Source of the DNA: a bacterium
Lineage (GTDB): Bacteria; UBP6; UBA1177; JAKLFG01
Direction of reading: 5' to 3'
DNA length: 64,000 nt
Assembly: GCA_022711315.1 (NCBI GenBank)
Contig: JAKLFG010000003.1
Span: forward strand, 23,890 to 87,889
Shown here: one piece after another, positions 1 to 64,000 of the stretch
How the letters are laid out: every line of letters begins with the position of its first letter
How positions within the stretch are numbered: the stretch's first letter is position 1
Program-made: the position numbers and the translations under genes
The notes under the pieces: generated by a model
Told to the model about the DNA's origin: nothing
The model's database searches: none
Seen by the model: the letters and a program-made list of their open reading frames with translations, nothing else

Positions 1-21
1 CAGCGCGATGATCCGGCAGGC

Positions 22-462
22 ATGAGCGCCCTGACCATCCTTGCGATAGGCAAACTCAAGAAAAGCGGCGGCTTCGCCGACATGGATCGTTTCTACCGCG
101 ATCGCATCGAACCGTTCGCGAAACTCGACATCATCGAACTGAAGGAGAGCGCGAGCATCGCCGATGATACGGCCCAACTCCTCCGGCGCATCCCCGCCGG
201 GGCTTATGTCGTCGCGCTACGCGAAGAGGGTAAACGGCTTGACAGCAAAGCCTTCGCCGCGCTACTCGGCCAACAACGCGACGCGGGACGGAGCATCGCC
301 TTCGTCGTCGGCGGCGCCTACGGGTTCGGGAATGTCGGCGAATCGATAGCCCTTTCCCTCGCCCCGTGGACGCTCAACCATATGCTGGCGCGCATCGTCC
401 TGCTCGAACAGATATACCGCGGATACTCCATCCTATCGGGAGGCAAATACCACCATGGGTGA
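22..462 (+). CDS. rlmH: 23S rRNA (pseudouridine1915-N3)-methyltransferase RlmH (SPOUT family)
   Basis: Protein is 146 aa. The C-terminal region LSLAPWTLNHMLARIVLLEQIYRGYSILSGGKYH is a typical RlmH signature. Length fits. Confidence 0.85.
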   Translation: MSALTILAIGKLKKSGGFADMDRFYRDRIEPFAKLDIIELKESASIADDTAQLLRRIPAGAYVVALREEGKRLDSKAFAALLGQQRDAGRSIAFVVGGAYGFGNVGESIALSLAPWTLNHMLARIVLLEQIYRGYSILSGGKYHHG

Positions 463-2941
463 CCTCGTCTTCCTGAAGGAACACCCCAAACCGGCGATAG
501 AGGCCAAAGGGCTCACCCTCTCCTACCGGCGGCTCCTCAGCGAGACCGAACGCTACGCCGCGATCATGGCGGTCGCGCCGGGCGACCGGGTCGCCATCTA
601 TGCCGAGAACTCCGCCCAGTGGGCCTGCGCCCTGTACAGCGCGTGGCGCATCGGCGCGGTGCCGGTGCCGATAGACGCGCTGTCGGTCGCCGACGAGGTG
701 GCCTACATCCTTTCCGACTGCCGACCGACGGTCCTGTTCTGTTCGCATAAGACCGCCGCCCGGGCCGCCGAGGCGGTCGCGCTGTCGGGGCATGCCCTCA
801 AGATCCTCGATCTCGACGACCTCGGCCTCACCGAACGCGAGTCGCGTGAACCGGCGCCCTTCCCGGCGACCGACCCCGAGGCGCTCGCCCTCATCCTCTA
901 CACCTCCGGCACCACCGGCAGTCCCAAGGGGGTGATGCTCACCTTCGGGAACCTGCTCGCCAATGTCCGCGCCGTTTCGGTCGATGCGCCCTATTACACC
1001 GCCGACGAACGGGTGCTGGTGCTCCTGCCGCTCCACCACATATTCCCGATCATGGGGACGCTGGTCGCACCGCTGTATGTCGGGGCGGCGCTCGTCTACT
1101 GCCCGTCGCTCGCGCCGACCGATATCATGGACACCCTATCGGTCGGACGCATCACCATCATACTCGGCGTGCCCCGTTTCTATGCGATGATACTCAAAGG
1201 GATACAGGACCGGCTCCGCGCCTCGACGCCGGTATGGTTGCTCTATAAACTCTGCCGCGCGCTGAACTGGCGGCCGCTCTCCCAACGCGTCTTCAAAAAG
1301 GTACAGGAGCGGTTCGGCGGCACGGTCAGGCACCTCATATCGGGCGGCGCGGCGCTCGGCCGCGAAACGGCGCGCGACCTCACGGCGCTCGGCTTCGATG
1401 TCTGCGAAGGCTACGGCATGACCGAGACGGCCCCCATCATCACCTTCCCGCGGCTCTGGGAGGCGCGCATCGGCGCGGCGGGCCAACCGCTGTTCCCCGA
1501 CAGCGTGCGCATCGAGGATGGCGAGGTGCTGGTGCGCGGCCCCCATGTCATGCGCGGCTACTGGGGTCGTCCCGAGGAGACCGCCGCGATCATCCGCGAC
1601 GGCTGGCTCCACACCGGCGACGCGGGGTATCTGGACCGCGACGGGTATCTTTTCATCACCGGCCGCGTCAAGGAGATCATCGTCCTTTCCAACGGCAAGA
1701 ATGTGAACCCCGAGGAGGTGGAGGAGAAACTGCGCCGCGATTTCCCGGCGGTGGCCGAAGCGGGCGTCTACCTGAAGGAGGGCGCGCTCGCCGCCATCAT
1801 CCTCCCCGATCCGGCGAAGGTACCACCCGCCGCGAAACGCGACCTGCGCGAATATTTCCGGTACGAGGTCATACAGCGTTACAACGAGAAGGCGACCCCC
1901 TATAAACGCCTGCTCCATTTCGCCCTTTCGAGCGATCCGCTGCCGCGCACCCGGCTGGGCAAACTGCGCCGGTTCCAACTGCCGGAACTCGGGGCCGAGG
2001 CGCGCCGCCCGCGCGGCAAGGTTGACGAACCCGATACGCCGGAATATCAGGCGATAAAGCGATTCATCATCGACGAGGCGGGCAAAGAACCGTATCCCGA
2101 CGACCATATCGAGATAGACCTCGGGCTCGACTCGCTCTCGCGGCTCAAACTGCAGGAATTCATCCGCGCTTCGTGCGGCGTCGCGCTCCCCGACGGCGAA
2201 CTGTCGGTGACGGTGCGGACGCTCGCCGAAAAGGTGGCGGCGGGACGCGGGACGGTGACCGATCAGGCGGTGGGCTGGAAGGAACTGCTGATGCGCGATC
2301 TTTCGATAGATCTGCCGCGCAGCGCGTGGTTCCATACCCTGCTGAAGAATATGTTCCGCCTGTGGCTACGCACCTATTTCCGCTTCCGCGTCGAAGGGCG
2401 CGAGAATCTTCCCGATCCGCCCTTCATCCTCGCGGCGAACCACCAGTCGTTCATCGACGGGCTGTTCGTCATCACGCCGCTTGCGAACACTCTGCTGCGC
2501 CAGACCTTCTTCTTCGCGAAGGGGAAGCACTTCAAGGCGTGGTGGCGGCGCTATCTGGCGCGGCGCGACAACATCATCATCATGGAGGATGGTAGCGATC
2601 TGCGCGATTCGCTGGCGCGGATGGCGGCGGTGCTCAAGAAGAAAAGATCGATCATCATCTTCCCCGAAGGGACGCGGACCCGCGACGGAAATCTCGGTAA
2701 CTTCAGGGAAACATTCGCGATACTCGCAAGCGAACTCAAGGTCCCGGTGGTGCCGGTGGCGATCCGCGGCGCTTTTGAGGCATTCCCGCGCGGCACCATC
2801 ATTCCGCGTCCCTGCCGCCGCATTTCGGTGAAATATCTGCCGCCGGTGAGCCCCGACGGCCGTTCCTACACCGACCTTGCCGCCGCCGTTCGCACGGCGA
2901 TAGCCGCCGAACTCGGCGAGACCGCGTCCGAACGGACCTGA
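455..2941 (+). CDS. Tri-domain fusion: AMP-dependent fatty-acid ligase, acyl carrier (phosphopantetheine) domain and lysophospholipid acyltransferase (PlsC/LPLAT); Aas-like
   Basis: Has the AMP-binding motif YTSGTTGSPKGV and a central DLGLDSLSRLKLQEF carrier-protein motif. C-terminal acyltransferase motifs are NHQSFIDG (HxxxxD) and FPEGTRT. Overlaps the rlmH stop by 8 nt. Confidence 0.8.
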   Translation: MGDLVFLKEHPKPAIEAKGLTLSYRRLLSETERYAAIMAVAPGDRVAIYAENSAQWACALYSAWRIGAVPVPIDALSVADEVAYILSDCRPTVLFCSHKTAARAAEAVALSGHALKILDLDDLGLTERESREPAPFPATDPEALALILYTSGTTGSPKGVMLTFGNLLANVRAVSVDAPYYTADERVLVLLPLHHIFPIMGTLVAPLYVGAALVYCPSLAPTDIMDTLSVGRITIILGVPRFYAMILKGIQDRLRASTPVWLLYKLCRALNWRPLSQRVFKKVQERFGGTVRHLISGGAALGRETARDLTALGFDVCEGYGMTETAPIITFPRLWEARIGAAGQPLFPDSVRIEDGEVLVRGPHVMRGYWGRPEETAAIIRDGWLHTGDAGYLDRDGYLFITGRVKEIIVLSNGKNVNPEEVEEKLRRDFPAVAEAGVYLKEGALAAIILPDPAKVPPAAKRDLREYFRYEVIQRYNEKATPYKRLLHFALSSDPLPRTRLGKLRRFQLPELGAEARRPRGKVDEPDTPEYQAIKRFIIDEAGKEPYPDDHIEIDLGLDSLSRLKLQEFIRASCGVALPDGELSVTVRTLAEKVAAGRGTVTDQAVGWKELLMRDLSIDLPRSAWFHTLLKNMFRLWLRTYFRFRVEGRENLPDPPFILAANHQSFIDGLFVITPLANTLLRQTFFFAKGKHFKAWWRRYLARRDNIIIMEDGSDLRDSLARMAAVLKKKRSIIIFPEGTRTRDGNLGNFRETFAILASELKVPVVPVAIRGAFEAFPRGTIIPRPCRRISVKYLPPVSPDGRSYTDLAAAVRTAIAAELGETASERT

Positions 2942-2959
2942 AAAGGGGCATCGGATCGC

Positions 2960-2988
2960 TTGACAACCTGCCAGAAAGACGGTAAAGT
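2960..2988 (+). promoter_or_regulatory. sigma70-like promoter TTGACA-N17-TAAAGT upstream of the small ORF/NTase pair
   Basis: Reading by eye: ttgaca at 2960-2965, taaagt at 2983-2988, and an ATG at 2995. Confidence 0.4.
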
Positions 2989-2994
2989 TCCTTC

Positions 2995-3183
2995 ATGATC
3001 GAGAAAACGGTCCATAAACACAAACTCGGCGCGGTCGATGAGCAGAAGGCCGATCTGCTTTACTGGCTTGCCAAGACACCCGAGGAGCGGGTGGCCGCCG
3101 TCGATCTTCTGAGGGCACAGTATGCCGACACCTCAAAAGGAATTCAAAGAACTGTTCGCATCGTTAAACGCGCGGGGCGTTGA
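2995..3183 (+). CDS. Small hypothetical protein (62 aa) overlapping the downstream nucleotidyltransferase gene by 62 nt in another frame
   Basis: ORF with a promoter-like element immediately upstream. No recognisable motif. Could be an antitoxin-like partner or an N-terminal piece separated by a frameshift. Confidence 0.3.
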   Translation: MIEKTVHKHKLGAVDEQKADLLYWLAKTPEERVAAVDLLRAQYADTSKGIQRTVRIVKRAGR

Positions 3184-3595
3184 TTACCTCGTCGTCGGGG
3201 CCTATGCGATGGCCTTTCACGGCGTACCGCGCTTTACCGGCGATGTCGATGTGCTTGTCCGGCCGACGAAGGAGAACGCGAAGCGGCTTCTTGCGGCGCT
3301 CGATGATTTCGGTTTCAGTTCGCTCGGCCTGAAAGCGGCTGACTTCTGCGAACCAGATCAGGTGGTGCAACTCGGCGTTGCGCCGCTTCGGGTGGACATT
3401 CTCACTTCCATCACCGGCGTTTCGTGGGAGGAGGCCGACCGTAACAAGAGCAAGACGACCTATGGCGGCGTACCGGTCCCCTTCATCGGGATCAATGAGA
3501 TCATCGCGAATAAGCGTGCCGTCGGCCGCACCAAAGACCTCGCCGATATCGAACTGCTCGAATCGACCGTTAAAAAGAAATCCAAAAAACGATAG
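3122..3595 (+). CDS. Minimal nucleotidyltransferase (Pol-beta superfamily) domain protein, 157 aa
   Basis: GAYAMAFHGVPRFTGDVDVLV fits the G[SA]x(9-13)DxD minimal NTase motif. Small size resembles MntA/KNTase-type proteins. Confidence 0.5.
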   Translation: MPTPQKEFKELFASLNARGVDYLVVGAYAMAFHGVPRFTGDVDVLVRPTKENAKRLLAALDDFGFSSLGLKAADFCEPDQVVQLGVAPLRVDILTSITGVSWEEADRNKSKTTYGGVPVPFIGINEIIANKRAVGRTKDLADIELLESTVKKKSKKR

Positions 3596-3675
3596 CCATT
3601 GCCACCGAACTCGGCAAGACGACGACCGGTAAAAGAATTCTCGTCCACTATCTTTTTGTACTTCCGGGAACCGAG

Positions 3676-4854
3676 TTATTCTTCAAGATCTACAATATAA
3701 AATTCCTTTGAGAAAACCGGCAACCCCTCGACCTTTTTTGAGGTGTTCTCCAGCAACACGGCCCCCCGATTGAGCTCGATCTTCGCCTTGTCGTTCCTCA
3801 TCAAGCCGAAATGCGCCTTGACGATGAGGAATATCTCCTGCCCTTCACTGTAGTGTAATTTATTCGCCAAGCCCTCGCTTTCGAAGGTGACATCGAACTC
3901 GTCGTCGAACTCTTCGATCTTTTCAATGGGTACCCGCTCCTCCTCGATCATGGGGTCGAGAATGCCGTCGCCCCCCAGATCGAGGTAGATCGATACCGAC
4001 CGTATCCCACTACCGAAGGTGACATAGTCGTCGGAGGGGATGCCGATCCTGATGCGGCGGATACGGTTGGCGGCATCGAGCGCCTTGGTACGCAGTTGCA
4101 GGACGGGAATATCCTTATTCACCTCCGTGGCAACGGGACTTTCCGGCGGCACGGGATCATTGTCTCCCCGGGTAACGATGAAATAATTCTCGGTCGGTTC
4201 CACGAGAAAGTCGGCGAAGTTGATCGCCGTCCCGTCCGGTTTGGCCGCGCCGGCATCTGAAAAGGAGAACGAATCCTCGCTTTCGATAATAAATCTGAAC
4301 GAAGCGCCGCCCGGCACCCTGTCGACCGCGAAATCGACATCGGCGCGGATGACGAAATAATGTTCCTCGCTACCGGCAAAGGATGACTTCTGCGGGTCAA
4401 GTATCAGAAAAACGCCGGTAGCGTCGGCGACCTCTTTGTAGGCGATCACCGGCTCGTCGGTGTCGACCGCGCCGTTCCTGTTCTTGTCGTACACGATCTC
4501 GATATTCTTCAGAACGATATTGAGATCGTCCCGCTGTATTTTCAACTGCAGGGAAACGAAGTAAAAGAAGTCGTTTTTCGCGCAGTTTTCCGCCACGAAA
4601 TTGAACTGACCGACGACCCGCCCCTTCGTTCCTTTCGGGATGATGATCGTACTCCCCATGCTGTCAGGCGAGTTGATCCCTTTTTCGTAGGAAACCGTTG
4701 CATCGACACATGCCGCCCCACTGCCGTACTCATCCGGTGACGGAACAACATCTTCGTCGCGGGAGGGATCGCCCCCGGAAGATCGCCCGTCACATCCGGA
4801 GTAAAACATCGCGAACAATCCCAGCATCATGGTCATAAAAAGACGAATGGACAT
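3676..4854 (-). CDS. Hypothetical lipoprotein (signal peptide ...FAMFYSGC, lipobox Cys)
   Basis: N-terminal signal with lipobox. No recognisable domain. Lower-GC stretches present. Confidence 0.55.
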   Translation of the reverse strand: MSIRLFMTMMLGLFAMFYSGCDGRSSGGDPSRDEDVVPSPDEYGSGAACVDATVSYEKGINSPDSMGSTIIIPKGTKGRVVGQFNFVAENCAKNDFFYFVSLQLKIQRDDLNIVLKNIEIVYDKNRNGAVDTDEPVIAYKEVADATGVFLILDPQKSSFAGSEEHYFVIRADVDFAVDRVPGGASFRFIIESEDSFSFSDAGAAKPDGTAINFADFLVEPTENYFIVTRGDNDPVPPESPVATEVNKDIPVLQLRTKALDAANRIRRIRIGIPSDDYVTFGSGIRSVSIYLDLGGDGILDPMIEEERVPIEKIEEFDDEFDVTFESEGLANKLHYSEGQEIFLIVKAHFGLMRNDKAKIELNRGAVLLENTSKKVEGLPVFSKEFYIVDLEE

Positions 4855-5017
4855 AGGCTCTTCCCCTAAGAAGTACCGCCGCTATTCTAAACCCCTAGTG
4901 AAATAAATGCAATAGCACCCTCCGGAAGATTTTCCCCAATGATTCCGTTCCGGCCCCTTTACTTGCCCGGCGCGTTCTATACAATGGCCCCCGTCCGACA
5001 ACCGACCGGGGAGTCCC

Positions 5018-8000
5018 ATGCCTTTTGTCCATCTCCATGTGCATACCGTCTATAGTTTCCTCGACGGCCTCACGAGACCTTCCGCGCTCATGAAAGAGGC
5101 GGCGCGCCTCGGCATGCCCGCCATCGCCATCACCGACCACGGCAACATGCACGGCGTGATAGACTTCTATCTCTCGGCGTTCCGCGAGGTCGAGGACCCG
5201 GCGACCAAGAAAAAGAAGAAGGAGCGCTTCATACGCCCCCTCATCGGCATGGAGGCCTACATCGCCGGCGGCTCGCGCAAGGAACGGGTCTCCCAGCAGG
5301 ACGCGTTCCACATGGTCCTGCTCGCCCGCGACCGCGAGGGATACCGCAACCTCATGTACCTCTCGTCGCAATCGTACCTCGACGGGTTCTACTACAAACC
5401 GCGCATAGACCGCGAACTGCTGAAAGAGCACGCCGGCGGGCTCATCGCCACATCGGCCTGTCTCGCCGGAGAGATACCGCGAGCGCTCAAGGACGGCAAC
5501 AAGAAACGGGCGCTTCAGATAGCGGCCGAATACCGTGAACTGTTCGGCGCCGACAACTTCTTCCTCGAACTGCAGGTGAACGGCATCAAGGAGCAGGACG
5601 AGGTCAACCCGCTCATCATGGATATCGGCCGGGAACTCGACATACCCTTCGTCGCGACCAACGATGTGCACTATCTCCGCCCGGAACACGCCGAGGCGCA
5701 GGATATCCTGTTCTGCATCAACGAAAAGAAGAAGGTCGAGGACACCGACCGGATGCACCACGAATCGCGCGAGTTCTACCTGAAGAGCGAGGAGGAGATG
5801 CGGCGGCTGTTCGCCCCGCTCTGCGCCGAGGCGATCGACAACACCGGCTTTGTCGCCGGGCGTTGCCAACTGGAACTGGAACTCAACAAGAGTTATCTCC
5901 CCCACTACGACACCGGCGGCGTCCCGCTGACCGATTACCTGCTGGACGGTGCGCGGCGCGGGCTCGACCGGCATATCGCCGAGGGACGCATCCCGTCAGC
6001 GAAACGGGAACGGTACGAGGAACGGCTCGCCCACGAGAGCGGCATCATATCGGCCAAGGGCTATCAGGGCTACTTCCTCATCGTCGCCGACTTCATCCGC
6101 TGGGCGAAGGAGAACGGGGTCCCAGTCGGGCCGGGGCGCGGGTCGGGGGCCGGATCGCTCATCGCCTACTGCCTCGGCATCACCGAGATAGACCCGTTGC
6201 GCTACGGGCTCTTCTTCGAGCGGTTCCTCAACCCGGAACGCCCCTCGATGCCCGACTTCGATGTCGATTTCTGCCAGCAGAAGCGGGAACGGGTCATCGA
6301 ATATGTCACGCAGAAGTACGGCGCCGAGAATGTCGCGCAGATAGCGACCTTCAGCAAGATGAAGGCGAAGGCGGCCATCCGCGATGTCGCGCGCGTCCTT
6401 GCCATCGACCTGCCGACCGCCGACCGGCTCGCCAAGATGGTGCCCGACAATCTCGACATACTCCTGCGCCCCCAGTTCTATCACGACCCCCAGCAGGGCA
6501 AGAACAACCGCGCGCTATTCGATGACCTCCGCTCGCGACACCCCATCCCCGACGATATCGCCGGCGACGCGGACCGGCTGAAAGAGTCGCTGGCCCGTCT
6601 CAAGGCGACCGGCCCCGACCAGCAGGCGGTCAAGACGCTCCTCGATGACATCGCCTCCTACGAAAAGGAGCGTGCCGTCATCGCCGCGAACGACACCTAC
6701 CGCCGCATCATAGAGGTCGCCGACCAGATCGAGGGGCTGTTCCGCCAGACGGGCAAGCACGCCGGTGGCATCGTCATATCCGACAAGGCGATCTGGGAGT
6801 ATTCCCCCATCTTCACCGACAAGGACGGCGCGCGGGTCACCCAGTACGACAAGGACATGGTCGAGAAGGCGGGGCTCGTTAAGTTCGACTTCCTCGGGCT
6901 CAAGACGCTCACGATGATACAGCACGCCACGGACCTCATCCGGCGCAAACAGCCGGGGTTCGACATCGCCCGCATCCCGCTCGACGACCCCGCGACCTAC
7001 AAGACGCTCTGGACGAAGACCACCAAAGGGGTGTTCCAGATGGAATCGGTCGGGTTCGGCAAGATGATAAAGCAGATGCGCCCCGACCGCATCGAGGACC
7101 TCATCGCCGCCGTTGCGCTGTTCCGCCCCGGCCCGATGGCGATCATCCCCAACTATGTCCGCCGCAAGCACGGCCGCGAGGAGGTCGTGTACGACCACCC
7201 GCTCGTGGAGGAGATACTCAAGGAGACCTACGGGCTCATCGTCTACCAGGAACAGGTCATGCAGATATCGGTCGCGATGGCCGGGTTCTCGATGGGGCAG
7301 GCCGACACGCTCCGCAAGGCGATGGGCAAGAAGCAGGCCGACGCGATGAAAAAGGCCGAATTCGATTTCTTCGAGGGCTCGCGCAAGAAAGGCATCGACC
7401 TCGCCGTCGCCCGGGGGGTCTTCGACCTCATGAAGAAGTTCGCCGAGTACGGCTTCAACAAATCGCACGCCGCCGTCTACGCCTTCCTCGCCTACCGCAC
7501 CGCGTACCTCAAGACCCACTTCCCGAGCGAGTTCTTCGCGGCGCTGATATCCTCCGAAGCGGGCAATTCCGCTAAGATATTCGAGTACATCGCCGACGCC
7601 CGCGCCATGGACATCGCCATCCTGCCGCCCGACATCAACCGGTCGGAACTCAGTTTCTCCATCGAGCAGGGGACTATCCGGTTCGGGCTCGGCGCCGTCA
7701 AGAATGTCGGTGAGGGGGCGGTCGAGGAGATACTGAAGGAGCGCGAGAAGAACGGCCCCTTCGCCTCGCTGTGCGACTTCACCGCGCGCATCAACCAGAC
7801 CCGGGTCAACAGCCGCGCCATCGAGTTCCTCATCAAGGCGGGCGCCTTCGATCTCACCGGCGTGAAGCGCGGCGATCTGTTCTCCATACTCCCCTTCGCC
7901 CTCCGCGAGGGCGAAAAGCGCTATCAGGACAAGGTCTGCGGCCAGACCTCGCTCTTCTCGCTCATGTCGCCCGACACCGCCGGGGGGTCGGCGCCCGAAG

Positions 8001-8776
8001 GGAACGACGACGCGTCGCTGCTCCGGTCGGCCGACCGCGCGACCCCCGCGTGGGACATCTTCCACACCCTCGCGCTTGAACGGGAGGTGCTCGGCACCTA
8101 TGTCTCTAACCATCCCGCCGCCTACTTCGCCCGCGAATCGCGCAATCTCGGGTTCGAGGATCTCGAGGAATACCTCTCGGCGATCGAGGAATCGGGCCGG
8201 GCGCCGCGCGAGAAGGTCTGGATACTGGGGACCGTGACCACCGAGATAAAACCGCAGAAAGGCCGCGACGGCGACTACTACCTGCGCGGCGTTATCGAGG
8301 GGGTCGGCGCCGCCGTCGAGTTCGTCATAAACAGGATACCCGACGCCTCGTCCCCGCTCGTCGACAAACTCAGGCACCCGCTCCCGCTCGCCTTCCGCAT
8401 ATCCCCGCGCATCGTCCGGAACATGGAGGAGGAACGGATCGACCGCATCGAGGCGGTCATAGAGGACATCGCCAAGGATGTGCTCACCGTGACCGAATAC
8501 CTGACGACGGGATCGGAAGGCCGCGTCCGCGCCGTGCTGGAGGCGCCGCGCGAGGTCATCGACGCCTCGCTCGATCTCATCAAACGGCTCCGCGAGCGGA
8601 GCGCCGTCGAGGAATCGGAGATGCCGCTCGCGGTGAAGATACTGTTCCCCGAGATCAAGTGGGCCGCCTATCTGGAGGGGATGGTATGGCTTTCGGAGGA
8701 CCGCGTCCGGATGCTCAAGGACCGCTTCGGCCCCGACCGGTTCTATTTCCTCCGCCGACAGGCGCCGGGGCAGTGA
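5018..8776 (+). CDS. dnaE: DNA polymerase III alpha subunit
   Basis: PHP-domain start MPFVHLHVHTVYSFLDG. Protein is 1252 aa with conserved polymerase core motifs. Confidence 0.95.
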   Translation: MPFVHLHVHTVYSFLDGLTRPSALMKEAARLGMPAIAITDHGNMHGVIDFYLSAFREVEDPATKKKKKERFIRPLIGMEAYIAGGSRKERVSQQDAFHMVLLARDREGYRNLMYLSSQSYLDGFYYKPRIDRELLKEHAGGLIATSACLAGEIPRALKDGNKKRALQIAAEYRELFGADNFFLELQVNGIKEQDEVNPLIMDIGRELDIPFVATNDVHYLRPEHAEAQDILFCINEKKKVEDTDRMHHESREFYLKSEEEMRRLFAPLCAEAIDNTGFVAGRCQLELELNKSYLPHYDTGGVPLTDYLLDGARRGLDRHIAEGRIPSAKRERYEERLAHESGIISAKGYQGYFLIVADFIRWAKENGVPVGPGRGSGAGSLIAYCLGITEIDPLRYGLFFERFLNPERPSMPDFDVDFCQQKRERVIEYVTQKYGAENVAQIATFSKMKAKAAIRDVARVLAIDLPTADRLAKMVPDNLDILLRPQFYHDPQQGKNNRALFDDLRSRHPIPDDIAGDADRLKESLARLKATGPDQQAVKTLLDDIASYEKERAVIAANDTYRRIIEVADQIEGLFRQTGKHAGGIVISDKAIWEYSPIFTDKDGARVTQYDKDMVEKAGLVKFDFLGLKTLTMIQHATDLIRRKQPGFDIARIPLDDPATYKTLWTKTTKGVFQMESVGFGKMIKQMRPDRIEDLIAAVALFRPGPMAIIPNYVRRKHGREEVVYDHPLVEEILKETYGLIVYQEQVMQISVAMAGFSMGQADTLRKAMGKKQADAMKKAEFDFFEGSRKKGIDLAVARGVFDLMKKFAEYGFNKSHAAVYAFLAYRTAYLKTHFPSEFFAALISSEAGNSAKIFEYIADARAMDIAILPPDINRSELSFSIEQGTIRFGLGAVKNVGEGAVEEILKEREKNGPFASLCDFTARINQTRVNSRAIEFLIKAGAFDLTGVKRGDLFSILPFALREGEKRYQDKVCGQTSLFSLMSPDTAGGSAPEGNDDASLLRSADRATPAWDIFHTLALEREVLGTYVSNHPAAYFARESRNLGFEDLEEYLSAIEESGRAPREKVWILGTVTTEIKPQKGRDGDYYLRGVIEGVGAAVEFVINRIPDASSPLVDKLRHPLPLAFRISPRIVRNMEEERIDRIEAVIEDIAKDVLTVTEYLTTGSEGRVRAVLEAPREVIDASLDLIKRLRERSAVEESEMPLAVKILFPEIKWAAYLEGMVWLSEDRVRMLKDRFGPDRFYFLRRQAPGQ

Positions 8777-8785
8777 CCGCAGGGT

Positions 8786-9727
8786 TCAGTCGGCGTCCCC
8801 TTTCTTCCTGCCGATCTCGCCGTTGAGCGCCCGGATGAATTCCATTGAGAGCAACAAGAGCAGAATGCTGTAATAGACCCACAGTATCGCGGCGGCGAAC
8901 CAGGTCGCCGAGCCGTACACGATGCTGTAGGAGGAGAGTTTCGTGATGTACACATTGAAAAGGTATTTCGCACCGTTCCAAAGCCCCGAGAACAGGAGCG
9001 CGCCGCCGATGACGGCCACGAAGTGTATCCGGGCCGCCATCGTGAAGGCGTAAATGAGGATGCTGAAGAACAGCAGGATGAAGAGGGTGATGAGCGGGAT
9101 GCTCCACAAAAGACCGTTGCCGGTCAGGAAATCGATGACCGGCTGGACCGCCGGGAACTGGTCGCGCAGGAGCGTGACCACCGACAGCACCATCGCCGAG
9201 AAATAGTGAAGGAAGAACAGGAGCAGGGTAAGGGCCACAATGATGAGGAACCCCACGAGCCGCGTGAAGACGAAATGGATCGGCTTGGTGCCGAATATCC
9301 GGTTGAGCGTGTCGGAAAGTGTCGAGAACAGGAGCGACGCCGAGACGGCGAGCGACAGGAAGCCGATGGTCGAGAGCGACGCGGTATGACGCGACAGCGA
9401 CAGGAACCCGGTCACCTGCTCGTCCTGAAGGTAGGGTATGATGATCTTGAGATAGCCCCGTACCGTCGCGATGAGTTGTTGCGGGGTCGTGTCGGGCGTT
9501 GAAAGGTGGTCGATGAAAAGCCCCAGCATCGCGCCGACGATGATGAGGAACGGGATGAACGAGAGAAGCGCATAGAACGACACGGCGGCGGCGCGGTCGA
9601 GGCACTCATCGTCCACGAAGCCCTTGAGGGTGTTCCAGATGACCCGGAGCGGGCGACGCGCATCGACATACGAAAGAAATCTGCCCGCGAGGGAAACGAG
9701 GCGCTCGACGATCTTTCTTATGCTCAT
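8786..9727 (-). CDS. YihY/BrkB family inner-membrane protein
   Basis: N-terminal region ...LDRAAAVSFYALLSFIPFLIIVGAM followed by multiple TM helices, typical of YihY. Overlaps the der stop by 4 nt. Confidence 0.75.
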   Translation of the reverse strand: MSIRKIVERLVSLAGRFLSYVDARRPLRVIWNTLKGFVDDECLDRAAAVSFYALLSFIPFLIIVGAMLGLFIDHLSTPDTTPQQLIATVRGYLKIIIPYLQDEQVTGFLSLSRHTASLSTIGFLSLAVSASLLFSTLSDTLNRIFGTKPIHFVFTRLVGFLIIVALTLLLFFLHYFSAMVLSVVTLLRDQFPAVQPVIDFLTGNGLLWSIPLITLFILLFFSILIYAFTMAARIHFVAVIGGALLFSGLWNGAKYLFNVYITKLSSYSIVYGSATWFAAAILWVYYSILLLLLSMEFIRALNGEIGRKKGDAD

Positions 9728-11079
9728 CTCGACGACCGCCGGAACAGGAATCTCACCGCGACGCCCGTGTAATCGAACGATGCGTAAAAACGGTTGGTCA
9801 GGTAGCGTTCGTAGGAAAAATGGACGCTGTCCGGCTTATTGACCGATATCGTGACGGTCGGCGGGCGCACCGACGACATCTCGGCCTTGCGGAAGACGAT
9901 CGGCTTATGGAATTTCGCGAGCGGCGGCGGGGTGTGCTGGACCGTCCGCATGAGCCAGTCGGTGAGCGTCGCCGTATCGATGGAACGGGTATATCGCCCG
10001 TACACTTCGTTCACCAGATCGAGCACCTTCCCGACCCGTTGGCGTTCGAGCGCCGACAGCGAGAGTATCGGGGCGTACGGGGCGAACTTTATCCGTTCGC
10101 GCAGGTCCTTCACGAGTTTGTCGTAGGTCTTCTCGTCCTTCACGACGAGATCCCACTTATTCAGGGCGAGGATGATGCCGCGGTTCTTTTCATGGGCAAG
10201 CCCGATGACGCGGAGGTCCTGATCGGTCGCCGGCTCGGTCGCATCCATCAGGAACAGCGCGATGTCGGCGCGGTCTATCGACTTGAAGGCGCGGACGACC
10301 GCCGCGCTCTCCATTTTCAGCGAGATGTTCTTCTTGCGCCGAATGCCGGCGGTGTCGATGATGCGGTAGGTGCGACCGTCACGGGTGAACACCGAATCTA
10401 TCGGATCCATCGTGGTGCCCGGTATGGGCGAGACAAGCATCCGTTCCTCGCCCAGAAGCGCGTTCACCAGCGTCGATTTCCCCACATTGGGCCGCCCGAT
10501 GACCGCGATGCGCACCTCATCGGCCGGCGGCGGCAGTTTCTCCGCGATCTCCCGCGCGGTCCAGAACTCTTTCGTCATCTCGTCGAGCAGATCGCGTACG
10601 CCGTAGCCGGTGGTGCCGGAGACCGGGAACACCTGATCGGTCCCCGTCTCGTAGAACTCGGCGGCGTGCGGCTCGCGGTGTTCGTCGTCCACCTTGGAGA
10701 CGACGAGCCAGTGGCGGATGCCGGTCCGGCGGACGATGTCGAGTATATCGCGGTCGGCCGGGTGAAGCCCCGCCAGTCCGTCCCCCACGACGAGCACGCC
10801 ATCGACCGACGCGAACACCTCCTCGATCTGGCGGCGGATGCCCAGCGTTATGGCGTCCCCCGCCTCATCTATGTGAAAGCCCCCCGTGTCGATGACCGTG
10901 AACGGTTTGTCGTCGTACAGTATATCTTCATAGTGAAGGTCGCGCGTCACGCCCGGCAGGTCGTCCACGATGGCGGCGTTCTTGCCGAGTATCTGGTTGA
11001 ACAGCGTCGATTTCCCGACATTGGGCCGCCCGACGATCGCGATGAGCGGCTTGATGTTGTTGACCGGGCGCGGTGTCAT
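9724..11079 (-). CDS. der: Ribosome-biogenesis GTPase Der (EngA), double GTPase
   Basis: Two G1 motifs, IAIVGRPNVGKSTLFN and IAVIGRPNVGKSTLVN, plus a KH-like C-terminus. Start set at the internal Met (MTPRPV); the longer ORF to 11241 is probably an extension artefact. Confidence 0.9.
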   Translation of the reverse strand: MTPRPVNNIKPLIAIVGRPNVGKSTLFNQILGKNAAIVDDLPGVTRDLHYEDILYDDKPFTVIDTGGFHIDEAGDAITLGIRRQIEEVFASVDGVLVVGDGLAGLHPADRDILDIVRRTGIRHWLVVSKVDDEHREPHAAEFYETGTDQVFPVSGTTGYGVRDLLDEMTKEFWTAREIAEKLPPPADEVRIAVIGRPNVGKSTLVNALLGEERMLVSPIPGTTMDPIDSVFTRDGRTYRIIDTAGIRRKKNISLKMESAAVVRAFKSIDRADIALFLMDATEPATDQDLRVIGLAHEKNRGIILALNKWDLVVKDEKTYDKLVKDLRERIKFAPYAPILSLSALERQRVGKVLDLVNEVYGRYTRSIDTATLTDWLMRTVQHTPPPLAKFHKPIVFRKAEMSSVRPPTVTISVNKPDSVHFSYERYLTNRFYASFDYTGVAVRFLFRRSSR

Positions 11080-11690
11080 GGCCGTTCTTCCGTCAGCACG
11101 GGGTATTTCTTCTTTATCGCGTCGAGCCGCTTGCGCATCTCCGGCGCATCGCGCAGGGTCGCCGTCAGCAGTTCCTTGATGACGAGCGCCTGCGGCTTCT
11201 TCCCCGCCTCGCCGTTCATCGCCACCATGTTGCGATTCCACCAGCCGACCGCATCGTGCACCTCCATGAGCCCCAGTTTGAAAAGATTGATATGGAACGA
11301 ACGGGTGTCGGTCGGCATCTTCTCCTTCTTGAAGCGCGGAAAGTCCTTTTTCGCTATGTCGGCCGCCCGGTCGTCGTCGAGTATCGCGAAGGCGTCGCAG
11401 ACCCCCTTGGCGAGCGTAAAGGCCTCCATGACGAGTTCGCCGCCGGCCCGCGTGACGGCGCGGTCGTCGGGATGGGCGCTCTTTTTGTCGATGGATGCGT
11501 ACAGTTCTATGTTCGCCTTAACGGTCTGCGCGAGCGTCCGGCAGACCGCGAGCCCCTCGTCGCGCGTGGCGATGATCGACTCGTAGAAGCGTATCTCCTC
11601 CTCGCTCGGCCTCTTCTGCTCCTGACCGAAGAGCGGCAGAACGGCGAGTATCAGAAGGAACAGCGCCGGGTTCTTCATCTCACTTCTCAC
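11076..11690 (-). CDS. Secreted hypothetical protein (204 aa) between era and der
   Basis: Has a signal peptide, LFLLILAVLPLFGQ. ATGA overlap with der and 4-nt spacing from era imply cotranscription. Confidence 0.5.
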   Translation of the reverse strand: MRSEMKNPALFLLILAVLPLFGQEQKRPSEEEIRFYESIIATRDEGLAVCRTLAQTVKANIELYASIDKKSAHPDDRAVTRAGGELVMEAFTLAKGVCDAFAILDDDRAADIAKKDFPRFKKEKMPTDTRSFHINLFKLGLMEVHDAVGWWNRNMVAMNGEAGKKPQALVIKELLTATLRDAPEMRKRLDAIKKKYPVLTEERP

Positions 11691-11693
11691 GGC

Positions 11694-12626
11694 TCACTCC
11701 TCACTTTTCTCAAAACCCATCTTTTTGAGCGTCCGTTCGCTCGAGAACCAGTTCTCCTCGACCCGCACATGGAGGAGGAGATGTATCTTTCTGCCGAACA
11801 GCGTCTCGAGTTCCGCCCTCGCCTGCGTCCCGATCTGTTTGAGCATACGCCCCTTCTCGCCGATGACGATCGCCTTCTGGCTCTTGCGCGCCACATTGAT
11901 GGTGGCGTTGATGACGAGCATGCCGGCGATGGTCTCGTGGTCGTATATCCGCTCCACTATGACGGCGGAATGGTAGGGCAGTTCCCGTTGCAGGAGGTGG
12001 AACATCTTCTCTCGTACGATCTCGGCGATAAGGAACTCGTCCGTCTGGTCGGACGGCTCTTCCGCCTCGAAATACTGGGGCCCGGCGGGCAGTATCGCGG
12101 TGACCGCCGCGAGCAGTTCGGGGACCCCGGCGCCCGAAAGAGCGCTTATGCGGTGGGCTCCGGCGAAGGGATACTGTTTCCCAAGCACGGCGACGGTGTC
12201 GTCTACCCGCATCTTCTTGACCGCGTCCACTTTGTTGGCGACGAGCAGGACCGGACACTGCACCTTCAATTTGCAGAGGATGTCTATCTCCTCTTTTCCC
12301 GGTCCCTGTTCAGGGTGCTGGGTCGTCACATCGACGAACAGGAGCACCGCGTCGGCCTCGCGCGCCTTTGAGAAAGCGGTCCTGTTCATCCAGTCGTTGA
12401 GCATCTTTCCGAGGTCGTCAGGGGTGATGCCGGGGGTGTCCGTGAATATCACCTGCGCGTCGTCGGTCGTATAGATGCCGCGTATCGCGTTGCGGGTCGT
12501 CTGCACCTTGGGCGACACGATGCTGACCTTCTTGCCGATCACAGTGTTGATAAAGGTCGATTTGCCGGTGTTCGGCGCTCCGATGACGGCGACGAACCCG
12601 CTGTGGGCGAGTTGTTCCTTCAGCAC
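11694..12626 (-). CDS. era: GTPase Era
   Basis: FVAVIGAPNTGKSTFIN G1 motif and a KH domain C-terminus. Start chosen at GTG (VLKEQL...) just after the ansA stop; the ORF-track N-extension to 12836 is unlikely. Confidence 0.85.
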   Translation of the reverse strand: MLKEQLAHSGFVAVIGAPNTGKSTFINTVIGKKVSIVSPKVQTTRNAIRGIYTTDDAQVIFTDTPGITPDDLGKMLNDWMNRTAFSKAREADAVLLFVDVTTQHPEQGPGKEEIDILCKLKVQCPVLLVANKVDAVKKMRVDDTVAVLGKQYPFAGAHRISALSGAGVPELLAAVTAILPAGPQYFEAEEPSDQTDEFLIAEIVREKMFHLLQRELPYHSAVIVERIYDHETIAGMLVINATINVARKSQKAIVIGEKGRMLKQIGTQARAELETLFGRKIHLLLHVRVEENWFSSERTLKKMGFEKSEE

Positions 12627-13633
12627 GGCTCGGTCACCTTTTCGCCCGCGATGGAGCGCATCATGAACTTCTTTATCTTCTTGAGATCGCTCCCGAACCG
12701 GCCGAGCGCCACCATGAGTTTGACGAGCGTCGCCTCGCGGGTCATGTCGGCGGCCGATATGAGCCCGTAGAACTCCGCCTTGGTCGCCGCCTCGTACAGG
12801 TGCAAATTCACCTTGCCGGCGGGCGACTGACTGCACACGACGATGGGGAACGCGTTCGCCGAGGCCTCCTTGAATATCTCCTCAAGCCCCGGATTGTCGG
12901 AAGGTATGTTGCCCGAACCGTAGGCCTCGAGCACGATGCCCTTCACCTTTTCATCGCGGACGATGGGCAGGAGCATCGAGAAATCGAAGCCGGGAAAGAA
13001 CGGCACGAGCATCACCCGCTCCTCGAGCGCGGTGTTGACCGAGAAGATACCGCTCGGCCGCGGGAGGAACAGCCGGTCGAGCCGTTCGAGCCCGATGCCG
13101 AGTTTTATCAGTTTCGGGTGGTTCGGGCTGTAGAACGCGTCGAAATCCCACGCGTCGCGCTTTTTGACGCGGTTGCCGCGGAAGGCGGCGGTATGGAAGA
13201 CCACCACCACCTCGTTCAGGTTACCGCGCAGGGCCACCTCGATGGCGGCGACGAGATTCTGGAGCGCGTCTGAGCGTTTATCTTTGAGCGGTATCTGCGA
13301 GCCGGTCAGCACCACCGGCTTGTCGAGATTCTCGAAGAAGAACGACAGGGCGGCGGCGGCGTAGGCCATCGTGTCGGTGCCATGGACGATGACGAACCCG
13401 TCATAGTTCTCGTACATCGCGGCGATCTTCTCGGCGATGAGTTTCCAGTGGGCGGGGCGGAACTGCGACGAATCGATGTTGCAGAGTTGGAACTGCTCGA
13501 TATGGTCCTCGAAGAGCGGATAGACCGACCGCTCGATGTAGTCGAAGGCGTAGGTGCCGGGGCGCAATTTCCCCTGCTCATTCGACTCCATGGCGAAGGT
13601 GCCGCCGGTGTGGAGTATCGCTATCTTGGCCAT
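12620..13633 (-). CDS. ansA: L-asparaginase, type I
   Basis: HTGGTFAM and VIVHGTDTMAY motifs. Protein is 337 aa. Confidence 0.85.
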   Translation of the reverse strand: MAKIAILHTGGTFAMESNEQGKLRPGTYAFDYIERSVYPLFEDHIEQFQLCNIDSSQFRPAHWKLIAEKIAAMYENYDGFVIVHGTDTMAYAAAALSFFFENLDKPVVLTGSQIPLKDKRSDALQNLVAAIEVALRGNLNEVVVVFHTAAFRGNRVKKRDAWDFDAFYSPNHPKLIKLGIGLERLDRLFLPRPSGIFSVNTALEERVMLVPFFPGFDFSMLLPIVRDEKVKGIVLEAYGSGNIPSDNPGLEEIFKEASANAFPIVVCSQSPAGKVNLHLYEAATKAEFYGLISAADMTREATLVKLMVALGRFGSDLKKIKKFMMRSIAGEKVTEPC

Positions 13634-13792
13634 CGGACGCTCCGTAACGCTGTCGGTCGGGTCGTTTTCTAACCCTAACCTCTCGAAAAGGCAAGTTTAT
13701 GCTCGCAGAGGCGGGGTGAAAAAAGTTGCGGCGGGGTTTCTTTTCGGATATACTCGACAACGTTAAGAGAACAACCGTTCGGGAGGCATCCC

Positions 13793-15337
13793 ATGAAACG
13801 AAGTGCACTCTGCCTTTTTTGTCTGTGTCTTACCGGCCTGATCGCGGCCTGCGATTCTTCGACCGCCCACAAGGACGCCGACACCGTCGGCGCATCGGAC
13901 ACCGACACCGTCGCGACCGACGAACTCACCGGCGACACCACCATCACCGACGGGCCGGTAACGGACACTGATGCCCCCCTTCCCGACCTATCGACCGACG
14001 ACGATACCCCGGCGACCGACGAACTCGTGACCGATACCGATGCCCCCGGGAGCGACGAACTGCTGACCGACACCGACGGGTATATCAACCCCGCCTGCTC
14101 TTCCGTCGGCGAGACCTGCGTCACCGGCATCGACTGCTGTTCCGGCGCCTGCGAGAAGAACCCGATCGGCGACTTCGTCTGCATCGATGCGGAACTTTGC
14201 GAGCCGGTGGGCGGCGACTGCACGGTGGCGGCCGACTGCTGTTCGCTCGGCTGCGACGGCACGACATGCATCGATTCTCTCTGCCTGGTCACCAACGACC
14301 CGTGCATCGACGACGCCGAATGCTGTTCCAACCGCTGTGAGGTCAATTTCTGCGCGAGCGGCGGCGCCTGCCTTCCCGTCGGCGAGGATTGTTCGACGGG
14401 CGGCTCGACAAGTTGCTGTTCGATGAACTGCGCCGAGGCATCGGACGGCAAGATGCGCTGTATGGGAATCGGGGTCTGCCGTTCCGAGGGCGAGGTCTGC
14501 AGCGAGGACAGCGACTGTTGCAATTACCAGTGCACCGCCGAAGGGTTCTGTCTGGTGCAGCAGGAATGCGATGTCGCCGGCGAGGCATGCAACGACCCGA
14601 AGGCCTGCTGCAGCGGCGTATGCGCCGATGACGGCAGCGGCTATAAATTCTGCCAGTCGCTCGGTGGGTGCAAGGTGTTCGGCGAATTGTGCCACACCGA
14701 TGCCGAGTGCTGTAACAACCCGGCCAACGGCGGTCCCGGCGTCTGCGCCGAGGTCGCGGAAGGGATAGGCCGTTGCGAGAACCCGACCGGCTGCGCACCG
14801 GCGGGCGAACTGTGCGGCGAGGGCTACCACGACTGCTGTCCCTGCGCGACGCCACAGGATTCGCCGGGGTGCCCGAACGACAACGGCGACCTGTTCTGTC
14901 AGGAGACGATATTCGGCATATCGCGCTGTTTCTCGGCCAACTGCGTCATCGAGGGTGGTCCCTGCGATTCGAACGACGATTGCTGCGGCGGCAACTGCAA
15001 CGAGGAGAACACCTGCGGCCCCGGGATCGAGTGCCTTCCCAACCTCTCCCCCTGCGCCATGCCCGACCAGTGCTGCTGCAACATCTGCGCGCCGGACGGG
15101 AACGGCGATCTGGTCTGCTGCCCCGGCGACATCGAATGCATCCCCGAGGGCGAACACTGCACGACCGACCTCGACTGCTGTTCGGGCAACTGCAGCGTCA
15201 ACGGCATCTGCGGACCCGACATATCCGACTGCATCCCGGTCGGCGGCGAATGCGAGAAGGATGAGGATTGCTGTTCCGGCTCCTGCTATGAGGTGACCGG
15301 CACCTGCAATAGCCCGTTCTTCTTTTTCGTCTATTGA
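13793..15337 (+). CDS. Secreted lipoprotein: acidic D/T linker plus about 13 tandem six-cysteine (C-C-CC-C-C) knottin/Dickkopf-like modules
   Basis: Signal CLCLTGLIAAC, a DTDTV-rich linker, then repeated C-x4-6-C-x5-6-CC-x3-C-x4-10-C units (e.g. CEPVGGDCTVAADCCSLGCDGTTC). Confidence 0.7.
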   Translation: MKRSALCLFCLCLTGLIAACDSSTAHKDADTVGASDTDTVATDELTGDTTITDGPVTDTDAPLPDLSTDDDTPATDELVTDTDAPGSDELLTDTDGYINPACSSVGETCVTGIDCCSGACEKNPIGDFVCIDAELCEPVGGDCTVAADCCSLGCDGTTCIDSLCLVTNDPCIDDAECCSNRCEVNFCASGGACLPVGEDCSTGGSTSCCSMNCAEASDGKMRCMGIGVCRSEGEVCSEDSDCCNYQCTAEGFCLVQQECDVAGEACNDPKACCSGVCADDGSGYKFCQSLGGCKVFGELCHTDAECCNNPANGGPGVCAEVAEGIGRCENPTGCAPAGELCGEGYHDCCPCATPQDSPGCPNDNGDLFCQETIFGISRCFSANCVIEGGPCDSNDDCCGGNCNEENTCGPGIECLPNLSPCAMPDQCCCNICAPDGNGDLVCCPGDIECIPEGEHCTTDLDCCSGNCSVNGICGPDISDCIPVGGECEKDEDCCSGSCYEVTGTCNSPFFFFVY

Positions 15338-15368
15338 CACGAGAACGAACTGATACCCGGGGTCTCAC

Positions 15369-16691
15369 ATGAAAAGGATCGTATTACTGTGGACAGGTGC
15401 CTGCCTGATGTTCCTTGTTGCGGCCTGCGACACGGAAAATGACGCTGCGGCCGACCATGAGGCGGCCGATGCCGACAGCGCCGTCACCGACGAACTGGTG
15501 ACCGACGCCGACACCGTCTCCTCCCCTATCGTCGAGCAGACCTTCGGTGCTTTTGCGCCATGGTCCTCCCCCATCGAGGATTTTCGTTCGTTCGGTGTTG
15601 ACAACATGATAGAGGGCTTCACGCAGGAGGTGACCGACCTCGCCGTTCTCGACGGCCGGCTCTGGTTCGGCTACGGCGACGCGAACCTCAATTTCGGCAC
15701 GAAGATGATAAAGTACGCCGGCGGCGGCATCCAGTTCCGCTACTTCGACAGCCCCGACGACGCGCAGGCGAAGGGCGATCTCTGGAGCGGCGACGAGATG
15801 ATCGAGCATTTCCGTGTCTTTGACGGCGACCTCTGGTATGCCGGGGTCGATTCGACCGATCAGGACGAACTCACCTCGCGGCCGCTCATCGGCGGCAACT
15901 TCTACCGCCACGATGACGACGGCTGGAAGAAGTTCCGCTCCGTCCCCGGCGGGGAGCATGTCCACGACGCCGCCTTCTTCGACGGCCGCATCTTCACCGT
16001 CGGTTCGGGGGCGACCGACCGCACCGAATGGGAGGCGGGCAACATCTTCCGCTATCTCTGGGAGTCGTCCGACCGCGGCGAGACCTTCACCGTGACCCAC
16101 CGCATCGGCCATCCGACGCAGGGCGGCGCGGGCGATTCGCGCTTCGTCCATCTCCTGCCGGTGGGCGACACGATGTATGTCTTCGGCTACTGGAGCGACT
16201 TCGCGGCGAATCAGGCCTATGTCGCCAACGCTTATTACGACGGCGAGACGGTGACCGAATTTACCGCCGAGGATACGAGCATCATCAAGGGGATCTGGCC
16301 GACCGCGACCCTGCCGCTGCCCAACGACACGGGGCTGGTGTGGGGCGTCAATGTCGACACGGCGACGCTCAAGTATCAGATCTGGCAGGTGGCGGCCGAC
16401 GGGACGGCCACGGCGCTCGACGCCTTCGCCGGGAAGCAGGTGTTCGATGTGGGCTACTATCCCGATACCGAAGAACTGCTTTACCTCGTCTACGACAGCG
16501 ACGCCTACGCGGAACTCGTCGATCCGGTCGCGGTGACCGTCTATGCCGCGCCGCTCGCCGACCCGAACGATATCAAAGAGATAGCTACCTTCACCGACCC
16601 GACAGTGCACCTCGTCTCGCTCGCCTACTGGCAGGGATATCTCTTTGCCGGTACCAACGATTGCCGCATATTCCGGGCGAACGCCGAATAA
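15369..16691 (+). CDS. Secreted lipoprotein, acidic linker plus putative beta-propeller
   Basis: Signal ...FLVAAC, D/A/T linker, and repeated blade-like DGRLWFGYG / DGDLWYAGV / DGRIFTVGSG motifs. Confidence 0.6.
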   Translation: MKRIVLLWTGACLMFLVAACDTENDAAADHEAADADSAVTDELVTDADTVSSPIVEQTFGAFAPWSSPIEDFRSFGVDNMIEGFTQEVTDLAVLDGRLWFGYGDANLNFGTKMIKYAGGGIQFRYFDSPDDAQAKGDLWSGDEMIEHFRVFDGDLWYAGVDSTDQDELTSRPLIGGNFYRHDDDGWKKFRSVPGGEHVHDAAFFDGRIFTVGSGATDRTEWEAGNIFRYLWESSDRGETFTVTHRIGHPTQGGAGDSRFVHLLPVGDTMYVFGYWSDFAANQAYVANAYYDGETVTEFTAEDTSIIKGIWPTATLPLPNDTGLVWGVNVDTATLKYQIWQVAADGTATALDAFAGKQVFDVGYYPDTEELLYLVYDSDAYAELVDPVAVTVYAAPLADPNDIKEIATFTDPTVHLVSLAYWQGYLFAGTNDCRIFRANAE

Positions 16692-16703
16692 TCTTTTTAG
16701 TTC

Positions 16704-18251
16704 TTACCGAGTATAGATCGGTGTGATGTCGATGGGGATGTCCTTTAGTTTCTCGAGGGCGTCAAGGATATCTTTGCCGGGATGGGCCCACTTCTTGACG
16801 AACGCCGCCGCCTCATCGGGCGTCGCCGCCGCCTCGATGCGGCACAACTCCTCCAGCAGGTCGTCGGCCGCCTTCGCGAAGTTGGCGTCGTGCGTCTCGA
16901 ACGAACCGTCGGGCTTCACCTCGATGACGCCGCGCTCCTTCATCCAGTTGTATTCGATGACATTCGCGCCGCCGTGCGCCTCGTGGACGCCGAACCGCAT
17001 CGAGCGGAAAAGCCCCGCGAAGAACGAATCGAGCAGCGGCCTTTTGCCGAACGCCGGGACGCCGTACTTGCCGCCCATCTTGAGGAGGAGCACCAACCCG
17101 CCCGTGTCGGCCTTCGCCTCTTCGACGGTGGTATAGGCCGATCCGATCGCGGAGGCGACCTTCGTGCCGTCGGCGCGGTAGGCGGGGCCGAGTCCGTGGC
17201 TCACTTCGTGCATGAGGACGAAGAAGAAGTAGGGGTCGAAGTCGGCGGTGATGCGCCCCTCCGATATCCGTTTGGCGATGACCGAGGTGCAGGTCTTGAA
17301 CTTCGCCTGCATGATGTTGTAGATCATCACCTGTTTCCAGCCGACATTCCCGCGCACCCACGGGTCGTTCGGCAGGTTGAAGGCGCTGGTCATGATGCCG
17401 TGGTAGGCCTCGCCCGACGCGTAGAGTTCGTGCGCCACCACCATCGGCGCCATCCCACCGACCGCCGGTTTCGCCCCGGCCGGCATCGGGAAGGCGGCGT
17501 TGAGTTTGTCGAGGTTATTCTCGATCTCTTTGAGCCGCGCCCCCTTTTCATGGTCGACCGCCAACAGGAAGCCTTCGTAGGTCGATTTGAGGCCGAGCAC
17601 GCCGTCGGCGTAGACCTCGAAGGGGCCGAAGACCAGTTCCAGCGGCGCGTCGGTGAGTTTCACCCATTCGGCCTCGGTCTCGGGATACTTGCCGGTGAGA
17701 AGCCCCTCGGCGCGGTTGAGGATGTATTTCTTGAGCCCCGCGTGCTTGACCAGCGCCGCCGCCTTTTTGAGATGTCCGGCGAGCCGCTCGAGGTCGGCGC
17801 GGTGATATTCATGGTAAGGAATGGCGATGAGTTTGCCACCCTCTTTGCGAACGACGGTGTAGGTATCGCGCAGTTTCTCCTGCTCGGCGGCGGAGAGTTT
17901 CGCGAAGGCCGCTTCGAGCGCCGCGGCATCCATCCCGTCGGGGTAGAAGGCACAGCCCTTAGCGCGATCGGGGAGATCGTCGGGGTAGACGGTGGCGTAG
18001 TCGCTGAGTTGGTCCCACGGCCCTTTGAAGCGGTTGTAGAACCGTTTCTTCTCTTCGTCGGCCCCGGCCATGACCTTCTTCCAGAGGCCGGGGAGCCGTT
18101 CGTCCTGCTGGCGCAGGTAGATGTCGGTCACCACATCGAGCGCCGCGATGAGGTGCGGCAGGGCGTCGCGGATGTCGTCGGTGAGTTTGGTCAGGTCGTA
18201 GCCGACCTCGATGGTCTTGAACTTCGCAAGGGCCTCGGCGGCGCGGGTCAT
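16704..18251 (-). CDS. Zinc metallopeptidase (HExxH...EExxAD), DPP III/M49-like
   Basis: HEVSHGLG and downstream EEAKAD motifs. Cytoplasmic, with no signal peptide. Confidence 0.55.
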   Translation of the reverse strand: MTRAAEALAKFKTIEVGYDLTKLTDDIRDALPHLIAALDVVTDIYLRQQDERLPGLWKKVMAGADEEKKRFYNRFKGPWDQLSDYATVYPDDLPDRAKGCAFYPDGMDAAALEAAFAKLSAAEQEKLRDTYTVVRKEGGKLIAIPYHEYHRADLERLAGHLKKAAALVKHAGLKKYILNRAEGLLTGKYPETEAEWVKLTDAPLELVFGPFEVYADGVLGLKSTYEGFLLAVDHEKGARLKEIENNLDKLNAAFPMPAGAKPAVGGMAPMVVAHELYASGEAYHGIMTSAFNLPNDPWVRGNVGWKQVMIYNIMQAKFKTCTSVIAKRISEGRITADFDPYFFFVLMHEVSHGLGPAYRADGTKVASAIGSAYTTVEEAKADTGGLVLLLKMGGKYGVPAFGKRPLLDSFFAGLFRSMRFGVHEAHGGANVIEYNWMKERGVIEVKPDGSFETHDANFAKAADDLLEELCRIEAAATPDEAAAFVKKWAHPGKDILDALEKLKDIPIDITPIYTR

Positions 18252-18416
18252 GGGAACCTCCCTGAAATGGTTTTCGGTCGGCGAAGGATAGCGCGCGGCG
18301 GCGGTGAAGTCAAAAGAAAAACAAACCGGAGCACCCCTTTACCCCCATTCTCCTTGCGTTTTTATACCGATATGATATCCTTCGCCGTCTGTTATCTTTA
18401 AAAGAGGGAGGGGTTC

Positions 18417-20765
18417 ATGAAGATCGTTCGCCTGTTCATCGTTCCCGTTTTTATCGTTTCTCTTCTTTTTGCCTGTAGCGAGAAGAAAAGCGACACCTTC
18501 ACGCCGAGAACGGCGAAAAAGACCGTCACGGCGGCCACGGGCGGCACCGTTTCGACGGCCGATGGCTCCGCATCGGTCGAGATACCGGCGGGCGCTCTTG
18601 CGCAGGACACCGAGATAACGATAACCGAGAAGAAGAAGGATGACTATCCCGAGGAGGAGAAACTGGCCAGTTCGGTCTGGCATTTCGGCCCCGACGGGCT
18701 GGTATTCGAAAAACCTATCACGATGAAGATCGATCTCGACCGCAACAAGGTGGAAGACGAGGTCGGCGTCATCGCGGTCCACCGCGAAGGGGCGTGGCAT
18801 TCTAAAGGCTATTCGGGGGGCGAGTACGCGGCGGGCGACCCCATCATGGCCGGTGACCCCATCATGGCCGGCGACCCCATCATGGCCGGCGACCCCATCA
18901 TGGCCGGCGACCCCATTATGTCGCAGGTGGGGCACTTCTCCGATTTCGCGATCTATGTGAGGGACAAGAACGATATCGGCCTGACCTGTGAGGAGATATA
19001 CGATTGCGCAGTACCGTGCGGTAACGACTTCGAGTGCATGAATGCCTGCAAGGCAGAGGGAAGCGTCAACGCGCAACCATTGTTCCAGGCACTGGTCGAT
19101 TGCTGGATGGAGAATTGCGACGCCGCCTGCGGCGACGGCGATCCGATCGCGTGCGACGCCTGCGCCTCCGAGAACTGCGCCTCTGAACTCGCCGCGTGCG
19201 GTGTCACACTCGGCGCCGACAGCGACACGACCGGTCGTGACGATATCGCGACCGACGATATCGCGACCGACGACATCCTGCCCGACGCCGATACGGTCAA
19301 GAACCCCGACGACCTGCTGGGCGAATGGGAGTTCACGACCGATAACGCCCATGTATCGGTTATGAAGGGCGAGACCGACGATTATATGCTCGACATCAGT
19401 TTCAACAGCACCGAGGAGTTCTACTACTCGCACGCCGGCACTTTCGACGGCTACACCTACACCGGCGATTATACCTACTGGGACGGCTCGACCGAGAAAA
19501 CGGCGGCGATGACGGTCGTCTTCACCCTGACCGGACCCAACACCGTGAATGTCGAGATAACGGCCGAGGCGCCGATGGGTAACCGGACGCTCACCGGCGG
19601 GGTACGCGCGGTCTACGATGAGGACAGCATCCTGCCCGATAGCGATACGGTCGGCCCGGTCTGCGGCAACACGGTGGTGGAGAGCGGCGAGACCTGCGAC
19701 AGCACCACGACCGCCTGCGCCGATTCGCTCTCGGGATCGACCGGCACCATCTACTGCTGCGCCGAGACCTGCAGTTGGAACATGGACCGCTGTGTGACCG
19801 ACAGTGTTTGCTATGGCGGCTCCTTCTACCAGTATGTTTCGACCTTCGACCTGTGCGTCAGGATCGGCACCGGCGTACCGCCGACCGAACAGATGGGGTG
19901 CTACGATGCGACGGGACCCATCTCCTGTCCGTTGGCAGCCGAAGCCTTCGCGGGGCAGGATGCGCAGTATTTCGGCGGCAAGACCAAAATGCTCGCGTCC
20001 TATTCAGAATCGGTCTACGATCAGCAGACCGGTCTTTCGTGGCAGAGAACCTTCGCGAGCGACTACTCGCTGGACGGCTATTGCGCCTCCGTGGACGGCT
20101 GCACCTGGGCCGAGGCGCAGTCCTTCTGCGCAGCACAGAACTGGGAGGGAGTGAGCGACTGGCGTCTGCCGACCGACCGCGAGATCGACACCATACTGCA
20201 CTTCGGCATGGAACCGATGTTCGATCCCGATTTTTTCCAGAACATCCCGGCGAACTACGGCCTCTGGACCACGATCGAGGTCCCCGATATGACCGGATAC
20301 GCCTATCAGGTCTATACCCATTCGGGCGCTTTCGAACCCTATGACCAGACGGCGGTCGCCAAAGTGCTCTGCGTAAGCGGCACCTACTATCAGCCGCTGA
20401 TGCAGGCGCTTTCCCTACTGCACGATAACGACCCGGTATGGTATGACGAGACGACCGGCCTGATGTGGGCTCCGGTGTCCAACACCATGGCGACATGGGA
20501 AAATGCGCTCGCCGAGTGCCTTATCTCGACCTATGCCGGCTACGACGACTGGCGTCTGCCAACCGCCAACGAACTGCGGACCATCTACGATCTGTCGGTG
20601 GGCGAATTCAGCGGGACCGAATTTCCCGGAGACTGGCAGGTGGAGCAGTGGACCTCCACGACCGCCGGGTATTCCCCCGAGGCGGCCTATGTAGTGAACG
20701 GGATGGTCGGTGCGCGCTATCCGATGTACAAACTAAATCCCGGCGGCGTCCGCTGCGTGCGGTAA
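18417..20765 (+). CDS. Secreted lipoprotein with (AGDPIM)5 tandem repeat, Cys-rich region and two DUF1566 (Lcl C-terminal-like) domains
   Basis: Signal ...SLLFAC. The two DUF1566 domains are TGLSWQ...WAEAQSFC...DWRLPTDREIDTIL and TGLMWAP...WENALAEC...DWRLPTANELRTIYD. Confidence 0.7.
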   Translation: MKIVRLFIVPVFIVSLLFACSEKKSDTFTPRTAKKTVTAATGGTVSTADGSASVEIPAGALAQDTEITITEKKKDDYPEEEKLASSVWHFGPDGLVFEKPITMKIDLDRNKVEDEVGVIAVHREGAWHSKGYSGGEYAAGDPIMAGDPIMAGDPIMAGDPIMAGDPIMSQVGHFSDFAIYVRDKNDIGLTCEEIYDCAVPCGNDFECMNACKAEGSVNAQPLFQALVDCWMENCDAACGDGDPIACDACASENCASELAACGVTLGADSDTTGRDDIATDDIATDDILPDADTVKNPDDLLGEWEFTTDNAHVSVMKGETDDYMLDISFNSTEEFYYSHAGTFDGYTYTGDYTYWDGSTEKTAAMTVVFTLTGPNTVNVEITAEAPMGNRTLTGGVRAVYDEDSILPDSDTVGPVCGNTVVESGETCDSTTTACADSLSGSTGTIYCCAETCSWNMDRCVTDSVCYGGSFYQYVSTFDLCVRIGTGVPPTEQMGCYDATGPISCPLAAEAFAGQDAQYFGGKTKMLASYSESVYDQQTGLSWQRTFASDYSLDGYCASVDGCTWAEAQSFCAAQNWEGVSDWRLPTDREIDTILHFGMEPMFDPDFFQNIPANYGLWTTIEVPDMTGYAYQVYTHSGAFEPYDQTAVAKVLCVSGTYYQPLMQALSLLHDNDPVWYDETTGLMWAPVSNTMATWENALAECLISTYAGYDDWRLPTANELRTIYDLSVGEFSGTEFPGDWQVEQWTSTTAGYSPEAAYVVNGMVGARYPMYKLNPGGVRCVR
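18831..18920 (+). repeat. Perfect in-frame tandem repeat, 5 x 18 bp (gc[cg]gg[ct]gaccccat[ct]atg) encoding AGDPIM
   Basis: Read directly from the sequence, five consecutive units. Confidence 0.9.
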
Positions 20766-20828
20766 GAGATAAAAGTCGTTGCTTTTTATCTCTTTCGCGT
20801 TACTATCCTTCGTTCCTTTTAGCGGAGT

Positions 20829-22304
20829 ATGCCCATGAAGATGTCCCGTGGACGCCTCGCCTTCTTTTTATCCGGACTTTCTCTTTTTGCCTTTACCGCC
20901 TGTACGCCGCCCGAGGAAGAGACCTACTGCGAAACCTCGTATGATTGCCCCGACGGGTGGGAATGCGGCCCCGAGTATGTGTGTATCGAGCCCGGCACCG
21001 ACAATAACACCGGAGGGAACGACAACGCACTTCCCGACACGATCGGACCAGACACCGCCGTGGAGGAAGACCTGCCGACCGATGACGGCGAGGCCCCGGT
21101 GACCGATACGGAAGAAGACACTTTTATCGACACGGATGAGCCGCTCATAGATGCGGATGAGCCGACGACCGGCGACATAGAACCTTCCGACACGAACGAT
21201 ATAACGCCCGATAGCGATAACAGCGTCAACGAATGCGATCAGAACAACGGAGGGTGCGCGCAGAATTGCGCCGACACCGCGGACGGGTATACCTGTTCGT
21301 GCGACGACGGCTATACACTGAACGCCGACAAGCATGCCTGCGACGACAACGACGAATGCACGGAGAACACCAATCCCTGCGACAACAATGGCGACACGCC
21401 GGCGACCTGCGCCAATACACCGGGCAGTTACACCTGCACCTGCACCGCGCTCCGGTTCGAGTTCACGAACGGATCCTGCTTCGACATCGACGAATGTACC
21501 GCCGGCACCGACAACTGCGCGGAGACGGGAAGTTCCTGCACCAACAGCGTCGGCCTCTTTTCCTGCGCCTGCGACGACTACTACGATGGCGACGGAACGA
21601 CCTGCGCTCTCTGCGACACCGATGGCAAGTGCGGTGCGGATTGTCTCTCCTGCGAAGGGGCAACGCCTCACTGCAAGGACAACGGGAACGGCACGACCCA
21701 ATGCGTCCAATGTACGGACAACGCCCACTGCAACACCGGCGCGGGAGAGGTCTGCAATGCTCAGAACATCTGCACCGCGTGCCCCCTACCGCTGACGATC
21801 GCCACCTGGGCCAGCGACGATGAGGGATGGACGAGGACCGGCAACTGGGTACGGGAAACAACGAGTGACGGGTGGATGCGTTACGACGATGACTCGCATA
21901 AGACCAACTACGATCACTCCCTCACCTATGCTACCGACATCAATATTGCGGGTTGCTCCGCCGCCACTTTGAGTTTCTCGATCACTTTCATGGATTATGT
22001 GTACACCACCGACGCCGACAAATCGGAGAAAATGTATGTGGAATGTTCGGGTGACGGGGGTGGCAGTTGGAACACCCTTGTCCCCACCCCCTATCCCGCC
22101 AATCAGTCTTCTTCTCGTTGTTCGAACTGCTATTGCGACGGAGACAGTTCGAGTTTCAGCGAAAAATCTTTCGGATGGACCGCGCAGAACATAACTCTTC
22201 CCGTCGCCTGCAAGACATCCGCCGTCCGTATCCGTTTCAGGGCAAAAGGCACCGACTCCTGGGCCATCAATTACTGGGGCATCGACACGGTGATATTGAA
22301 CTAA
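20829..22304 (+). CDS. Secreted lipoprotein with calcium-binding EGF-like domains and a C-terminal MAM-like beta-sandwich
   Basis: Lipobox ...FAFTAC, N-terminal CETSYDCPDGWEC module, and an acidic linker. cbEGF signatures are DIDECTAGTDNCAETGSSCTNSVGLFSCAC and NECDQNNGGCAQNC..GYTCSC. Confidence 0.7.
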   Translation: MPMKMSRGRLAFFLSGLSLFAFTACTPPEEETYCETSYDCPDGWECGPEYVCIEPGTDNNTGGNDNALPDTIGPDTAVEEDLPTDDGEAPVTDTEEDTFIDTDEPLIDADEPTTGDIEPSDTNDITPDSDNSVNECDQNNGGCAQNCADTADGYTCSCDDGYTLNADKHACDDNDECTENTNPCDNNGDTPATCANTPGSYTCTCTALRFEFTNGSCFDIDECTAGTDNCAETGSSCTNSVGLFSCACDDYYDGDGTTCALCDTDGKCGADCLSCEGATPHCKDNGNGTTQCVQCTDNAHCNTGAGEVCNAQNICTACPLPLTIATWASDDEGWTRTGNWVRETTSDGWMRYDDDSHKTNYDHSLTYATDINIAGCSAATLSFSITFMDYVYTTDADKSEKMYVECSGDGGGSWNTLVPTPYPANQSSSRCSNCYCDGDSSSFSEKSFGWTAQNITLPVACKTSAVRIRFRAKGTDSWAINYWGIDTVILN

Positions 22305-22324
22305 CGATACGGGGAGTCGGTATC

Positions 22325-24121
22325 ATGTCATATCGTTTTTTCGTGAGACTTTTTTTCTTGTCGCTTATTTTTCTCCTGACCGTTTCCTGTTCATCAAAAA
22401 GCGGGCCGGTCAGTTGCGTCACCTCGTTCGATTGTCCCGGCGATCAGGTCTGTGGTGAAGAGGGCTGGTGCGTTGATCCCTCCGAGACAGATACCGACAC
22501 GGTCGACCGTGACACGATCGATCACGACCTGGTCGATACCCCCGTGACCGATACCGACGCCCCTGACGGCGACCATACCGATCAAGTAGGCGATACCGAC
22601 CAGGCCGACCCCCTCTCCACCGACGAGGACACCATCCTCCCCGACGAAGACACATCGGAACCCGATGATGACGCTCTCCTCATCGATGATGACCTCCTCC
22701 CCTCCCCCTGCGGCAACGGCCTGCCCGACGAAGGCGAGGAATGCGATGACGGGAACAAGAATAATGAGGACAACTGCCGGAATGACTGCTCCTACAATGT
22801 CTGCGGTGACGGCACCCCTCTGAAGACGGACGGAGCGACGCTCCTGCTCCCGCTCAACGAAGGAAGCGGTACAACGGTCACCGACCTTTCGGGTAAGGGC
22901 AACCACGGAACGATCAACGGAGCGGCGTGGGGCGAGGGCCGCTTCGGCACCGGCCTTGGTTTTGCCGGTATCAATTCAGTATTCGTGCCCGAAGCGCTCT
23001 CGCTGAAATTGGGTACCGCCATGACCGTCTCGGCGTGGGTGAAGATCGCGACGATGCCCGCCAACTATGTCGCCATCATCCAGAAGGACGGTGATTCGTT
23101 GCGTAATTACGGCCTTTTCATCACCGGGTCCGATCAACCCGCTTCACAGGGGACGGTCCTCTTCTCCCTGACCAGCGGCACGCCCGGCGACTGGCGAAGC
23201 GCCGTTTCGGCGACCAGCATCGTCGACGGTGCTTGGCATCATGTCATGGGGACCTACGACGGCCAGCATATGCGGATATATATCGATGGTTTCGAACAGG
23301 GGGCCGTCGCTGTGGATGTCGTTCCCGCCGATACCGACGGCGGGGTCTTCATAGGGAACGGTGTGAACGGCGCCATTGACGATATCAGGGTCTATGACCG
23401 AGTACTCGACACCGTCGAAATGGCTGAGATGTCGAACAAACGCATACACATACATCTTGACGAATTATCGGGCGCCGCGGTACTCGACAGTTCAGGCAAC
23501 GGGCTTGACGGCACCATCATGGGAGTCGATCGCGTCGCGGGAAGGTACCGCAACGGACTCTCCTTCAACGGGGTATCGGGGCAAATGACGGTCCCCCACA
23601 GCGATCTCCTGAGCATCGGCGCATCGATGACGCTCTCGCTCTGGGTAAGGACCGCCGTCATCCCGACGAAATGGGTGCGCATCCTCGGCAAGAGCGACTC
23701 CTCCTGCGCCAACCGCAACTACGGCATCTGGATAGAACCGAGTACCGGCAACATCCTTTTCCAGATCGAAGCGACGAACTGGCTCCACCTCCTTTCCGAC
23801 ATCGCGGTGACCGACGAGGGGTGGCATCAGGTCGTCGCGACCTATGACGGCATCGCCGCCCGGATATTCATCGATGGCCAACTACACGCCGAACAGGCCT
23901 ATGCCGAAGCGCCGATCCTGTCTGCCGGACCGTTGACCATCGGCGGCGGTTGCGGCGAACCACCCATGAACGGCGGTATCGACGAAGTGCGCATCTATAA
24001 TCGGGCGCTCTCGATCGATGAGATAGCGGTGCTCCCGCTCTACACGACGCAACTCTGCGACGACGAAAACACCGTCGACGGCGACGGGTGCTCGGCGACC
24101 TGCTCACCCGAACCGCTCTGA
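22325..24121 (+). CDS. Secreted lipoprotein: 2 x LamG-like (Laminin_G_3) domains plus Myxococcus-type cysteine-rich repeats
   Basis: Start at internal Met (MSYRFFVRLFFLSL...) with lipobox ...TVSC. Contains CGNGLPDEGEECDDGN...CGDG and C-terminal LCDDENTVDGDGC. LamG signatures are WHHVMGTYDG..IDDIRVYDRVL and WHQVVATYDG..IDEVRIYNRAL. Confidence 0.7.
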   Translation: MSYRFFVRLFFLSLIFLLTVSCSSKSGPVSCVTSFDCPGDQVCGEEGWCVDPSETDTDTVDRDTIDHDLVDTPVTDTDAPDGDHTDQVGDTDQADPLSTDEDTILPDEDTSEPDDDALLIDDDLLPSPCGNGLPDEGEECDDGNKNNEDNCRNDCSYNVCGDGTPLKTDGATLLLPLNEGSGTTVTDLSGKGNHGTINGAAWGEGRFGTGLGFAGINSVFVPEALSLKLGTAMTVSAWVKIATMPANYVAIIQKDGDSLRNYGLFITGSDQPASQGTVLFSLTSGTPGDWRSAVSATSIVDGAWHHVMGTYDGQHMRIYIDGFEQGAVAVDVVPADTDGGVFIGNGVNGAIDDIRVYDRVLDTVEMAEMSNKRIHIHLDELSGAAVLDSSGNGLDGTIMGVDRVAGRYRNGLSFNGVSGQMTVPHSDLLSIGASMTLSLWVRTAVIPTKWVRILGKSDSSCANRNYGIWIEPSTGNILFQIEATNWLHLLSDIAVTDEGWHQVVATYDGIAARIFIDGQLHAEQAYAEAPILSAGPLTIGGGCGEPPMNGGIDEVRIYNRALSIDEIAVLPLYTTQLCDDENTVDGDGCSATCSPEPL

Positions 24122-24212
24122 CAAATACCTCCACAGAGCGCTTGCTTTTTGCCCCCCGGTACTCTAAAATGCTCCCTGTTGGTGATTTACTTTCTCTGGA
24201 AGAGGACGATTC

Positions 24213-25202
24213 ATGAGAATACTTTTTTACCTCGTTTTCTCTATTTCACTATCGATCATTCTTCCCCTTGCCTGCGCCACGCCCGAGGATGACCCCTACT
24301 ACTGCGAGACGACGCTCGACTGCGCCGACGGCTGGGAATGCATCGATCATTCCTGCGTCATTTCGGTCAACACGGACGATACCGACGGCGGAACGGACGA
24401 CAAAACACTCCCGGAAGTTGAGACACCGCTCCCCGACGCCGATCTTTCCCCGGTCGAAGACGATGCTATTACTGACGGTCTGACGCCGGACGATGCGGTC
24501 GACGAGAACACGGTCGACGAAATCGATGTTGACGAAGACGCGATCCCCGTCGATGAGAACACCGATGATGAGACGGCTGACCTCACCGATACCACAGACG
24601 GTGCGTTCGACCTCGACACGACCGACGATGCCGTGACCGACGAGGCGGTCGATATCGACACGGTCGATGAAGCGATCGATATCGACACCGTTGACGAACA
24701 GCCCGACGAGGATGCCACGGTCACCTGCGAGAGCGTGACGATGGGTTTTGACGGCACCTGGACCGACCCGCGAGGCAACAATTGGACGCTGAATTGCACA
24801 GGCACCGGCTGCATCAACTGGATATATTCCCACGCCATTTACGACAACCGCGCCGCGCACGAGCCACCGACCAACGCCGAGACGAGCACCGCCTATCTGG
24901 TCAGCCCGGAATATCACCGGAAAAACGGTTGTCCCCTCACGGTCACCTACGACTACCGGTTCCAAGAGAACTCGACGACCGCCGATTCCCTGAAACTGGA
25001 GGTCTGTCAGGGCTCCTGTTCCTCATGGACGACCGTGAAGACCTGGAACTCCTTCACCTCATCTATCTACGGTGAATCGACCGACCTTTCGGCTCAGGTC
25101 ACCCCCGGATCGACCTTCAAGGTCCGCTGGGCGCACTACTCGCCGAAGGTGACGACGCACTACACGGCCTGGGTCGATAATTTCAAGATAGACGGCATCT
25201 AA
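24213..25202 (+). CDS. Secreted lipoprotein: CETTLDCADGWEC module, acidic linker, MAM-like C-terminal domain
   Basis: Lipobox ...PLAC. The N-module is shared with the 20829 gene. The C-terminal beta-sandwich resembles the C-terminus of the 20829 gene product. Confidence 0.6.
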   Translation: MRILFYLVFSISLSIILPLACATPEDDPYYCETTLDCADGWECIDHSCVISVNTDDTDGGTDDKTLPEVETPLPDADLSPVEDDAITDGLTPDDAVDENTVDEIDVDEDAIPVDENTDDETADLTDTTDGAFDLDTTDDAVTDEAVDIDTVDEAIDIDTVDEQPDEDATVTCESVTMGFDGTWTDPRGNNWTLNCTGTGCINWIYSHAIYDNRAAHEPPTNAETSTAYLVSPEYHRKNGCPLTVTYDYRFQENSTTADSLKLEVCQGSCSSWTTVKTWNSFTSSIYGESTDLSAQVTPGSTFKVRWAHYSPKVTTHYTAWVDNFKIDGI

Positions 25203-25658
25203 GAGATAAGCGCCGCGACCTTCTCCAGCCCCTTCGCATCATCGGCATCGAACGAATTCAACTCATCAGAATCGACATCGAGCACCGCCCAGATGCGACC
25301 GGCACGGTCGCGCAGCGGCACGACCACCTCCGACCGGGAGCGGCCGTCACAGGCGATGTGACCGGGGAATTTCTCGACATCGGGGACAAGCACCGTTTCG
25401 CCACGGTCGACGGCGGCCCAGCAGACGCCGGTATGTTTTTTGAGCACCTGACAGGCAAGCGCCCCCTGATAGGGCCCGACAGTCAGTTCACCGTCAACGA
25501 GCCGGTAGAAACCGACCCAGAAGAAATACTTGAACTTCCCTTTGAGTAGTGCGGAAGCCGTCGCCATCCGTGCTACCGGGTCGGGCGTCTTGAGATAGAG
25601 TTCTTCGAGTTGGGCCACGATGCGATCGTACTTCGCGGTCTTGTTCTCGCGGGTCATG
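25199..25658 (-). CDS. GAF-domain protein (free methionine-R-sulfoxide reductase-like)
   Basis: About 153 aa from the internal Met MTRENK. Has a GAF-like core ...FFWVGFYRL...GVCWAAV.. Confidence 0.65.
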
Positions 25659-25740
25659 GTGCGCTCCCTTGTCGTCGATGAACAAGGAACTATAAATACA
25701 TCGGGAGAAGTTGTCGAGTTTTGCGGGTAAAAAGACTCGG

Positions 25741-27774
25741 TTACTTCTTCAGTTTCCAGTCGAGTGCGCCGACGGGGCATTCCTCGATGCATTTGCCGCA
25801 GTCGCGACAGAGTTGCGACGGGAGCGGCTGGGAGAACGCCGTGTCGACATGGGTGCCGAAACCGCGGAACTTGAAGCCGAGGATGTTCTGGTTGACCACC
25901 TCGTTGCAGACCTTGACGCAGACGCCGCATTTGATGCACTTGCCGCGGTCGAGGATGATCTCGGGGTGCCGCACATCATAGCCGAAGTTCGGCTTCTCGC
26001 CGACCATCGCGTCGGGCTTGGCGGTGTAGGTCTCGCTGTGCTTCTTGAGCGAGCAGTCGCCCTTGGCGGTGCAGGAACATTCGATGCACCGTTCGCCTTC
26101 CTTGGTGATCTCGGCCTGCGTGTAGGTGAGCGACACCTCTTTGAAGGTCGCGGTCCGGTCGTGTTCCGGGATGAGCCGCTGCGGGGTCCGTTTGCGTTCG
26201 ATCGGCTCCTTGAGATAGACCAGATCGGCCGGTTTCAGGCTCTGCCACTTGCCGCGCGAGACATTGAGCAGATAGGGCTCCTTGAATTCCTTGCTCTCTA
26301 TCTGCGCGAGGATGGCCAGCGCCGTCCGGCGCGCCCCGGCGACCGCCTCGACGACGGTGGCGGGACCGCTGACGCAGTCGCCCGCCGCGTAGATACTGCC
26401 TTCCATGCGGCAGTTCTCTTTGCTCACCTCGACATCGCCCCACTTGGTGGCCTTGACACCCTTCGGCGCTATCGTTTTCTGGCCGATGGCACCGATGACG
26501 GTGTCGGCGACGGTGTCGAAGTCGCTGTTGGGTACCGGGACCGGCTTGCGACGGCCCGATGCGTCAGGTTCACCGAGCGTCATCCGCTGGCTGGTGAGGA
26601 CGAGCCGCCCGTTCTCCTTGCGCAGTTTCACCGGCGCGACGAGGAATTCGAACTTGACCCCCTCCTCCTTCGCCTCGTGTATCTCTATCTTCTCGGCCGG
26701 CATCTCGGCCTCGGTCCGGCGGTAGAAGCAGGTCACCTCCTTGGAACCGAGCCGCACAGAGGTGCGCAGACAGTCCATCGCGGTGTTGCCGCCACCGATG
26801 ACTATCGTTTTGCCCGGGTTCGCCCCTTTCCAGCCGGCGAGCGCTATCTTTTCAAGGTACTGGATCCCGCCGACAGCGAGTTCTTCCCCTTCGACACCCG
26901 CCGCGCTCGACTTCCACGAACCGACCGTCACCGCGACGGCGTCGTATTTCTTCTGCAGGTCCTCCAGCGCGATGTCCTTGCCCAGTTCCTTGTTGCAGTG
27001 GATGGCGATGCCGCCCATCTTGGCGAAGTGGGCGATCTCGCGGTCGAGTATCGCCTTGGGGAGGCGGTATTCGGGGATGCCGTAGCGCAACATGCCGCCC
27101 GGCTGGGGCTGTTTGTCGTAGAGGTCGGAGGCGACGCCGTTCAGTCGCAGGTAGTAGGCGACCGAAAGACCGGCGGGACCGGCGCCCACGATGGCGACCT
27201 TTTTGCCGGTGAGCGGCTTCATCTCCTCCATATAAGAATCATAATGCATATCGGCGGCGAGCCGTTTGAAGTCGTTGATGGCGACCGGTTCCTTGTCGAC
27301 GACATTGCGGCGGCACTCCTTTTCGCAGAACCGCGGGCAGACGCGGCCGATCGACATCGGTAGCGGGATCCGCTCCTTGATGAGCTTCAATGCTTCAAGC
27401 AGGTTCCCCTTCTTCCCTTCGCGGACATATTCCTCGACCTGCGCATGGGCCGGGCAGGCGATGGTGCAGGGCGCTTCGCAGTCGCCGCTGTGCTCCGAGA
27501 GCATCAGGTTGAGCGCCGTCTTGCGCATATCCCACACTTCCGGGGTATCTGACTCGAGTTGCATCCCGTCGGCGACCTCCATCGCGCAGGAGGGGACGAA
27601 TCGCCCCGTCTTCGCGTCCTTTACGAGACAGACGAAGCAGGAGGTGGTCTTGGTTATCTTCTGGTTGAAGCAGAGCGTCGGGATCGAGATGCCGTTGCGT
27701 TCGGCGACCTGCAGGATCGTTTCACCCTTCTCGGCCGCGAATGGTTTTTTGTCTATCGTGATGGTTATGCTCAT
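25741..27774 (-). CDS. Fusion of an N-terminal 2Fe-2S/4Fe-4S (NuoG/HydA-N-like) domain with a GltD/NfnB-like FAD/NAD(P) oxidoreductase (StnC-like)
   Basis: N-terminus ...ILQVAERNGISIPTLCF (2Fe-2S ferredoxin). Dinucleotide site KKVAIVGAGPAGLSVAYYL. C-terminal CIKCGVCVKVC and CRDCGKCIEECP 4Fe-4S motifs. Confidence 0.75.
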   Translation of the reverse strand: MSITITIDKKPFAAEKGETILQVAERNGISIPTLCFNQKITKTTSCFVCLVKDAKTGRFVPSCAMEVADGMQLESDTPEVWDMRKTALNLMLSEHSGDCEAPCTIACPAHAQVEEYVREGKKGNLLEALKLIKERIPLPMSIGRVCPRFCEKECRRNVVDKEPVAINDFKRLAADMHYDSYMEEMKPLTGKKVAIVGAGPAGLSVAYYLRLNGVASDLYDKQPQPGGMLRYGIPEYRLPKAILDREIAHFAKMGGIAIHCNKELGKDIALEDLQKKYDAVAVTVGSWKSSAAGVEGEELAVGGIQYLEKIALAGWKGANPGKTIVIGGGNTAMDCLRTSVRLGSKEVTCFYRRTEAEMPAEKIEIHEAKEEGVKFEFLVAPVKLRKENGRLVLTSQRMTLGEPDASGRRKPVPVPNSDFDTVADTVIGAIGQKTIAPKGVKATKWGDVEVSKENCRMEGSIYAAGDCVSGPATVVEAVAGARRTALAILAQIESKEFKEPYLLNVSRGKWQSLKPADLVYLKEPIERKRTPQRLIPEHDRTATFKEVSLTYTQAEITKEGERCIECSCTAKGDCSLKKHSETYTAKPDAMVGEKPNFGYDVRHPEIILDRGKCIKCGVCVKVCNEVVNQNILGFKFRGFGTHVDTAFSQPLPSQLCRDCGKCIEECPVGALDWKLKK

Positions 27775-29507
27775 TAGTTACCTCCGCTCTTGCCGTAGTG
27801 GCCGGTCCCCTTCTCGACGCGGCTGATGGTCTTTTTCGGACATACCTCTATGCAGGAATTGCAACGCGTGCACACGGCGTTGTCGACGACGAACTCCTTG
27901 CTGATCGCGTGGACCGGACAGGTCTTGATGCACAGCCCGCACTTGATGCACTTGTCGAGATGTATCTTGACATCCGACAACTGGTTGCACTGGAGCGCCG
28001 GACATTTGTGGTCACGGGTATGCGCATCGTATTCGTGACGGAAATAGCGCAGGGTCGAGATGACCGGGTTGGGCGCCGTCTGACCGAGACCGCACAACGA
28101 CCCCTTGATGATCTTCGGGCCGAGGTCGGCGAGGAACGCGACATCCTCCTCGGTCCCCTTGCCGCCCGTGATCTTCTCGAGTTTTTCGAGCATCCGTTTG
28201 GTGCCGATGCGGCAGAAGGTGCATTTGCCGCACGACTCGCGCGCCGTGAACTCAAGGAAGTAACGGGCCGTCTCGACCATGCATCGATCGTTCCCGATGA
28301 CGATGAGCCCGCCGGATCCCATGATCGCGCCGAGACTTTTCAGCGAATCGTAATCGACCACCGCATCGAACTTATCGGCGGGGATACAACCGCCCGACGG
28401 ACCGCCGATCTGGACCGCCTTGACCGATCCCTTCTCGGCGCCGCCGACCTCATACACGATGTCGCCGATGGTGACGCCCATCGGGACCTCGGCGAGCCCC
28501 GGATACTTCACATCGCCGGCCAGCGCGAAGAGCTTGGTCCCCTTCGAACCCTGCGTGCCGACCGAGGCGAAGGCTTTGCCGCCCTCACGCAGGATGAGCG
28601 GCACATTGCCGAAGGTCTCAACATTGTTTATCGCCGTCGGATAGCCGTGGTAGCCGCTGTCGGTCGGGTACGGCGGACGGAAGCGCGGCGTGCCGCGTTT
28701 CCCTTCCAGCGAATTGATCATCGCCGTCTCCTCGCCGCAGACGAAGGCACCGGCCCCCTCTTTCAAGCGGAACTCGACCGTGCGCGTTCCCAGTTTATTA
28801 AGGCCGTGCTCGTATATCTGATCGATCGCGATCTTGAGGTTCCGTATCGCCAGCGGATATTCGGCGCGGCAGTAGATGAAGAGTTTAGTGGCACCGGTGG
28901 CCAGCGCCGCGATGAGCATGCCTTCCAGCACCTGATGCGGGACCGATTCCATCAGCGAACGGTCCATGAACGCCCCCGGATCGCCCTCGTCGGCGTTGCA
29001 GATAAGTATCTTCTCCTTCGCCTCCTTGGCGGCGAGGAACGACCACTTCATGCCGGTCGGGAAACCGCCGCCGCCCCGACCGCGCAGACCCGATATCTTC
29101 ACCTCTTCGACGATGTCGGCCGGCTTCATCGCGAGCGCTTTTTTAAGCCCTTCATAGCCGCCGTTCGCGAGATACTCGTCGATGGATGTCATGTCGATGC
29201 GACCGGCAAGCGCGAGCACCTTGATCTTCTCGCGCTCCGACCTCTGCGGCCGTATCACCAGCCGCCCCTCGTCCTTGAGTCCGAGGATGCGGTCGAGATG
29301 CTCCTTCTTGGGCAGGACCTTCCCATAGAACACCGATCCCTTGTCGGTCTCGACCTCGATAAGCGGCTCGGCGTAGCAATGACCGATGCATCCCACCTCG
29401 ACGATCGGGATATCCTTGACCTCTTTCCTGAAAAGGTCCACCACCTCGGTCGCCCCCGCCGCGATGCCGCAGGAACCGGCGCCGATCTTTATACGCGTTA
29501 TCTTCAT
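27774..29507 (-). CDS. NuoF-like NADH-binding FMN/4Fe-4S subunit with C-terminal 2x[4Fe-4S] ferredoxin
   Basis: 51-kDa subunit motif ...NADEGDPGAFMDRS.. C-terminal CIKCGLCIKTCP and CTRCNSCIEVCP. Confidence 0.85.
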   Translation of the reverse strand: MKITRIKIGAGSCGIAAGATEVVDLFRKEVKDIPIVEVGCIGHCYAEPLIEVETDKGSVFYGKVLPKKEHLDRILGLKDEGRLVIRPQRSEREKIKVLALAGRIDMTSIDEYLANGGYEGLKKALAMKPADIVEEVKISGLRGRGGGGFPTGMKWSFLAAKEAKEKILICNADEGDPGAFMDRSLMESVPHQVLEGMLIAALATGATKLFIYCRAEYPLAIRNLKIAIDQIYEHGLNKLGTRTVEFRLKEGAGAFVCGEETAMINSLEGKRGTPRFRPPYPTDSGYHGYPTAINNVETFGNVPLILREGGKAFASVGTQGSKGTKLFALAGDVKYPGLAEVPMGVTIGDIVYEVGGAEKGSVKAVQIGGPSGGCIPADKFDAVVDYDSLKSLGAIMGSGGLIVIGNDRCMVETARYFLEFTARESCGKCTFCRIGTKRMLEKLEKITGGKGTEEDVAFLADLGPKIIKGSLCGLGQTAPNPVISTLRYFRHEYDAHTRDHKCPALQCNQLSDVKIHLDKCIKCGLCIKTCPVHAISKEFVVDNAVCTRCNSCIEVCPKKTISRVEKGTGHYGKSGGN

Positions 29508-29965
29508 GCCGCGCCTCCCTTACGGTGGTCCTTGAGTATCTTGAGGAGACCTTTCCGGTCGAGGTTGCCGTACACCTTGCCGTTGATGCTGATGACCGGC
29601 GCAAGGCTGCAACATCCGAGGCACGCGACGATCTCGAGCGAGAAAAGTCCCTCGTTGTCGGTCTCGCCGCCCTTGATGCCGAGTTCGTCCGATATCCAGC
29701 CGATGACGAGCGATGCGCCCTTGATGTGGCAGGCGGTCCCGTCACAGACCGATATCTTGAACTTGCCGGGTTTGACCCGTTTGAACTGGGCATAGAAACT
29801 GACGACACCCTCGACCTCGACGACCGAGACGGTGAAATGCCGGGCGACCTCGGCAATCGCCTCGTTGGAGATGTAGCCTTCTTCTTCCTGGACCGCCTGC
29901 AACGCCTTTATCAGGTTGCTTCGGTCTGGTTCGATCTTCTTGAGCGACGCCGCTACGGTACTCAT
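29504..29965 (-). CDS. NuoE-like 2Fe-2S thioredoxin-fold ferredoxin subunit
   Basis: ISVCDGTACHIKG and CLGCCSLAPV cysteine pattern. Confidence 0.8.
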   Translation of the reverse strand: MSTVAASLKKIEPDRSNLIKALQAVQEEEGYISNEAIAEVARHFTVSVVEVEGVVSFYAQFKRVKPGKFKISVCDGTACHIKGASLVIGWISDELGIKGGETDNEGLFSLEIVACLGCCSLAPVISINGKVYGNLDRKGLLKILKDHRKGGAA

Positions 29966-30125
29966 GGGTCCTCCTTTGCTGTCAGGGTTTGCGCTGACAC
30001 TTCGCTCATCATTCAGACAATTCTAAACGAAAGTCAAGCGCAACGACATCAAAGCGACGGAATCTAACAAAACCCTAAAGGGGGCCGCCGCCCCGAAAAA
30101 AGCCCGCCCTATTTTCGGGCAATTT

Positions 30126-30153
30126 TTGACTTTTCTCCTTCCCCTAATATAAT
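30126..30153 (+). promoter_or_regulatory. sigma70-like promoter TTGACT-N16-TATAAT for dnaG-rpoD
   Basis: ttgact at 30126-30131 and tataat at 30148-30153. SD-like agagggg lies before the TTG start at 30187. Confidence 0.5.
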
Positions 30154-30186
30154 GCCACCGAATTTTTTTGCCCAGAGGGGTCCCTC

Positions 30187-32028
30187 TTGTCGTTCATTGA
30201 AGTGAATCGCATCATTGAGGACCGTGTAAGCATCGTTGAGGTGGTCAAGCGTTATGTCAAACTGCAGTCGTCGGGTCGCCGCCTCGTCGGGCTTTGCCCG
30301 TTCCACAAGGAGAAGACCCCTTCGTTCAGCGTCAATGAGGAGAAACAGTTCTATCACTGTTTCGGCTGCGGCGCCCACGGCAATGCCCTTACCTTCGTCA
30401 TGAACATCGAGCACCTTTCTTTTCCCGAGGCGGTCCGTAAACTCGGCAACGAGTTCGGCATCCGTGAACTGTTGCAGGAACGGAACGACCCCTCGAACGA
30501 TCAGGCGGAGCAGGACCACCGCCAGATAACCGCGGCCAACCGCGCCGCCGCGCTATTCTTCCACCACAAACTGAACGAGACGCCCGCCGCCCTCGCCTAC
30601 CTGCATGAACGAGGCATCTCGCTGGAGACCATCCGGCGGTTCGGCATCGGCTGGATCGGCAACGGCGATGAACTCCTCACTCACCTGCGAGCCGCCGCCG
30701 TGTCGCCGAAGATACTTGAAAAAAGCGGATTGGCCCGGCTCGACGGCTCCGGCCGACTTCGCTCGTTCTTCCACGACCGCATCATGATACCGGTGATCAA
30801 CCTGCGGCGACAGGTCATCGGCTTCGGCGGTCGCATCATCGGCCCCGGCGAACCGAAATACCTCAACACCGCCGAAACGCCGGTGTTCCTCAAACGGGCG
30901 AGTCTCTTCGGCGCGAACCTCATCCGCGACGGGCTCCGCGACCATCGCTACATCATCCTCACGGAAGGATACTTCGATGTCATGGCGCTTCATGCCCACG
31001 GCTTCACCACCGCGGTCGCGGCGCTCGGCACCGCCATCGGCACGGAGCACCTGAAACTGCTCGAACGGTTCGGCGTCCCGGTCGTCATGCTGCTCGACGG
31101 TGACGCCGCGGGACGCAAGGCGATGCGGCGGGTGCTCGAACTGGAACTGCCCGAGAAACTCGACCTGCGCGCCGCCTTCATTGAAAGCCCGGACGGCAAG
31201 GAGGACCCTGACTCCCTCGTCCGCGGTCCGAACGGACCTTCCCGCATCGAACAACTCGTCAGCCGTGCCGAAGGCATCACCCAGCATTACCTCAGCGACC
31301 TCGCCGAACAGGCGCTCCGCGACCCGAACCTCCCCCAGCGGGACCTCGCGAAAGAGGAGATGGCGCGGCTCGTGCTCCGCTACCCGGCCTATCGCCGCGG
31401 CGATCACCTGAACTATATCGAGGAACTTCCCCGGCGCATCCGCACTGTCAGCCCCGACGATGCGAAGAAACTGCGCAAGGAGACAGAGGCGCAGATGCGC
31501 GAACTCCTGAAACGGGAAAAAGGACGGCCCGGCGCCACACGACAGTCCTCCCCTGAAATGTCGACGGACCGCTCGGCAGCCCGTCTGAAGCCGATATCCG
31601 CTCACGCCGTCTTTCAGGACCTTCTCCTGCTCGCCGCGACCCACCCGACGCTGATACCGGCGCTCGACGATCCGGTACTCGACCGGTACGACCGCGCCGA
31701 TATTCGCCGCGCCCTCCTCGATGCCTATGACGCGGGCGAAGGGGACGCGGTCTACCACCGCATCATCGGAAAGGTCACCGAAGACGAACGCGCACCGGGC
31801 GCTCCGGCGCCGCTCGAGGCGGACGCCGCCGAGATGAGGTTCCGGTCCCTGCTGTCACAGATACATATCGCCGCCATAGACGAGACGCTCCGCGATCTTG
31901 CGGGCACATCCCATCCCACCCCCGAGGAGATAGCGGAGATACAGCGCCTCCGCACCGAAAAGAAACAGTGGTCCGATGCTCTCATAGGGGTCAGATCAAG
32001 CACCGATGTGAGGAGAACGCATGCCTAA
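30187..32028 (+). CDS. dnaG: DNA primase
   Basis: CHC2 zinc finger [25 protein letters not shown] and a TOPRIM region. TTG start. Confidence 0.9.
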
Positions 32029-34066
32029 AAGAAGAGAACTCTCATTCCTGAAGAAAAGAAAGCAGATGCGGGATCGCTTGCGTGCGCTTTCGTCGACCCC
32101 TCAGGCCATCGCGATCAGCGAGTATCGCCAGCGGATCATTCAGGCCATCAGGATGGCCGGCGGCACCGAGGCGAGTAGCGACCATCTCATCAGCATTCTC
32201 GACGATATCCTGCGTAGCAAGAGCGAGATCACCGTCGAAGAGATAGATGCCTTGTTCCCCGAGAACGCCGATTTCTCGGTGGACGACATGGAACTCCTCT
32301 TCAATGTGCTCGACGAGTTCAAGATACCGGTCATCTCGGAGAAGATAGACGAAGAATCGTTCCCCACCGACCTGCCGATAATCCGAAAACCCCACATTCC
32401 GCAGGATCGCGGCCGCAAGGACCCCCTCCGGATGTACATGCTCACCATCGGTTCGGTGCCCCTGCTGACCAAGGAAGGCGAGGTCGCCATCGCGCAACGC
32501 ATAGAGGAGGGCGAAAAGGATATCATACGGACCCTGCTTTCCGTATTCATCTCGTTCAAGGAGATCATCTCCATACCCGACCGGATACTCAACGAGCAAC
32601 TCTCCCTCAAGGAGGTCGTCCGCGAGGCGGACGAGGAACTGGCCGACGAGGAGGATGAGCGGGAGGAGGTCGTTGAGCCCGCCGAGGATGACGAGGACGA
32701 GGAACTGAAGGAACTGAGTGAAGGGAAGATCGGGGAGATACCCGACGAGGACGACGAGGAGGACGACGAGGACGAGGAGACGGAGGAAAAGCCGGCCCCC
32801 GCCGCGACGGCCCCCGCGAAAGAGCCCGAGCCGGAAAAAGACCCCGCGCTCGAGCGTCAGCGCCAGATCATCGAGACCCTCTCCCGTCACATCGACCGGC
32901 TCAAACAACTCAACCGTGAACGCGAACGGATGCTCAAGCAGACGCTGTCGGCCCGTACGCGGAAGATGAAGGACCGGCTCGCCGACGACCGGCTTGACCA
33001 GATGGTCGCCGTCGTCCTCGACATGCGACTCAATAAGAACTATCTCAAAACGCTCGGCGACCGCATCCGCATGTATCGCGACAAGGTCGATCAACTCGAC
33101 CGGAGCATCGCCCAGATCGAGCGCTCGCTCAACATGGGGTTCGCCCAGATGAACGAGATCATCTCGCGACCTCAGCGGTTCTCCGTCATGGACAAACGGA
33201 ACCTGCAGCAGATACGCGAGAAATACACGCTCATCGTCCAGACCAAGCGCAGCATAAAGAAACTCGAGGCCGAAACGGGGCTGTCGGCAAAGGACCTCAA
33301 GGCCTGCGCCGACCAACTCTACCACGCAGAAGAATCGGTCCGACTCGCGAAGAACGAACTGATACAGGCCAACCTGCGGCTCGTCGTTTCCATCGCGAAG
33401 AAGTACAACAACCGCGGGCTCGACTTCAAGGACATCATCGCCGAGGGCAACATCGGGCTCATCAAGGCGGTCGACAAGTTCGAATACAGCCGCGGCTATA
33501 AATTCTCGACCTACGCGACCTGGTGGATACGCCAGTCGATAACGCGCGCCATCGCCGATCAAGGCCGGACCATCCGCATACCGGTCCACATGATCGAGAT
33601 GATGAACAAGATAAACAAGACCATCAAGGAACTGACCAACAAGAACGGCTATGAGCCGGGCATCGCCGATGTCGCCAAGGCGATGAACATACCGGAGGAG
33701 AAGATCCGCAAGGTGTGGCGCTCGGCGCGCGAGACGATATCGCTCGAAACGCCCATCGGCGAAGACGAGGACAGCCAACTGCAGGATTTCGTCGAGGACC
33801 CGAAGACCATGGGGCCCGAGGAATACGCCGCGAAGCAGAACATGGCCGAGATCATCCGCGACCTCTTCGACGGACTCACCCCGCGCGAGGAGAAGGTCAT
33901 CCGCATGCGTTTCGGCGTCGGCGAGACCGAGACCTACACGCTCGAGGAGATCGGCAAGGACATGGGCGTCACCCGCGAACGCATCCGCCAGATCGAGGCG
34001 AAGGCGGTCATGAAACTCCGCAAGATGCTCAAGCAGAAACGGACCAGTTGGGAAGATTTCTCGTAA
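32021..34066 (+). CDS. rpoD: RNA polymerase sigma-70 factor RpoD
   Basis: [24 protein letters not shown] (region 2) and [20 protein letters not shown] (region 4). Acidic insert in region 1. Overlaps dnaG by 8 nt. Confidence 0.95.
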
Positions 34067-34076
34067 GAGGGACCGA

Positions 34077-34799
34077 GTGATGGAAAAGAAACTGGTCACG
34101 ATAGTCATTCCGGTCTACAACGAAGAACAGATACTCGAACAGGCGGTCACCGGGCTCTACGCCGAACTGGAAAAGTACCGCGCCGACTTCGACTTCGAAC
34201 TGATACTGGCCGAGAACGGCTCGAAGGACAACACCATCGCCAAAGGTCAGGAGATCGCCAAGCGGTTCCCCGGCATGTCGATATTCCACCACCCTGAACC
34301 CGACTACGGCAACGCCCTCAAGGCGGGCATCCGCCGCGCCAAGGGGGAGATCATCGTCTGCGACGAGATAGACCTCTGCCTTCCCGAATTTTACGAGAAG
34401 GCGCTCGCCGTCTTCAAGGCCAACGGCGCGCAGATGATCGTCGGCTCCAAGGCGATGAAGGGGGCCAAGGACGAACGCCCCTTCAAGCGCAAACTCGCCA
34501 CCTTCGTGCTGAACCTCCTCCTCAAGATCATCCTCGGCTTCAAGGGGACCGACACCCACGGCGTCAAGGCGTTTCTCAAAGCACCGCTCATGCCGGTGCT
34601 CGACACATGCCTCGTCGGCAAGGACATCTTCGCCAGCGAATTCGTGATACGCGCCGAGCGGGCCGGCATCGACATCCGCGAGATACCGATATCGCTCGAC
34701 GAAAAACGGGCTCCTTCCATACGGCTCCTCAAACGGGTCCCCCGCGTCATCTCCAACCTCGCCTACCTCTTCTGGGCCATCCGGATAAAGAAAATATAA
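34077..34799 (+). CDS. GT2 glycosyltransferase (polyprenol-phosphate sugar transferase, DPM1/ArnC-like)
   Basis: IVIPVYNEE..., DxD-type catalytic region. Confidence 0.7.
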   Translation: MMEKKLVTIVIPVYNEEQILEQAVTGLYAELEKYRADFDFELILAENGSKDNTIAKGQEIAKRFPGMSIFHHPEPDYGNALKAGIRRAKGEIIVCDEIDLCLPEFYEKALAVFKANGAQMIVGSKAMKGAKDERPFKRKLATFVLNLLLKIILGFKGTDTHGVKAFLKAPLMPVLDTCLVGKDIFASEFVIRAERAGIDIREIPISLDEKRAPSIRLLKRVPRVISNLAYLFWAIRIKKI

Positions 34800-34803
34800 C
34801 GCG

Positions 34804-35700
34804 ATGAACAATACCGTCTGCTTCACGGTCGATCTCGACCCCACCCCCGCCTACTATGCCATCCATGGCCTCTCATGGAACGGCGGCACCGACCCGATAC
34901 TGAAAAGCGGCCTCCGGCGGCTCATCGATCTGTTGAAGGAGGAAGGTGTCCCGGCGACGCTCTTCGTCACCGGCGGCACGCTCGGTCCCGATGAATGGGC
35001 CCTCCTGCGCGAGGCGGTCGAAGCGGGCTGTGAACTGGCCGACCATAGTTTCTCGCACGATTACCGTCTGTCGCTCCGGCCGCAGGAGGATATCGTGACC
35101 GATCTTAAACGGAACGCGTTCGCCCTCCGCGAGAATACCGGCACGACCCCGCGCGGCTTCCGCGCCCCCGGCTACAACACCTCGCCGGCGATGCTCGCCG
35201 CGTTGCGCGAGATGGGCTACCGCTACGATGCGTCGCGGCTCCCCTCCCCTTTCTACCACACCGCCAAGCAGCTCCTCATCTGGCTTAAACGGCTCGCGGG
35301 GAAACGCTCGGCATCTTTCGTCGGGTCTTTCGGCGGAGGATGCGGCCCGCAGGAACCGTTCATGCTCGAAGGCGGCCTCGTCGAGCTGCCGATAACCACC
35401 CTGTTCCCGCCGGTCGGCCTGCCGCTCATCGGCACGGCGCTCATCGCCTTCCCGGCGCCGATCGCCCATCTCATGGTCTCCCGCGCCCTGAAACGGGATA
35501 TCGCTCACATCGAGATGCACGCGATAGACTTCGCCGAGACCGCCGATGGTCCGGCGCTCGAGCCCCTGCGCGGCAGACAGCCCGATCTCGCCTACGGCAT
35601 CGAACGGAAGATCAAACGGACACGGGCCGCCATCCGGCGCTTCAAGGAACGCGGCTTCACCTTTGAGACCCTCGGCTCCGTCGCCGACCGTACCGCATGA
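34804..35700 (+). CDS. NodB-fold polysaccharide deacetylase/deformylase (ArnD-like)
   Basis: TLFVTGG...DHSFSHD motifs. Protein is 298 aa. Confidence 0.65.
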   Translation: MNNTVCFTVDLDPTPAYYAIHGLSWNGGTDPILKSGLRRLIDLLKEEGVPATLFVTGGTLGPDEWALLREAVEAGCELADHSFSHDYRLSLRPQEDIVTDLKRNAFALRENTGTTPRGFRAPGYNTSPAMLAALREMGYRYDASRLPSPFYHTAKQLLIWLKRLAGKRSASFVGSFGGGCGPQEPFMLEGGLVELPITTLFPPVGLPLIGTALIAFPAPIAHLMVSRALKRDIAHIEMHAIDFAETADGPALEPLRGRQPDLAYGIERKIKRTRAAIRRFKERGFTFETLGSVADRTA

Positions 35701-36941
35701 ACATCTCGTTCCTCGAGGATCTCTACAAGCGGCGCGGCGGCATCAAACTGGGGCTCGGCCGCGTCGCCGATGCGTTCCCCGTCGTCAAACGGCGCGAGAT
35801 ACCGGTCTACCATGTCGCCGGGACCAACGGCAAAGGGACCGCCGTCCACGCCATCGATCATCTCCTCCGCGGCGCGGGCCTGCGGACCGGGTGTTTCGTG
35901 TCGCCCCACATCACCGATTTCAACGAACGGATACTGGTCGACGGACAGCGGATACCCGACGCGGTGGTCGAGCGGATATTCCACGAACTCGAACGGGAGA
36001 TCCCGATATTCCCCGAACTTTCCTTCTTCGAGGTGACCTTTCTCCTCGCATGGCGCTGGTGGGAGGAAGAACGCGTCGAACGGGCGGTGGTCGAGGTCGG
36101 GCTCGGCGGACGACTCGACGCGACGAGCATCATCGACTGGCCCAAGACCGACATCATCACCTCGATAGGGCTCGATCATACCCAGATACTCGGACGGACC
36201 GCCGAAGAGATAGCGACCGAAAAACTCGGTATCGTCCACGAGGGGGACCTGCTCCTGCTCGGACCGACCATCCCCGACGATCTCGCCGGTCGGATGGAGC
36301 GCGACGCACTTGCCGCGGGCGCCAGATTGGTCGAACGGGTACCCTTCACGCCACCCGACCGGTTCATACCGCCGTCGCGAGCATCACTCTCGGCTGAACA
36401 GAGGGCCAATCTCTGCCTCGCCCATCGCGCGGTCACGCTGGCCGAGGGACTCGAGATCGCTCCTGATCTCTCGGACCTTGCCATACCGGGCCGGTTCCAG
36501 CGGCTCCACGACCGCATCATCCTCGATGTGGCCCACAACCCCCCCGCCATCGAGGCGCTCGTACGACACCTTGCCGCCCAACATCTTCGTCCCCACCTGC
36601 TGTTCGGCGCCATGAAGGACAAGGACATCGGTGCAATGCTCGATCTCCTCGCCCCGGCGGTGCGCGACATCCGCATCGTGGGACTCGACGAGGGCAATGA
36701 ACGCGGCGCATCGGCGGCAGAGATAGCGGACCGCGTCACCCCCGCCCTCCGGGAACGACTGCTTCTCGGATCCGACGCCCATGCGGCCATGAACGCGGCG
36801 CTCGAAGGCCTTCGCGCGAGCGGCTCGACACTGCTCGTCACCGGCAGTTTCTTCCTGCTGGAACGCTTCCTCCGGTTCCTCGCCACACCTCCCGCGCGCG
36901 CTATCCTTAAAGATTTGCAATCGCCCGCCGCCGGTGTATAG
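35697..36941 (+). CDS. folC: Folylpolyglutamate synthase/dihydrofolate synthase
   Basis: Mur-ligase P-loop VYHVAGTNGKGT. Protein is 414 aa. Confidence 0.8.
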   Translation: MNISFLEDLYKRRGGIKLGLGRVADAFPVVKRREIPVYHVAGTNGKGTAVHAIDHLLRGAGLRTGCFVSPHITDFNERILVDGQRIPDAVVERIFHELEREIPIFPELSFFEVTFLLAWRWWEEERVERAVVEVGLGGRLDATSIIDWPKTDIITSIGLDHTQILGRTAEEIATEKLGIVHEGDLLLLGPTIPDDLAGRMERDALAAGARLVERVPFTPPDRFIPPSRASLSAEQRANLCLAHRAVTLAEGLEIAPDLSDLAIPGRFQRLHDRIILDVAHNPPAIEALVRHLAAQHLRPHLLFGAMKDKDIGAMLDLLAPAVRDIRIVGLDEGNERGASAAEIADRVTPALRERLLLGSDAHAAMNAALEGLRASGSTLLVTGSFFLLERFLRFLATPPARAILKDLQSPAAGV

Positions 36942-36974
36942 AATGGGCCATTCCCCGGTCCACAGGAGCGCGCG

Positions 36975-38612
36975 GTGAAGATACGGTCCATCCTCTTACG
37001 GAATTTTCTTATCATACAGAAGGCCGACCTTTCCCTCGACGACGGACTGACCGCCGTCACCGGCGAGACCGGGAGCGGCAAAAGTCTTTTCGTCGAGGCC
37101 GTGAAACTCCTGCTCGGCGGCAAGGCCCACAAGGGGCTCACCGGCCCGTGGGGCAAGACCGGGGAGGTCGCGGCGATCATCGAGGTGGAGCCGTGCGATC
37201 GTTGCTTGCGTGAAGACCTCGACACGCTCGGCATCGAACCGGAAGAGGATCGGGCCATTACCATGCGCCGCGTCATCGGCGAGAAAAGCCTTCTCTATCT
37301 GAACGGCAGCCCCGTGGCGGCGCAGGACCTCCAACGACTCTTTGCCGACCGGATGGAGATATCTTCACAGTTCGAGAACCGCGAACTGTTCAAGCCGGAG
37401 TACCAGTTATCGGTCCTCGACGCGGTCGCACTGACGGAAGAACTGGAAGAGGCCTATGCCGTCCGGTGGAGGGAACTGCGCTCGATAACCGACGAAATGG
37501 AAGGCCTGCGCAGGCAGGACGATCCGGCCCGCCGCGATTACCTCGAGTTCCAGATACGGGAGATAGAAGAGTTCCGTCCGCAGGCAGGAGAAGAGGAACG
37601 GCTGAAACAGCGGCTGTCGCTGCTCGATAACCGCAAGAAGATAGAGGAACTCATCGCCAAGAGCGACGAGGGTCTTCATGCCGCGGTGTCGGCGCTCAAC
37701 CCGACCGAACGGGCGCTCGCCGATCTTTCGCGGATCGCCGACCTCGGCGACCTGCCGGCGCGTGCCTCGTCGGCGCTCATCGAGTGCCGCGACCTGCAGC
37801 GCACCCTTGCGGCCTTTTCGGGACGCATGGACCCTGACGAGAGCAACGATGACGACCTCCGGGAACGGTATGATCGTCTGAACCGTCTGCTCATGAAGCA
37901 CGGCGTGAAGGATGCGATCGCCCTCATCGAGCGGCACGACGAGATGAAAAAAGAACTGACGGAACTCTCCCGCGCCCCGGAGCGCATCGACGAACTGGAC
38001 CGGCGGCGGCGCAAGGTCCGCGACGAGGCGGAAAAGACGGCGCTGAAGATGCGCAAAGAGCGTCAAAAGGCGATAGCGCCGCTCGAAAAGAGATTGACCG
38101 ACCACCTGCTCCGTTTCGGCATGGATCGTGTCGTCTTCAAACTGGATCTCGCGCCCAGCGACGATCTCTGCCCCGCCGGGCTCGACACGCTCCGGTTCCT
38201 CATCAACACCATCGGTTCGGGCGACCTGTACGGCATCAAGAACCTTTCGGGCGGCGAACTTTCACGCCTTCTGCTCGCCCTCAAACTGGTCGACAACGAC
38301 TCGGGACGGTTCATCCTCTTCGACGAGATAGACGCGAACATCGGCGGCGAGGTCGCCGCGAGGGCTGCCGAAGAACTCAAAAAGAATTCCCTGAGCAACC
38401 AGATACTCGTGGTCACCCATTTCCCACAGACCGCGGCGCGGGCCGGCGCCCATCTGGTCGTCGAGAAATCGACCTTCGGCGCGGCGATGGAATCATCGAT
38501 ACGCCCCGTCGCGGGCGACGAGCGGGTCCGTGAACTCGCCCGGATGATGGGCGATTCATCGTCCAAGGAGAACCTGACGGCGGCCCGGAAACTGCTCCGC
38601 GCCACGCACTGA
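36975..38612 (+). CDS. recN: DNA repair protein RecN
   Basis: N-terminal Walker A region ...LTAVTGETGSGKSLFVEAVKLLLG. C-terminal motif ILFDEIDANIGG. Confidence 0.9.
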   Translation: MKIRSILLRNFLIIQKADLSLDDGLTAVTGETGSGKSLFVEAVKLLLGGKAHKGLTGPWGKTGEVAAIIEVEPCDRCLREDLDTLGIEPEEDRAITMRRVIGEKSLLYLNGSPVAAQDLQRLFADRMEISSQFENRELFKPEYQLSVLDAVALTEELEEAYAVRWRELRSITDEMEGLRRQDDPARRDYLEFQIREIEEFRPQAGEEERLKQRLSLLDNRKKIEELIAKSDEGLHAAVSALNPTERALADLSRIADLGDLPARASSALIECRDLQRTLAAFSGRMDPDESNDDDLRERYDRLNRLLMKHGVKDAIALIERHDEMKKELTELSRAPERIDELDRRRRKVRDEAEKTALKMRKERQKAIAPLEKRLTDHLLRFGMDRVVFKLDLAPSDDLCPAGLDTLRFLINTIGSGDLYGIKNLSGGELSRLLLALKLVDNDSGRFILFDEIDANIGGEVAARAAEELKKNSLSNQILVVTHFPQTAARAGAHLVVEKSTFGAAMESSIRPVAGDERVRELARMMGDSSSKENLTAARKLLRATH

Positions 38613-38692
38613 TATAATGTTGAAAAAAGGGGCGGGGCGTGCTAGCATAGTGCCCTGACCGCGAGAGTCCCCTTAGGCCGCAAGGAGGCGAC

Positions 38693-40225
38693 ATGCATCG
38701 GATACTCGTTCTCGATTTCGGTTCGCAGTACAACCAACTCATAGCCCGCCGCATCCGCGAGATGCATGTCTACTGCGAACTCCACCCCTACTCGGTCGGC
38801 ATCGACTTCATCCGCAAGTTCGCGCCGCAGGGCATCATCTTCTCGGGCGGCCCCAGTTCGGTCACCGATCCGGGCGCTCCCGATGTTCCCCAAGAACTGT
38901 TCGACCTCGGCATACCGATACTCGGTATCTGCTACGGCATGCAGTTGACCGCGCACAAACTTGGAGGGAAACTGGGCAGCGGCCATGCCCGAGAATACGG
39001 CCGGGCAACGATCGAGGTGACCGCCCCCGATTCGCCGCTCCTGCGCGGCGTGTCGGCAAAGACGCAGGTCTGGATGAGCCACGGCGACCATGTGGCGACC
39101 CTGCCTGCCGGCTTCCACCCCATCGCAAGGACCGATTCGATCCCGTTCGGGGCCGCCGGTAACGACGAGCGCCGGATATACCTCGTGCAGTTCCACCCGG
39201 AGGTGAAACACACGCTCGAAGGGACCCGGATACTCTCAAACTTCCTGTTCGATATCTGCAAGGTCACGGCCGACTGGCGGATGGAGAACTTCATCGAGAC
39301 GAGCGTCGAGAAGATCCGCGCGGCGGTCGGGAACAAAAAGGTCATCCTCGGGCTGTCGGGCGGCGTCGACTCGTCGGTCGCGGCGGCCCTGCTGGGTAAA
39401 GCCATCGGTCACCAACTGACCGCGATATTCGTCGATAACGGCCTCCTCCGCCGCCATGAACGGGACGAGGTCGAGAAGAACTTCAAGGATGTCGTCAACC
39501 TCGCCGTGGTCGATGCGGCCGACACCTTCCTCTCGCGGCTCAAGGGGGTCGAAGAGCCGGAGAAGAAACGCAAGATCATCGGCAACACCTTCATAGAGGT
39601 CTTCGACGCCGAGGCGGCGAAGATAGCGGGGGCCGACTTCCTTGCGCAGGGGACGATATACCCCGATGTCATCGAGTCCTCCTCAAAGATGAACGGCCCC
39701 TCGACCACGATAAAGACGCACCACAATGTCGGCGGACTCCCCGACCGGATGAAATTGAAACTGATAGAGCCGCTCCGCGACCTGTTCAAGGACGAGGTCC
39801 GCGAACTGGGGCTGAAACTCGGTCTTCCGCCCGAAAATGTCTTCCGTCACCCCTTCCCCGGCCCGGGGCTCGCGGTGCGGGTCCTCGGCGAGGTGACCAA
39901 GGAGCGATGCGACATCCTGCGCCAGGCCGACCACATCTATATTCAGGAGATACGCGCCGCCGGGCTCTACGGCGACATCGCACAGGCCTTCGCCGTGCTT
40001 CTGCCGGTGAAGACCGTCGGCGTCATGGGCGACTGCCGCACCTACGAACATGTGCTGGCTCTCCGCGCCGTCAAGACCGATGATTTCATGACGGCCGATT
40101 GGTACGATTTCCCTCACGACTTCCTCAAAAAGGTCTCGTCGCGCATCATCAACGAAGTGAAGCGGGTGAACCGGGTGGTCTACGACATCAGTTCGAAACC
40201 GCCCGCCACGATAGAGTGGGAGTAA
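38693..40225 (+). CDS. guaA: GMP synthase (glutamine-hydrolysing)
   Basis: N-terminal GATase domain [26 protein letters not shown]-PPase motif SGGVDSSV. C-terminus ...IEWE. Confidence 0.95.
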
Positions 40226-40239
40226 GGGAGTAAGGCATC

Positions 40240-43200
40240 ATGGGCAAGATCATCATCGAAGGCGACAACTCGCTCGAGAACATGGAGATACGGCTCGACC
40301 ATCTCCTGTTCGGTGAGAAGGAGATGGAGCAGGAGAAGAACGATTTCCTCTCGTTCGAGGACCTGCTCGACGAGCGGTACCGCGATTTCCCCGCCTACCT
40401 CATCTCCATCGGGCAACTCGCCAAAGCATCTTCCCTCATCAAGGGGCAGGACGAGGTCGAGATCTTCTTTCTCATGATACTCGCCGGCGACGAGAAGACG
40501 CTCGTGCTCCGGACGCTCGAAAAGAACCGTGAGGCGCTCGGCGAGGTGTTCTATCAGGAGATGCTCTGTCTCGCCTTCCTGTCGGCCGACACCGAGGAAC
40601 GCAAAGGCATCATGGCAAGCATCCTGCAGGTGCCCCAGATACTCCGTACCCCGCTCGCCACGCTCATCGTCGCCCGTTTCTCCGATGAACCGCAGAGCAT
40701 CGCCCCCGGCGGCCCCCTCGAGCAGGAGGCGGCACTGTTCCTCGAAGCGCTCAAGTCGGAACAGGCCGACAACATCGAAAAGGCCTTTTCCGACCTGCTC
40801 GCGCTCTTCATCCGGGCCAATCATCCCCGTTTCCTGTTCGAATACCTCCGCTCCATGGTCCTGCGCTACGACACGATAGCGCCCGGCTCGGTGCGACAGT
40901 TCGTCGAAACGGTGCTCCGGAGCCCGCTCGCCGTCTCGTTCGCCTCGATGAAATTGCTCGAATTCCTGTACTACTGGCGCAACAACCTTCTCGACGAGAG
41001 CGAGGAGACGGTGACGCAACTGGCCGAGGCGACCGACTCGCTGTTCGTCCTCAACGCGATCGCTCCGCTCCTCTATAAACACGGCAAATGGCATCTGCTC
41101 GGCAAGTTCTACAAACTGGTCTCACGCAAGACCACCGGCAAGACGCGCATCAGGTATCTCGAACTGCTCGCCGACATCTACGAGCACAAACTCAAAATGC
41201 CCGAGTTCGCCACCGAGATACACAAGAACATCGTCGAGGAGGACCCGGCCTCCTGTTCCATCAGTCTCTCGCTCGTGCTCTCCATCTACGAGGAAAATCG
41301 CCAGTGGGACGACCTCGTCAACCTGTACCGGTACCTCGCCGAGCGCGAGAAGGAGCCGCGGCTCGCCGCCTATTACCTGTTCCGCGGCGGAGAGATACTG
41401 TTCCGTGAACTCAACCGGCCGCTCGACGCCCGCCCCCATCTCGAACACAGTCTCGCGCTCAACAGATCCTTCGAGATCATCCGGCTCCTGTCCGAACTTT
41501 ACCTGCGCCTGCAGGACTATGACGCCTACATCGCGAACCTCGAACGGGAACTCGACTATGTCGGCAGCGATGCGGAACGGATAGCGCTCCATGAACGGAT
41601 CGCCGACGCCCTCATCACCTTCAAGCGGGCATACACCGCCGCCGAGAGCCATCTCGACGCGATACTGGTGCTCCGACCCGACCGCATCGACACCGTCAAA
41701 AAACTCGGCAAGATATACTACACGACCCGCAACTGGGAGAAACTCGTCGAGATAAACGAACGCGAGGTGTCGCTGTCCGAGAACACGACCGATATCGTGA
41801 ATCTCCTCTACAAGAATGCGACCATCTACTGCAACGAACTGCACGACGATGAGAAAGCGGAGCGCTCCTTCTTCCAGATACTTGCCATCGTGGAACATCA
41901 TATCCCCAGCCTGCTGTATCTGGAGAAGATCTATCTGCGCCGGAACGACCCCAGCGAGATAACATCCATATACCATCGGCTCCTGCAGTCGGCCACCACC
42001 GACTCCGACACCAAGGAATTCTACCTGACGCGGCTCGCCATCATCTACCGGGAACAGGGCGATCTCCGGCAGGCGATCGATACATTCCGGCTCGTGGAGC
42101 ACCTATACCCTGACAGCACGGTGGCGCGGGAGAATCTCCGGCTCCTCTCCGAAGAGGTCGAGTTCCGTGAATTCACGCTCGACGAGTTCGACAATGGCGA
42201 ACTCGCCACGCTGCTCGCCATCGTGAACGACCACGGCAAAAGAGGCAAGACCCCGCCACGCTGGGAATCGTCGACCCCCGACCTCTACCGCTACCTCTGG
42301 GAACAGGCAACGCATGCGACCGTCGAGTTCACCGACGAACAGATGGCGCCGCCCGAGCGTTTCCTTCGGCAGATACTTGAAGGCCGCCCCACGATAGACC
42401 TGCTCACGAAATACGCCGACCGACCGGCGCTCCTCACCCTGCTCGCCCAGCGATATCTCGAAAAAGGCTATCGGCAGGGCATCTACACCATCCTCGCCTA
42501 CTATCTCAAACTCAATCCGGAACTCAAGCGGACCTTCTGGGGCATCTTCTTCATGGGGCGCGACCATCCGGAACTCAAGACCAAACTGGAGGCGGTGCTG
42601 GTGACCGAGAAGGACACCGCTTCCTTCGAGATCGCCCTCAATCTCATCGAGAAGATATATCTGATCGAAAAGCAGTATAAGACGATACTGTTCCTGCGCA
42701 CGCTCTTCATCAAGAAACTCAAGGACCCGGCCCACCAGTGTCGCGTCATAGACGAAACGATAACGCTCCTATCGGGGCTCATCGAACCGGCGGAACTGCT
42801 CGATCTCTACCGCCTGCGCTACCGGCTCTCGGAGGGCACCGATCGCGACGGGTTCCTCATATCCTACCGCGATCTGCTCCTTTCGCTGAATATGCGCGAC
42901 ACCCTTGCTCAACTGTACGAGGAGAAGTGGCAGAAGGATCATGCGCTCACCGACGGCGGTTATCTGTTCGATCTCTACGCCGTCAAGCGTGACGCGGAGC
43001 GGGCGGTCTCTTTGGCCCACGAGATATTCGACCGGTACCCCGATGCCGTCCACCTGCTCGACCGGCTCATAGACCTGTACGAGATACTGCACCGGCCGCA
43101 GGAGGCGAACGAGGCGCTCAACCGTTATTTCTCCGACCCTTCGCGGCCCGCGCTCGGACGCACCGCCGCTCTGCGACTCATACAATCGCACCTCCGCACC

Positions 43201-44568
43201 AACAACATCGCCGAGGCGGTCAGCCTCTTCCCGGCCATCCCCTTCCCGAATGAACAGGAGCGGATCGCCGCCGGCATGGATCTCGCCGAAAACCTCCTGC
43301 AAAAGGGCCAACGATCGTTCGCGGCCCAGATGCTCCGCCCCCTGAACCCGACCTCGGAGACCGAGGCGCTCCGCAAGGTCTCGATCCTCTTCTCCTGCGG
43401 CGAACCGCCGACCAGCGAAGATCTCACGCACATCCCCCGCTATGAACAGGTCCAACAGCTTGCCGAGAGTTACCGCAACAATCCCGCCGGCGCCCTGTTC
43501 ATCCTGCGGCACTATGCCCGCAAAAAAGACCTCACGGCGGTCGAGACCCTGCTCCATCTCCTGATAGACGAGCAACGGACCGACGAGGCCGAAACGCTTT
43601 CCGCCGAGATACGCGGCGGCAACGCCGGGGCGTCGGACATCGTACAGTCGCTTATCCTGCGCGTCGAAAAACGGAACGCCGAGGAAAAGGACCTCCTGCG
43701 CCGCATCCTGCTCCCCGAGATATCCCGCGGCAACCCCTATCCCGCGTTGCGTCTCATGGAGACGGCCGGCGCCGACAATCACCGCGCCCGCCTGTTCCTC
43801 CAGAATCTGCTCGCCGCGCTCAGCGTGCCGGGGTATCGCCCCGCCGAACAGGAATGGCAGCGACTGTCGGCCTTGCGCGAAGAACTCATCCTCGCCCAGG
43901 CGAATTTCCGGCCGATCGACGGCAAACTTCGTTCGATCGCGCAACTGCTCGCACAGGCGCGGGTCGCCGAGCGGAAGGAAGAACGGCGATTCGAGCCGCT
44001 CACCTCCTCGTCGCACCGCGACATCCTCGCCCTGCTCGAAAAGCTCTCTCTCGCGCTGAGGATCGACCCCGCATCAGCATTCTTCGACCCGTCGCTCATC
44101 GGACCGCTCACCATCGGGCTCGCCAACCTGCCGGTGCTCGTATTCGGTAAAGGTGCGACCGTCGTCGACCGCAAGCGGTTGGCGTTCCTTATCGCAACGA
44201 ATCTTTTCCTGATAGGGAGCGGCGTCTTCGACGGCCATCAGGAAAAGGGAGTGACCGCGCTCACCGCGCGACTCGGCGAGATACTGGCCATGCCCGACAA
44301 GGCCCGCGCCGCCTTTGTCCGCACACTGAAAAAGAAACAGCAACCCGACATAACCGCCGCGCTCGCCGAGCTGGAGGGGACCTCAGAACAGGATATCGCT
44401 ACCTTCGGCGAACGCCTCCACCTCGCCTCATTGCTCTACGCCTTCTCGGTGATACCGGACATCGGCGTGGTGTTCGCCCTGAACGGCGAGTCAAAGGGCA
44501 ATCTTGACGCATCCTCTTCGCGATCCGCACAGATGTTCGATTTCGCCCTCAACGCTTTTCTCGGATAA
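40240..44568 (+). CDS. Giant (1442 aa) cytoplasmic TPR-like repeat protein of unknown function
   Basis: No signal peptide. Many helical repeat segments with TPR-like periodicity (YLRLQDYDAYIANLERE, KLGKIYYTTRNWEKLVEINE). Confidence 0.6.
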   Translation: MGKIIIEGDNSLENMEIRLDHLLFGEKEMEQEKNDFLSFEDLLDERYRDFPAYLISIGQLAKASSLIKGQDEVEIFFLMILAGDEKTLVLRTLEKNREALGEVFYQEMLCLAFLSADTEERKGIMASILQVPQILRTPLATLIVARFSDEPQSIAPGGPLEQEAALFLEALKSEQADNIEKAFSDLLALFIRANHPRFLFEYLRSMVLRYDTIAPGSVRQFVETVLRSPLAVSFASMKLLEFLYYWRNNLLDESEETVTQLAEATDSLFVLNAIAPLLYKHGKWHLLGKFYKLVSRKTTGKTRIRYLELLADIYEHKLKMPEFATEIHKNIVEEDPASCSISLSLVLSIYEENRQWDDLVNLYRYLAEREKEPRLAAYYLFRGGEILFRELNRPLDARPHLEHSLALNRSFEIIRLLSELYLRLQDYDAYIANLERELDYVGSDAERIALHERIADALITFKRAYTAAESHLDAILVLRPDRIDTVKKLGKIYYTTRNWEKLVEINEREVSLSENTTDIVNLLYKNATIYCNELHDDEKAERSFFQILAIVEHHIPSLLYLEKIYLRRNDPSEITSIYHRLLQSATTDSDTKEFYLTRLAIIYREQGDLRQAIDTFRLVEHLYPDSTVARENLRLLSEEVEFREFTLDEFDNGELATLLAIVNDHGKRGKTPPRWESSTPDLYRYLWEQATHATVEFTDEQMAPPERFLRQILEGRPTIDLLTKYADRPALLTLLAQRYLEKGYRQGIYTILAYYLKLNPELKRTFWGIFFMGRDHPELKTKLEAVLVTEKDTASFEIALNLIEKIYLIEKQYKTILFLRTLFIKKLKDPAHQCRVIDETITLLSGLIEPAELLDLYRLRYRLSEGTDRDGFLISYRDLLLSLNMRDTLAQLYEEKWQKDHALTDGGYLFDLYAVKRDAERAVSLAHEIFDRYPDAVHLLDRLIDLYEILHRPQEANEALNRYFSDPSRPALGRTAALRLIQSHLRTNNIAEAVSLFPAIPFPNEQERIAAGMDLAENLLQKGQRSFAAQMLRPLNPTSETEALRKVSILFSCGEPPTSEDLTHIPRYEQVQQLAESYRNNPAGALFILRHYARKKDLTAVETLLHLLIDEQRTDEAETLSAEIRGGNAGASDIVQSLILRVEKRNAEEKDLLRRILLPEISRGNPYPALRLMETAGADNHRARLFLQNLLAALSVPGYRPAEQEWQRLSALREELILAQANFRPIDGKLRSIAQLLAQARVAERKEERRFEPLTSSSHRDILALLEKLSLALRIDPASAFFDPSLIGPLTIGLANLPVLVFGKGATVVDRKRLAFLIATNLFLIGSGVFDGHQEKGVTALTARLGEILAMPDKARAAFVRTLKKKQQPDITAALAELEGTSEQDIATFGERLHLASLLYAFSVIPDIGVVFALNGESKGNLDASSSRSAQMFDFALNAFLG

Positions 44569-44572
44569 CGCC

Positions 44573-45190
44573 ATGCAACGCATCCCCGTCCATCCCCACA
44601 CCCCGCACAAACGCGCCGTGGAGACCGTCGCCGCCGCGCTCGACGCGGACGGCGTCGCGCTCATCCCCGGCGACACATCCTATCTGCTCGCCGTGCGGAT
44701 CGGGAAAAAGGCCGCCATAGAGAAACTCGACCGCATCAAGGAGCGCAAGAAGAAATTCTACTCGGTGATGTTCCGCGACTTTTCGGAACTCGCCCGCTAC
44801 GCCGAGGTGACCGACCGACAGTTCGCCATGGTCAAACGCTTCCTCCCCGGCCCCTACACCTTCATCCTCAAGGCGAGCCGCGAGGTCCCCAAGATCATGC
44901 TTGAGAAACGCAAGGAGATCGGCATACGCATCCCCGACCTTCCCTTCATACGGGAACTCATCGCCGCGTGCGGAGAGCCGCTCATCGTCTCGACCGCCAA
45001 GGGCGCGAACGAAGAAGATGAGGGATTTTTCACCGACCCGGACAGCGACGCCCCGTCGTGGCTCCATCTGGTGGACATCATCGCCGACGCCGGGTATCAG
45101 CCGGCCGAGCTGACCAGCATCATCCGGCTGGAGAACGATCGCTACGAGATCATCCGCGCCGGCAAGGGATCGGTCGAGGAATTCTCATGA
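44573..45190 (+). CDS. YrdC/YciO/Sua5-family threonylcarbamoyl-AMP synthase-like protein
   Basis: Start at internal Met (MQRIPV...) right after the TPR gene stop. ALIPGDTSYLLAV motif. Confidence 0.7.
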   Translation: MQRIPVHPHTPHKRAVETVAAALDADGVALIPGDTSYLLAVRIGKKAAIEKLDRIKERKKKFYSVMFRDFSELARYAEVTDRQFAMVKRFLPGPYTFILKASREVPKIMLEKRKEIGIRIPDLPFIRELIAACGEPLIVSTAKGANEEDEGFFTDPDSDAPSWLHLVDIIADAGYQPAELTSIIRLENDRYEIIRAGKGSVEEFS

Positions 45191-45209
45191 TGCGTCCCGG
45201 AAGCGACCG

Positions 45210-46586
45210 ATGAAAAAGACCGTGTTCGACATCGGCCTGCTCGTCTACGGCGCCGCCGCCTATTTCGGCTATCTCGTCGTCGTCGTTTTCGTGCTCAAGG
45301 ACCGTTACGACATCGGACTCTATCTTTTTTCCGTCCCGTTCCTCTACGCCATATTCCGCGTACTCAGCGCCCGGATAAAGCGGGCGTCGCTCCTCACCGC
45401 GATCTATCTCGCGCTCCCCTTTTTCCTTTCGGTCTACCTGTCGCTGACGGGGCGACCGGCCGTCTGGGAGGTCACCGGGATACTGCCGGTCACCGCTCTT
45501 CTATCGTTCGCCTTGAGGTCAGAAAAGAGTTCGTCACCGCTTTTCACGAAACTGCTCTCCCCGGTGTGGACGCTCTTCTTCCTGCTCATACTGTCCCTGC
45601 CGGCCGTCAACTATCTCAACAACCGCGACCTGCCCCGTGCGCTCCAACTCCTCCTCTCCATCTACACCCCCGCCATCACCCTCTCCACGCTCGCGGTGTT
45701 CCTCCGTTTCGTCATAGAGACCGCGAGCCTCAATATGGCGCTCAACAATTTCCGACTGTTCATCCACGGCGCCCGCATCGACCGGGTGGTGTTCGATCCG
45801 GCCGACTTCCTTTCGCTCTCGCAGACGAGTCTTTCGGGCATCGTGACCGGCCCGACGATGTCGCGCGAACAGTTCCTGAAAAAGGTGGAACTGCTCAATC
45901 GCGAGTTCGTATCCGCCGAAGACGGCGTGGACGCCATGAAACGGGACGCGAAATTCAGCCGGACGCTCCCCGACGGCACCGAACTCACGCTCGCGCCGAT
46001 CGCCCTGCTTGTCCGCGAAGGTTTTCTCACCGACGGCCTGCCGCCGGCCCCCGAAGACCCGAAAAGGTCTTATGTGGCGCTGGCGGAAGGACGCCGCGTC
46101 ATCGGCTACTATGTGGTCGATCGCTTCGATCCCACCGCCAACCGGACGATGATAGATGTCCTGCGGGAGAAATATGCGGTGCCGGTGGTCATCGTGGGCG
46201 GCGAAGAACTGAAAAAGCGGTTCCCCGGCGCGCTCGTCGTCTCGCGACAAGAGGACATCACGCTCGACAACCGCGATCTGCTCGTCACGCAGGACCCGCC
46301 CGAGAAGAGCCCCGCCATCGTCATGGCGTGGGGCAAAAAGAATGTGGACGCCGGCGACATATTCCTCGCCGACCCCTCGCTCCTCAACATCATGCGGCTC
46401 GTGCTCGTGCTCGGCGGCGTCAGGGGACGCCTCTACCGCAGCATGGCCGTATCGTCGCTCCCCTTCCTGTTGCCCCTGTTCCTTTCGATATACCGGCTAC
46501 ATATCCCGCAGATCAACGCGGTCGCGGTCCTCATCATGATACTGCTCATCATGACGCAGACCTTCCGGAGCATGAAGGCGGAATAA
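45210..46586 (+). CDS. Integral membrane protein, unknown function (N-terminal TM helices plus soluble domain plus C-terminal TM)
   Basis: Hydrophobic segments. No recognisable motif. Confidence 0.5.
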   Translation: MKKTVFDIGLLVYGAAAYFGYLVVVVFVLKDRYDIGLYLFSVPFLYAIFRVLSARIKRASLLTAIYLALPFFLSVYLSLTGRPAVWEVTGILPVTALLSFALRSEKSSSPLFTKLLSPVWTLFFLLILSLPAVNYLNNRDLPRALQLLLSIYTPAITLSTLAVFLRFVIETASLNMALNNFRLFIHGARIDRVVFDPADFLSLSQTSLSGIVTGPTMSREQFLKKVELLNREFVSAEDGVDAMKRDAKFSRTLPDGTELTLAPIALLVREGFLTDGLPPAPEDPKRSYVALAEGRRVIGYYVVDRFDPTANRTMIDVLREKYAVPVVIVGGEELKKRFPGALVVSRQEDITLDNRDLLVTQDPPEKSPAIVMAWGKKNVDAGDIFLADPSLLNIMRLVLVLGGVRGRLYRSMAVSSLPFLLPLFLSIYRLHIPQINAVAVLIMILLIMTQTFRSMKAE

Positions 46587-46595
46587 TCTTATCCG

Positions 46596-46745
46596 CCGCC
46601 ATCCCGCCCTGTCACTGTAGGCCGTCCCGGACGAGACTGTGGTACAGTGTCGACAGGCCGGAAGCCGCAGCATTCATGCGAGGTAAGGGTTGGGTGGGTT
46701 TTATTAAAAACGGGAGATCACTTCGCGCACCGGAAGCCGAAGTAG
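46596..46745 (-). repeat. Copy 1 of a conserved ~150-bp 3'-end/3'-flank element (last codons FGFRCAK plus ~120 nt structured downstream region)
   Basis: About 90% identical by eye to 47889-48035. Contains an interrupted 12-bp inverted repeat (cctgtc-gac-actgta ... tacagtgacagg). Confidence 0.8.
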
Positions 46746-47653
46746 TCGGCGATGCTACCCTCGCCAACGTCGACGCGAGAGGACGCGCGCAAGTAGATCA
46801 AGTAGATGACAAGGTCGTGGCGCCACGACCCACCGCGCATCACGCGACCATCACCGGTTTCTGGCCCCGTGGGGTTGTTTGTAGGCGACGAAGTGTAGTA
46901 ATCCTCATCATACCGGTCGTTCACCCACTCCCAAACATTCCCTATCATGTCGTGGGCGCCGTAGGGCGATACGCCGTTCGGCTTGCTTCCTACCGGCATC
47001 GTGCCGTCGGTGCCACAACCCTCGCCGCCAGCATCGTCATCGTCCATGACGGCATAATCGCACGATACGGCCGGGGTATCACCCCACGGATATTTCCTGC
47101 CGTCGGTCCCTCTGGCCGCTTTTTCCCATTCCGCCTCGGTCGGTAGGCGACCGCCTATCCACTCGCAGTAGGCCTTCGCCCCGTACCAAGACAGGCAATT
47201 CATGGGATGATTGTCCCTATCGGGTGCCCCGAGGTTGCAATAGGGGATGTCGGTGTTTGTGTAATAGTGCGGTTCATTCTCGTTGCTATTATTGCAGGTG
47301 CCGTTGGTCACGCACTGCTGGTATTCACCGACGGTCACTTCGTATTTGCCGATCTTGTAGGCCGAGAGCGTCACTGCATGGTACGGGGATTCATCACCCT
47401 CGCATTGATCATCCACCGCCTCGTTACACCCCATCCAGAATTCACCGGCGGGGACTTCCACCATCTCCCCCGGCGTACCAGTGTTTCCCCCCGTGTCGGC
47501 ATCGGGCTGTTCCGTGTCGGGGATCGTTGAATCGTTGGTCACCGTATCGTTGATCACCGTGTCGGTGTCGGGCGTTTCGGTCCCGTCATCGCCACAGGAA
47601 ACGATGAAAAGAACCGCCATCATCACAAGAAGGCCGCTCAATATGCCTTTCAT
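46718..47653 (-). CDS. FGE-sulfatase (SUMF1/EgtB/PvdO-fold) domain lipoprotein, copy 1
   Basis: Lipobox ...LFIVSC. GNVWEWVND and RVMRGGSW motifs of PF03781-type domains. Confidence 0.75.
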   Translation of the reverse strand: MKGILSGLLVMMAVLFIVSCGDDGTETPDTDTVINDTVTNDSTIPDTEQPDADTGGNTGTPGEMVEVPAGEFWMGCNEAVDDQCEGDESPYHAVTLSAYKIGKYEVTVGEYQQCVTNGTCNNSNENEPHYYTNTDIPYCNLGAPDRDNHPMNCLSWYGAKAYCEWIGGRLPTEAEWEKAARGTDGRKYPWGDTPAVSCDYAVMDDDDAGGEGCGTDGTMPVGSKPNGVSPYGAHDMIGNVWEWVNDRYDEDYYTSSPTNNPTGPETGDGRVMRGGSWRHDLVIYLIYLRASSRVDVGEGSIADYFGFRCAK

Positions 47654-47888
47654 GCTTCTCCTCCTTCCGTCGGTTGATGAAAAACGCTATGAATCGATCG
47701 TTTGTTTTGAAGAAATATTTTTACAGACAGACAGCAATCGGTGTACCGTAATAACCCGTCAGAACAGGAAAAAATCATCGTTCGCCTCATAGAAGACAGC
47801 GGAATTATAACAAGCGGAGATGAAAAGACAAGAAAAGGTAGGATCGCACAAACCCCCTCATTCCCCCTTGACAGAGAGAGGGGGACGA

Positions 47889-48035
47889 CCGCCATCCCGC
47901 CCTGTCACTGCAGGCCGTCCCGGACGAGACTGTGGTACAGTGTCGACAGGCCGGAAGCCGCAGCATTCATGCAAGGTAAGGGCAGGGAGGATTTTACAAA
48001 CGGGAGATCACTTCGCGCACCGGAAGCCGTAGTGG
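47889..48035 (-). repeat. Copy 2 of the conserved 3'-end/3'-flank element
   Basis: See copy 1. Confidence 0.8.
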
Positions 48036-48994
48036 GGACCGTAACTGTCCGGGCTAGCATAACTGCGGTAGGACGATCGCATATCGAAGCCGTCGCTATA
48101 GGCATACCACGATCCGCCGCGCAACACGCGGACAACACCCGTTTCTGGCCCTGCGGGGTTGTCTGTAGGCGATGAGGCATAGTAATTCCACGCATACCAG
48201 TCGTTCACCATCTCCCATACATTGCCCGCCATGTCATAGGCACCGTAGGGGCTTTTGCCTGCCTCCTTGCTTCCTATCGGCATGGTTCCGTCTCTACTGC
48301 ATCCATCCTCAGTTATGACCGCGTAATCGCAGGTCACGTCTTCGTTGCCCCACGGGTACTTTCTACCGTCGGTGCCCCGCGCCGCCTTTTCCCATTCCGC
48401 CTCGGTCGGCAATCTGCCGCCTATCCATTCGCAGTAGGCCTTCGCGCCGTACCATGTCACGCATTGCATCGGGTGATTCCCTTTTTCTTCCGCACCGAGG
48501 TTGCAATCGGATTCGTCGGTGTTTGTATAGTGGTGCGGTTCGTTCTCGTTACTGTTGTTGCACGCACCATTAGTCACGCACTGCTGGTACTCACTGACGG
48601 TCACCTCGTACTTGCCGATCTGGTAGGCCGAGAGCGTTACCGCGTGATAGGGAGATTCATCATCTTCATCATCTTCGCCGCATTGATTATCCACCGCCTC
48701 GTTGCATCCCATCTGGAATTCTCCGGCGGGGACTTCCACCATCTCCGGCGGGGTGCCGGTCCCGTAGTCAACATCGGGCTGTTCGGTGTCGGTCACGGCT
48801 GTGTCCTTGTCGGGCGTCTCGGTCGGATCAACGCACACATTCGACAGACACACGAGGTCGCCGTCGCAGGTGCCGTTCCCGTAACAGTCGCCCCCTTTCG
48901 ACCCCATCGCCGGTTCTTTCGTCCCGTCCTCGCCGCAGGCAACGACGAAAAGAACCGCCATCATCACAAGAAGGCCTCTCAAGATGCCTTTCAT
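48008..48994 (-). CDS. FGE-sulfatase domain lipoprotein, copy 2 (paralogue with extra Cys-rich N-segment)
   Basis: Lipobox ...LFVVAC. Same GNVWEMVND and RVLRGGSW motifs. N-terminal signal region nearly identical to the 46718 and 50189 genes. Confidence 0.75.
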   Translation of the reverse strand: MKGILRGLLVMMAVLFVVACGEDGTKEPAMGSKGGDCYGNGTCDGDLVCLSNVCVDPTETPDKDTAVTDTEQPDVDYGTGTPPEMVEVPAGEFQMGCNEAVDNQCGEDDEDDESPYHAVTLSAYQIGKYEVTVSEYQQCVTNGACNNSNENEPHHYTNTDESDCNLGAEEKGNHPMQCVTWYGAKAYCEWIGGRLPTEAEWEKAARGTDGRKYPWGNEDVTCDYAVITEDGCSRDGTMPIGSKEAGKSPYGAYDMAGNVWEMVNDWYAWNYYASSPTDNPAGPETGVVRVLRGGSWYAYSDGFDMRSSYRSYASPDSYGPHYGFRCAK

Positions 48995-49070
48995 ACTTCT
49001 CCTCCTTCCATCGGTTAAGATCTTACAGGGAACAGGGTATTGTAGCGGAGCAAAGGGGACAAAGGGACGC

Positions 49071-49433
49071 TCACAAACAATAAGGGTTGTTCATATAACA
49101 AAGTTCCATGTCGGATTCCTCGTCAAGATCGCAACCCAACGATCTCACACAATTAACAAACCCTTTTGCTTTTCCGGCATTAAAACTCCCCTCACCGAAG
49201 CACGGATACCCTTCTTCGCTGGTATTGGTTTCCCAACAATCCTGTTTGCATTCCTCCATGCCGGAAGGATACTCCGAGTCAAACTCATCGGTTCGACAGG
49301 TTTGCGCCCACGGACAGATCGTAGCGCAATAATCTGTTACAAAACTCTCCCCTGAGTAGTCGTCCTTGTCGCAGGAAACAAATGCGAACGAGAGGAAAAG
49401 AAGCAGAACGAGGGCATATCTCTGTGGCTTCAT
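49071..49433 (-). CDS. Small Cys-rich secreted lipoprotein (about 120 aa)
   Basis: Start at internal Met MKPQRYALVLLLFLSFAFVSC (lipobox). 10 Cys in the mature part. Confidence 0.5.
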   Translation of the reverse strand: MKPQRYALVLLLFLSFAFVSCDKDDYSGESFVTDYCATICPWAQTCRTDEFDSEYPSGMEECKQDCWETNTSEEGYPCFGEGSFNAGKAKGFVNCVRSLGCDLDEESDMELCYMNNPYCL

Positions 49434-49462
49434 GTCAGCACTCCCGATCCTAAGAAAAGTTA

Positions 49463-50083
49463 TCAAAACTTGTACGCGATGCCGAACAACGCATTAAAAT
49501 TACCGTTGGTGAAGTTATCCGCATAAGGAACATCCTTCGCCACTCCCAAAAAGCCAAAACCAAAACGAAGATCCCCGGTGACAAAAAGATTGTCGACCAC
49601 CTCGTAAAAGACCTCAGCACCAAAGATAATCCCTAGATCGAAAATGTCGAGGGAGTCGGTGATGTCGACCTCAACCCCGGAGCCACTCGCAGTCGCTTTC
49701 ATGAGAATGGAAAGGTCAAGCCCGCCGTAGGGCTGTATCAATATCGGAGAAACATCGAAGACCCCCTTCAGCAGTAGCGGCACAGAGAAGTAATGCAGAA
49801 TGCCACGAGCATCCATATCCTTGACGCCATACCCCTTCATTTCATAACCGAGTTCGGCCTGGAAAGCCAGATAGTCCATAAAGCGGTACATCGCCGAAAG
49901 GCTCAGCCCCATACCGACGGCGGCCTCTGTACCTCTAGCCCCCTCTCCTAGAACAAAAGCGGCTCCGGGACCGATCTTTGCCCCGGCAAAAAAGCCTTTG
50001 GGATCCTTTTCTTCTTCGGCAAGCAGAGCGTTCGAACAAAGCAAGGCGCACAGAACAAACGCTGAAACAAAGAATTCTCTCAT
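49463..50083 (-). CDS. Outer-membrane beta-barrel protein (OmpW/OmpA-like small porin family)
   Basis: Signal peptide, alternating amphipathic strands, C-terminal ...GIAYKF (terminal Phe). Confidence 0.6.
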   Translation of the reverse strand: MREFFVSAFVLCALLCSNALLAEEEKDPKGFFAGAKIGPGAAFVLGEGARGTEAAVGMGLSLSAMYRFMDYLAFQAELGYEMKGYGVKDMDARGILHYFSVPLLLKGVFDVSPILIQPYGGLDLSILMKATASGSGVEVDITDSLDIFDLGIIFGAEVFYEVVDNLFVTGDLRFGFGFLGVAKDVPYADNFTNGNFNALFGIAYKF

Positions 50084-50188
50084 GATGTTCCTCCTCTGGC
50101 GAAATGGATTAGTGATCGCAACCTGTTCTATCCCTCATTCTTTCGTTGAAGTTCTAATCGGTGCGCACATCAATATACTCTCCAACAT

Positions 50189-50686
50189 TTATGTTCCGGC
50201 ATCCCGGACACAACGGGCATTGATTTCATCGTCACGATTCGCGTGGTAAACGCCTCCATTCTGAAAGAAAATCTCCCATGCCATGTCGGGGAGTTCTGAC
50301 ACCAACGAAGAAGACCAGAATTCACTGGAATCGTCCAATCTGGAATGGGTAACATCTTCCTCTTCCTCGGGGCAACCGTCACAATCGAAACTCCAGCAAG
50401 AAGACGACAAACAACCATCACTGGCCCTGCATGAGCCACCGAGGGCCGTCTTCGAACAGTCTTTTATCAACGACCGCAACTCTGAAATAGTGGGTAAGCG
50501 CCAATCATCATGCCCCTCTTCAACAAGATCTTCACAATAGACAATAGCATCGTATTGAGTTATGCCGGACTTTTCTTGTGACCACTGCTTATTCGTCATT
50601 TCCGTTTCTTTCGTCTCGTCCTCGCCACAGGCAACGACGAAAAGAACCGCCATCATCGCAAGAATGCCGCTCAAGAGTCCTTTCAT
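50189..50686 (-). CDS. DUF1566 (Lcl C-terminal-like) domain lipoprotein sharing the 5' module with the FGE lipoproteins
   Basis: Lipobox ...LFVVAC. DDWRLPTISELRSLI motif. Confidence 0.65.
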   Translation of the reverse strand: MKGLLSGILAMMAVLFVVACGEDETKETEMTNKQWSQEKSGITQYDAIVYCEDLVEEGHDDWRLPTISELRSLIKDCSKTALGGSCRASDGCLSSSCWSFDCDGCPEEEEDVTHSRLDDSSEFWSSSLVSELPDMAWEIFFQNGGVYHANRDDEINARCVRDAGT

Positions 50687-50752
50687 ACTTCTCCTCCTTC
50701 CATCGGTTGATGAAAAACGCTATGAATCGATCGATAGTTTTGAGAGGTTACG

Positions 50753-50780
50753 AGACAGACAGACAGACAGACAGACAGAC
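50753..50780. repeat. (GACA)7 tetranucleotide microsatellite in the 5' leader of the 50189-50686 gene
   Basis: Read directly. The homologous position upstream of the 46718-47653 gene (47720-47732) carries only 2-3 units. Confidence 0.9.
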
Positions 50781-50897
50781 AGCAATTAATATACCGTAAC
50801 ATATCGTCAAAACAGGGGAAAATCATCGTCCGTCTCCCAAGCAACAGAGGCATGATAACAAAAATAAAAGTCTATGGCAAAAAAAATCGAAGGAATG

Positions 50898-51818
50898 TTA
50901 TTTGTGACCCGACAGGTACCGTTCCGCGGCGGTCGCCGCCGCCGCGCCGTCGCCGACGGCCGTCGCCACCTGATAGACTATCTTTTCGACCACATCGCCC
51001 GCCGCGAAAAGTCCTGGGGTGCCGGTCGTGCCGTCGGGATTCAATGCAATTCGTCCGGTCGGTGACAGCGTCACGAGGTGCTTGACCGGCTCTGTCTGCG
51101 GCGTGTAGCCGACGAAGACGAACACGCCGTCGAATGGATGATCGCTCATCTCGCCGCTTTTGACATTCTTCACGGTGACCGACTCGACGAAATCCTTGCC
51201 CGTTATCTTTTCGACGACACTCTCGAGCATCAGTTTGATCTTGGGGTGCTTCCGAACTTCGTCCTGTATTATCTTTTCGGCGCGGAACTCGTTGCGCCGA
51301 TGGATGATGACCACCTCCGAGGCGAAACGCGTGAGGTAGATCGCCTCCTTGAGCGACGAATCGCCGCCGCCGACCACCGCCACCCGCAGGTTGCGGTAGA
51401 AGGCACCGTCGCACACCGCGCAGTAGGAAACGCCGCGCCCGACGAACTCCATCTCGCCCGGGACATCGATCCTGCGCGGCGACGAACCGGCGGCCCAGAT
51501 GACGCTCCGCGCCGACACCTCGCCACCATCGGAAGTGAGGCGAAAGCCCTCCGCCGTCCTCTCGACCTTCGTCACCGTTCCCATCATCATCTGCGCCCCG
51601 AAACGGAGCGCCTGCTTGAACATCAGTTCCGACAGGTCGCCCCCGCTCACCGTCTCATGACCGGGATAGTTCTCCAACTTGTCAGTGAGCGCCATGAGCC
51701 CGCCGATGGCCCCTTTCTCGAAGATGACGGTCGAAAGCATCGCGCGGCCCAGATAGATAGCGGCGGTGAGCCCGGCCGGCCCGCCTCCGACGATAGCGAC
51801 ATCATACCTCTGCGACAT
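50898..51818 (-). CDS. trxB: Thioredoxin-disulfide reductase
   Basis: YDVAIVGGGPAGLTAAIY and the CAVC active site. Start at the internal Met MSQRYD. Confidence 0.9.
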   Translation of the reverse strand: MSQRYDVAIVGGGPAGLTAAIYLGRAMLSTVIFEKGAIGGLMALTDKLENYPGHETVSGGDLSELMFKQALRFGAQMMMGTVTKVERTAEGFRLTSDGGEVSARSVIWAAGSSPRRIDVPGEMEFVGRGVSYCAVCDGAFYRNLRVAVVGGGDSSLKEAIYLTRFASEVVIIHRRNEFRAEKIIQDEVRKHPKIKLMLESVVEKITGKDFVESVTVKNVKSGEMSDHPFDGVFVFVGYTPQTEPVKHLVTLSPTGRIALNPDGTTGTPGLFAAGDVVEKIVYQVATAVGDGAAAATAAERYLSGHK

Positions 51819-51846
51819 AGTGAACTCCTGTATATTGTTCCCGGAC

Positions 51847-53409
51847 CTAGAATCTCCCTCCGAATGACACACCACCGACGCCGGTCACTTGCGGCGTCCG
51901 CACGATACTGATGCCGACGGGACTCGGGTCGCCATCGTAGGCAGTGCCCCCTTCGACCCGCGCATAGAGTTCCCAGAACAGGTTCCGCACCGGGAAGGAG
52001 AGCGTCGTTTCGCCGTAGTACCGCGTCGCCCCGCCCTTCACGGTGAACATCGGCGCCAGCGCGAACTCTTTTTTATGATCCGCTTCACTGTGGGCCGGGA
52101 ACTGGTAGAGCCCGATCCGGTATTCGAGCGTCAGCCACGGCGCGGCCGACCAGCGATGTTTGAAGAATATGCTCTGGAAATTGCGGCCGAAGGGATACCC
52201 GAGCGAGAAGCCGCGATAGGAATAGCCCTCCTCCTGATACAGGTGATGGCGATAGAAACTGAGCGCTGTTTTGGCGTACTCGATGCGGAAGAAGTGATCG
52301 TCAAGCGACATCGTGAGCCCCATGAGATAGGCCCGCTCGAAGAAATGAAAGAATACCCACGGGATGGTGAATATCCGGTCCTCCGGCTGCCACGGCGCCG
52401 CGATGTCGGTCCCCGCCTCTTGAAAATAGAATCGGAGCGACCGCACCGCGCCATCGGTCCAGCGGTCCATGGGGAGCGATATCGTGAAGTCGAGCGCCGC
52501 GTAGCCGTCGTTGTCGAACCGGCCGCGCGTCACATTGTCCTTGCCGCCGAATATCACCTCGGGCATCTCGTGTATCTTGTAGGAGGGGCGCCCCGCGCCG
52601 CCGTACAGTTCAGTGCGGGTGACGCCGAGTTCCAACCATCCGACCGGCTGATAGACCATCCGCGCCGCGAACAGAAGCGGGTCCGAATGGTCGCGCCGCT
52701 GGTCGAGGAGCCAACCGTTGAGCACCATGAACGACCATTTCCCGAAGAACTCGATCGTTTCCTCGTTCTGGAACTTGACCATCCAGTACGGTTCCGCGTT
52801 CGCCGACAGGAGCAGCCCCCACTCACCCGGCCCGAAATTGACGCTGTCACGCCCCCCTTCAATGGAGAACTTGCCCAATTTCACCTTGGCATAGGCGCGG
52901 TGTATCTGATGTTCCTGTCCATCATCGCGCCAGATATGACGGAAACTCCAGTAGGCGCTGAACCGCTCACGGATGGTCATGTTCCCGTCCTCGGTGAGGA
53001 TGCCGTTCAGCCCCTCGTGCAGAGAAAGCCCCGAACGGCCGGGAAGGAAGGTGTCGCTGTTCGCATAGAGCGTCATGCTCCGGAATCCCTGCAGGGGCTG
53101 GACATAGGTCCCGCGATCGACCCCCTTGGTGAAAAGAACGACCCGGTCATACCGGTCGAGGGCGGAGAGTGTCTCGCGCAGGGCAGAGGGCGTCGCGGCC
53201 ATCGGCTCGCGCCGGTAGGACGAGTCGCCGTCAACCATCTCCCAAACGACGGTGTCCTCCGGCAGGATGTTGATGAGCGGGTCGGTGTCTCCCCGCACCG
53301 GTTCATGGAATAGGCGCGGCAGAAGAAAGGTGTTACCGGTCGGCCCCGCGGCGAAAAGCGGCGACGCGCCGCATATAAGAAGAAAGATAGAGAGCCACCG
53401 CGCCATCAT
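51847..53409 (-). CDS. Secreted outer-membrane-type protein (possible beta-barrel), unknown function
   Basis: Signal MMARWLSIFLLICGASPLFAAG. Aromatic-rich alternating strands. C-terminal ...SFGGRF. Confidence 0.45.
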   Translation of the reverse strand: MMARWLSIFLLICGASPLFAAGPTGNTFLLPRLFHEPVRGDTDPLINILPEDTVVWEMVDGDSSYRREPMAATPSALRETLSALDRYDRVVLFTKGVDRGTYVQPLQGFRSMTLYANSDTFLPGRSGLSLHEGLNGILTEDGNMTIRERFSAYWSFRHIWRDDGQEHQIHRAYAKVKLGKFSIEGGRDSVNFGPGEWGLLLSANAEPYWMVKFQNEETIEFFGKWSFMVLNGWLLDQRRDHSDPLLFAARMVYQPVGWLELGVTRTELYGGAGRPSYKIHEMPEVIFGGKDNVTRGRFDNDGYAALDFTISLPMDRWTDGAVRSLRFYFQEAGTDIAAPWQPEDRIFTIPWVFFHFFERAYLMGLTMSLDDHFFRIEYAKTALSFYRHHLYQEEGYSYRGFSLGYPFGRNFQSIFFKHRWSAAPWLTLEYRIGLYQFPAHSEADHKKEFALAPMFTVKGGATRYYGETTLSFPVRNLFWELYARVEGGTAYDGDPSPVGISIVRTPQVTGVGGVSFGGRF

Positions 53410-53521
53410 GCCGCCGAGTATACAAAGAAACTGGAAGCAATCCAAATTTTTGGAAAAATTGAATCTGAGAACTCATCGGGTATCATGAACGGGTGTTATG
53501 CAGCTCACTAATGGGGTCTCT

Positions 53522-54196
53522 ATGAAACGGATACTACTCTTCACCGCTCTCCTGGTCATTTCGGCCACTCTCTTCGCCGCGGGAGAAGAGAAAAAAAAGG
53601 AGACGGAAAAAGACCGCTCCTTTCTCCTTTCCCTCTCGGTACCCTTCCTCGACTACACTTACATAAAGCAACAGGATAACCCCGAAGGTCGGGGTGACGA
53701 TCTCCTCTCGCTCGGTCTGGAACTGACCTCTCTCGACACCGCCTTCGGCTTCCGGCTGGCCGACATGTTCTATTTGATGGGACGCTTCGGTTTCGGCGTC
53801 AAATGGGCGAGCGCCGCCGGTGACCGGATAGATCCGCAGAATGCATTTCTGATCCTCGGGGTCGGGCCGCGGCTGGCCTTCGAAGCGCGCAAACTACTGG
53901 CCAATCTGGGAGCATATCTGAGCTATCGGTACGACAACGGTCAACAGATCCGGATGGGGCCGGTTGAGACCGGAGCCAATTATGACGATGACTGGGGGCA
54001 CACCCTCGCGCTCGAAGGTTACCTCGGCGTCGAATATCTGGTGCTCGACAACTTCGCCGTGGGAGCGAAACTATCTTTGGGCTATTTGCACATATGGAGA
54101 GAGCAACTTGTTCAAGACGATCTCGACTTTGTACGCAAGACCGAATTCAACGGCGTTGATCTCGGGATACATGTCAGCACCAGTGTGTTTTTTTAG
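53522..54196 (+). CDS. Small outer-membrane beta-barrel protein
   Basis: Signal MKRILLFTALLVISATLFAAG. C-terminal ...VSTSVFF. Confidence 0.5.
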   Translation: MKRILLFTALLVISATLFAAGEEKKKETEKDRSFLLSLSVPFLDYTYIKQQDNPEGRGDDLLSLGLELTSLDTAFGFRLADMFYLMGRFGFGVKWASAAGDRIDPQNAFLILGVGPRLAFEARKLLANLGAYLSYRYDNGQQIRMGPVETGANYDDDWGHTLALEGYLGVEYLVLDNFAVGAKLSLGYLHIWREQLVQDDLDFVRKTEFNGVDLGIHVSTSVFF

Positions 54197-54208
54197 AGGG
54201 AGGATCGC

Positions 54209-54544
54209 ATGAAAAGACTTATTCTCGTCCTTGTCGCCTTTATGGCACTCACCGTCCTTGCGCAGGAGAAACAACCGGTCGAGCCGGCGAAACAGGCGCC
54301 CGCGACCGCCGAAAAGATGTTCACCCTCGAAGAACTCGCCAAATTCGACGGCAAGGATGGCCGCCCCGCCTATGTGGCCATCAACGGCATCGTCTATGAT
54401 GTCACCGGCGTCAAGGCGTGGGCCAAGGGTGAACACGGTAACGGTAAACCCGGCACCGACATCACCCCGCTCATCACCACAAAGTCACCCCACGGCGACA
54501 AGGTGACGAAAAATCTAAAGGCGGTCGGCAAACTGAAGAAGTGA
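54209..54544 (+). CDS. Secreted cytochrome b5-like heme/steroid-binding domain protein
   Basis: Signal peptide, then FTLEELAKFDGKDGRPAYVAINGIVYDVTG, typical of Cyt-b5-like (PF00173) domains. Confidence 0.6.
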   Translation: MKRLILVLVAFMALTVLAQEKQPVEPAKQAPATAEKMFTLEELAKFDGKDGRPAYVAINGIVYDVTGVKAWAKGEHGNGKPGTDITPLITTKSPHGDKVTKNLKAVGKLKK

Positions 54545-54553
54545 GAGGATACG

Positions 54554-54901
54554 ATGTACGAATTCGGTAAAATGCTCGGCTGGGTGAACATCGCCCTGCT
54601 CCTCGCGGCGGTCGCCATCTTCCCGGCGCGGAAGTTCCTGAAACCGCCCAGCGGCCTGCTCTCGATCCTGCGCCGCGTCCACCCGTGGGCGGCAGCGCTG
54701 CTCGTCGTTTCGGCACTGGCCCATTCGTTCATCGTCTGGGGCGTACCGCAGTTCAACACCGGTCAGCCGCTCCTCGGCGCGATCATCATCTCGATGCTTC
54801 TCGCGTGGGTCGGCCCGAAACTCAAAGTGCCGCTCTGGTTCAAACTGCACCTCGTGATGCCGGTCGTCGTGATCGCCTTACTGATCTGGCATTTGTGGTG
54901 A
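54554..54901 (+). CDS. Small 4-TM membrane protein with conserved TM histidines
   Basis: Hydrophobic helices with His residues (RRVHPW, ALAHSF, KLHLV, IWHLW). 10-nt gap from the b5-like gene. Confidence 0.45.
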   Translation: MYEFGKMLGWVNIALLLAAVAIFPARKFLKPPSGLLSILRRVHPWAAALLVVSALAHSFIVWGVPQFNTGQPLLGAIIISMLLAWVGPKLKVPLWFKLHLVMPVVVIALLIWHLW

Positions 54902-54902
54902 A

Positions 54903-56018
54903 CTAGATCAGCACTTCGTCGATGAACTTGCCGTCCTTGTAGAAGAGTTTCCCGTCGGCCGTTATCGTGCCGCCCTGTCGCATATCGCAGAGCATGTCCC
55001 AGTGTATCGCCGAGTGGTTCTTCCCGCCCGCCTCGGCCATCGAATTGCCGAGCGCCATGTGGACGGTGCCGCCGATCTTCTCGTCGAAGAGCATGTTGCG
55101 CGTGAAACGCTGGATGCCGTAGTTGGTCCCGACCGCCACCTCGCCGAAGCGCGACGCCCCCTCGTCGGTCTTGAGAAGCGCCTGCAGGAGATCCTCCCCC
55201 TTGCGCGCCGTCGCTTTGACGACCAGCCCATCTTTAACCTCGAGCCGTATCCCCTCGATCTCTTTCCCCGCGTAGATGCCGGGGAAACTGAAGGTGATGT
55301 GGCCATTGATGTTGGTGTCCTCGGGGCTCGTGAAGACCTCGCCGTCGGGGAAATTGACCCGTCCGTCGCAGTTTATCCATTTCTTCCCGGCGACGCCGAC
55401 GGTGATGTCGGTCCCTTCCGAAACGATGTGGAGCGACTTTTTCGTGTCGAGCCACTTCACCCAGCGTTCCTGCGACTCGCTGACCTTCTTCCATGCGGCC
55501 GCCGGATCGTCCTTGTCGAGCAGACCCGCGCCGTAGACGAAGTTCTCGTAGTCCTCGAGGCTCATGTTGGCCTCCTGCGCGTCGGCATAGGTCGGGAACT
55601 GGGTGCCGCACCAGCGCAGTTTGCCGGAAGCCATCCGGTCGGAATATATCTTGCGCCAGCCCCCCTGTCCCTGCGCATCGATCTTCAGTCGGTCGGCCGG
55701 TATCGCCGCGTTGACCTTCACATTGCGCGCCGCCCATGCCGTCAGCCACACATCGGCCCGCTCGAGCATCTTTTCCAGCATGTAGTTGCCGTTCTTCAAT
55801 TCCTCGTCGGTGGCGTACTTGAGCCGCGCCTCGGTCGCCTCCTGCGAGGAGAGCATCACCTCGACATGGGCGCCCGCCCGGGTCGCTTCGCGGGTCACCG
55901 CGACCACCCAAGGCGCCGCGACCTCGTCGGCGCGAACAAAAACGAACTCTCCCTTCTTTACGCGGGTCGAATAGTGGACCAGCACCTTCGCCAGTTTGTC
56001 GAGTCTCGGATCGTTCAT
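54903..56018 (-). CDS. Aminopeptidase, M29 (AmpS/PepS) family
   Basis: N-terminus MNDPRLDKLAKVLVHYS... and overall M29 similarity. Protein is 371 aa. Confidence 0.75.
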   Translation of the reverse strand: MNDPRLDKLAKVLVHYSTRVKKGEFVFVRADEVAAPWVVAVTREATRAGAHVEVMLSSQEATEARLKYATDEELKNGNYMLEKMLERADVWLTAWAARNVKVNAAIPADRLKIDAQGQGGWRKIYSDRMASGKLRWCGTQFPTYADAQEANMSLEDYENFVYGAGLLDKDDPAAAWKKVSESQERWVKWLDTKKSLHIVSEGTDITVGVAGKKWINCDGRVNFPDGEVFTSPEDTNINGHITFSFPGIYAGKEIEGIRLEVKDGLVVKATARKGEDLLQALLKTDEGASRFGEVAVGTNYGIQRFTRNMLFDEKIGGTVHMALGNSMAEAGGKNHSAIHWDMLCDMRQGGTITADGKLFYKDGKFIDEVLI

Positions 56019-56051
56019 GACCTGCTCCTATGCTAGATGTTCTCGGTATGA

Positions 56052-56140
56052 TGGTGCCGGAGACCGGGGTCGAACCGGTGCAGGGCTTGCGCCCCGAGGG
56101 ATTTTAAGTCCCTTGCGTCTGCCAATTCCGCCACTCCGGC
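56052..56140 (-). tRNA. tRNA-Leu (anticodon UAA), long variable arm, encoded CCA
   Basis: Manually folded: acceptor GCCGGAG/CUCCGGC, anticodon loop CUUAAAA, T-arm GGUUCGACCCC. Confidence 0.75.
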
Positions 56141-56161
56141 ACAATAAGTATCTGGTAAGGA

Positions 56162-56236
56162 TGGAGGCGCCTTCCGGATTCGAACCGGAGATGGAGATTT
56201 TGCAGACCTCTGCCTTACCACTTGGCCAAGGCGCCC
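56162..56236 (-). tRNA. tRNA-Cys (anticodon GCA)
   Basis: Manually folded: acceptor GGGCGCC/GGCGCCU, anticodon loop CUGCAAA, T-arm GGUUCGAAUCC, encoded CCA. Confidence 0.75.
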
Positions 56237-56255
56237 CGGATAAGAGGAAAAAAAA

Positions 56256-56331
56256 TGGAGCGGGAAAAGGGATTTGAACCCTCGACCTCAACCTTGGCAA
56301 GGTTGCACTCTAGCCACTGAGTTATTCCCGC
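56256..56331 (-). tRNA. tRNA-Gly (anticodon GCC)
   Basis: Manually folded: acceptor GCGGGAA/UUCCCGC, anticodon loop UUGCCAA, T-arm GGUUCAAAUCC, encoded CCA. Confidence 0.75.
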
Positions 56332-56348
56332 TCAGCACAAGCGCTTTT

Positions 56349-56376
56349 TTTATACGGACTTTTCGACCGCTGTCAA
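56349..56376 (-). promoter_or_regulatory. sigma70-like promoter TTGACA-N16-TATAAA for the tRNA Gly-Cys-Leu cluster
   Basis: Reverse complement shows ttgaca(16)tataaa about 12 nt upstream of the tRNA-Gly 5' end. Confidence 0.45.
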
Positions 56377-56390
56377 CAAATTTTATCTCC

Positions 56391-56418
56391 TTGCAAACGC
56401 CAAACCTTTAAGTACAAT
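56391..56418 (+). promoter_or_regulatory. sigma70-like promoter TTGCAA-N16-TACAAT for the 56451 lipoprotein gene (divergent from the tRNA promoter)
   Basis: ttgcaa at 56391-56396 and tacaat at 56413-56418. SD aaggagag before the ATG at 56451. Confidence 0.45.
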
Positions 56419-56450
56419 CAGGATGCCCGTACAAAAATAAGGAGAGCGCC

Positions 56451-58253
56451 ATGCGTGGTGTCGTGTTCTTATTCACCTTTTTGTCGCTTTTACTGATTTC
56501 CTGCGATAATCAGGTGGCGCAGCGCCCCGAGGCGCACAGCGACCAGGACACCGTAGGCCCTGACGACATCGGTGACTTCCCTCTGCTTGCCGACGAGTGG
56601 CAGAACGACTTCCCTCCGACCGAGAGCGAGGCTCCCCTCGCCGATCAGGACCCCTTCATGCCGCCGGACGACACCACCGACAACGCGTCGGATGACACCA
56701 CCGACAACGCGTCGGACGACACCACCGACACCGTACCCGATGATATCCCCGACGAGACGACCGACGAAACGACCGACCATGGACCGGACGAGACCACCGA
56801 CGAGACCACCGACGAGGTTCCCGACGAGATGAACGACGAGGCCAGCGACAGCATGCCGGAGGAGGATCCCGACCTTGATGAGGCGGTCATCGACGATGCT
56901 CCCGTCGAAGATGACCCGCTTCCCGACGACACGGTCATCCCGCCCGACCCCGATATCATACCGGAGACCGATATCTTGCCCGAGCCCGATCAATCCCTCC
57001 CCGATCTCGACATCCCGTTCCCCGAAAGCGACATACTTCCCGAAACCGATGTCCTGCCCGAATACGACCTTCTACCGGAACCGGATGGCACCTTCCCCGA
57101 GCAAGATGTCCTGCCGGAGTCCGACATCGTGATGCCGGAGCCCGATCAGCCACTTCCCGACCCCGACATGTTACCCGATCCCGATCCCGATACCGATACC
57201 GTCACACCCGACATCGACATTGTGTCCGACGCCTGCACCGTTGACGGCGACTGCACCTTCGGATACCGCTGCGATACCACCACATCGCCTCGCGCCTGCC
57301 TCTTTGCGAGCACCTGCGACAACGATTTCGACTGTCAGAACTACCAGACCTGTCAGGTGGTCGGCAACTGGAAGGAATGTCGCTTCGACCTGAGCGACAG
57401 TTGCGAGACCGATGCCGACTGCGCGCCGGGCGAGGTCTGCGAGACGGTCATCCTCGGCTACAAGGTCTGCCGTTCCATGAACAAATGCCTCACGAGCGAA
57501 GAATGCGCCGCGAATGAGGTCTGTGACTGGACCGGCTCCTACTACGACTGCGTCGCGGTCTGCACGGTCGACACCGACTGCGCATTCGGCTACCAATGCA
57601 TCGCCGGAACCCCCTACAACCAGTGCGAGTACGCCAACGAGTGTCAGAATGACGCCGATTGCCCCGCCTTCCGGACCTGCGAACCGTCAGGCAACTGGAT
57701 GCAGTGCATCCTCTCACTCGGCGGTGGCCTCTGCCTGAATGACACGAACTGCGACCCGAGCGAATACTGCGATCTTTCACTCGGCTTTTTCGGGACCTGC
57801 AAATCGCGGGACCAGTGCGCCATGGACGCCGACTGCGGCGACAATATGATCTGCGAATTCAACGGCACCTACAACGAATGCGTTCCGACGAATCCGAAGC
57901 AGTGCCTGTTCGACTTCCAGTGTCCGGACGGCTGGATATGCGCCGATAATGTCTGCACTCCTCAGTACGCCGGCGCCTGCGCCGAGATCGAGGGGATGTG
58001 GCAGGTGCTCATCAGCACCTCGTTCCTCTTCACGCAGGGAAATTCCTACGAGTTCATACCCAAGGACGGTTGCGCCGGATCGGTAAGACCGGAAGGTCAA
58101 TCGGTCGCGACCGGCAGTTTCTCACAGACGGCGGCGAAACAGTATGATATCACCATGCTCCTGTTCTTCGACTGCGAGGCGTCGATAACGCTGAACGCCG
58201 TCATGCAGGTGACCTGCCCGAGCGGCAGCGCGACGCTTATACGGAGCAACTGA
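56451..58253 (+). CDS. Secreted lipoprotein: very long acidic P/D/E/T linker with tandem nucleotide repeats, then ~9 tandem 4-Cys 'DC..G..C' modules
   Basis: Lipobox ...LLLISC. DDTTDNASDDTTDNAS repeats. Modules such as CETDADCAPGEVC...C and CLFDFQCPDGWIC. Confidence 0.7.
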   Translation: MRGVVFLFTFLSLLLISCDNQVAQRPEAHSDQDTVGPDDIGDFPLLADEWQNDFPPTESEAPLADQDPFMPPDDTTDNASDDTTDNASDDTTDTVPDDIPDETTDETTDHGPDETTDETTDEVPDEMNDEASDSMPEEDPDLDEAVIDDAPVEDDPLPDDTVIPPDPDIIPETDILPEPDQSLPDLDIPFPESDILPETDVLPEYDLLPEPDGTFPEQDVLPESDIVMPEPDQPLPDPDMLPDPDPDTDTVTPDIDIVSDACTVDGDCTFGYRCDTTTSPRACLFASTCDNDFDCQNYQTCQVVGNWKECRFDLSDSCETDADCAPGEVCETVILGYKVCRSMNKCLTSEECAANEVCDWTGSYYDCVAVCTVDTDCAFGYQCIAGTPYNQCEYANECQNDADCPAFRTCEPSGNWMQCILSLGGGLCLNDTNCDPSEYCDLSLGFFGTCKSRDQCAMDADCGDNMICEFNGTYNECVPTNPKQCLFDFQCPDGWICADNVCTPQYAGACAEIEGMWQVLISTSFLFTQGNSYEFIPKDGCAGSVRPEGQSVATGSFSQTAAKQYDITMLLFFDCEASITLNAVMQVTCPSGSATLIRSN

Positions 58254-58271
58254 CCCGGGGATCCGGGCCGA

Positions 58272-59492
58272 TCAGTTATCGGGAAGTATCGCGTCCTCGT
58301 CGGTCTCTTCCGGCATCGTGTCCCACGCCGCCGAAACGACCTGCAGACAGGCACCGCCCGCCACCGGGGTCGACTCATAGGTCTCGCCGTTGATGACGAC
58401 CTCCACCAGCCGCACGCCGTCAAGATGGCCGCGCGATGCGCCGGTCATCCAATCCTCCTCGTCAACGACCAGATCGTCGATGATAAGATCGCCGGAATGC
58501 TGGAAGAAGACCTTCTGGAGCGCCGTGTCGCCGAGATCCTGCACGACAAGGACGCACTGCGGGCAATCGACATAGTTGGTGCCGGCCAGATCGTAGGTCC
58601 CCGCCGCCTGCGCACCCCAGAATTCGAGATAGAACGAATCGGCGACGGAGGTTCCGATGTTGTCGACCAGACCGCCGACATAGAGGTTGGCCATCTCGGG
58701 ATCGCCGACTATGTCCTTCGCGCTTACCGGCGTGCAGTCGATGCAACCGGTGCCTTCCGCGTTGCACTGTTCGCCCTCTTCGCAGCCGTCGCCGCACACA
58801 CCGCCGCACCCGTCGGAACCGCAGACCTTGTCGCCGCAGTCGGGAACGCAGATGGTGTCCCAGGTACCCTCTATCTCGTAGCAGTTACCACCGACGACCG
58901 GGGTCGATATGAAGGTGCCGCTCTCGATGGTCACCTCTATGAGACGCGCCGAGATGCTTCCCTTCGACTCCATGGTACCGGTCTTCACCTCGCTGATCTC
59001 AAGAGCGCCGTCATACTGGAAGTAGCGTTTCGTGATGGTGTTCTGTTCGGCGTCGATATCCTCGTAGGCAAGGGTGCATTCCGTGCAGGAGGAGAAGTTG
59101 GCGTTCGCGCCCGCGCCGAGGTCATAGGACCCCACGGTCAGTGCCGTCTTGACGGTGGTGGCGTCGACATAGAACTGGATCGAGAAGAGATCGGGCAGAG
59201 CGGCATCGCCGAGGTCCATCGAAAAGGCGCCTTCATAGAAACCTTCCACGATGGCGATATCCTGCACCGTCACCTTGGTACAGTCGCCGATGACGAAGGT
59301 ATCATCGTCCGGCGTCTCTTCGGTGTCGGTCAGCAGATCGTCGGTGACGACATCGTCGGTAACGGTCCCGTCGGTCACCACATCGGTGTCGGCGACGGTG
59401 TCGATGTCGGCGTCTTCCTTGTCATTGTCGTCGCAAGCGACGAACAGCAGCGCGAACAACAGCGCCGCGCACAGGGTGAACCACTTGGTCAT
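58272..59492 (-). CDS. Secreted lipoprotein, acidic linker plus Cys-rich central segment
   Basis: Start at the internal Met MTKWFTLCAALLFALLFVAC. D/T-rich linker. CGDKVCGSDGCGGVCGDGCEEGEQC segment. Confidence 0.6.
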   Translation of the reverse strand: MTKWFTLCAALLFALLFVACDDNDKEDADIDTVADTDVVTDGTVTDDVVTDDLLTDTEETPDDDTFVIGDCTKVTVQDIAIVEGFYEGAFSMDLGDAALPDLFSIQFYVDATTVKTALTVGSYDLGAGANANFSSCTECTLAYEDIDAEQNTITKRYFQYDGALEISEVKTGTMESKGSISARLIEVTIESGTFISTPVVGGNCYEIEGTWDTICVPDCGDKVCGSDGCGGVCGDGCEEGEQCNAEGTGCIDCTPVSAKDIVGDPEMANLYVGGLVDNIGTSVADSFYLEFWGAQAAGTYDLAGTNYVDCPQCVLVVQDLGDTALQKVFFQHSGDLIIDDLVVDEEDWMTGASRGHLDGVRLVEVVINGETYESTPVAGGACLQVVSAAWDTMPEETDEDAILPDN

Positions 59493-59521
59493 GTATGCCT
59501 CCTTGCTAAGGGTTGGGGGAC

Positions 59522-59617
59522 CTATTTCTTCCGGAACATCCGGTAGTACGAAAAGATGAGCAGGGTAACGATGCTGCCCCACGACAGCGCCATGAAGATG
59601 ATCGCTTCGGTGTTCAT
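59522..59617 (-). CDS. Possible small single-TM peptide (31 aa) overlapping the stop of the NSS transporter gene
   Basis: MNTEAIIFMALSWGSIVTLLIFSYYRMFRKK. ATGA-type overlap with the upstream gene. Confidence 0.3.
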   Translation of the reverse strand: MNTEAIIFMALSWGSIVTLLIFSYYRMFRKK

Positions 59618-61182
59618 GCCGCACCTCCCGCCGACCTGTCGTTCTTCATCCATCTGGCCGCGTACATAGTGAGCGCGATGATCGCCGCCAGTCCGCCGAA
59701 GACCAGCAGGCGCGCGCCCCAGATGTAGGGCTTGTCGGCCTCCGCCACCCCCTCCATGAGTATCGTCGGGATGAACTGCTGGTAACTCCACGCGCCGAGT
59801 ATCGCGAAGAGATAGAGCGGCGTCACATATTTGATGATGAATTTGTAGGCGGACGGTATACGGATGTCGGCCCCCTGATGCATCTCCTCCCACGCCTTTT
59901 CGATGCCGATCACCCAGCCGAAGATGATCGTCTCTACCGTGGCGAACAGCACGAGGAACACCGTACCACCCCAGAAATCGAGTTCGTCGACAAAACCATG
60001 ACCGAGGAAGAATATCGCCGGCTGGCAGGCAAGGAAGGCGATGAGGCCGAGTATGCCGGTCGCCTTTTTACGGCTCACTTTGAGTTCGTCCTGCATGAAC
60101 GACATGGCGGGCTGCACCATCGAGACCGACGAGGTGATGCCCGCGATGAAGAGCAGCAGGAACCACACCCCCGCGAACAGCGCCCCGAGCGGTATCTTAC
60201 CGAATATAAGCGGCATCGTCACGAAGCCGATATTGAAGAGTCCGCTCTTGGCGACCTCCATCGTACCCGCCGCGCCGAGAAAGACGAAGGCGGCCGGGAT
60301 GACCACCGAACCGCCGAGAACGACCTCGCAGAATTCGTTGGTGGACGCAGCCGAAAGCCCCGAGAGGACCACATCGTCATCCTTTTTGAGATAACTGGCG
60401 TAGGCGATGATGACCCCCATGCCGATGGAGAGGGTGAAGAATATCTGTCCCGCCGCCTCCAGCCAGACCTTGGCGTTCCCGAGACTCGCGAGGTCGGGGG
60501 TATAGATGAAGTTGAGCGCGTTGGTGATGGAGAGTTCGGGCTGGGCCGGGTCGGGAGTGCCGAGCGATAGGGTGCGGATGACCAGCAATACCGCGAGTAT
60601 CAGCAGTATCGGCATCCCGATGCGAGAGAGTTTCTCGATACCACCCTGTATGCCGCGGTAGATGAAGTAGAAATTGAGCAGGAAGGTGATGGTGAAGAAG
60701 ATATAGGCGGTCCAGATGCCTGAAAAGTGCTCGTTCGCGACAAGCCCCTGATAGCCCGACAGGAACGCCTTCATCCCCTCTTGATCGCCCATCGTCGTCA
60801 ATTTCCCGGTGAAGGCGAAGTATGCGTAGGCGAGCGTCCACGATTCGATGAAGGTGTAGTAGACCAGAATGATGAAAGGACCCATTATCCCGATGGCGCC
60901 GAGGATGCGGGCGACCATGCTGTTGCGCGTCACCGAGGCGAATATCGAGGTGGCGGTACCGAAGCCACGCTGACCGCCCATCCGGCCGAGTGTCCATTCC
61001 ATCCACATGAGCGGGATACCGAGCAGGAGGAACGCGATAAGATACGGTATCATGAAGGCGCCGCCGCCGTTCAGGGCCATCTTCGCCGGATAGCGCAGGA
61101 AATTGCCCAGACCCACCGCGCTCCCCGCGACCGCGAGGATGACGCCAAGTTTCGAACCCCAGTGTTCTCTCTGTCCAGCCAT
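59614..61182 (-). CDS. Sodium-dependent transporter, NSS (SNF) family
   Basis: N-terminal WGSKLGVILAVAGSAVGLGNFLRYP signature and about 12 TM helices. Confidence 0.85.
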   Translation of the reverse strand: MAGQREHWGSKLGVILAVAGSAVGLGNFLRYPAKMALNGGGAFMIPYLIAFLLLGIPLMWMEWTLGRMGGQRGFGTATSIFASVTRNSMVARILGAIGIMGPFIILVYYTFIESWTLAYAYFAFTGKLTTMGDQEGMKAFLSGYQGLVANEHFSGIWTAYIFFTITFLLNFYFIYRGIQGGIEKLSRIGMPILLILAVLLVIRTLSLGTPDPAQPELSITNALNFIYTPDLASLGNAKVWLEAAGQIFFTLSIGMGVIIAYASYLKKDDDVVLSGLSAASTNEFCEVVLGGSVVIPAAFVFLGAAGTMEVAKSGLFNIGFVTMPLIFGKIPLGALFAGVWFLLLFIAGITSSVSMVQPAMSFMQDELKVSRKKATGILGLIAFLACQPAIFFLGHGFVDELDFWGGTVFLVLFATVETIIFGWVIGIEKAWEEMHQGADIRIPSAYKFIIKYVTPLYLFAILGAWSYQQFIPTILMEGVAEADKPYIWGARLLVFGGLAAIIALTMYAARWMKNDRSAGGAA

Positions 61183-61249
61183 GAAAAGCCCCCGATGAAT
61201 GGCGTAACCGGTCCCACCCTAGCAGAAAAGGGGCGGAATGACAACAATT

Positions 61250-61945
61250 TCAATCGAAGTGCAGCGACTTCCGCGCGAAGGTCAGGACGAAGACCTTGTC
61301 GGCGCCGTTATTCTTGAGGAGCGTCGCTATCTCGTTGGCGGTGGTGAGGGTCGTCGCGACATCGTCGATGAGGAGGAACCGCTTGCCGGTCACCGGCCGG
61401 GTGAGGGCGAAGGCGCCTGACAGGTTCCGTTTCCGTTCTTCCAACGAAAGTTCGGCCTGCTGTTTGGTCCGCTTCACCTTTTTGATGGTGTGGGGATCGA
61501 GGAACATACCGGCCCGCCGTGCCACTTCGTCGGCAAGCACCGCCGCCTGATTGAAGCCGCGCAGGAAAAGCGCCATGCGGCTCATCGGCGGGAACACCAC
61601 GCGATCAGCTATCCGCATGGCGTCGGGCACCCGGTCGCCGAGCCACCGCCCCATCGCGACCGCCGTGCGATAGATCGGACCGTACTTCATCGTCGTGACC
61701 GCCTTGGCGACCGCGCCGGCGTAGATGAAGGGACTCTCCGTCGCATCGAAGGAGAATTTCCGGCCGCGGCAGAAGCGGCACCCGCCGTCATCTTCGTTCG
61801 ACCGCGGGATGAAACCGCCGCACCGGGGACAGGGGCGCGCCAGAGCAAGGGCGTACGGGGCACAGTCGGCACAGAATATCTCGTCGCATGGTATCATGAC
61901 GCCGCAGGAAAGACATGAGGCCGACACGATGGGAGAGACCTTCAC
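61250..61945 (-). CDS. comF: ComF/GntX-family phosphoribosyltransferase-domain protein
   Basis: N-terminal Cys4 zinc-ribbon (CLSCG...CADC...CPRCG) and PRTase motif FLLIDDVATTLTT. Confidence 0.7.
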   Translation of the reverse strand: MKVSPIVSASCLSCGVMIPCDEIFCADCAPYALALARPCPRCGGFIPRSNEDDGGCRFCRGRKFSFDATESPFIYAGAVAKAVTTMKYGPIYRTAVAMGRWLGDRVPDAMRIADRVVFPPMSRMALFLRGFNQAAVLADEVARRAGMFLDPHTIKKVKRTKQQAELSLEERKRNLSGAFALTRPVTGKRFLLIDDVATTLTTANEIATLLKNNGADKVFVLTFARKSLHFD

Positions 61946-63744
61946 CAGCCGCCTCCCGTTCCTTCGGTCTCGCTGCGGAATATGAGCGGTGCGGTGTAGC
62001 AGGCGATGTAGAGATCGCCAGAGACATGGCCCGACTCGAACAGCAGATCGAGCAGGCGCTGGATGCGCCCTTGCCGCGCTTCGGATACGGATCCGTTACG
62101 ATATTCGTGGTAGAAGCGCTTCGGATTGGGAACGATGGAGGCGAGCCACGCCGCTTCGTGCGGCAAAAGTTCTTCGGGCAGTTTGCCGAAGTAGTGCTGA
62201 GCCGCCTGACCGATGCCGAAGATGCCCGGCCCCCACTCGATGACATTGAGGTATATCTCGAGTATCCGCTCCTTGGAAAGGGTAGCGTCCAATTCCACGG
62301 AGAGCAGAAGTTCGCGGAATTTCCGCAGGATCGTTTTGTTGCGGGTCAGGAAGAGGTTCTTGACGAGTTGCTGGGTTATGGTCGAACCGCCGCGCAGTTC
62401 GTGGCGCGTAAGATTATCCTTGAAGGCGGCGTCCATCTCGGCGAAATCGATCCCGTGGTGCAGGAAGAAGCCGGCATCCTCCGACAGCACCACCGCGCGC
62501 GGCACATAGGGGGGAAGCAAGGCGAGCGGCGCGTAGGTGAACTTATTGTTCTTCACCTCGACCCGGAACGCGGCGCCGGTGTCGTCGGTGAAGAAATAGT
62601 CGAATCCGCTCCGGTACCGTTCGAACCGATCGGACAACTGTTTCACCCCATCCAACGAGCCGGTGATGGCTATCGCTTCGAGCGCGATGTCGCCGGGCAG
62701 GAGCTCACCCGCCGCCGCGAGCGACACGCCGATCGTCCCCTCCATCAGGAACCCGTCGAACAGGCGATTCTTCACGAGCGTCGCGAGCAGGTTGAGCGGA
62801 AGATCCTTCATGTCCACCGAAAGGTCGAACCGGCGCTCCGCCAGCGTACCGTGCGCATGGACCTCCATCCCGCCGGGCGAGAAGACCAGATCGTTGAAGA
62901 ACGCCTTCCGCTTGGCCACATCGATCGATACGATCCCGTAGACCCGCAGGAGCGGCAACGAGAACGGCTCGACATCGAGGAAGGGATGGGATATCGCGAT
63001 CTCCGAGAACGAAAGATCGATCGAAAGTTCCGCCTGCCCGCCTTCCGCGGAGAGATCGGCGGTCCCGTCGAGCAATGCCCGCGCATAGGTCCGTTCGTCG
63101 GGGAGCCACGGCCGGAGATACGGTTCGGCGGGGAACCGGTTGAACACGGCGCTCAGGCGACGGTTATCGCGGGAACCGGAAAGGAGCACGAAGGAGTCCC
63201 CCTCACCGCCCTTCGGTCTCACCGATGCGTTCAGTGCCTCGCCGCGCAGGTCGGCCGACAGATCGACCTCAAGTCGCCGATCGTCCACGAGGACCGACAA
63301 CGATCCGACCTCCAGCGAGAGCGAGGGCGGCTTTTTAACGATGTCCGGTCGGGATCTTTCCGTTCCGGTCTCTTCCTTCACCGCGACGAGGATTTCGACA
63401 GCCTGCCGCGGGTCGACCGTACCCCGTTCGCATATGGCCTCCAACGCTTTCTCTTTGCCCTGCAACAGACTTCTCAGCCCCGAAACGGAACAGTCGCCGA
63501 GTGAGAGCAGGGCGCCCTCCCCGCGCGGCCCCGCGACGCTCACCGTGTTGAAATATATCGCGGGCGGCAGGACGGACACCGATGAGATGTCGTACGACAC
63601 CTTCACCGGGAGCGACGAGAGACGGGCGTCGATCATCGCCCCGATACGGGCGGGGAGATAGACGGTCTTCACAAAAAGTATGGCGGCGACCACGGCGAAC
63701 AGCACCGTACCGGCGAGCGCCAAAAGAAGTATCCGTCGTCTCAT
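61942..63744 (-). CDS. Membrane-anchored protein with large N-terminal domain fused to a C-terminal GT51 peptidoglycan transglycosylase domain
   Basis: GT51 motifs EDAGFFLHHGID, RGGSTITQQLVKN, and ...IYLNVIEWGPGIFGIGQAAQHYFGK. N-terminal TM anchor. Confidence 0.7.
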   Translation of the reverse strand: MRRRILLLALAGTVLFAVVAAILFVKTVYLPARIGAMIDARLSSLPVKVSYDISSVSVLPPAIYFNTVSVAGPRGEGALLSLGDCSVSGLRSLLQGKEKALEAICERGTVDPRQAVEILVAVKEETGTERSRPDIVKKPPSLSLEVGSLSVLVDDRRLEVDLSADLRGEALNASVRPKGGEGDSFVLLSGSRDNRRLSAVFNRFPAEPYLRPWLPDERTYARALLDGTADLSAEGGQAELSIDLSFSEIAISHPFLDVEPFSLPLLRVYGIVSIDVAKRKAFFNDLVFSPGGMEVHAHGTLAERRFDLSVDMKDLPLNLLATLVKNRLFDGFLMEGTIGVSLAAAGELLPGDIALEAIAITGSLDGVKQLSDRFERYRSGFDYFFTDDTGAAFRVEVKNNKFTYAPLALLPPYVPRAVVLSEDAGFFLHHGIDFAEMDAAFKDNLTRHELRGGSTITQQLVKNLFLTRNKTILRKFRELLLSVELDATLSKERILEIYLNVIEWGPGIFGIGQAAQHYFGKLPEELLPHEAAWLASIVPNPKRFYHEYRNGSVSEARQGRIQRLLDLLFESGHVSGDLYIACYTAPLIFRSETEGTGGGW

Positions 63745-63898
63745 GCACCCTCATCGGTGAAATGGCGCCTCATTATGAAAGAGCCGACGCAAAAAGCAAG
63801 AAATAGGCCCGCTACCGCACAGCGCAAAAAACTTTATTTCCCGTTCGCACCACGCTATAGTACCTCCACTGTTCATTTATCTATCGGGAGGCGCCGCC

Positions 63899-64000
63899 AT
63901 GTTCATCTACGACCGCGTGATACAGGAGCCGGGAAAGTACTCGTTCGCCATTGATGATCTCGGACCCTGCACCGTCCAGACACCGCTCAAGGGCGGCCTG
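63899..64000 (+). CDS. 5' end of an unidentified gene (partial)
   Basis: Open frame MFIYDRVIQEPGKYSFAIDDLGPCTVQTPLKGGL running off the window. Confidence 0.25.
   Translation, partial: MFIYDRVIQEPGKYSFAIDDLGPCTVQTPLKGGL

What the first reader, a model, noticed from the sequence alone, without database searches (positions are those of the whole stretch)
13793..25202. Dense family of secreted lipoproteins sharing a 'lipobox, mini disulfide module, acidic D/T/E/P linker, variable C-domain' architecture
Six of seven genes in this 11.4-kb stretch, and others at 3676, 56451 and 58272, encode lipoproteins whose mature N-terminus is a long, extremely acidic, low-complexity linker (DTDTV…, TDDIATDDIA…, DDTTDNAS…) followed by different globular domains. 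Three of them begin with the same 4-Cys mini-module right after the lipobox: CETSYDCPDGWECGPEYVC, CETTLDCADGWECIDHSCV and CVTSFDCPGDQVCGEEGWC. The same module type is repeated 9 times in tandem in the 56451 protein (for example CLFDFQCPDGWICADNVC). The C-terminal domains are all eukaryotic-extracellular-matrix-like: cbEGF, LamG, MAM-like, knottin-like and DUF1566. This looks like a lineage-specific, rapidly diversifying surface or adhesion protein family rather than housekeeping content.
Basis: partly seen in the sequence, partly recalled or inferred. Interest (0 to 1): 0.6.

Follow-up and report, generated by a model that had tools for sequence, protein, structure and literature searches.

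The report
Acidic-stalk lipoproteins with swapped binding domains
An uncultured digester bacterium attaches many different binding and inhibitor domains to one shared front end (lipid-anchor signal, sometimes a tiny disulfide hairpin, then a long acidic floppy stalk); the parts are known kinds and the function is untested, so this is a tidy but only moderately novel case.

Summary
Six of the seven genes in 13793-25202 start with a lipoprotein-type signal peptide. Seven more such genes lie elsewhere in the window, about 13 of about 48 genes in all. Acidic low-complexity linkers are 41-251 aa long, with 26-40% D+E, at most 2 K+R and a net charge of -10 to -86.

The 4-Cys module is real and already named. 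It is a single copy of the TIGR04201 'Myxo_Cys_RPT' / Pfam DUF7107 / Dickkopf_N-like repeat. It occurs nine times in g56451. The C-domain labels also hold.

This is a shared architecture, not one homologous family. Unrelated domains sit behind an exchangeable leader, stalk and optional cap.
- Three genes share a roughly 130-nt RBS, signal-peptide and lipobox cassette, yet carry different domains.
- g20829 is a recombinant mosaic.
- Gene content around conserved neighbours differs between related genomes.
- Linkers change by in-frame repeat indels.

Folded domains are under purifying selection (dN/dS 0.16-0.25). The island is 100% identical in seven assemblies. 'Rapidly diversifying' therefore applies only to gene content, linkers and domain swaps.

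The most likely role is envelope-anchored, probably surface-exposed, binding or inhibitor proteins held out on polyanionic stalks. Localisation is untested.

Verdict: new variant of a known kind, moderate interest.

The parts
13793..15337 (+). g13793 (514 aa): lipobox IAAC at Cys20, acidic linker at residues 21-107, then 12 knottin-like (C-x6-C-x5-CC-x3-C-xn-C) repeats. 80 Cys in all.
   Evidence: 73 homologues, 49 of them with a lipobox. Weak Conotoxin_I2 and Omega-toxin hits.
15369..16691 (+). g15369 (440 aa): lipobox VAAC, a 41-aa acidic linker, and a C-domain of unknown family.
   Evidence: Absent from the orthologous position in L009.
16704..18251 (-). Peptidase_M49-like gene. Not a member. 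Conserved anchor used to fetch the related loci.
18417..20765 (+). g18417 (782 aa): lipobox LFAC, ZU5-like domain, five AGDPIM repeats, a Cys-rich segment, an internal acidic linker (residues 257-305), and two Lcl_C (DUF1566) domains.
20829..22304 (+). g20829 (491 aa): lipobox FTAC, 4-Cys module (20928-20984), acidic linker (residues 61-143), FXa_inhibition and cbEGF modules, and a MAM/Reelin-B-like jelly roll.
   Evidence: Mosaic relative to its L007 orthologue.
22325..24121 (+). g22325 (598 aa): lipobox TVSC, 4-Cys module (22415-22471), acidic linker (residues 50-150), myxo_disulf_rpt, and two Laminin_G_3 domains.
   Evidence: Gene calls of 598 aa in public assemblies. Absent from this position in L007.
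24213..25202 (+). g24213 (329 aa): signal peptide with the atypical box PLAC, 4-Cys module (24303-24356), a 135-aa acidic linker, and a MAM/CBM-like beta sandwich.
46718..47653 (-). g46718 (311 aa): lipobox IVSC, acidic linker, FGE-sulfatase domain.
   Evidence: Tandem duplicate of g48008.
48008..48994 (-). g48008 (328 aa): lipobox VVAC, 4-Cys module CYGNGTCDGDLVCLSNVC (48833-48886), acidic linker, FGE-sulfatase domain.
49071..49433 (-). g49071 (120 aa): small Cys-rich lipoprotein. Its mature end, C-D-K-D-D, matches the K-(D/E)2 surface-export motif of Bacteroidota.
   Evidence: Motif from PMC5080379.
50189..50686 (-). g50189 (165 aa): lipobox VVAC followed by an Lcl_C domain.
47580..47710 (-). 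Shared 5' cassette (RBS, signal peptide, lipobox and first mature residues). Other copies at 48921-49051 and 50613-50743.
   Evidence: 73-90% nucleotide identity, followed by abrupt divergence (family D3).
56451..58253 (+). g56451 (600 aa): lipobox LISC, a 251-aa acidic linker, nine 4-Cys modules (57234-57950), and a C-terminal 8-stranded beta domain.
58272..59492 (-). g58272 (406 aa from ATG 59492): lipobox FVAC, a 53-aa acidic linker, and a duplicated domain of unknown family.
3676..4854 (-). g3676 (392 aa): signal peptide with the atypical box YSGC and only a short, mildly acidic stretch. Weak member.

Best explanation
These genes are not one protein family. They share a common N-terminal 'delivery and display' architecture that this uncultured lineage places in front of many unrelated extracytoplasmic domains.

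Proposed mechanism, step by step:
1. A Sec signal peptide with a lipobox directs export, cleavage and lipidation of the new N-terminal Cys. The protein is therefore membrane-anchored (inferred from sequence).
2. In a subset, one copy of the TIGR04201/DUF7107-type 4-Cys unit folds into a small disulfide-stapled beta hairpin next to the anchor (predicted).
3. A stretch of 40-250 residues rich in D/E/T/P, with almost no K or R, is disordered and strongly anionic. It acts as an extended stalk or spacer that holds the C-terminal domain away from the membrane. The disorder is predicted. The spacer role is inferred.
4. The C-terminal domains are ligand-binding or inhibitor modules:
- LamG and MAM/CBM-like jelly rolls;
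- Lcl_C and FGE-sulfatase domains, which I recall to have C-type-lectin-like folds;
- cbEGF;
- knottin-like and Dickkopf-like arrays;
- Kazal domains in relatives.
The likely job is binding of glycans, proteins or other cells, or blocking of foreign proteases, at the cell surface or on vesicles of a diderm cell living in digester sludge (inferred).

The set evolves by three routes: gain and loss of genes, in-frame repeat indels in the stalks, and recombination that swaps leaders and terminal domains. The folded domains themselves stay under purifying selection (shown).
For: Lipobox and h-region in 11-13 genes and in none of the other window genes.

Linker composition: 26-40% D+E, at most 2 K+R, net charge -10 to -86. 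Housekeeping proteins of the same window are charge-balanced.

AF2 predictions:
- The g24213 linker (residues 51-170) has pLDDT below 50.
- The module is predicted as a hairpin, and the C-domain as a beta sandwich.
- That sandwich matches MAM, CBM and Eph-LBD folds at E 4e-6 to 1e-3.
- The g56451 repeats are predicted as nine units of a turn plus a hairpin, mean pLDDT 79.7.

Module identity:
- The A3 profile of the g56451 repeat region retrieves proteins that score E 2e-60 on TIGR04201 and 3.5e-84 on DUF7107.
- hhalign of the N-terminal single modules against those repeat units gives probability 97% and E 3e-11.

Domain calls.

Diderm context: an OMP beta-barrel gene at 49463-50083 and a Wzi-like gene.

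Modular evolution:
- A shared 5' cassette in front of different domains.
- The g20829 mosaic: dS 0.22, 0.74 and 1.89 along the gene.
- P0005 is a chimera.
- Synteny differs between related genomes.
- In-frame tandem repeats lie in the linkers.
- Linkers are 51-72% identical and hold most of the indels, against 80-96% for all but one of the folded domains compared.
- dN/dS is 0.16-0.25 against 0.05-0.12 for neighbouring genes.

Precedent:
- Disordered N-terminal linkers are common in lipoproteins and matter for their sorting (bioRxiv 10.1101/2021.01.05.425367, abstract seen).
- Acidic residues after the Cys drive surface export in Bacteroidota (PMC5080379).
Against: - No experimental data exist on lipidation, localisation or ligands.
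- Six of 13 proteins have Asp at +2. By my recollection, in E. coli this signals inner-membrane retention.
- The strict Bacteroidota motif K-(D/E)2 is met by only one protein (g49071).
- Two signal peptides are off the lipobox pattern.
- Single modules do not reach the TIGR04201 cut-off on their own.
- The hhalign inputs were picked with a Cys-spacing regular expression, which inflates that score.
- The organism appears to be an anaerobe, and no disulfide-forming system was looked for.
- FGE-sulfatase domains may be enzymes rather than binders.
Confidence: 0.6

Rival explanations
1. They are periplasmic lipoproteins, anchored in the inner membrane or in the inner leaflet of the outer membrane. 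The acidic linker is the ordinary disordered tether used for Lol sorting, or for spanning the periplasm and cell wall. It is not a surface display stalk.
For: - Asp at +2 in 6 of 13 proteins, which by my recollection is the Lol-avoidance signal in E. coli.
- N-terminal disordered linkers are frequent in E. coli outer-membrane lipoproteins that face the periplasm (10.1101/2021.01.05.425367).
- The spirochaete lipoprotein TP0751 has the same layout of disordered region plus small barrel. Its surface exposure is questioned in PMC7521688 (abstract). It is a weak fold match to the g56451 C-domain.
Against: - Linkers of 80-250 residues are far longer than the linkers of about 22 residues or more that I recall for E. 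coli lipoproteins.
- The lectin, CBM, EGF, knottin and Kazal domains have no obvious periplasmic targets.
- By my recollection, +2 rules do not carry over between phyla.
Confidence: 0.2
2. The disulfide-rich members are primarily defensive or offensive effectors, that is protease inhibitors or toxin-like binders, rather than adhesins. These members are the g13793 knottin array, the g56451 repeat array with its small barrel, and the Kazal proteins of relatives. On this view the stalk merely keeps them at the envelope.
For: - Kazal domains in the L013 members, E 3.5e-13 and 6e-15.
- Weak hits to knottin toxin families.
- The g56451 C-terminal barrel resembles the lipoprotein protease inhibitors potempin E (8ehc) and U-Omp19 (7mhw): Foldseek probability 1.0, E 0.016-0.044, TM 0.16-0.61.
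Against: - The fold matches are not significant by E-value.
- This does not explain the LamG, Lcl_C, MAM-like or FGE members.
- No reactive-site analysis was possible.
Confidence: 0.12
3. There is no shared system. The similarity is only compositional, because low-complexity acidic segments and Cys-rich motifs arise easily in a GC-rich genome, and the clustering is coincidental.
For: - DNA similarities between linkers are short (30-53 nt, 62-84% identity) and of low complexity.
- The C-domains are unrelated to one another.
- Promoter and terminator scans are at chance level.
Against: - 13 of about 48 genes carry a lipobox-type signal, and none of the other genes matches the pattern.
- The acidic bias is absent from housekeeping proteins.
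- There is a near-identical 130-nt leader cassette in three genes.
- The N-termini of g20829 and g24213 align at E 6e-9.
- The same architecture recurs in orthologues and in new members of related genomes.
Confidence: 0.05

Closest known systems
TIGR04201 'Myxo_Cys_RPT' Cys-rich repeat, the stalk region of the Myxococcus xanthus TraA cell-surface receptor (Pathak et al. 2012, PMC3325183). Equivalent to Pfam DUF7107 and related to Dickkopf_N.
   Same: - Same unit: C-x5-C-x5-C-x4/5-C, with a D-x-D-C-x2-G core.
- Found in exported, cell-surface-type proteins next to a variable binding domain.
- The A3 profile of g56451 retrieves TIGR04201/DUF7107-positive proteins.
- hhalign probability 97%.
- In g20829 the conserved proximal part combined with a divergent terminal domain recalls TraA, whose papers describe a polymorphic receptor (abstracts).
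   Different: - Here the unit is mostly a single copy placed directly after a lipobox. TraA has a tandem array between a PA14 domain and a MYXO-CTERM tag.
- Anchoring is N-terminal through a lipid, not through a C-terminal sorting tag.
- Single copies fall below the model's cut-off.
- The organism is not an identified myxobacterium.
Lipoprotein export signal (LES) of surface lipoproteins in Bacteroidota (Lauber et al. 2016, PMC5080379)
   Same: A lipidated Cys followed at once by a negatively charged segment. 12 of 13 proteins have at least one D or E at positions +2 to +6. g49071 reads C-D-K-D-D.
   Different: - The LES is a short positional motif, K-(D/E)2 at about +3 to +5. Only one protein here fits it.
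- The acidic region here is 40-250 residues long.
- The phylum is different, and no export machinery has been identified.
Intrinsically disordered N-terminal linkers or 'tethers' of bacterial lipoproteins. Examples are E. coli outer-membrane lipoproteins (El Rayes et al., bioRxiv 10.1101/2021.01.05.425367), Borrelia surface lipoproteins (own knowledge) and T. pallidum TP0751 (PMC7521688).
   Same: A disordered segment lies between the lipid anchor and the folded domain. AF2 gives pLDDT below 50 across the linker.
   Different: The linkers here are much longer, extremely acidic, partly built from tandem repeats, and variable in length between species.
Secreted cysteine-rich repeat proteins, 'SCREPs' (Maxwell et al. 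2018, PMC6262176), and knottin (ICK) toxin families such as Conotoxin_I2, Omega-atracotoxin and Toxin_12
   Same: - g13793 has 12 tandem units with the C-C-CC-C-C framework. g56451 has nine 4-Cys units.
- Homologues reach the Pfam thresholds for Conotoxin_I2 and Omega-toxin.
- The SCREP survey reports bacterial members.
   Different: - These are lipid-anchored bacterial proteins with an acidic stalk, not soluble venom peptides.
- The window protein itself scores below threshold.
- The knot topology is untested.
Lcl_C / DUF1566 lipoprotein paralogues. The NCBIfam model Lsa25 is described as a 'surface adhesin'. That the family is expanded in Leptospira is my own recollection.
   Same: Lipobox followed by Lcl_C domains in several paralogues (g18417, g50189). 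Weak hit to the NCBIfam Lsa25 model, E 0.0023.
   Different: - The score is far below the Lsa25 cut-off (17.8 against 260 bits).
- Here the domain is combined with ZU5-like, Cys-rich and acidic-linker modules.

Membership tests
Bacterial lipoproteins (Lgt/LspA substrates) | N-terminal signal peptide with a positively charged n-region and a hydrophobic h-region | tested here: met
   All 13 have 1-2 K/R in the first 8 residues and a hydrophobic stretch ending at the Cys.
Bacterial lipoproteins (Lgt/LspA substrates) | Lipobox ending in the invariant Cys (PROSITE PS51257-style pattern, written from memory) | tested here: met
   11 of 13 match. g24213 (PLAC) and g3676 (YSGC) deviate at -3. None of about 35 other window genes matches.
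Bacterial lipoproteins (Lgt/LspA substrates) | Actual diacylglyceryl modification and signal peptidase II cleavage | not testable with these tools
   Needs labelling, globomycin treatment or mass spectrometry.
TIGR04201 Myxo_Cys_RPT / Pfam DUF7107 repeat | Score above the curated HMM cut-off (25 bits for TIGR04201, 24.6 for DUF7107) | tested here: not met
   - Single N-terminal modules give no hit.
- g56451 module 9 scores 14.8 bits.
- The L016 module scores 23.6 bits.
- Whole g56451 scores DUF7107 19.8 and Dickkopf_N 24.7, just under the cut-offs.
TIGR04201 Myxo_Cys_RPT / Pfam DUF7107 repeat | Homology by profile: same Cys spacing and D-x-D-C-x2-G core, and a transitive link to bona fide members | tested here: met
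   - The A3 profile finds P0110, P0130, P0139 and P0165 (E 4e-14 to 3e-5).
- These score TIGR04201 at 2e-60 to 2e-9 and DUF7107 at up to 3.5e-84.
- hhalign of A4 against A5 gives probability 97.2% and E 3e-11. Caveat: the inputs were chosen with a regular expression.
TIGR04201 Myxo_Cys_RPT / Pfam DUF7107 repeat | Disulfide-bonded fold | tested here: inconclusive
   AF2 predicts a turn plus a beta hairpin per unit. There was no significant PDB fold match.
Bacteroidota LES-bearing surface lipoproteins | K-(D/E)2 or Q-A-(D/E)2 at about +2 to +6 after the Cys | tested here: not met
   Only g49071 (C-D-K-D-D) fits. The others are acidic but lack the motif.
Bacteroidota LES-bearing surface lipoproteins | Demonstrated surface exposure | not testable with these tools
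   No cultured organism and no proteomic data.
Knottin / inhibitor cystine knot | Six-Cys framework C-C-CC-C-C with the typical loop lengths | tested here: met
   12 units of C-x5/6-C-x5/6-CC-x2/3-C-x4-10-C in g13793.
Knottin / inhibitor cystine knot | Significant match to a knottin family model, and the knotted I-IV, II-V, III-VI disulfide topology | tested here: inconclusive
   The window protein scores E 0.016-0.023, below the cut-offs. Homologues P0029 and P0035 pass Conotoxin_I2, and P0035 passes Omega-toxin. Topology was not tested.
MAM domain | Match to a MAM-type sequence model (Pfam MAM was among the models scanned) | tested here: not met
   No MAM hit. g20829 hits Reelin_subrepeat-B at E 1e-6, and g24213 has no Pfam hit.
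MAM domain | Jelly-roll beta-sandwich fold shared with MAM, CBM and ephrin-receptor ligand-binding domains | tested here: met
   Foldseek hits: LAST-MAM 8a28 (6e-6), meprin 7uae (3e-4), neuropilin MAM 5l73 (7e-4), several CBMs and EphA7. The model is only of moderate confidence (C-domain pLDDT about 65-90).
Phase-variable surface lipoprotein families (Mycoplasma Vlp/Vsp type; own knowledge) | Conserved 5' region and signal peptide shared by paralogues with divergent, repetitive mature parts | tested here: met
   A 131-nt cassette shared by g46718, g48008 and g50189 at 73-90% identity. Tandem repeats lie in the linkers.
Phase-variable surface lipoprotein families (Mycoplasma Vlp/Vsp type; own knowledge) | Hypermutable switch: repeat-number change or inversion seen between isolates | tested here: not met
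   (GTCT)7 upstream of g50189 is invariant in 9 assemblies. The island is 100% identical in 7 assemblies.

The most novel reading that the evidence does not exclude
An unclassified bacterial lineage may build its whole surface 'adhesome' from an exchangeable cassette: promoter and leader, lipobox, an optional TIGR04201-type Cys hairpin, and a polyanionic repeat stalk. Recombination would graft this cassette onto binding or inhibitor domains that look captured from eukaryotes. The stalk layer would form a charged brush, working like mucins or teichoic acids. The Cys hairpin would be a recognition element for a surface-lipoprotein export route that has not yet been described.
Probability: 0.12. 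Interest if true: 0.65.

Novelty: new variant of a known kind. Interest (0 to 1): 0.4.

Why it matters
If the stalks do display these domains on the cell surface, the locus gives a compact and readable example of how an uncultured digester bacterium assembles and reshuffles its contact surface. It also offers a practical rule for finding such proteins in metagenome-assembled genomes (MAGs): a lipobox, sometimes one TIGR04201-type unit, then a long stretch of D/E/T/P without K or R.

It extends the TraA-type Cys repeat beyond the role and the lineage in which it was defined. Here the repeat is a single anchor-proximal cap, in a bacterium that NCBI leaves unclassified.

It also flags two large, unstudied families of disulfide-rich bacterial repeat proteins:
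- 12-unit knottin-like arrays, with 73 homologue clusters found;
- 9-unit Dickkopf-like arrays, with only 14 clusters among 1.84 billion representatives.

None of this overturns current views. Disordered lipoprotein tethers, modular adhesins and Cys-rich repeats are all established.

Tried and rejected
- Phase variation by the (GTCT)7 tract in the g50189 leader: the copy number is 7 in all 9 assemblies that cover it. Rejected.
- Strain-level hypervariability: 18251-25300 is 100% identical in 7 assemblies. Rejected. These may come from related reactors.
- Positive selection: whole-gene dN/dS is 0.16-0.25. The very divergent MAM-like domain of g20829 also has dS 1.89, so it reflects recombination and not selection.
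- Two dN/dS values above 2 (g11694, g9724) are artefacts of wrongly chosen ORF starts. They were ignored.
- Promoter and terminator scans are at chance level.
- PDB sequence searches for g15369, g58272 and g18417 found nothing.
- The fold of the repeat array has no significant PDB match.
- Taxonomic placement failed. Every NCBI name is 'bacterium'. Records of 85-92% relatives say 'uncultured Spirochaetales bacterium', and 57-60% relatives say 'Candidatus Sumerlaeota'. The phylum is left open.
- Bacteroidota-type O-glycosylation of D-[ST]-x motifs in the linkers was considered from memory only and was not tested.
- Short DNA similarities between linkers were judged too low in complexity to prove exchange.

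Full report
**What is there**

The window has about 60% GC. Its proteins match, at 100% identity, a 'MAG TPA: bacterium' assembly and contigs from several ENA, JGI and Logan metagenome samples.

In 13793-25202 there are seven genes. Six lie on the + strand and begin with a short basic n-region, a hydrophobic stretch and a Cys:
- g13793
- g15369
- g18417
- g20829
- g22325, whose real start is the ATG at 22325; public gene calls give 598 aa
- g24213

The seventh gene, 16704-18251 (-), is a Peptidase_M49 homologue without a signal peptide.

I scanned all six reading frames for a lipobox followed by an acidic window. It produced only two spurious ORFs, both non-acidic.

A PROSITE-style lipobox pattern, written from memory, is met by 11 of the 13 candidates and by none of the other roughly 35 genes. 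g24213 (PLAC) and g3676 (YSGC) deviate at position -3. So about a quarter of the genes in this window encode lipobox proteins.

**The linker**

The acidic segments are 41-251 residues long. They have 26-40% D+E, 10-23% T, at most two K+R, and a net charge of -10 to -86. Housekeeping proteins of the same window are charge-balanced, with 12-15% D+E against 11-14% K+R. The bias is therefore not a property of the whole proteome.

Parts of the linkers are encoded by in-frame tandem repeats with periods of 12, 15, 18, 24, 36 and 48 nt.

AlphaFold2 gives pLDDT below 50 for residues 51-170 of g24213, as expected for a disordered segment.

One correction is needed. In g18417 the acidic 'TDDIA' stretch is internal (residues about 257-305). 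It follows a ZU5-like domain, five AGDPIM repeats and a Cys-rich segment.

**The 4-Cys module**

A fourth single copy is in g48008, and g56451 has nine tandem units.

This module is not new. I built a profile of the g56451 repeat region (A3) and searched it against 1.84 billion cluster representatives. It found only 140 proteins at E of 0.001 or less, and 14 at E of 1e-30 or less. Among the weaker hits, P0110, P0130, P0139 and P0165 are strong members of two named families:
- NCBIfam TIGR04201 'Myxo_Cys_RPT' (E 2e-60 to 2e-9);
- Pfam DUF7107 / Dickkopf_N (E down to 3.5e-84).

TIGR04201 was defined for the Cys-rich region of the Myxococcus TraA surface receptor (PMC3325183).

A profile of twelve single modules matches a profile of TIGR04201-positive repeat units with 97% probability and E 3e-11. 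Eleven of the twelve lie next to the lipobox; the twelfth is the last repeat unit of g56451. Both sets were picked with a Cys-spacing pattern, which flatters that score. On their own, the single modules do not reach the curated cut-off.

AF2 predicts each unit as a short turn plus a beta hairpin. No solved structure matches the array significantly. The N-terminal region of Dkk4 appears only at E 0.33.

The layout 'lipobox, one module, low-complexity linker' also occurs in other proteins from the representative search, for example P0096, P0100, P0114 and P0129. The L016 locus, whose record is titled Candidatus Sumerlaeota, has the same layout with a GNT-repeat linker.

**The C-terminal domains**

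- g20829: FXa_inhibition, EGF_CA, cEGF and Reelin_subrepeat-B.
- g22325: the myxo_disulf_rpt repeat and two Laminin_G_3 domains.
- g18417: a ZU5 domain and two Lcl_C (formerly DUF1566) domains.
- g46718 and g48008: FGE-sulfatase.
- g50189: Lcl_C.
- g24213: no Pfam hit. Its modelled beta sandwich matches MAM domains (8a28, 7uae, 5l73), CBMs, Eph ligand-binding domains and reelin at E 4e-6 to 1e-3.
- g13793: twelve units of C-x6-C-x5-CC-x3-C-xn-C. Its 73 homologue clusters include proteins from Deltaproteobacteria and Myxococcales MAGs. At least 49 of them have a lipobox, and some pass the Pfam thresholds for Conotoxin_I2 and Omega-toxin.
- g56451: ends in an eight-stranded beta domain. It weakly resembles small barrels of lipoproteins and lipid-binding proteins: potempin E, U-Omp19, Tp0751 and FABP.
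- g15369 and g58272: unassigned.

The exception is the claim that all are of eukaryotic matrix type.

**Relatives and evolution**

I used the M49 gene as an anchor and fetched 16 related loci. The lipoprotein orthologues are 72-84% identical, against 91-97% for neighbouring housekeeping genes. Their dN/dS is 0.16-0.25 against 0.05-0.12. Selection is relaxed but still purifying.

Conservation differs by region:
- folded domains: 80-96% identical, apart from the MAM-like domain of g20829 (49%, see below);
- the module: 83-93%;
- linkers: 51-72%, holding most of the indels;
- signal peptides: 19-81%.

Orthologues of g56451 range from 351 to 596 aa, mostly because of the linker.

Gene content varies between genomes:
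- g15369 is missing in L009.
- Extra DNA separates the genes in L010 and L011.
- In L009, L010 and L013 the M49 gene is flanked by ackA- and tpiA-like genes (named by me from their N-terminal sequences) and by different lipoproteins.
- L007 lacks the LamG gene. It carries instead a 636-aa member with the module, a stalk, and Big_5 and EGF domains.

These points rest. Relatives also attach the same stalk to Kazal and CAP domains.

Three observations point to recombination of modules.
1. g46718, g48008 and g50189 share a cassette of about 130 nt that holds the RBS, signal peptide and lipobox. Identity is 73-90%. The genes then diverge abruptly into FGE-sulfatase or Lcl_C domains.
2. g20829 is a mosaic relative to its L007 orthologue. 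dS is 0.22 over residues 1-135 and 0.74 over the EGF part. Over the MAM-like domain dS is 1.89, dN is 0.47 and amino-acid identity is 49%.
3. P0005 joins a g24213-type domain to a g20829-like Cys-rich segment.

The N-terminal 129 residues of g20829 and g24213 align at E 6e-9.

GC3 of the genes at 20.8-25.2 kb is 0.71-0.74, against 0.81-0.87 for housekeeping genes.

There is no sign of fast switching. The (GTCT)7 tract upstream of g50189 is invariant in nine assemblies. The 7-kb island is 100% identical in seven assemblies.

**Interpretation**

The best reading is a shared 'anchor, optional Cys cap, polyanionic stalk' format, used by this lineage to hold diverse binding and inhibitor domains at the envelope.

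Two findings point to a diderm cell: an OMP beta-barrel gene and a Wzi-like gene.

Surface exposure is plausible by analogy with two known cases:
- the acidic lipoprotein export signal of Bacteroidota (PMC5080379);
- disordered lipoprotein tethers (10.1101/2021.01.05.425367).

It is not shown, however. Asp at +2 in six proteins would mean inner-membrane retention under the E. coli rule (own knowledge).

I put 0.6 on the display-stalk model and 0.2 on a periplasmic tether. I put about 0.12 on a mainly inhibitor or effector role for the disulfide-rich members, and 0.05 on coincidence.

**Verdict**

The components are known kinds. The combination, its density in this genome and the evidence for cassette shuffling make it a new variant of a known kind, of moderate interest (0.4).

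Noticed in passing
window 47580-47710, 48921-49051, 50613-50743 (- strand genes): Three lipoprotein genes with different C-domains share a near-identical RBS, signal-peptide and lipobox cassette. g46718 and g50189 also share about 90 nt further upstream (47723-47813 and 50771-50861, 76% identity).
   Followed up: yes
window 50753-50782: An (AGAC)7.5 microsatellite, read as (GTCT)7 on the coding strand, lies in the leader of g50189. The paralogous site upstream of g46718 has 3 copies. The copy number is invariant in 9 assemblies, so there is no evidence of phase variation.
   Followed up: yes
window 21789-22304 (g20829 residues 321-491) versus L007 1945-3417: The terminal MAM-like domain is only 49% identical to its orthologue (dS 1.89), while the rest of the gene is 82-88% identical (dS 0.22-0.74). 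This is a recombinant domain replacement.
   Followed up: yes
window 18528-18731 and 18830-18920 (g18417): A ZU5-like domain sits directly after the lipobox, followed by five perfect AGDPIM repeats (18-nt period). The same ZU5-like, anchor-proximal domain recurs in many unrelated hits of the representative search (P0108, P0112, P0135, P0148 and others). Two public contigs break inside the repeat.
   Followed up: partly
window 15311-15337 (C-terminus of g13793): The knottin-array protein ends in the hydrophobic tail NSPFFFFVY. Orthologues end in DPFLF or DPFLL. This may be a C-terminal signal of unknown meaning.
   Followed up: no
L013 13003-14274 and 14300-15769; L007 4546-6456; L014 6482-7585: Related genomes carry lipobox plus acidic-stalk proteins with Kazal protease-inhibitor domains, with Big_5 and EGF, and with a CAP domain. 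The window has none of these.
   Followed up: partly
window 46596-49054: Tandem duplication, with a period of about 1.27-1.34 kb, of an FGE-sulfatase lipoprotein gene including its 3' flank (94-95% identity). GC falls to 0.54-0.55 over 48-52 kb.
   Followed up: partly
window 49463-50083 and 51847-53445: An OMP beta-barrel gene and a Wzi-like (capsule assembly) gene lie beside the second lipoprotein cluster. They indicate a diderm, probably capsulated, cell.
   Followed up: partly
window 56052-56331: A tRNA-Leu(taa), tRNA-Cys(gca) and tRNA-Gly(gcc) cluster lies immediately upstream of g56451.
   Followed up: no
window 25741-29965: Genes for an NADH-dependent ferredoxin or hydrogenase-type flavoprotein complex (Fer2_4/Pyr_redox_2, Complex1_51K, 2Fe-2S_thioredx) suggest an anaerobic fermenter. 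That makes the very high content of extracytoplasmic cysteine (up to 15.6% in g13793) noteworthy.
   Followed up: no

Follow-up and report, generated by a model that had tools for sequence, protein, structure and literature searches.

A bacterial lipoprotein with a tethered array of twelve predicted knottin modules and ECF sigma/anti-sigma genes beside many of its relatives

The gene at 13793..15337 on the + strand of the window (the whole 64-kb stretch of DNA that was analysed) encodes a protein of well-supported architecture: a predicted lipid anchor, a flexible acidic tether of ~80 residues, a compact array of 12 inhibitor-cystine-knot (ICK, knottin) modules and a hydrophobic tail. The preferred reading is that this tethered lipoprotein array is a binding scaffold of the envelope and is tied, in other lineages, to ECF signalling. 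Taken as a whole, this reading was given a probability of about 0.45, a little under even. The knot-array family is large and unnamed, and no Pfam or NCBIfam model covers it.

Gene, signal peptide and tether

The ORF (514 aa) is a real gene, placed exactly by the sequence-only reading. It opens with an ATG 7 nt downstream of a GGGAGG ribosome-binding site, and 14 public metagenome contigs carry gene calls with the identical product. Coding on the minus strand (a 450-aa ORF, 13988-15340) was ruled out by homology, GC3, dN/dS and public gene calls. The features outside the module region are as follows.

13781..13786, + strand: ribosome-binding site GGGAGG
13793..13852, + strand: lipoprotein signal peptide, residues 1-20, with Asp at +2 (AF2 helix 2-17; lipobox)
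13853..14095, + strand: acidic D/T/E/P-rich disordered tether of ~80 aa, residues 21-101 (pLDDT <50, dN/dS, TRF)
15308..15337, + strand: short hydrophobic C-terminal tail NSPFFFFVY and TGA stop

The N-terminus, MKRSALCLFCLCLTGLIAAC, combines a basic n-region (K2, R3) and hydrophobic core with the lipobox I-A-A-C20 (...GLIAAC20). With [LVI][ASTVI][GAS]C closing the signal peptide as the criterion, the prediction of a bacterial lipoprotein made earlier holds; a crude pattern search found a lipobox-like motif in 99/142 family members. The acidic linker noted beside it was also recovered, as a tether disordered in the AF2 model (pLDDT <50, residues 21-100) that contains a 36-bp tandem repeat at 13993-14076 (TRF). 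At the other end of the protein, the tail extends exactly 5 residues past the last Cys in most relatives, with hydrophobic residues at positions 3-4. A role for it as a PDZ/DegS-type activating peptide found no support: the terminal residue varies (P, G, R, N, E and others), and what is conserved is limited to its length and the hydrophobic pair inside it.

Cysteine modules

Cysteine accounts for 80 of the 514 residues (15.6%), against 0-1% in the housekeeping proteins of the window, and 76 of these Cys lie at strictly periodic spacing within residues 102-505. They form 12 modules, ten canonical with six Cys and two with eight (residues 334-379 and 414-443). The tandem C-C-CC-C-C array had been recognised in the sequence-only reading, but as about 13 modules of six Cys each, and its pattern C-x4-6-C-x5-6-CC-x3-C-x4-10-C gave the right framework with loop lengths that required revision. 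The ten canonical modules follow C-x6-C-x5-7-CC-x3-C-x4-10-C: loop 1 is always 6 residues, loop 2 is 5-7 and the last loop 4-10, and the CC-to-Cys-V loop is 3 residues in canonical modules and 10 in module 7. Linkers between modules are only 4-6 residues long (IDAEL, IDSL, ASGGA, MGIGV, LVQQE, QSLGG, ENPTG, FSAN, GPGIE, PGDIE, GPDISD).

14096..14182, + strand: knottin module 1 (C102-C130)
14198..14269, + strand: knottin module 2 (C136-C159), invariant signature VAADCCSLGC
14282..14353, + strand: knottin module 3 (C164-C187)
14369..14461, + strand: knottin module 4 (C193-C223), loop 2 of 7 residues, invariant R222-C223
14477..14551, + strand: knottin module 5 (C229-C253), signature CRSEGEVC; six Cys complete in 142/142 relatives
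14567..14653, + strand: knottin module 6 (C259-C287); four-Cys in 14 relatives (Cys I and IV lost)
14669..14776, + strand: knottin module 7 (C293-C328), 10-residue CC-to-Cys-V loop
14792..14929, + strand: variant module 8 (C334-C379), eight Cys; extra pair C351/C360 clade-specific
14942..15016, + strand: knottin module 9 (C384-C408); missing from 95/142 relatives
15032..15121, + strand: variant module 10 (C414-C443), eight Cys
15137..15211, + strand: knottin module 11 (C449-C473); best single-module Pfam scores
15230..15307, + strand: knottin module 12 (C480-C505)

The Cys pattern is not a product of chance, since the module Cys are invariant or nearly so across 60 homologs, GC3 of the gene is 0.82 and dN/dS of the knot region is 0.06-0.25. 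The tether is more relaxed, with a dN/dS of 0.26-0.45. TRF found no DNA-level tandem repeat or recent module amplification in the module region.

Fold and disulfide connectivity

The AF2 model of the protein has a mean pLDDT of 80.9 and a pTM of 0.72, with most of the module region above 90. The best Foldseek matches to it in the PDB were all knottin/ICK peptides, headed by the SOTI-III trypsin inhibitor, with TM scores normalised to the target (TMt) of 0.52-0.82 in the top eight. The predicted module fold superposes on solved ICK peptides at a TMt of 0.66-0.82 and an rmsd of 0.4-3 Å, a model that the Cys pattern may itself bias toward ICK. A module profile searched against PDB sequences matched U3-scytotoxin-Sth1a (5fzv, E = 1.5e-6), 5fzw (1.5e-5), 6px7 (6.3e-5) and omega-conotoxin MVIIC (3.2e-4), scores that Cys-driven composition bias may inflate. 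Essentially all of the 36 profile matches at E<=1 in PDB sequences were cystine-knot peptides.

Searches against curated families gave sub-threshold scores. The whole protein fell below the Pfam gathering cutoffs (15.5 vs 22 and 15.3 vs 27 bits), as did every single module, the best scores being those against Toxin_18 (23.0 vs 24.3), Conotoxin_I2 (22.7 vs 27) and Omega-toxin (19.7 vs 22). The Tryp_inh and Squash models matched modules weakly, also below threshold, and an NCBIfam search of the protein returned nothing at E<=10.

Loss of Cys in relatives bears on the pairing. The six Cys columns are invariant across 78 aligned modules, and nearly all four-Cys variants in relatives retain just Cys II, III, V and VI. 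Exactly Cys I and IV are missing in 38/40 of the four-Cys modules found in 142 relatives, and II and V in one. Joint loss of I and IV spans at least 22 groups at 60% identity. C429 and C443 of module 10 are likewise gained or lost together, with both in 13 and neither in 122 of the 142 relatives. The paired losses (I with IV, II with V) and the co-occurrence of C429 and C443 constitute a disulfide-pair signature fitting I-IV/II-V/III-VI. From these sequence comparisons we infer a module connectivity of I-IV, II-V and III-VI, the last by elimination only. A granulin-like fold with the same framework (PMC7191308) was rejected, its I-III/IV-VI pairing being incompatible with the co-loss of I and IV; none of the four-Cys modules in relatives showed a pattern fitting granulin-like or sequential pairing.

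The fold model, the profile match and the correlated Cys loss together support assignment of the modules to the ICK (knottin) type, the first of the two kinships proposed in the sequence-only reading. About 38 disulfides are predicted to cross-brace the array. In the knotted topology of the ICK fold III-VI threads the ring closed by I-IV and II-V, and for the modules such threading is putative. The second proposed kinship, with Dickkopf or colipase, did not survive the same HMM and structure searches. Dickkopf N-terminal and colipase domains are cysteine-rich with partly similar local spacing, and they are ten-Cys domains of ~50-90 aa. Module 11 alone matched Dickkopf_N (PF04706), over half of the domain (model positions 25-50 of 51) and below threshold (21.7 vs a cutoff of 25 bits); the other nine modules tested gave no match. 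Colipase reached a Foldseek TMt of 0.27-0.31 at an rmsd of 7-11 Å, with no Pfam colipase match at E<=10. On this fold and HMM evidence, kinship with either domain is not supported and was rejected.

Family and selection

The family comprises 2,974, 926 and 293 cluster representatives at E<=1e-3, 1e-10 and 1e-30, respectively, and is abundant in Myxococcota-type MAGs. Longer relatives carry additional domains of extracellular-matrix or carbohydrate type (TSP_3, Dicty_CTDC, BACON_2). The sequence-only reading had called such a lipoprotein unusual. This is right in that no curated family covers the protein, and it understates both the size of the family and the bacterial knottins already listed in the KNOTTIN database. 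The literature yielded no description of a bacterial tandem-knottin family, and the repeats were not found to be those of a known bacterial family with an assigned function.

A search of relatives for variable module number had been suggested in the sequence-only reading. In the core family, number and order are fixed at 11 modules, with 12 in the sub-clade of the window; the absence of module 9 from 95/142 relatives marks it as an addition in that sub-clade. Excluding Cys, orthologous modules are 56% identical and paralogous modules 24%. Motifs that are invariant and specific to single modules include VAADCCSLGC, CRSEGEVC, R222, R378 and NP-x-GC-x-P-x-GE. Loop 1, which in squash-type inhibitors forms the reactive loop, reads x-x-x-G-E/G-x in nearly every module and has no basic or hydrophobic P1-type residue. 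On these comparisons the modules are individually conserved positions under purifying selection and not interchangeable repeats, which speaks against both a plain multivalent binder and a precursor of toxins.

Genomic context in the window

No sigma or anti-sigma gene was found in the 64-kb window or in the related loci L006-L009 and L025-L028. The elements around the gene are listed below.

13685..13701, + strand: 17-nt element GAAAAGGCAAGTTTATG between the asparaginase and knot genes, the same in the window and all of L006-L009
13726..13754, + strand: putative sigma-70-type promoter TTGCGG, 17 nt, TATACT (phylogenetic footprint, 5 genomes)
15369..16691, + strand: co-directional downstream lipoprotein of 440 aa, 31 nt past the knot gene

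The same promoter is found in L007-L009 as TTGCGA-17-TATAAT; a consensus scanner missed the copy in the window because its -35 hexamer matches at only 3/6 positions. The GAAAAGGCAAGTTTATG element is a candidate operator or part of the divergent promoter. In this lineage the knot gene sits among housekeeping genes, behind a putative promoter that looks to be of sigma-70 type, not ECF type.

The knot gene is probably co-transcribed with that of the downstream lipoprotein, a 7-8-bladed beta-propeller whose signal peptide and acidic tether resemble those of the knot protein. An obligate partnership of the two was rejected: the beta-propeller lipoprotein belongs to an independent family and is missing in L008. 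Two genes downstream of the knot gene lies a gene for an M49-like peptidase that has no signal peptide (N-terminus MTRAAEALAKF...) and whose synteny is confined to the close clade. The window encodes many further tethered lipoproteins with acidic linkers and further exported domains of disulfide type (EGF_CA, cEGF). With its genes for NuoF-like Fe-S oxidoreductases, the host is possibly anaerobic. Its Der protein is 100% identical to that of a MAG labelled 'bacterium' and at most 48% identical to those of named relatives. No oxidative-folding system was seen within the 64-kb window, and ~38 disulfides per exported protein raise the question of oxidative-folding capacity in uncultured, possibly anaerobic lineages.

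Sigma/anti-sigma linkage in the wider family

Related loci were searched for with a 9-sequence alignment. Within 2 kb of homologs, ~40% of cases (~14/35 non-redundant contexts) have genes for both an ECF sigma factor and an anti-sigma factor of FecR type, and sigma and/or anti-sigma genes adjoin homologs at L001, L002, L011, L013, L017, L018, L021, L023, L024, L039, L043, L048 and L062. All sigma matches (11/11) lay <=2 kb from a knot ORF, against 35% of the bases searched (naive P about 1e-5). The adjoining partners show anti-sigma topology: a weak zf-HC2 match and one TM segment, followed by FecR+TPR or PEGA. Their sensor domain varies (FecR+TPR, FecR+PEGA, CBM48), which tells against a model with a specific physical partner and in favour of co-regulation.

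At L002 the sigma/anti-sigma pair has a knot paralog on either side, and a promoter-like motif is common to the knot genes and the sigma operon; this motif does not generalise to other loci. The generic ECF promoter consensus (AAC-N-CGT/GTC) had no matches 5' of knot or sigma genes. Knot paralogs are frequently found nearby, Ser/Thr kinase genes occur near the homologs at L002, L003, L012 and L014, and glutaredoxin-domain genes at L003 and L023. Among the contexts outside the sigma/anti-sigma adjacency, L010 (TyrRS/GNAT) and L022 are housekeeping, and L003, L012 and L014 have the Ser/Thr kinase. Apparent FecR-knot 'Rosetta-stone' fusions (P0099; a long ORF in L011) were rejected as gene-call mergers. 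P0099 is two merged genes, since an internal signal peptide and lipobox are retained; in the long ORF of L011, the upstream stretch of the frame is Arg-rich and non-coding-like.

In gene context, the cassettes at homologs resemble the one described for ECF267, namely a sigma factor, a FecR-TPR anti-sigma factor and a Ser/Thr kinase (Casas-Pastor et al. 2021). The knot gene of the window, unlike these homologs, is unlinked to any such cassette. RseB with RseA and FecA with FecR are accessory envelope proteins of sigma/anti-sigma systems, and knot homologs are likewise encoded beside or inside such operons; RseB and FecA share no sequence or fold kinship with the knot array, however, and no TonB-dependent transducer lies near the homologs. 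Observations counted against the signalling part of the reading include these: window and close relatives have no cassette, the promoter is sigma-70-like, and adjacency reaches only ~40%. The linkage to ECF sigma and FecR-TPR genes offers a testable handle on Myxococcota-type signalling cassettes of unknown input.

Functional interpretation

In the preferred reading, the array would form one integrated scaffold, resistant to proteases and heat, to which each module may contribute its own conserved surface. The tether would keep the array off the membrane, where it would bind some partner of the envelope or cell surface. Many lineages would tie the array to a pair of an ECF sigma factor and a single-pass anti-sigma factor (with a FecR+TPR, FecR+PEGA or CBM48 sensor), making it either an output under shared regulation or an accessory part of the signalling module. 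In the lineage of the window, the knot gene would have been uncoupled from the ECF cassette and appears to be expressed, with the beta-propeller lipoprotein, from a housekeeping-type promoter.

A passive role, as a rigid protease-proof spacer or coat of the envelope with no specific ligand or signalling, would explain the ECF adjacency as envelope-stress co-regulation only. The extreme disulfide cross-bracing, the very short fixed linkers and the pTM of 0.72 agree with it, as do conserved non-Cys residues that are mostly plausibly structural (the Gly of loop 1, the D before CC), the housekeeping-type promoter and neighbours in the clade of the window, and the many other lipoproteins tethered there by acidic linkers. 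We nevertheless consider it unlikely: the module-specific invariant motifs exceed the needs of the fold and suggest specific surfaces, and the non-random sigma/anti-sigma linkage and frequent nearby paralogs suggest more than bulk structure. The sequence-only reading had proposed a multivalent binder or inhibitor, each module acting on its own to block a protease, channel or receptor. Knottins are classic inhibitors of proteases and channels, the top fold match is a trypsin inhibitor, Tryp_inh and Squash match weakly, and a peptidase is encoded nearby. That peptidase, however, has no signal peptide and is not syntenic beyond the close clade, and at P1 the acidic, Gly-rich loop 1 has none of the canonical residues Arg, Lys, Leu and Phe. 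The modules are not homogenised copies, as their 56% and 24% identities, fixed number and order and the absence of a DNA repeat in the module region indicate; the strong purifying selection bears no sign of an arms race, and linkers of 4-6 residues would impede independent engagement of bulky targets. This proposal is accordingly rated improbable.

Still less credence is given to a toxin or antimicrobial-peptide polyprotein, cleaved to single knottins for use against prey or competitors. Likeness to venom ICK toxins in sequence and fold would fit, as would the many relatives in predatory Myxococcota and the abundance of the family in MAGs of that type, but the linkers have no dibasic or other recurrent processing sites, and no conserved maturation protease or exporter was found in the contexts of homologs examined. 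The protein also carries a lipid anchor and tether, its model indicates fixed packing between modules (pTM 0.72), and its individual modules are under purifying selection where toxin families typically diversify. Equally slight is the chance that the Cys stay reduced, forming no knots, and chelate metals or buffer the redox state of the envelope. The 15.6% Cys, a possibly anaerobic host (Fe-S/NuoF-like cluster) and the glutaredoxin-domain genes near homologs at L003 and L023 speak for this. Against it, Cys are gained and lost strictly in disulfide pairs (I with IV in 38/40; C429 with C443), the spacing fits ICK and is unlike that of metallothionein or Fe-S motifs, the knottin fold is modelled by AF2 with confidence, and the window encodes other exported disulfide-type domains.

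A bolder form of the preferred reading is doubtful. It would make the lipid-tethered array of 11-12 modules an unrecognised extracytoplasmic component (a sensor or ligand platform) of ECF sigma/anti-sigma systems and, in addition, both a record of the transition from the disulfide-directed beta-hairpin (DDH) to ICK and a candidate for the prokaryotic source, or for a separate invention, of the knottin fold.

Relation to known knottins

Single ICK/knottin peptides (5fzv, omega-conotoxins MVIIC and MVIIA, omega-atracotoxin-Hv1a, maurocalcin, SOTI-III) have the same C-C-CC-C-C framework and loop lengths. They are free, secreted animal or plant peptides of ~25-40 aa that are under diversifying selection and target channels or proteases, whereas here twelve modules are fused in a bacterial lipoprotein under purifying selection. 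Work on knottins has dealt nearly exclusively with small eukaryotic toxins, inhibitors and drug scaffolds. A conserved lipoprotein family with a dozen modules and thousands of bacterial members would give the fold a new architecture and a new setting, the bacterial envelope, and engineering could draw on it for hyper-stable scaffolds with many knottins.

Secreted cysteine-rich repeat proteins (SCREPs; DkTx / tau-theraphotoxin-Hs1a, Hi1a; ScrepYard) already provide examples of ICK domains strung together in a single chain, and DkTx was among the module-profile matches (6cuc_A, E = 0.038). The class is defined by a secretion signal and at least two tandem disulfide-rich domains, and many bacterial SCREPs are recorded, 69.5% of the prokaryotic ones having unrecognised domains; the SCREP papers describe no bacterial tandem-knottin family (PMC6262176, PMC9885460). 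The protein studied here fits this descriptive class. Known ICK SCREPs differ in having two independent flexible modules and bivalency as their mechanism, in place of 12 tight, non-equivalent modules and a lipid anchor. The 'bacterial knottins' of the KNOTTIN database, compared with the present family by description only, are predicted from sequence, without experimental structure, and the KNOTTIN paper is silent on their architecture, family size, genomic context and function.

The DDH is a proposed two-disulfide precursor of the ICK fold. Its core consists of Cys II, III, V and VI, as in the four-Cys modules of relatives; the modules of the window, by contrast, all keep the third (I-IV) disulfide. 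Since homologous positions hold six-Cys ICK modules in some relatives and four-Cys modules of DDH type in others, the family would be a natural DDH-to-ICK record, and these natural variants would bear on the evolution of the cystine knot. One relative of 2,291 aa (P0151) appears to consist entirely of four-Cys units.

Gene model and module layout

The knot gene, which encodes a 514-residue lipoprotein of tandem cysteine modules (the knot protein), and the features discussed with it lie at the following window coordinates.

13685-13701: invariant 17-nt element GAAAAGGCAAGTTTATG, in the intergenic region of the divergently transcribed asparaginase and knot genes, upstream of the putative promoter
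13793-15337, + strand: knot ORF, 514 aa, with a GGGAGG ribosome-binding site 7 nt upstream
15369-16691, + strand: downstream lipoprotein, 440 aa, co-directional, 31 nt past the knot gene
25741-29965, - strand: three-gene cluster, NuoE-like, NuoF-like (Complex1_51K, NADH_4Fe-4S) and Fer2/Fer4/pyridine-nucleotide-disulfide oxidoreductase
56451-58253, + strand: second cysteine-rich lipoprotein, 600 aa, 41 Cys

The exact 514-aa product was annotated on 14 public metagenome contigs (ENA, JGI, Logan), with a Pfam label on 0/14. The lipoprotein character and acidic linker proposed in the sequence-only reading were both confirmed: at the N-terminus, MKRSALCLFCLCLTGLIAAC forms a lipoprotein signal peptide whose lipobox is I-A-A-C20, and residues 21-101 are rich in D/T/E/P and were modelled as disordered. 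The protein contains 80 cysteines (15.6%), 76 of them within residues 102-505, and these group as 12 modules, not the about 13 counted earlier. Ten modules follow C-x6-C-x5-7-CC-x3-C-x4-10-C, with module 7 an exception in having 10 residues between the CC doublet and Cys V; the Cys count rises to eight in each of modules 8 and 10. Of the earlier pattern C-x4-6-C-x5-6-CC-x3-C-x4-10-C, the last loop and the CC-x3 spacing of canonical modules were retained and the first two loops corrected. Inter-module linkers are short (4-6 residues).

Module cysteines are invariant or near-invariant in an alignment of 60 sequences, GC3 is 0.82 and dN/dS of the module region against orthologs is 0.06-0.25. The ORF is therefore genuinely coding, and a chance pattern and an opposite-strand gene were ruled out on the same grounds. 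A 36-bp tandem repeat (13993-14076; 2.3 copies, 79% matches, TDxD-TPATDEL units) lies within the acidic-tether coding region. Tether length varies among orthologs.

Family and architecture

A homology search with the knot protein returned 231 relatives, all 'hypothetical' and almost all from MAGs labelled Myxococcales, Myxococcota, Deltaproteobacteria, Polyangiales or Sandaracinus. An exhaustive profile search gave 2,974 (E<=1e-3), 926 (E<=1e-10) and 293 (E<=1e-30) cluster representatives. Relatives are typically 440-490 aa long and carry both a signal peptide and a lipobox. In most members exactly 5 residues follow the last Cys, and positions 3-4 of this tail form a hydrophobic pair. Relatives were searched for variable module number: module 9 is missing in 95/142, which makes the family core 11 modules, and some distant relatives have 19-27 modules, others carrying N-terminal TSP_3, Dicty_CTDC or BACON_2 regions. 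Modules otherwise align one-to-one with those of the knot protein and bear module-specific invariant motifs (VAADCCSLGC, CRSEGEVC, R222-C223, R378-C379, NP-x-GC-x-P-x-GE-x-C). A 67%-identical ortholog was located in a 37-42% GC MAG labelled Sumerlaeota, beside TyrRS and GNAT genes.

Non-Cys identity was 56% between orthologous modules (proteins >=50% identical overall) versus 24% among modules inside the window protein, and no DNA-level repeats were found in the module region. Taken with the one-to-one alignment and module-specific motifs, this argues against beads-on-a-string multivalency and a polyprotein precursor. The multivalent binder or inhibitor earlier proposed from the consecutive copies is accordingly not supported in that form.

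Module fold and disulfide pairing

Pfam searches with the whole protein gave only sub-threshold Omega-toxin and Conotoxin_I2 matches, and NCBIfam gave no match; no model in either claims the protein, and no known bacterial family with assigned function was found to cover it. Single-module Pfam matches were all sub-threshold and nearly all to knottin-clan toxin/inhibitor models (best, Toxin_18, 23.0 bits; cutoff 24.3). Dickkopf_N was matched by one module over half its length (21.7 vs 25 bits), and the colipase model was absent from the single-module matches. AlphaFold2 with the family alignment gave a mean pLDDT of 80.9 and pTM of 0.72, with a disordered tether and a module region mostly of pLDDT >90. 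Foldseek against the PDB returned only single-module matches, the best all inhibitor cystine knot (ICK) peptides with target-normalised TM scores up to 0.82: SOTI-III, U3-scytotoxin-Sth1a (rmsd 0.4 Å), nemertide alpha-1, omega-atracotoxin and psalmotoxin. Colipase superposed poorly (0.27-0.31). A profile built from 78 modules and run against PDB sequences matched essentially ICK toxins, a double-knot toxin among them, with U3-scytotoxin-Sth1a at E = 1.5e-6.

Because the AlphaFold2 call was possibly biased by the cysteine pattern, natural cysteine variation was surveyed in 142 full-length relatives. Exactly Cys I and IV were missing in 38 of 40 four-Cys modules, spread over eight module positions and at least 22 lineage groups; one module had lost Cys II and V. 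Spacing identified the lost member of the CC doublet as Cys IV, not Cys III. The extra cysteines of module 10, C429 and C443, were both present in 13 relatives and both absent in 122; C351 and C360 of module 8 were limited to the clade of close relatives. Such pairwise loss is a disulfide signature, and at the level of sequence variation it supports I-IV, II-V, III-VI pairing, the ICK connectivity. Threading of III-VI through the ring, the actual knot, is a putative feature of the modules. Granulin-like pairing, possible for the same framework, is incompatible with the observed loss pairs and was ruled out. Fold matches, profile and paired loss of Cys I and IV thus upheld the knottin-like assignment of the sequence-only reading; its Dickkopf/colipase-like alternative was dropped.

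The II-V and III-VI pairs remaining in four-Cys modules correspond to the disulfide-directed beta-hairpin (DDH) core. One protein from the exhaustive search (P0151; 2,291 aa, 310 Cys) apparently consists of ~75 units of C-x5-C-x4-C-x5-C with zero CC doublets, a DDH-like pattern equal to knot modules minus Cys I and IV.

Genomic neighbourhood and putative promoter

The knot gene lies among housekeeping genes: DnaE, BrkB-like, Der, Era and asparaginase are encoded upstream, and an M49-like peptidase and several exported proteins bearing EGF_CA, LamG or Lcl_C domains downstream. Synteny is kept only in close relatives (loci L006-L009), where knot-protein identity is 73-94%, and DnaE and Der have diverged at about the same rate. 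The window Der is 100% identical to the protein of one MAG, and its named relatives are at most 48% identical. The intergenic region before the knot gene is conserved and reads as a putative sigma-70-type promoter (TTGCGG-17-TATACT in the window, TTGCGA-17-TATAAT in relatives). The element GAAAAGGCAAGTTTATG, unchanged in five genomes where the adjacent protein is otherwise only ~73% identical, may be an operator; AAGTT appears again ~25 nt downstream, beside the -35 hexamer. In L007 a ~1.5-kb insertion (7027-8560) separates the asparaginase gene from the conserved promoter; the window, L006, L008 and L009 all lack this insertion.

The 440-aa downstream lipoprotein has a signal peptide and acidic tether in the style of the knot protein and was confidently modelled as a 7-8-bladed beta-propeller (pLDDT 88.9, pTM 0.85), for which no specific structural match was found. 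It forms its own family lacking a Pfam model, with >100 relatives in Myxococcales, Bradymonadia, Phycisphaerae and Kapabacteria MAGs, and is missing from the otherwise syntenic L008.

Sigma/anti-sigma linkage

No sigma/anti-sigma genes were detected across the 64-kb window. At L001, L002, L021, L023 and L024 a knot homolog adjoins an ECF sigma factor and a single-pass anti-sigma factor, and local HMMs extended this linkage to L011, L013, L017, L018, L039, L043, L048 and L062. The anti-sigma proteins match zf-HC2 weakly, have a single TM segment and then carry FecR+TPR or FecR+PEGA on the outer side; at L021 a CBM48-domain TM protein takes this position. All 11 sigma matches were no more than 2 kb away from a knot ORF, vs 35% of searched bases (naive P about 1e-5, the loci not being fully independent). 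The cassette is present in about 14 of 35 non-redundant contexts; three more have an adjacent Ser/Thr kinase and two a recurrent ~506-aa lipoprotein alone. By gene arrangement alone, the ECF267 neighbourhood (sigma, FecR-TPR anti-sigma, kinase) is similar. At L002 two knot paralogs flank the sigma/anti-sigma pair, and GAGCCGA-N18-19-C(A/T)(A/T)A(C/T)-like sequences (5357-5545 and 7910-8000) stand just before the start codons of both paralogs and the sigma operon; this promoter-like motif was not found at other loci.

Apparent FecR-knot fusions were rejected as merged gene calls. In P0099 (656 aa) and database entries like it, public calls join a FecR-TPR anti-sigma gene to the downstream knot lipoprotein gene, so that the precomputed domains PF04773 + PF17557 falsely look fused. 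A recurrent ~506-519-aa lipoprotein accompanies knot gene and cassette (L001 4969-6489, L021 1729-3249, L024 1914-3473; also L015, L017, L051). Between L021 and L024 it is 51% identical, and in both it has a Cys-rich N-terminal part and faint CarboxypepD_reg matches; at L001 it has 54 Cys and a tether of DSDT repeats.

Interpretation

We assign a probability of roughly 0.85 to the structural description: a lipoprotein in which a disordered acidic tether precedes twelve knottin-type modules, belonging to a large fixed-architecture family under purifying selection. The functional part, a scaffold tied to signalling, is tentative, with the odds against it. The array, in the envelope or on the cell surface, would act as one hyper-stable scaffold whose modules jointly form a binding surface. 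For many lineages a functional link to ECF sigma/anti-sigma signalling may exist, with the array serving as output or accessory component; in the window lineage the gene would be uncoupled from the cassette and constitutively expressed. The array could instead be a purely structural spacer or coat or, less probably, a thiol/metal protein. Further alternatives are a multivalent inhibitor and a toxin precursor; the fixed, individually conserved modules argue against both.

The module fold is already known. Two-module tandem ICK secreted cysteine-rich repeat proteins (SCREPs) occur in venoms, and bacterial SCREPs are on record, mostly as 'unknown architecture' (PMC6262176, PMC9885460). The KNOTTIN database already mentions bacterial knottins, predicted from sequence and lacking structures. 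A literature search found no account of the 12-module knottin lipoprotein family, its ECF linkage or the I+IV-loss variants.

Other features of the window

The 600-aa lipoprotein has a ~240-residue acidic, proline-rich tether followed by about nine C-x5-C-x5-C-x8-C units with no CC doublet. Dickkopf_N matched it over the full model just below cutoff (24.7 vs 25 bits), and the knot-module HMM gave no match. Acidic-tether lipoproteins are unusually many in the window (3676-4854, -; 18417-20765, +; 24213-25202, +; 46718-47653, -; 48008-48994, -) and include two FGE-sulfatase-domain paralogs and an Lcl_C/ZU5 protein. Exported proteins with eukaryote-like domains lie nearby: EGF_CA/cEGF/Reelin (20829-22304) and LamG (22067-24121).

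NuoE/NuoF-like genes clustered with a Fer2/Fer4 oxidoreductase are typical of NADH-linked, electron-bifurcating-type enzymes, and the cluster at 25741-29965 hints at an anaerobic host, which would bear on how 38 disulfides form. Longest-ORF starts at 11694-12836 and 9724-11241 (- strand) give Era 380 aa and Der 505 aa; public calls are shorter (310 and 451 aa) and place a separate 200-aa gene between the two.

Follow-up and report, generated by a model that had tools for sequence, protein, structure and literature searches.

The region analyzed here, part of a 64,000-nt stretch of bacterial DNA (hereafter, the window), is a strain-variable islet of 4.3 kb whose site is prone to recombination and a hot spot of variation in its lineage. 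Under the best explanation, to which we assign a probability of about 0.65, a 5' module belonging to a family of FGE-fold lipoproteins has been kept uniform by gene conversion and grafted onto a foreign segment. The islet (46583..50903, 4321 bp; all islet features described below are on the minus strand) separates the stop codons of two core genes that converge on it, one encoding a 458-aa membrane protein (45210-46586) and the other a thioredoxin-reductase-like protein (50898-51875). Its presence is polymorphic: two loci from relatives (L022 and L023) join window position 46582 directly to 50904, with flanks ~89% identical to those of the window, and in two loci from another relative (L050 and L051), a different lipoprotein array and an IS256-family transposase occupy the site. 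Five independent metagenome contigs, one of them truncated by its own contig end, carry the same 4.8 kb around the locus with 100% identity, and a sixth differs by one base; because this sequence recurs nearly unchanged in six independent assemblies, the islet is not an assembly artefact.

Three lipoprotein genes, denoted g1, g2 and g3, carry the shared module. The g3 product (50189..50686) contains a C-type-lectin-like Lcl_C/DUF1566 domain (Pfam 3e-16, 60.2 bits vs a cut-off of 34.9), and its AF2 model (pLDDT 83.5) is matched best in Foldseek by the Lcl C-terminal domain (8q4e), with C-type lectin-like domains ranking next. It is followed by genes for a small outer-membrane beta-barrel protein (49463..50083, 206 aa; Pfam OMP_b-brl, 5.6e-10, and OMP_b-brl_2; GC 0.507) and a Cys-rich lipoprotein (49071..49433, 120 aa, lipobox FVSC; ORF and gene call; GC 0.471), both of which the sequence-only reading had recognized; the latter has no Pfam match and one faint NCBIfam match far below the cut-off, and belongs to no known family. 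The g2 protein (48008..48994) joins a Cys-knot linker to a non-catalytic FGE-fold domain (Pfam FGE-sulfatase, 7.9e-60), reaches no NCBIfam equivalog, and matches TvpA (2y3c) at 2e-18. In our reading of the PDB alignment, g2 has non-Cys residues at the positions of the FGE cysteine pair, which we take to be the catalytic pair of true FGE. The g1 protein (46718..47653) combines a Thr/Asp-rich linker with another non-catalytic FGE-fold domain (Pfam FGE-sulfatase, 1.5e-60; alignments). A spacer containing CAAGGGGGAATGAGGGGGTTTG (47832..47888) is homologous to the end of the L050 array.

The sequence-only reading described the whole block as AT-richer than the backbone, which holds for the islet in total (52.9% GC vs 60.4% in the window) but not for g1 and g2, which are close to the backbone at 58-59%. 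The drop comes mainly from g3 (48% in its mature part), the outer-membrane protein gene and the Cys-rich gene (47-51%), together with the leaders (41%), and the same partition is seen in GC3, which is 0.51-0.57 in the g3/OMP/Cys-rich segment (GC 0.47-0.51) vs 0.70 in g1 and g2 (GC 0.58-0.59).

Alignment of the 5' regions bears out the near-identity of the three gene starts. A block extending from 25 nt before the ATG to ~90 nt after it is ~90-94% identical among g1, g2 and g3; when the three genes and their flanks were compared with the window using BLASTN, it was found only at these genes, with 89.7% identity over 136 nt for g1/g3 (E 8e-45), 92.5% over 107 nt for g2/g3 (E 3e-39) and 91.1% over 101 nt for g1/g2 (E 1e-33). 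In the MAFFT alignment, identity sets in at AACCGAYGGAAGGAGGAGAAG, 25 nt before the ATG, and falls sharply after the first mature residues, ending ~75 nt past the ATG in g1 and ~90 nt past it in g2 and g3. Beyond this point the sequences are unalignable. The original claim of unrelated cargo domains is overstated: these domains are not simply unrelated. The encoded peptides match those quoted earlier, with lipoboxes IVSC and VVAC. The g3 copy (50597..50711) comprises the Shine-Dalgarno sequence GGAAGGAGGAG, the ATG, the signal peptide MKGLLSGILAMMAVLFVVAC and the first mature residues GEDETKE, and the g1 copy (47564..47678) comprises a ribosome-binding site, the signal peptide MKGILSGLLVMMAVLFIVSC and GDDGTE. 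The g2 copy (48905..49019), in which identity to the other two begins 25 nt before the ATG, has the ribosome-binding site and signal peptide only and lacks the upstream leader.

That leader, noticed earlier as common to two of the genes, belongs to ~200 nt shared upstream of g1 and g3, which include promoter-like sites with a TG-extended -10 that were identified as consensus matches. The g3 site (50852..50880, TTGCCA-17-TATCAT, 10/12 consensus matches) aligns with the g1 site (47804..47831, TTGTCT-16-TATAAT, from a consensus scan). The putative 5' UTRs, ~160 nt in g3 (50687..50845) and ~145 nt in g1 (47654..47797), are homologous by alignment, and neither folds significantly better than shuffled sequence (z +0.44 and +0.82, respectively). 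The g3 leader contains a perfect (CTGT)7.5 (50753-50782), the longest perfect tetranucleotide repeat listed by TRF in the window, vs three CTGT units in g1. Other members of the FGE family have related signal peptides ending in VLFAVSCG[DG]DGT, whereas the signal peptides of DUF1566 homologues of g3 are unrelated to that of the module, so the module belongs to the FGE family.

Along their length, g1 and g2 have diverged very unevenly. The proportion of synonymous sites that differ (pS) is 2/16.3 = 0.12 in the signal peptide and 74.2/130.5 = 0.57 in the FGE core (dS 1.06, dN 0.14; Fisher p = 0.0009), the final 31 nt of the coding sequences and the stop region are identical, and the 3' non-coding element is 94-98% identical, with ~3 mismatches in 95 nt (binomial p = 5e-30 vs pS). 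This element is the family 3' UTR into which an imperfect palindrome of 75 nt is inserted, in both g2 (47889..48007, insert 47904-47978) and g1 (46596..46717, insert 46611-46685, ending 13 nt from the islet boundary); L052 and L050 have the family 3' UTR without the insert. The element has no U-tract terminator, and its predicted folding is not more stable than that of shuffled sequence (z +0.07 and +0.61 as RNA, -1.2 as DNA). Because of this non-uniformity, the gene ends appear to have been homogenized by gene conversion or recombination, which fits better than one duplication followed by even decay. We infer conversion from the contrast in identity, to which strong nucleotide-level selection on the ends would be the alternative explanation.

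A plain tandem duplication, in which the ends stay similar only through purifying selection on the ribosome-binding site, signal peptide and terminator, is accordingly disfavored and, in our estimate, improbable. It would account for g1 and g2 being adjacent, co-oriented and alignable end to end, and gene 5' ends and terminators are indeed functional sequences. However, the synonymous sites of the signal peptide are about five times better conserved than those of the core, the 3' element is ~98% identical against a core pS of 0.57 and lacks a U-tract, and g3 possesses the module and leader with an unrelated mature sequence. Moreover, the module tolerates change: its counterpart in a related species' FGE gene (P0058, L030) retains 80% identity, alongside 71-78% in the core, and the module is thus not intrinsically constrained at the nucleotide level. 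The single tandem duplication with uniform divergence against which the cassette idea was originally set therefore does not fit the data.

The combination of a constant module with varying cargo recurs outside the islet. L050 and L051 share 3471 nt at 100% identity and part ways right after a shared signal peptide and Cys-knot module, one continuing into an FGE domain and the other into foreign cargo of 30-35% GC that is still trailed by the family 3' UTR; this difference could reflect two paralogs and a collapsed assembly rather than two alleles. The family is also mosaic, in that the Cys-knot linker of L050/L051 is 89% identical to that of g2 while the signal peptides differ, and the L051 array contains internal repeats of its 5' module (93%). 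Weak searches of 1.84 billion representative proteins and DNA scans of the genome contigs and metagenomes, also weak, detected no further near-identical module, and with only three copies known, a genome-wide cassette system is unsupported.

Programmed variation, either phase variation via the leader (CTGT)n or shufflon- or integron-type site-specific exchange of cassettes, is suggested by the perfect (CTGT)7.5 of g3, compared with the three units of g1, and by the cassette-like layout with repeated ends. We consider it very improbable: the (CTGT)n length is the same in all six assemblies, the islet has no inverted repeats of at least 18 bp, no recombinase, invertase or integrase gene is present in the islet or within 10 kb of g3, and inspection of the 3' element revealed no attC-like signature. 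The islet is invariant across the six assemblies, with no recombination caught happening and hence no sign of ongoing shuffling. The active shuffling, phase or antigenic variation envisaged by the sequence-only reading is thus not shown, and nothing points to the polymorphic effector or toxin locus that it also proposed.

g1 and g2 diverge most over the 26-28 codons that precede the GFRCAK motif, a segment that is hypervariable across the whole FGE-lipoprotein family. This segment, the nearly identical 3' ends of g1 and g2 with their downstream element, and the strain-specific insertion of the block all escaped the sequence-only reading. In g2, it lies between GGSW and GFRCAK (48029..48106; g1/g2 nucleotide identity ~50%, dN 0.80); in g1 (46739..46822), 20 of the 28 codons end in C, and the variable region includes a 9-nt tandem duplication (46790-46807) and an 18-bp perfect palindrome (46813-46830). 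These features raise the possibility, about which we are doubtful, that a diversity-generating retroelement (DGR) located elsewhere in the genome acts, or once acted, on g1, g2 and the wider family as its targets. The hyper-divergent segment would then be the variable repeat, the conserved GC-rich end of the coding sequence (GGNTTCCGGTGCGCGAAGTGA) the initiation-of-mutagenic-homing site (IMH), and the downstream palindromic element an inverted repeat assisting homing. The architecture of g1 and g2 fits known categories of DGR targets, the largest of which comprises lipoproteins that have an FGE-sulfatase domain and vary in a C-terminal segment; DUF1566 proteins are another category, and in Treponema as many as seven targets are remote (PMC5758913). 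The TvpA match and missing cysteine pair of g2 point the same way. Furthermore, K, E, Q, M and W make up 3.8% of the hypervariable segments vs 20.5% of the core (30 family members, p = 7.5e-40), C-ending codons 71% vs 38% (nine genes, p = 1.5e-22) and third-position C at four-fold degenerate codons 59% vs 38% (p = 0.001), the expected remnant of A-to-N mutagenesis of AAC codons, and synonymous sites at the end of the coding sequence are conserved in four paralogs from three loci.

Against this possibility, no template-repeat-like third copy was detected in the window or any fetched locus, and the window has no ORF of at least 200 aa bearing a YxDD motif. On long contigs, three other paralogs have no reverse transcriptase gene within 10 kb; the same holds for a close homologue in a related genome, and none was seen in shorter assembled stretches around three further family genes. 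The g1 and g2 segments cannot share one template because they differ in length and at ~50% of positions; no population variant or sample shows any change in the variable segments of g1, g2, P0063 and P0084; Tyr/Ser/Asp/Gly-rich loops also occur in non-DGR binding sites; and the putative inverted repeat shows the poor folding reported above for the 3' element. The C-terminal loops of the family thus seem to bear a DGR-like footprint, with DGR membership not established. Involvement of a DGR would complement more than replace the best explanation, because it explains the 3' conservation and not the 5' module.

Under the favored explanation, conversion and grafting of the FGE-family module, the islet encodes envelope proteins in two units, the first consisting of a promoter, leader, g3, the outer-membrane protein gene, the Cys-rich lipoprotein gene, g2 and a 3' element, and the second of a promoter, leader, g1 and a 3' element. 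The constant module would be the native 5' end of the lineage's multigene family of non-catalytic, C-type-lectin-like FGE-fold lipoproteins, and gene conversion would have kept it, like the 3' ends, nearly identical between the old paralogs g1 and g2. It was probably also transferred to g3, being grafted onto a compositionally foreign three-gene segment (the g3 mature part, OMP and Cys-rich lipoprotein); the order module, foreign segment, module, g2 would be the expected trace of homologous recombination through the module. The module is predicted to supply a sigma-70-type promoter with an extended -10, a ~150-nt leader with a strong GGAGG ribosome-binding site, and a lipoprotein (SPase II) signal peptide with acidic first mature residues (C-G-[DE]-[DE]-x-T), so that different ligand-binding heads would be co-regulated, co-expressed and sent to one envelope location, presumably the surface.

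Several known systems share parts of this organization. Like integron gene-cassette arrays, the islet has co-oriented tandem units that each end in an imperfect palindromic element, and foreign genes captured behind a resident expression signal; unlike them, it has no IntI integrase and no attC signature in the 3' element, its shared ends include coding sequence, and the probable mechanism is homologous rather than site-specific recombination. In Mycoplasma variable lipoprotein families such as vlp and vsa, a highly conserved 5' region and prolipoprotein signal are common to paralogs with differing mature regions, simple repeats are present in the promoter or leader, and switching is frequent, driven by slippage at promoter homopolymers or by site-specific inversion. 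The islet resembles these systems in its constant 5' and signal sequence, varied mature parts and leader repeat, but its repeat and arrangement do not vary across samples, and it has no invertase gene. The DGR lipoproteins TvpA of Treponema denticola (FGE-type, CLec1) and LdtA of Legionella (DUF1566-type, CLec2) belong to the same domain families as the islet proteins and likewise combine a lipoprotein signal, a C-type-lectin-fold domain and a hypervariable C-terminal segment (PMC5758913). TvpA has no FGE activity (PMC5758913), and the presumed catalytic cysteine pair is absent from g2; the C-ending codons and residue composition also resemble an A-mutagenized repeat, next to a conserved GC-rich end of the coding sequence. 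In contrast to DGR systems, the islet could be linked to no reverse transcriptase, template repeat or accessory gene, and no population-level variability was seen.

The Borrelia erp genes are described as the descendants of one promoter, leader and sorting sequence that was recombined onto many diverse cargo sequences (PMC10016077). The islet differs from these loci in lacking sequence homology to them, in its free-living (metagenome-derived) rather than pathogenic host, and in its C-type-lectin-like cargo, the surface exposure of which is predicted only; Erp loci are carried by cp32 prophage plasmids, which are multicopy and give each cell many alleles, compared with three chromosomal copies in one 4.3-kb islet here. 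What the islet has in common with the Erp lipoprotein genes of Borrelia burgdorferi (OspE/OspF/Elp, with their 'upstream homology box') is a conserved front part, comprising the promoter/operator, leader peptide and first mature (sorting) residues, to which diverse cargoes of unrelated or only distantly related sequence are attached; in both, the loci are stable in the short term despite a recombinant history. By this analogy, the islet can be viewed as a smaller version of the Borrelia erp lipoprotein gene arrangement.

The islet (46583-50903, 4321 bp), bounded by the stop codons of two convergent core genes that encode a 458-aa membrane protein and a thioredoxin-reductase-like protein, contains five genes, all in a single orientation according to the ORF list and the minus-strand sequence. 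These are g1 (46718-47653, minus strand; FGE-sulfatase, PF03781, Pfam E = 1.5e-60), g2 (48008-48994, minus strand; the same family, E = 7.9e-60), a Cys-rich lipoprotein gene (49071-49433, minus strand) without a Pfam match, a gene for a 206-aa OMP (49463-50083, minus strand; OMP_b-brl in Pfam) and g3 (50189-50686, minus strand; Lcl_C/DUF1566, E = 3e-16). Comparison of each of g1, g2 and g3, with flanks, against the whole window by BLASTN revealed a common 5' block, with 89.7% identity over 136 nt for g1/g3, 92.5% over 107 nt for g2/g3 and 91.1% over 101 nt for g1/g2 (E values 1e-33 to 8e-45); within the window, the matches were confined to these three genes, and a six-frame protein-level scan of the window found no fourth copy. 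In the alignment, identity starts at AACCGAYGGAAGGAGGAGAAG, 25 nt 5' of the ATG, spans the signal peptide (pattern MKG[IL]L.G[IL]L.MMAVLF) and the first mature residues, and then ends. The sequence-only reading, in which three genes open with near-identical sequence that diverges past the lipobox, in a block that also holds an OMP gene and a small Cys-rich lipoprotein gene, is borne out in each of these respects.

Lipoprotein signals were recognized by an N-terminal positive charge, a hydrophobic region and a lipobox of the form [LVI][ASTVI][GAS]C. The translations of g1, g2 and g3 begin with MK-G, continue into a hydrophobic core and reach the lipobox IVSC (g1) or VVAC (g2 and g3), and by these features the three proteins are predicted substrates of Lgt and signal peptidase II; the Cys-rich protein, read in the same way, has the lipobox FVSC. 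Alignment of the regions further upstream confirmed the leader (CGATCGATTCATAGCGTTTTTCATCAACCGA) of about 170 bp previously noticed in two of the genes: 170-200 nt are common to g1 and g3, and each of these regions carries one promoter-like site with a TG-extended -10 that matches 10 of 12 consensus positions, the two sites being the top matches in the region. A small minus-strand ORF (42 or 47 codons; 47650-47775 and 50683-50826) extends along each leader, keeps its frame across a 15-nt indel and overlaps the lipoprotein start by ATGA. As a coding peptide this ORF was rejected, given that, by hand count, about 13 of the changes between the copies are non-synonymous and about 3 synonymous, and it probably specifies no conserved peptide.

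The putative 5' UTR of g3 also includes a perfect (CTGT)7.5 run (AGAC on the plus strand; 50753-50782), the longest perfect tetranucleotide repeat in the window by TRF, of which three units are present in the g1 leader (47723-47734). No length polymorphism of this run was detected among six assemblies, so that at the assembly level it does not qualify as a phase-variable locus. Tandem repeats occur in other genes of the window as well (56665-56849, 13993-14076, 18830-18920 and 32743-32787), the first two consisting of ACC/GAC-rich units reminiscent of the Thr/Asp linker of g1; a 600-aa ORF at 56451-58253 contains arrays of 12- to 48-nt repeats, and genes for tRNA-Leu, tRNA-Cys and tRNA-Gly are located just upstream of it, at 56052-56331.

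The islet is a discrete and variable insertion in its lineage. Five independent metagenome contigs contain the same 4.8 kb at 100% identity, although a contig end cuts one of them short, and a sixth shows one mismatch; the agreement of six independent contigs rules out an assembly artefact. In two related loci (L022 and L023) with flanks about 89% identical, 46583-50903 is missing and the two convergent flanking genes abut. In another pair of related contigs (L050 and L051), a different array adjoins the orthologous 458-aa gene at the same site and comprises a 199-aa ORF, an IS256-family transposase (Transposase_mut, 2e-105) and two or three lipoprotein genes. As judged from these alignments, the identification of the site as a variable hot spot of the lineage holds up. 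In loci L024-L027 of a further relative (GCA_022709425.1 and others), synteny is lost right after a Wzi-like gene and the L21, L27 and Obg genes come next; therefore the islet neighbourhood has been rearranged between close relatives. The AT-richness attributed to the block applies to the islet overall (GC 52.9% vs 60.4% in the backbone) but not to all its genes: the drop is located in g3, the OMP gene and the Cys-rich gene (47-51%) and in the leaders (41%), whereas g1 and g2 are near-native (58-59%, GC3 0.70).

The two FGE-fold genes can be aligned end to end, but their divergence is very uneven. The 5' modules are 92-94% identical, the linkers differ mostly by indels, the FGE cores are about 80% identical (pS, the proportion of synonymous sites differing, 0.57; dS 1.06; dN 0.14), and identity falls to about 50% over the 26-28 codons that precede GFRCAK (dN 0.80); these are followed by 31 nt, stop codon included, that are identical and by a downstream stretch of about 95 nt with about 98% identity. 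Over the 24 codons of the signal peptide, 2 of 16.3 synonymous sites differ, vs 74 of 130.5 in the FGE core (Fisher p = 0.0009), and the non-coding 3' element shows about 3 mismatches in 95 nt vs the 57% expected (p = 5e-30). In P0058, an FGE-lipoprotein gene of a related species (locus L030), the module is 80% identical and the rest of the gene 71-78%, so that the module is not intrinsically frozen. Together, the low divergence of the ends relative to the core and the freedom of the module to change in P0058 argue that the gene ends in the islet are much younger than the interiors. A single tandem duplication followed by uniform decay, the simple account of such a gene pair, is at odds with the strongly unequal divergence of signal peptide, core and 3' element, and for g1 and g2 we infer gene conversion or recombination over simple duplication.

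The 3' element is composite, consisting of a family 3' UTR (TGATCTCC..TTTTAATAAAACCCACCCAACCCT...TGACAGGGCGGGATGGCGG) with a central 75-nt imperfect palindrome. The 3' UTR occurs without the palindrome in P0063, an FGE paralog (locus L052), and at the end of the L050 array. The palindrome is found only after g1 (46611-46685) and g2 (47904-47978), with about 98% identity between the copies; no further copy was detected in the window or in the fetched loci compared, and it yielded no Rfam match and no significant fold. Conservation through a riboswitch, a structured RNA or a terminator was considered and dropped, because RNA and DNA folding of the leaders and of the 3' element was no better than that of shuffled sequence. 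Rfam searches of the whole window at the gathering score, and of the islet at E <= 1, returned only three tRNAs elsewhere and one chance snoRNA match.

The direction of transfer can be read from the distribution of the module. Related signal peptides are present in other members of the FGE-lipoprotein family, of which the module is the usual 5' end, whereas even the DUF1566 homologues closest to g3 (identity at most 48%) carry signal peptides unrelated to it; this argues that g3 acquired the promoter, leader and signal peptide of the FGE-lipoprotein family, and that transfer probably proceeded from that family to g3. The segment of foreign composition (the mature part of g3, the OMP gene and the Cys-rich gene) is flanked by two copies of the 115-nt module, and the g1 unit by two copies of the 3' element. 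Homologous recombination through these short repeats, module copies in the first case and 3' element copies in the second, would yield both bracketed layouts and is their likely origin.

A second case of one module with different cargo comes from the array in L050 and L051. These contigs are 100% identical over 3471 nt and split directly after a common N-terminal module, MIKYLMTLVVAMLIVAC with the linker GDEGTKEPAMGSKGGDCYGNGTCDGDLVCLSNVCVDPTETPDKDT; beyond the split, L051 encodes an FGE domain and L050 an acidic 250-aa sequence without a family match (30-35% GC), behind which come the 3' UTR of the FGE family and a spacer with homology to 47841-47907 of the window. Regardless of whether the contigs are alleles or one of them is a collapsed assembly of neighbouring paralogs, two genes of that locus combine a single N-terminal module with different cargo. 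The Cys-knot linker of L050/L051 shows 89% nucleotide identity to the g2 linker, although the signal peptides differ; therefore signal peptide, linker and cargo assort separately from one another, as modules. In L051, gene 1 and gene 3 have 5' modules that are 93% identical. At 3285-4319, 154-753 and 851-2029, L050 carries two ORFs of 30-37% GC without a family match and the IS256-family transposase gene, and one of the two ORFs is fused in frame to the native signal peptide and Cys-knot module. A G-rich motif, CAAGGGGGAATGAGGGGGTTTG, occurs once in the window, at 47849-47870 in the spacer that separates the g2 unit from the g1 unit, and slight variants of it occur twice at the end of the L050 array (about 4327-4348 and 4415-4436); this motif may mark recombination joints.

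Searches for further copies and for ongoing variation delimit the phenomenon. A 30-residue N-terminal profile run against 1.84 billion cluster representatives, a library that may hide copies, retrieved only g3 and a g1 fragment, and a 42-aa signal-peptide profile, used in a word-indexed search of proteins, recovered nothing but g1 and g2 fragments. A DNA scan of a genome collection for GATGATGGCGGTTCTTTTC gave 15 single chance matches in unrelated taxa, evidently without matching the species representative; a metagenome scan for the ribosome-binding site and MKG pattern gave 18 chance matches and one real one (L041), without returning the known islet contigs; and scans of viral DNA yielded no match to either the signal-peptide core or the 3' element. 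L041 (ERZ795054 NODE-128806, 1.2 kb) fuses the leader and signal peptide of g1 with sequence translating as ...NSSHSSPSQAEDGIRD and looks like an adapter-derived assembly chimera; it is the representative of the g1 N-terminus in the protein library. Three FGE paralogs in the same MAG (P0102, P0063 and P0084) are scattered single genes with different signal peptides and no leader. Among assemblies and cluster variants, no population variation was detected in arrangement, (CTGT)n or proteins, and neither inverted repeats of at least 18 bp in the islet nor a recombinase or integrase among the neighbouring genes were found. The absence of such inverted repeats argues against an invertible element or shufflon, and with the invariance and the lack of a nearby recombinase it leaves programmed or ongoing shuffling unsupported. 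Of the gene conversion or cassette shuffling originally proposed, module sharing and recombination therefore stand and a genome-wide or active cassette system does not: in the protein and DNA collections, no module copies came to light beyond g1, g2, g3 and g1 fragments, and a role in antigenic variation is not upheld, with arrangement and proteins invariant among samples.

As to the cargo, g1 and g2 reach 205 and 203 bits against FGE-sulfatase PF03781 (cut-off 23.3), and g2 matches solved FGEs in the PDB at about 5e-31 and the Treponema DGR protein TvpA at 2e-18. In true FGE, a cysteine pair between GGS and GFRC is catalytic. In the PDB alignment, with columns assigned by eye, the cysteine pair of the FGE chains' motif ...C(H)..SYCN... 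is placed opposite non-Cys residues of g2 (YAYSDGFD), and in the family alignment this segment lacks Cys in g1, g2 and most other members; the NCBIfam equivalogs EgtB, GldK, PvdO and SenA all fall far below their cut-offs for the FGE-fold proteins. The lack of the pair and of any equivalog points to non-catalytic FGE-fold proteins, which are more likely ligand-binding lipoproteins than enzymes, although annotation pipelines call genes of this type "formylglycine-generating enzyme family." The g3 protein matches PF07603 (Lcl_C/DUF1566) at 60.2 bits (gathering score 34.9), and its AF2 model (pLDDT 83.5) has as its top Foldseek match the C-terminal domain of Legionella Lcl (8q4e, E = 1.1e-4, probability 1.0), followed by many C-type lectin-like domains. 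By this structural match and the literature on the fold class, both cargo types would be lectin-like binding heads. The description of the cargo domains as unrelated is thus not sustained at the level of fold; in a profile-profile comparison of DUF1566 and the FGE family, the signal peptides alone aligned, and no sequence homology was detected in the cargo.

The binding domains themselves carry a DGR-like footprint. In 30 members of the family, core identity to g2 is 54-75%, and the two stretches that lie between GGSW and GFRCAK are hypervariable, in length as well as in sequence; in g1 and g2, the hypervariable segments are at 46739-46822 and 48029-48106, with a dN of 0.80 vs 0.14 in the core. 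K, E, Q, M and W make up 3.8% of hypervariable residues vs 20.5% of core residues (30 members; p = 7.5e-40), codons ending in C 71% vs 38% (nine genes; p = 1.5e-22), and third-position C in four-fold degenerate codons 59% vs 38% (p = 0.001), the pattern expected if AAC codons were mutagenized at their adenines. Among cellular DGR targets, lipoproteins with an FGE-sulfatase or DUF1566 domain predominate, and some lie far from the reverse transcriptase (PMC5758913). A hypervariable C-terminal segment on an FGE-fold/C-type-lectin-fold domain is the architecture of such targets. At its 3' end, a DGR target would have an IMH-like GC-rich stretch and a downstream inverted repeat; here four paralogs share the GC-rich CDS end GGNTTCCGGTGCGCGAAGTGA even at synonymous sites, and an imperfect palindrome without a significant fold lies downstream of it. 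That the family consists of present or former DGR targets is a possible, though rather doubtful, reading, which would explain the 3' conservation but not the 5' module. A cognate template would be AAC-rich, matching ...TGG(AAC)nTTGCGCGCGTCCAACCGC(AAC)n...GGGTTCCGGTGCGCGAAG, and would differ from the variable repeat at adenines. A sensitive BLASTN search with the variable segments as queries, covering the window and, of the related loci, the seven longest, returned paralogous genes only, the 64-kb window contains no long YxDD ORF, and genes near seven paralogs (up to 10 kb on each side for four, less for three on short contigs) gave no RVT Pfam match. Likewise, the variable segments of g1, g2, P0063 and P0084 are identical in all contigs, which are consensus assemblies, and in cluster variants, and those of g1 and g2 are unequal in length. 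The g1 segment includes a 9-nt tandem duplication, (ATCTACTTG)x2 at 46790-46807, that encodes IYLIYL and is adjoined by an 18-bp perfect palindrome, GGTCGTGGCGCCACGACC, at 46813-46830.

For the islet as a whole, the module and the family 3' UTR could serve as portable homology arms, by which foreign DNA would be captured through homologous recombination and expressed as an exported lipoprotein, in the manner of an integron without an integrase; we put the probability of this speculative scheme at roughly 0.15. Such a scheme would fit the foreign g3/OMP/Cys-rich segment between two module copies, the L050 cargo of 30-35% GC in frame between a native signal peptide with Cys-knot and a native 3' UTR, and binding loops with the footprint of a DGR now absent or remote. 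On this reading, the footprint would suggest that two layers of diversification act on one surface-receptor family. The combination of one promoter, leader and sorting signal with many cargos is known from host-associated spirochaetes and mycoplasmas; the islet adds an instance from an environmental bacterium, uncultured and encountered in several metagenomes, and there are two cases in which DNA of foreign composition follows a native export module. The two protein families represented in the cargo are those on which DGRs draw most, and the cargo bears a DGR-like codon footprint with the retroelement undetected. This lineage could show whether DGR-made diversity is first fixed and later rearranged through ordinary recombination.

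Among known systems, the islet resembles the variable lipoproteins of DGRs in its domains and codon footprint but differs in that no template repeat, reverse transcriptase or variability was found, and it differs from an integron in that the neighbours include no IntI integrase and the 3' element, on inspection, no attC-like core sites; the locus counts neither as an integron or shufflon nor as a demonstrated contingency locus. The nearest described phenomenon, by analogy of functional class rather than by homology, is the erp genes of Borrelia (OspE/F/Elp, with the "upstream homology box"), in which a conserved promoter/operator, leader peptide and first mature residues precede cargos that arose independently many times and were attached by recombination; over short times the family is stable (PMC10016077). 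Unlike erp, the islet is chromosomal, not homologous and limited to three copies; like erp, it places a common promoter, leader and first mature residues before cargo of different composition and family, and the array at the same site in the relative represented by L050 and L051 provides a second instance of one module with different cargo.
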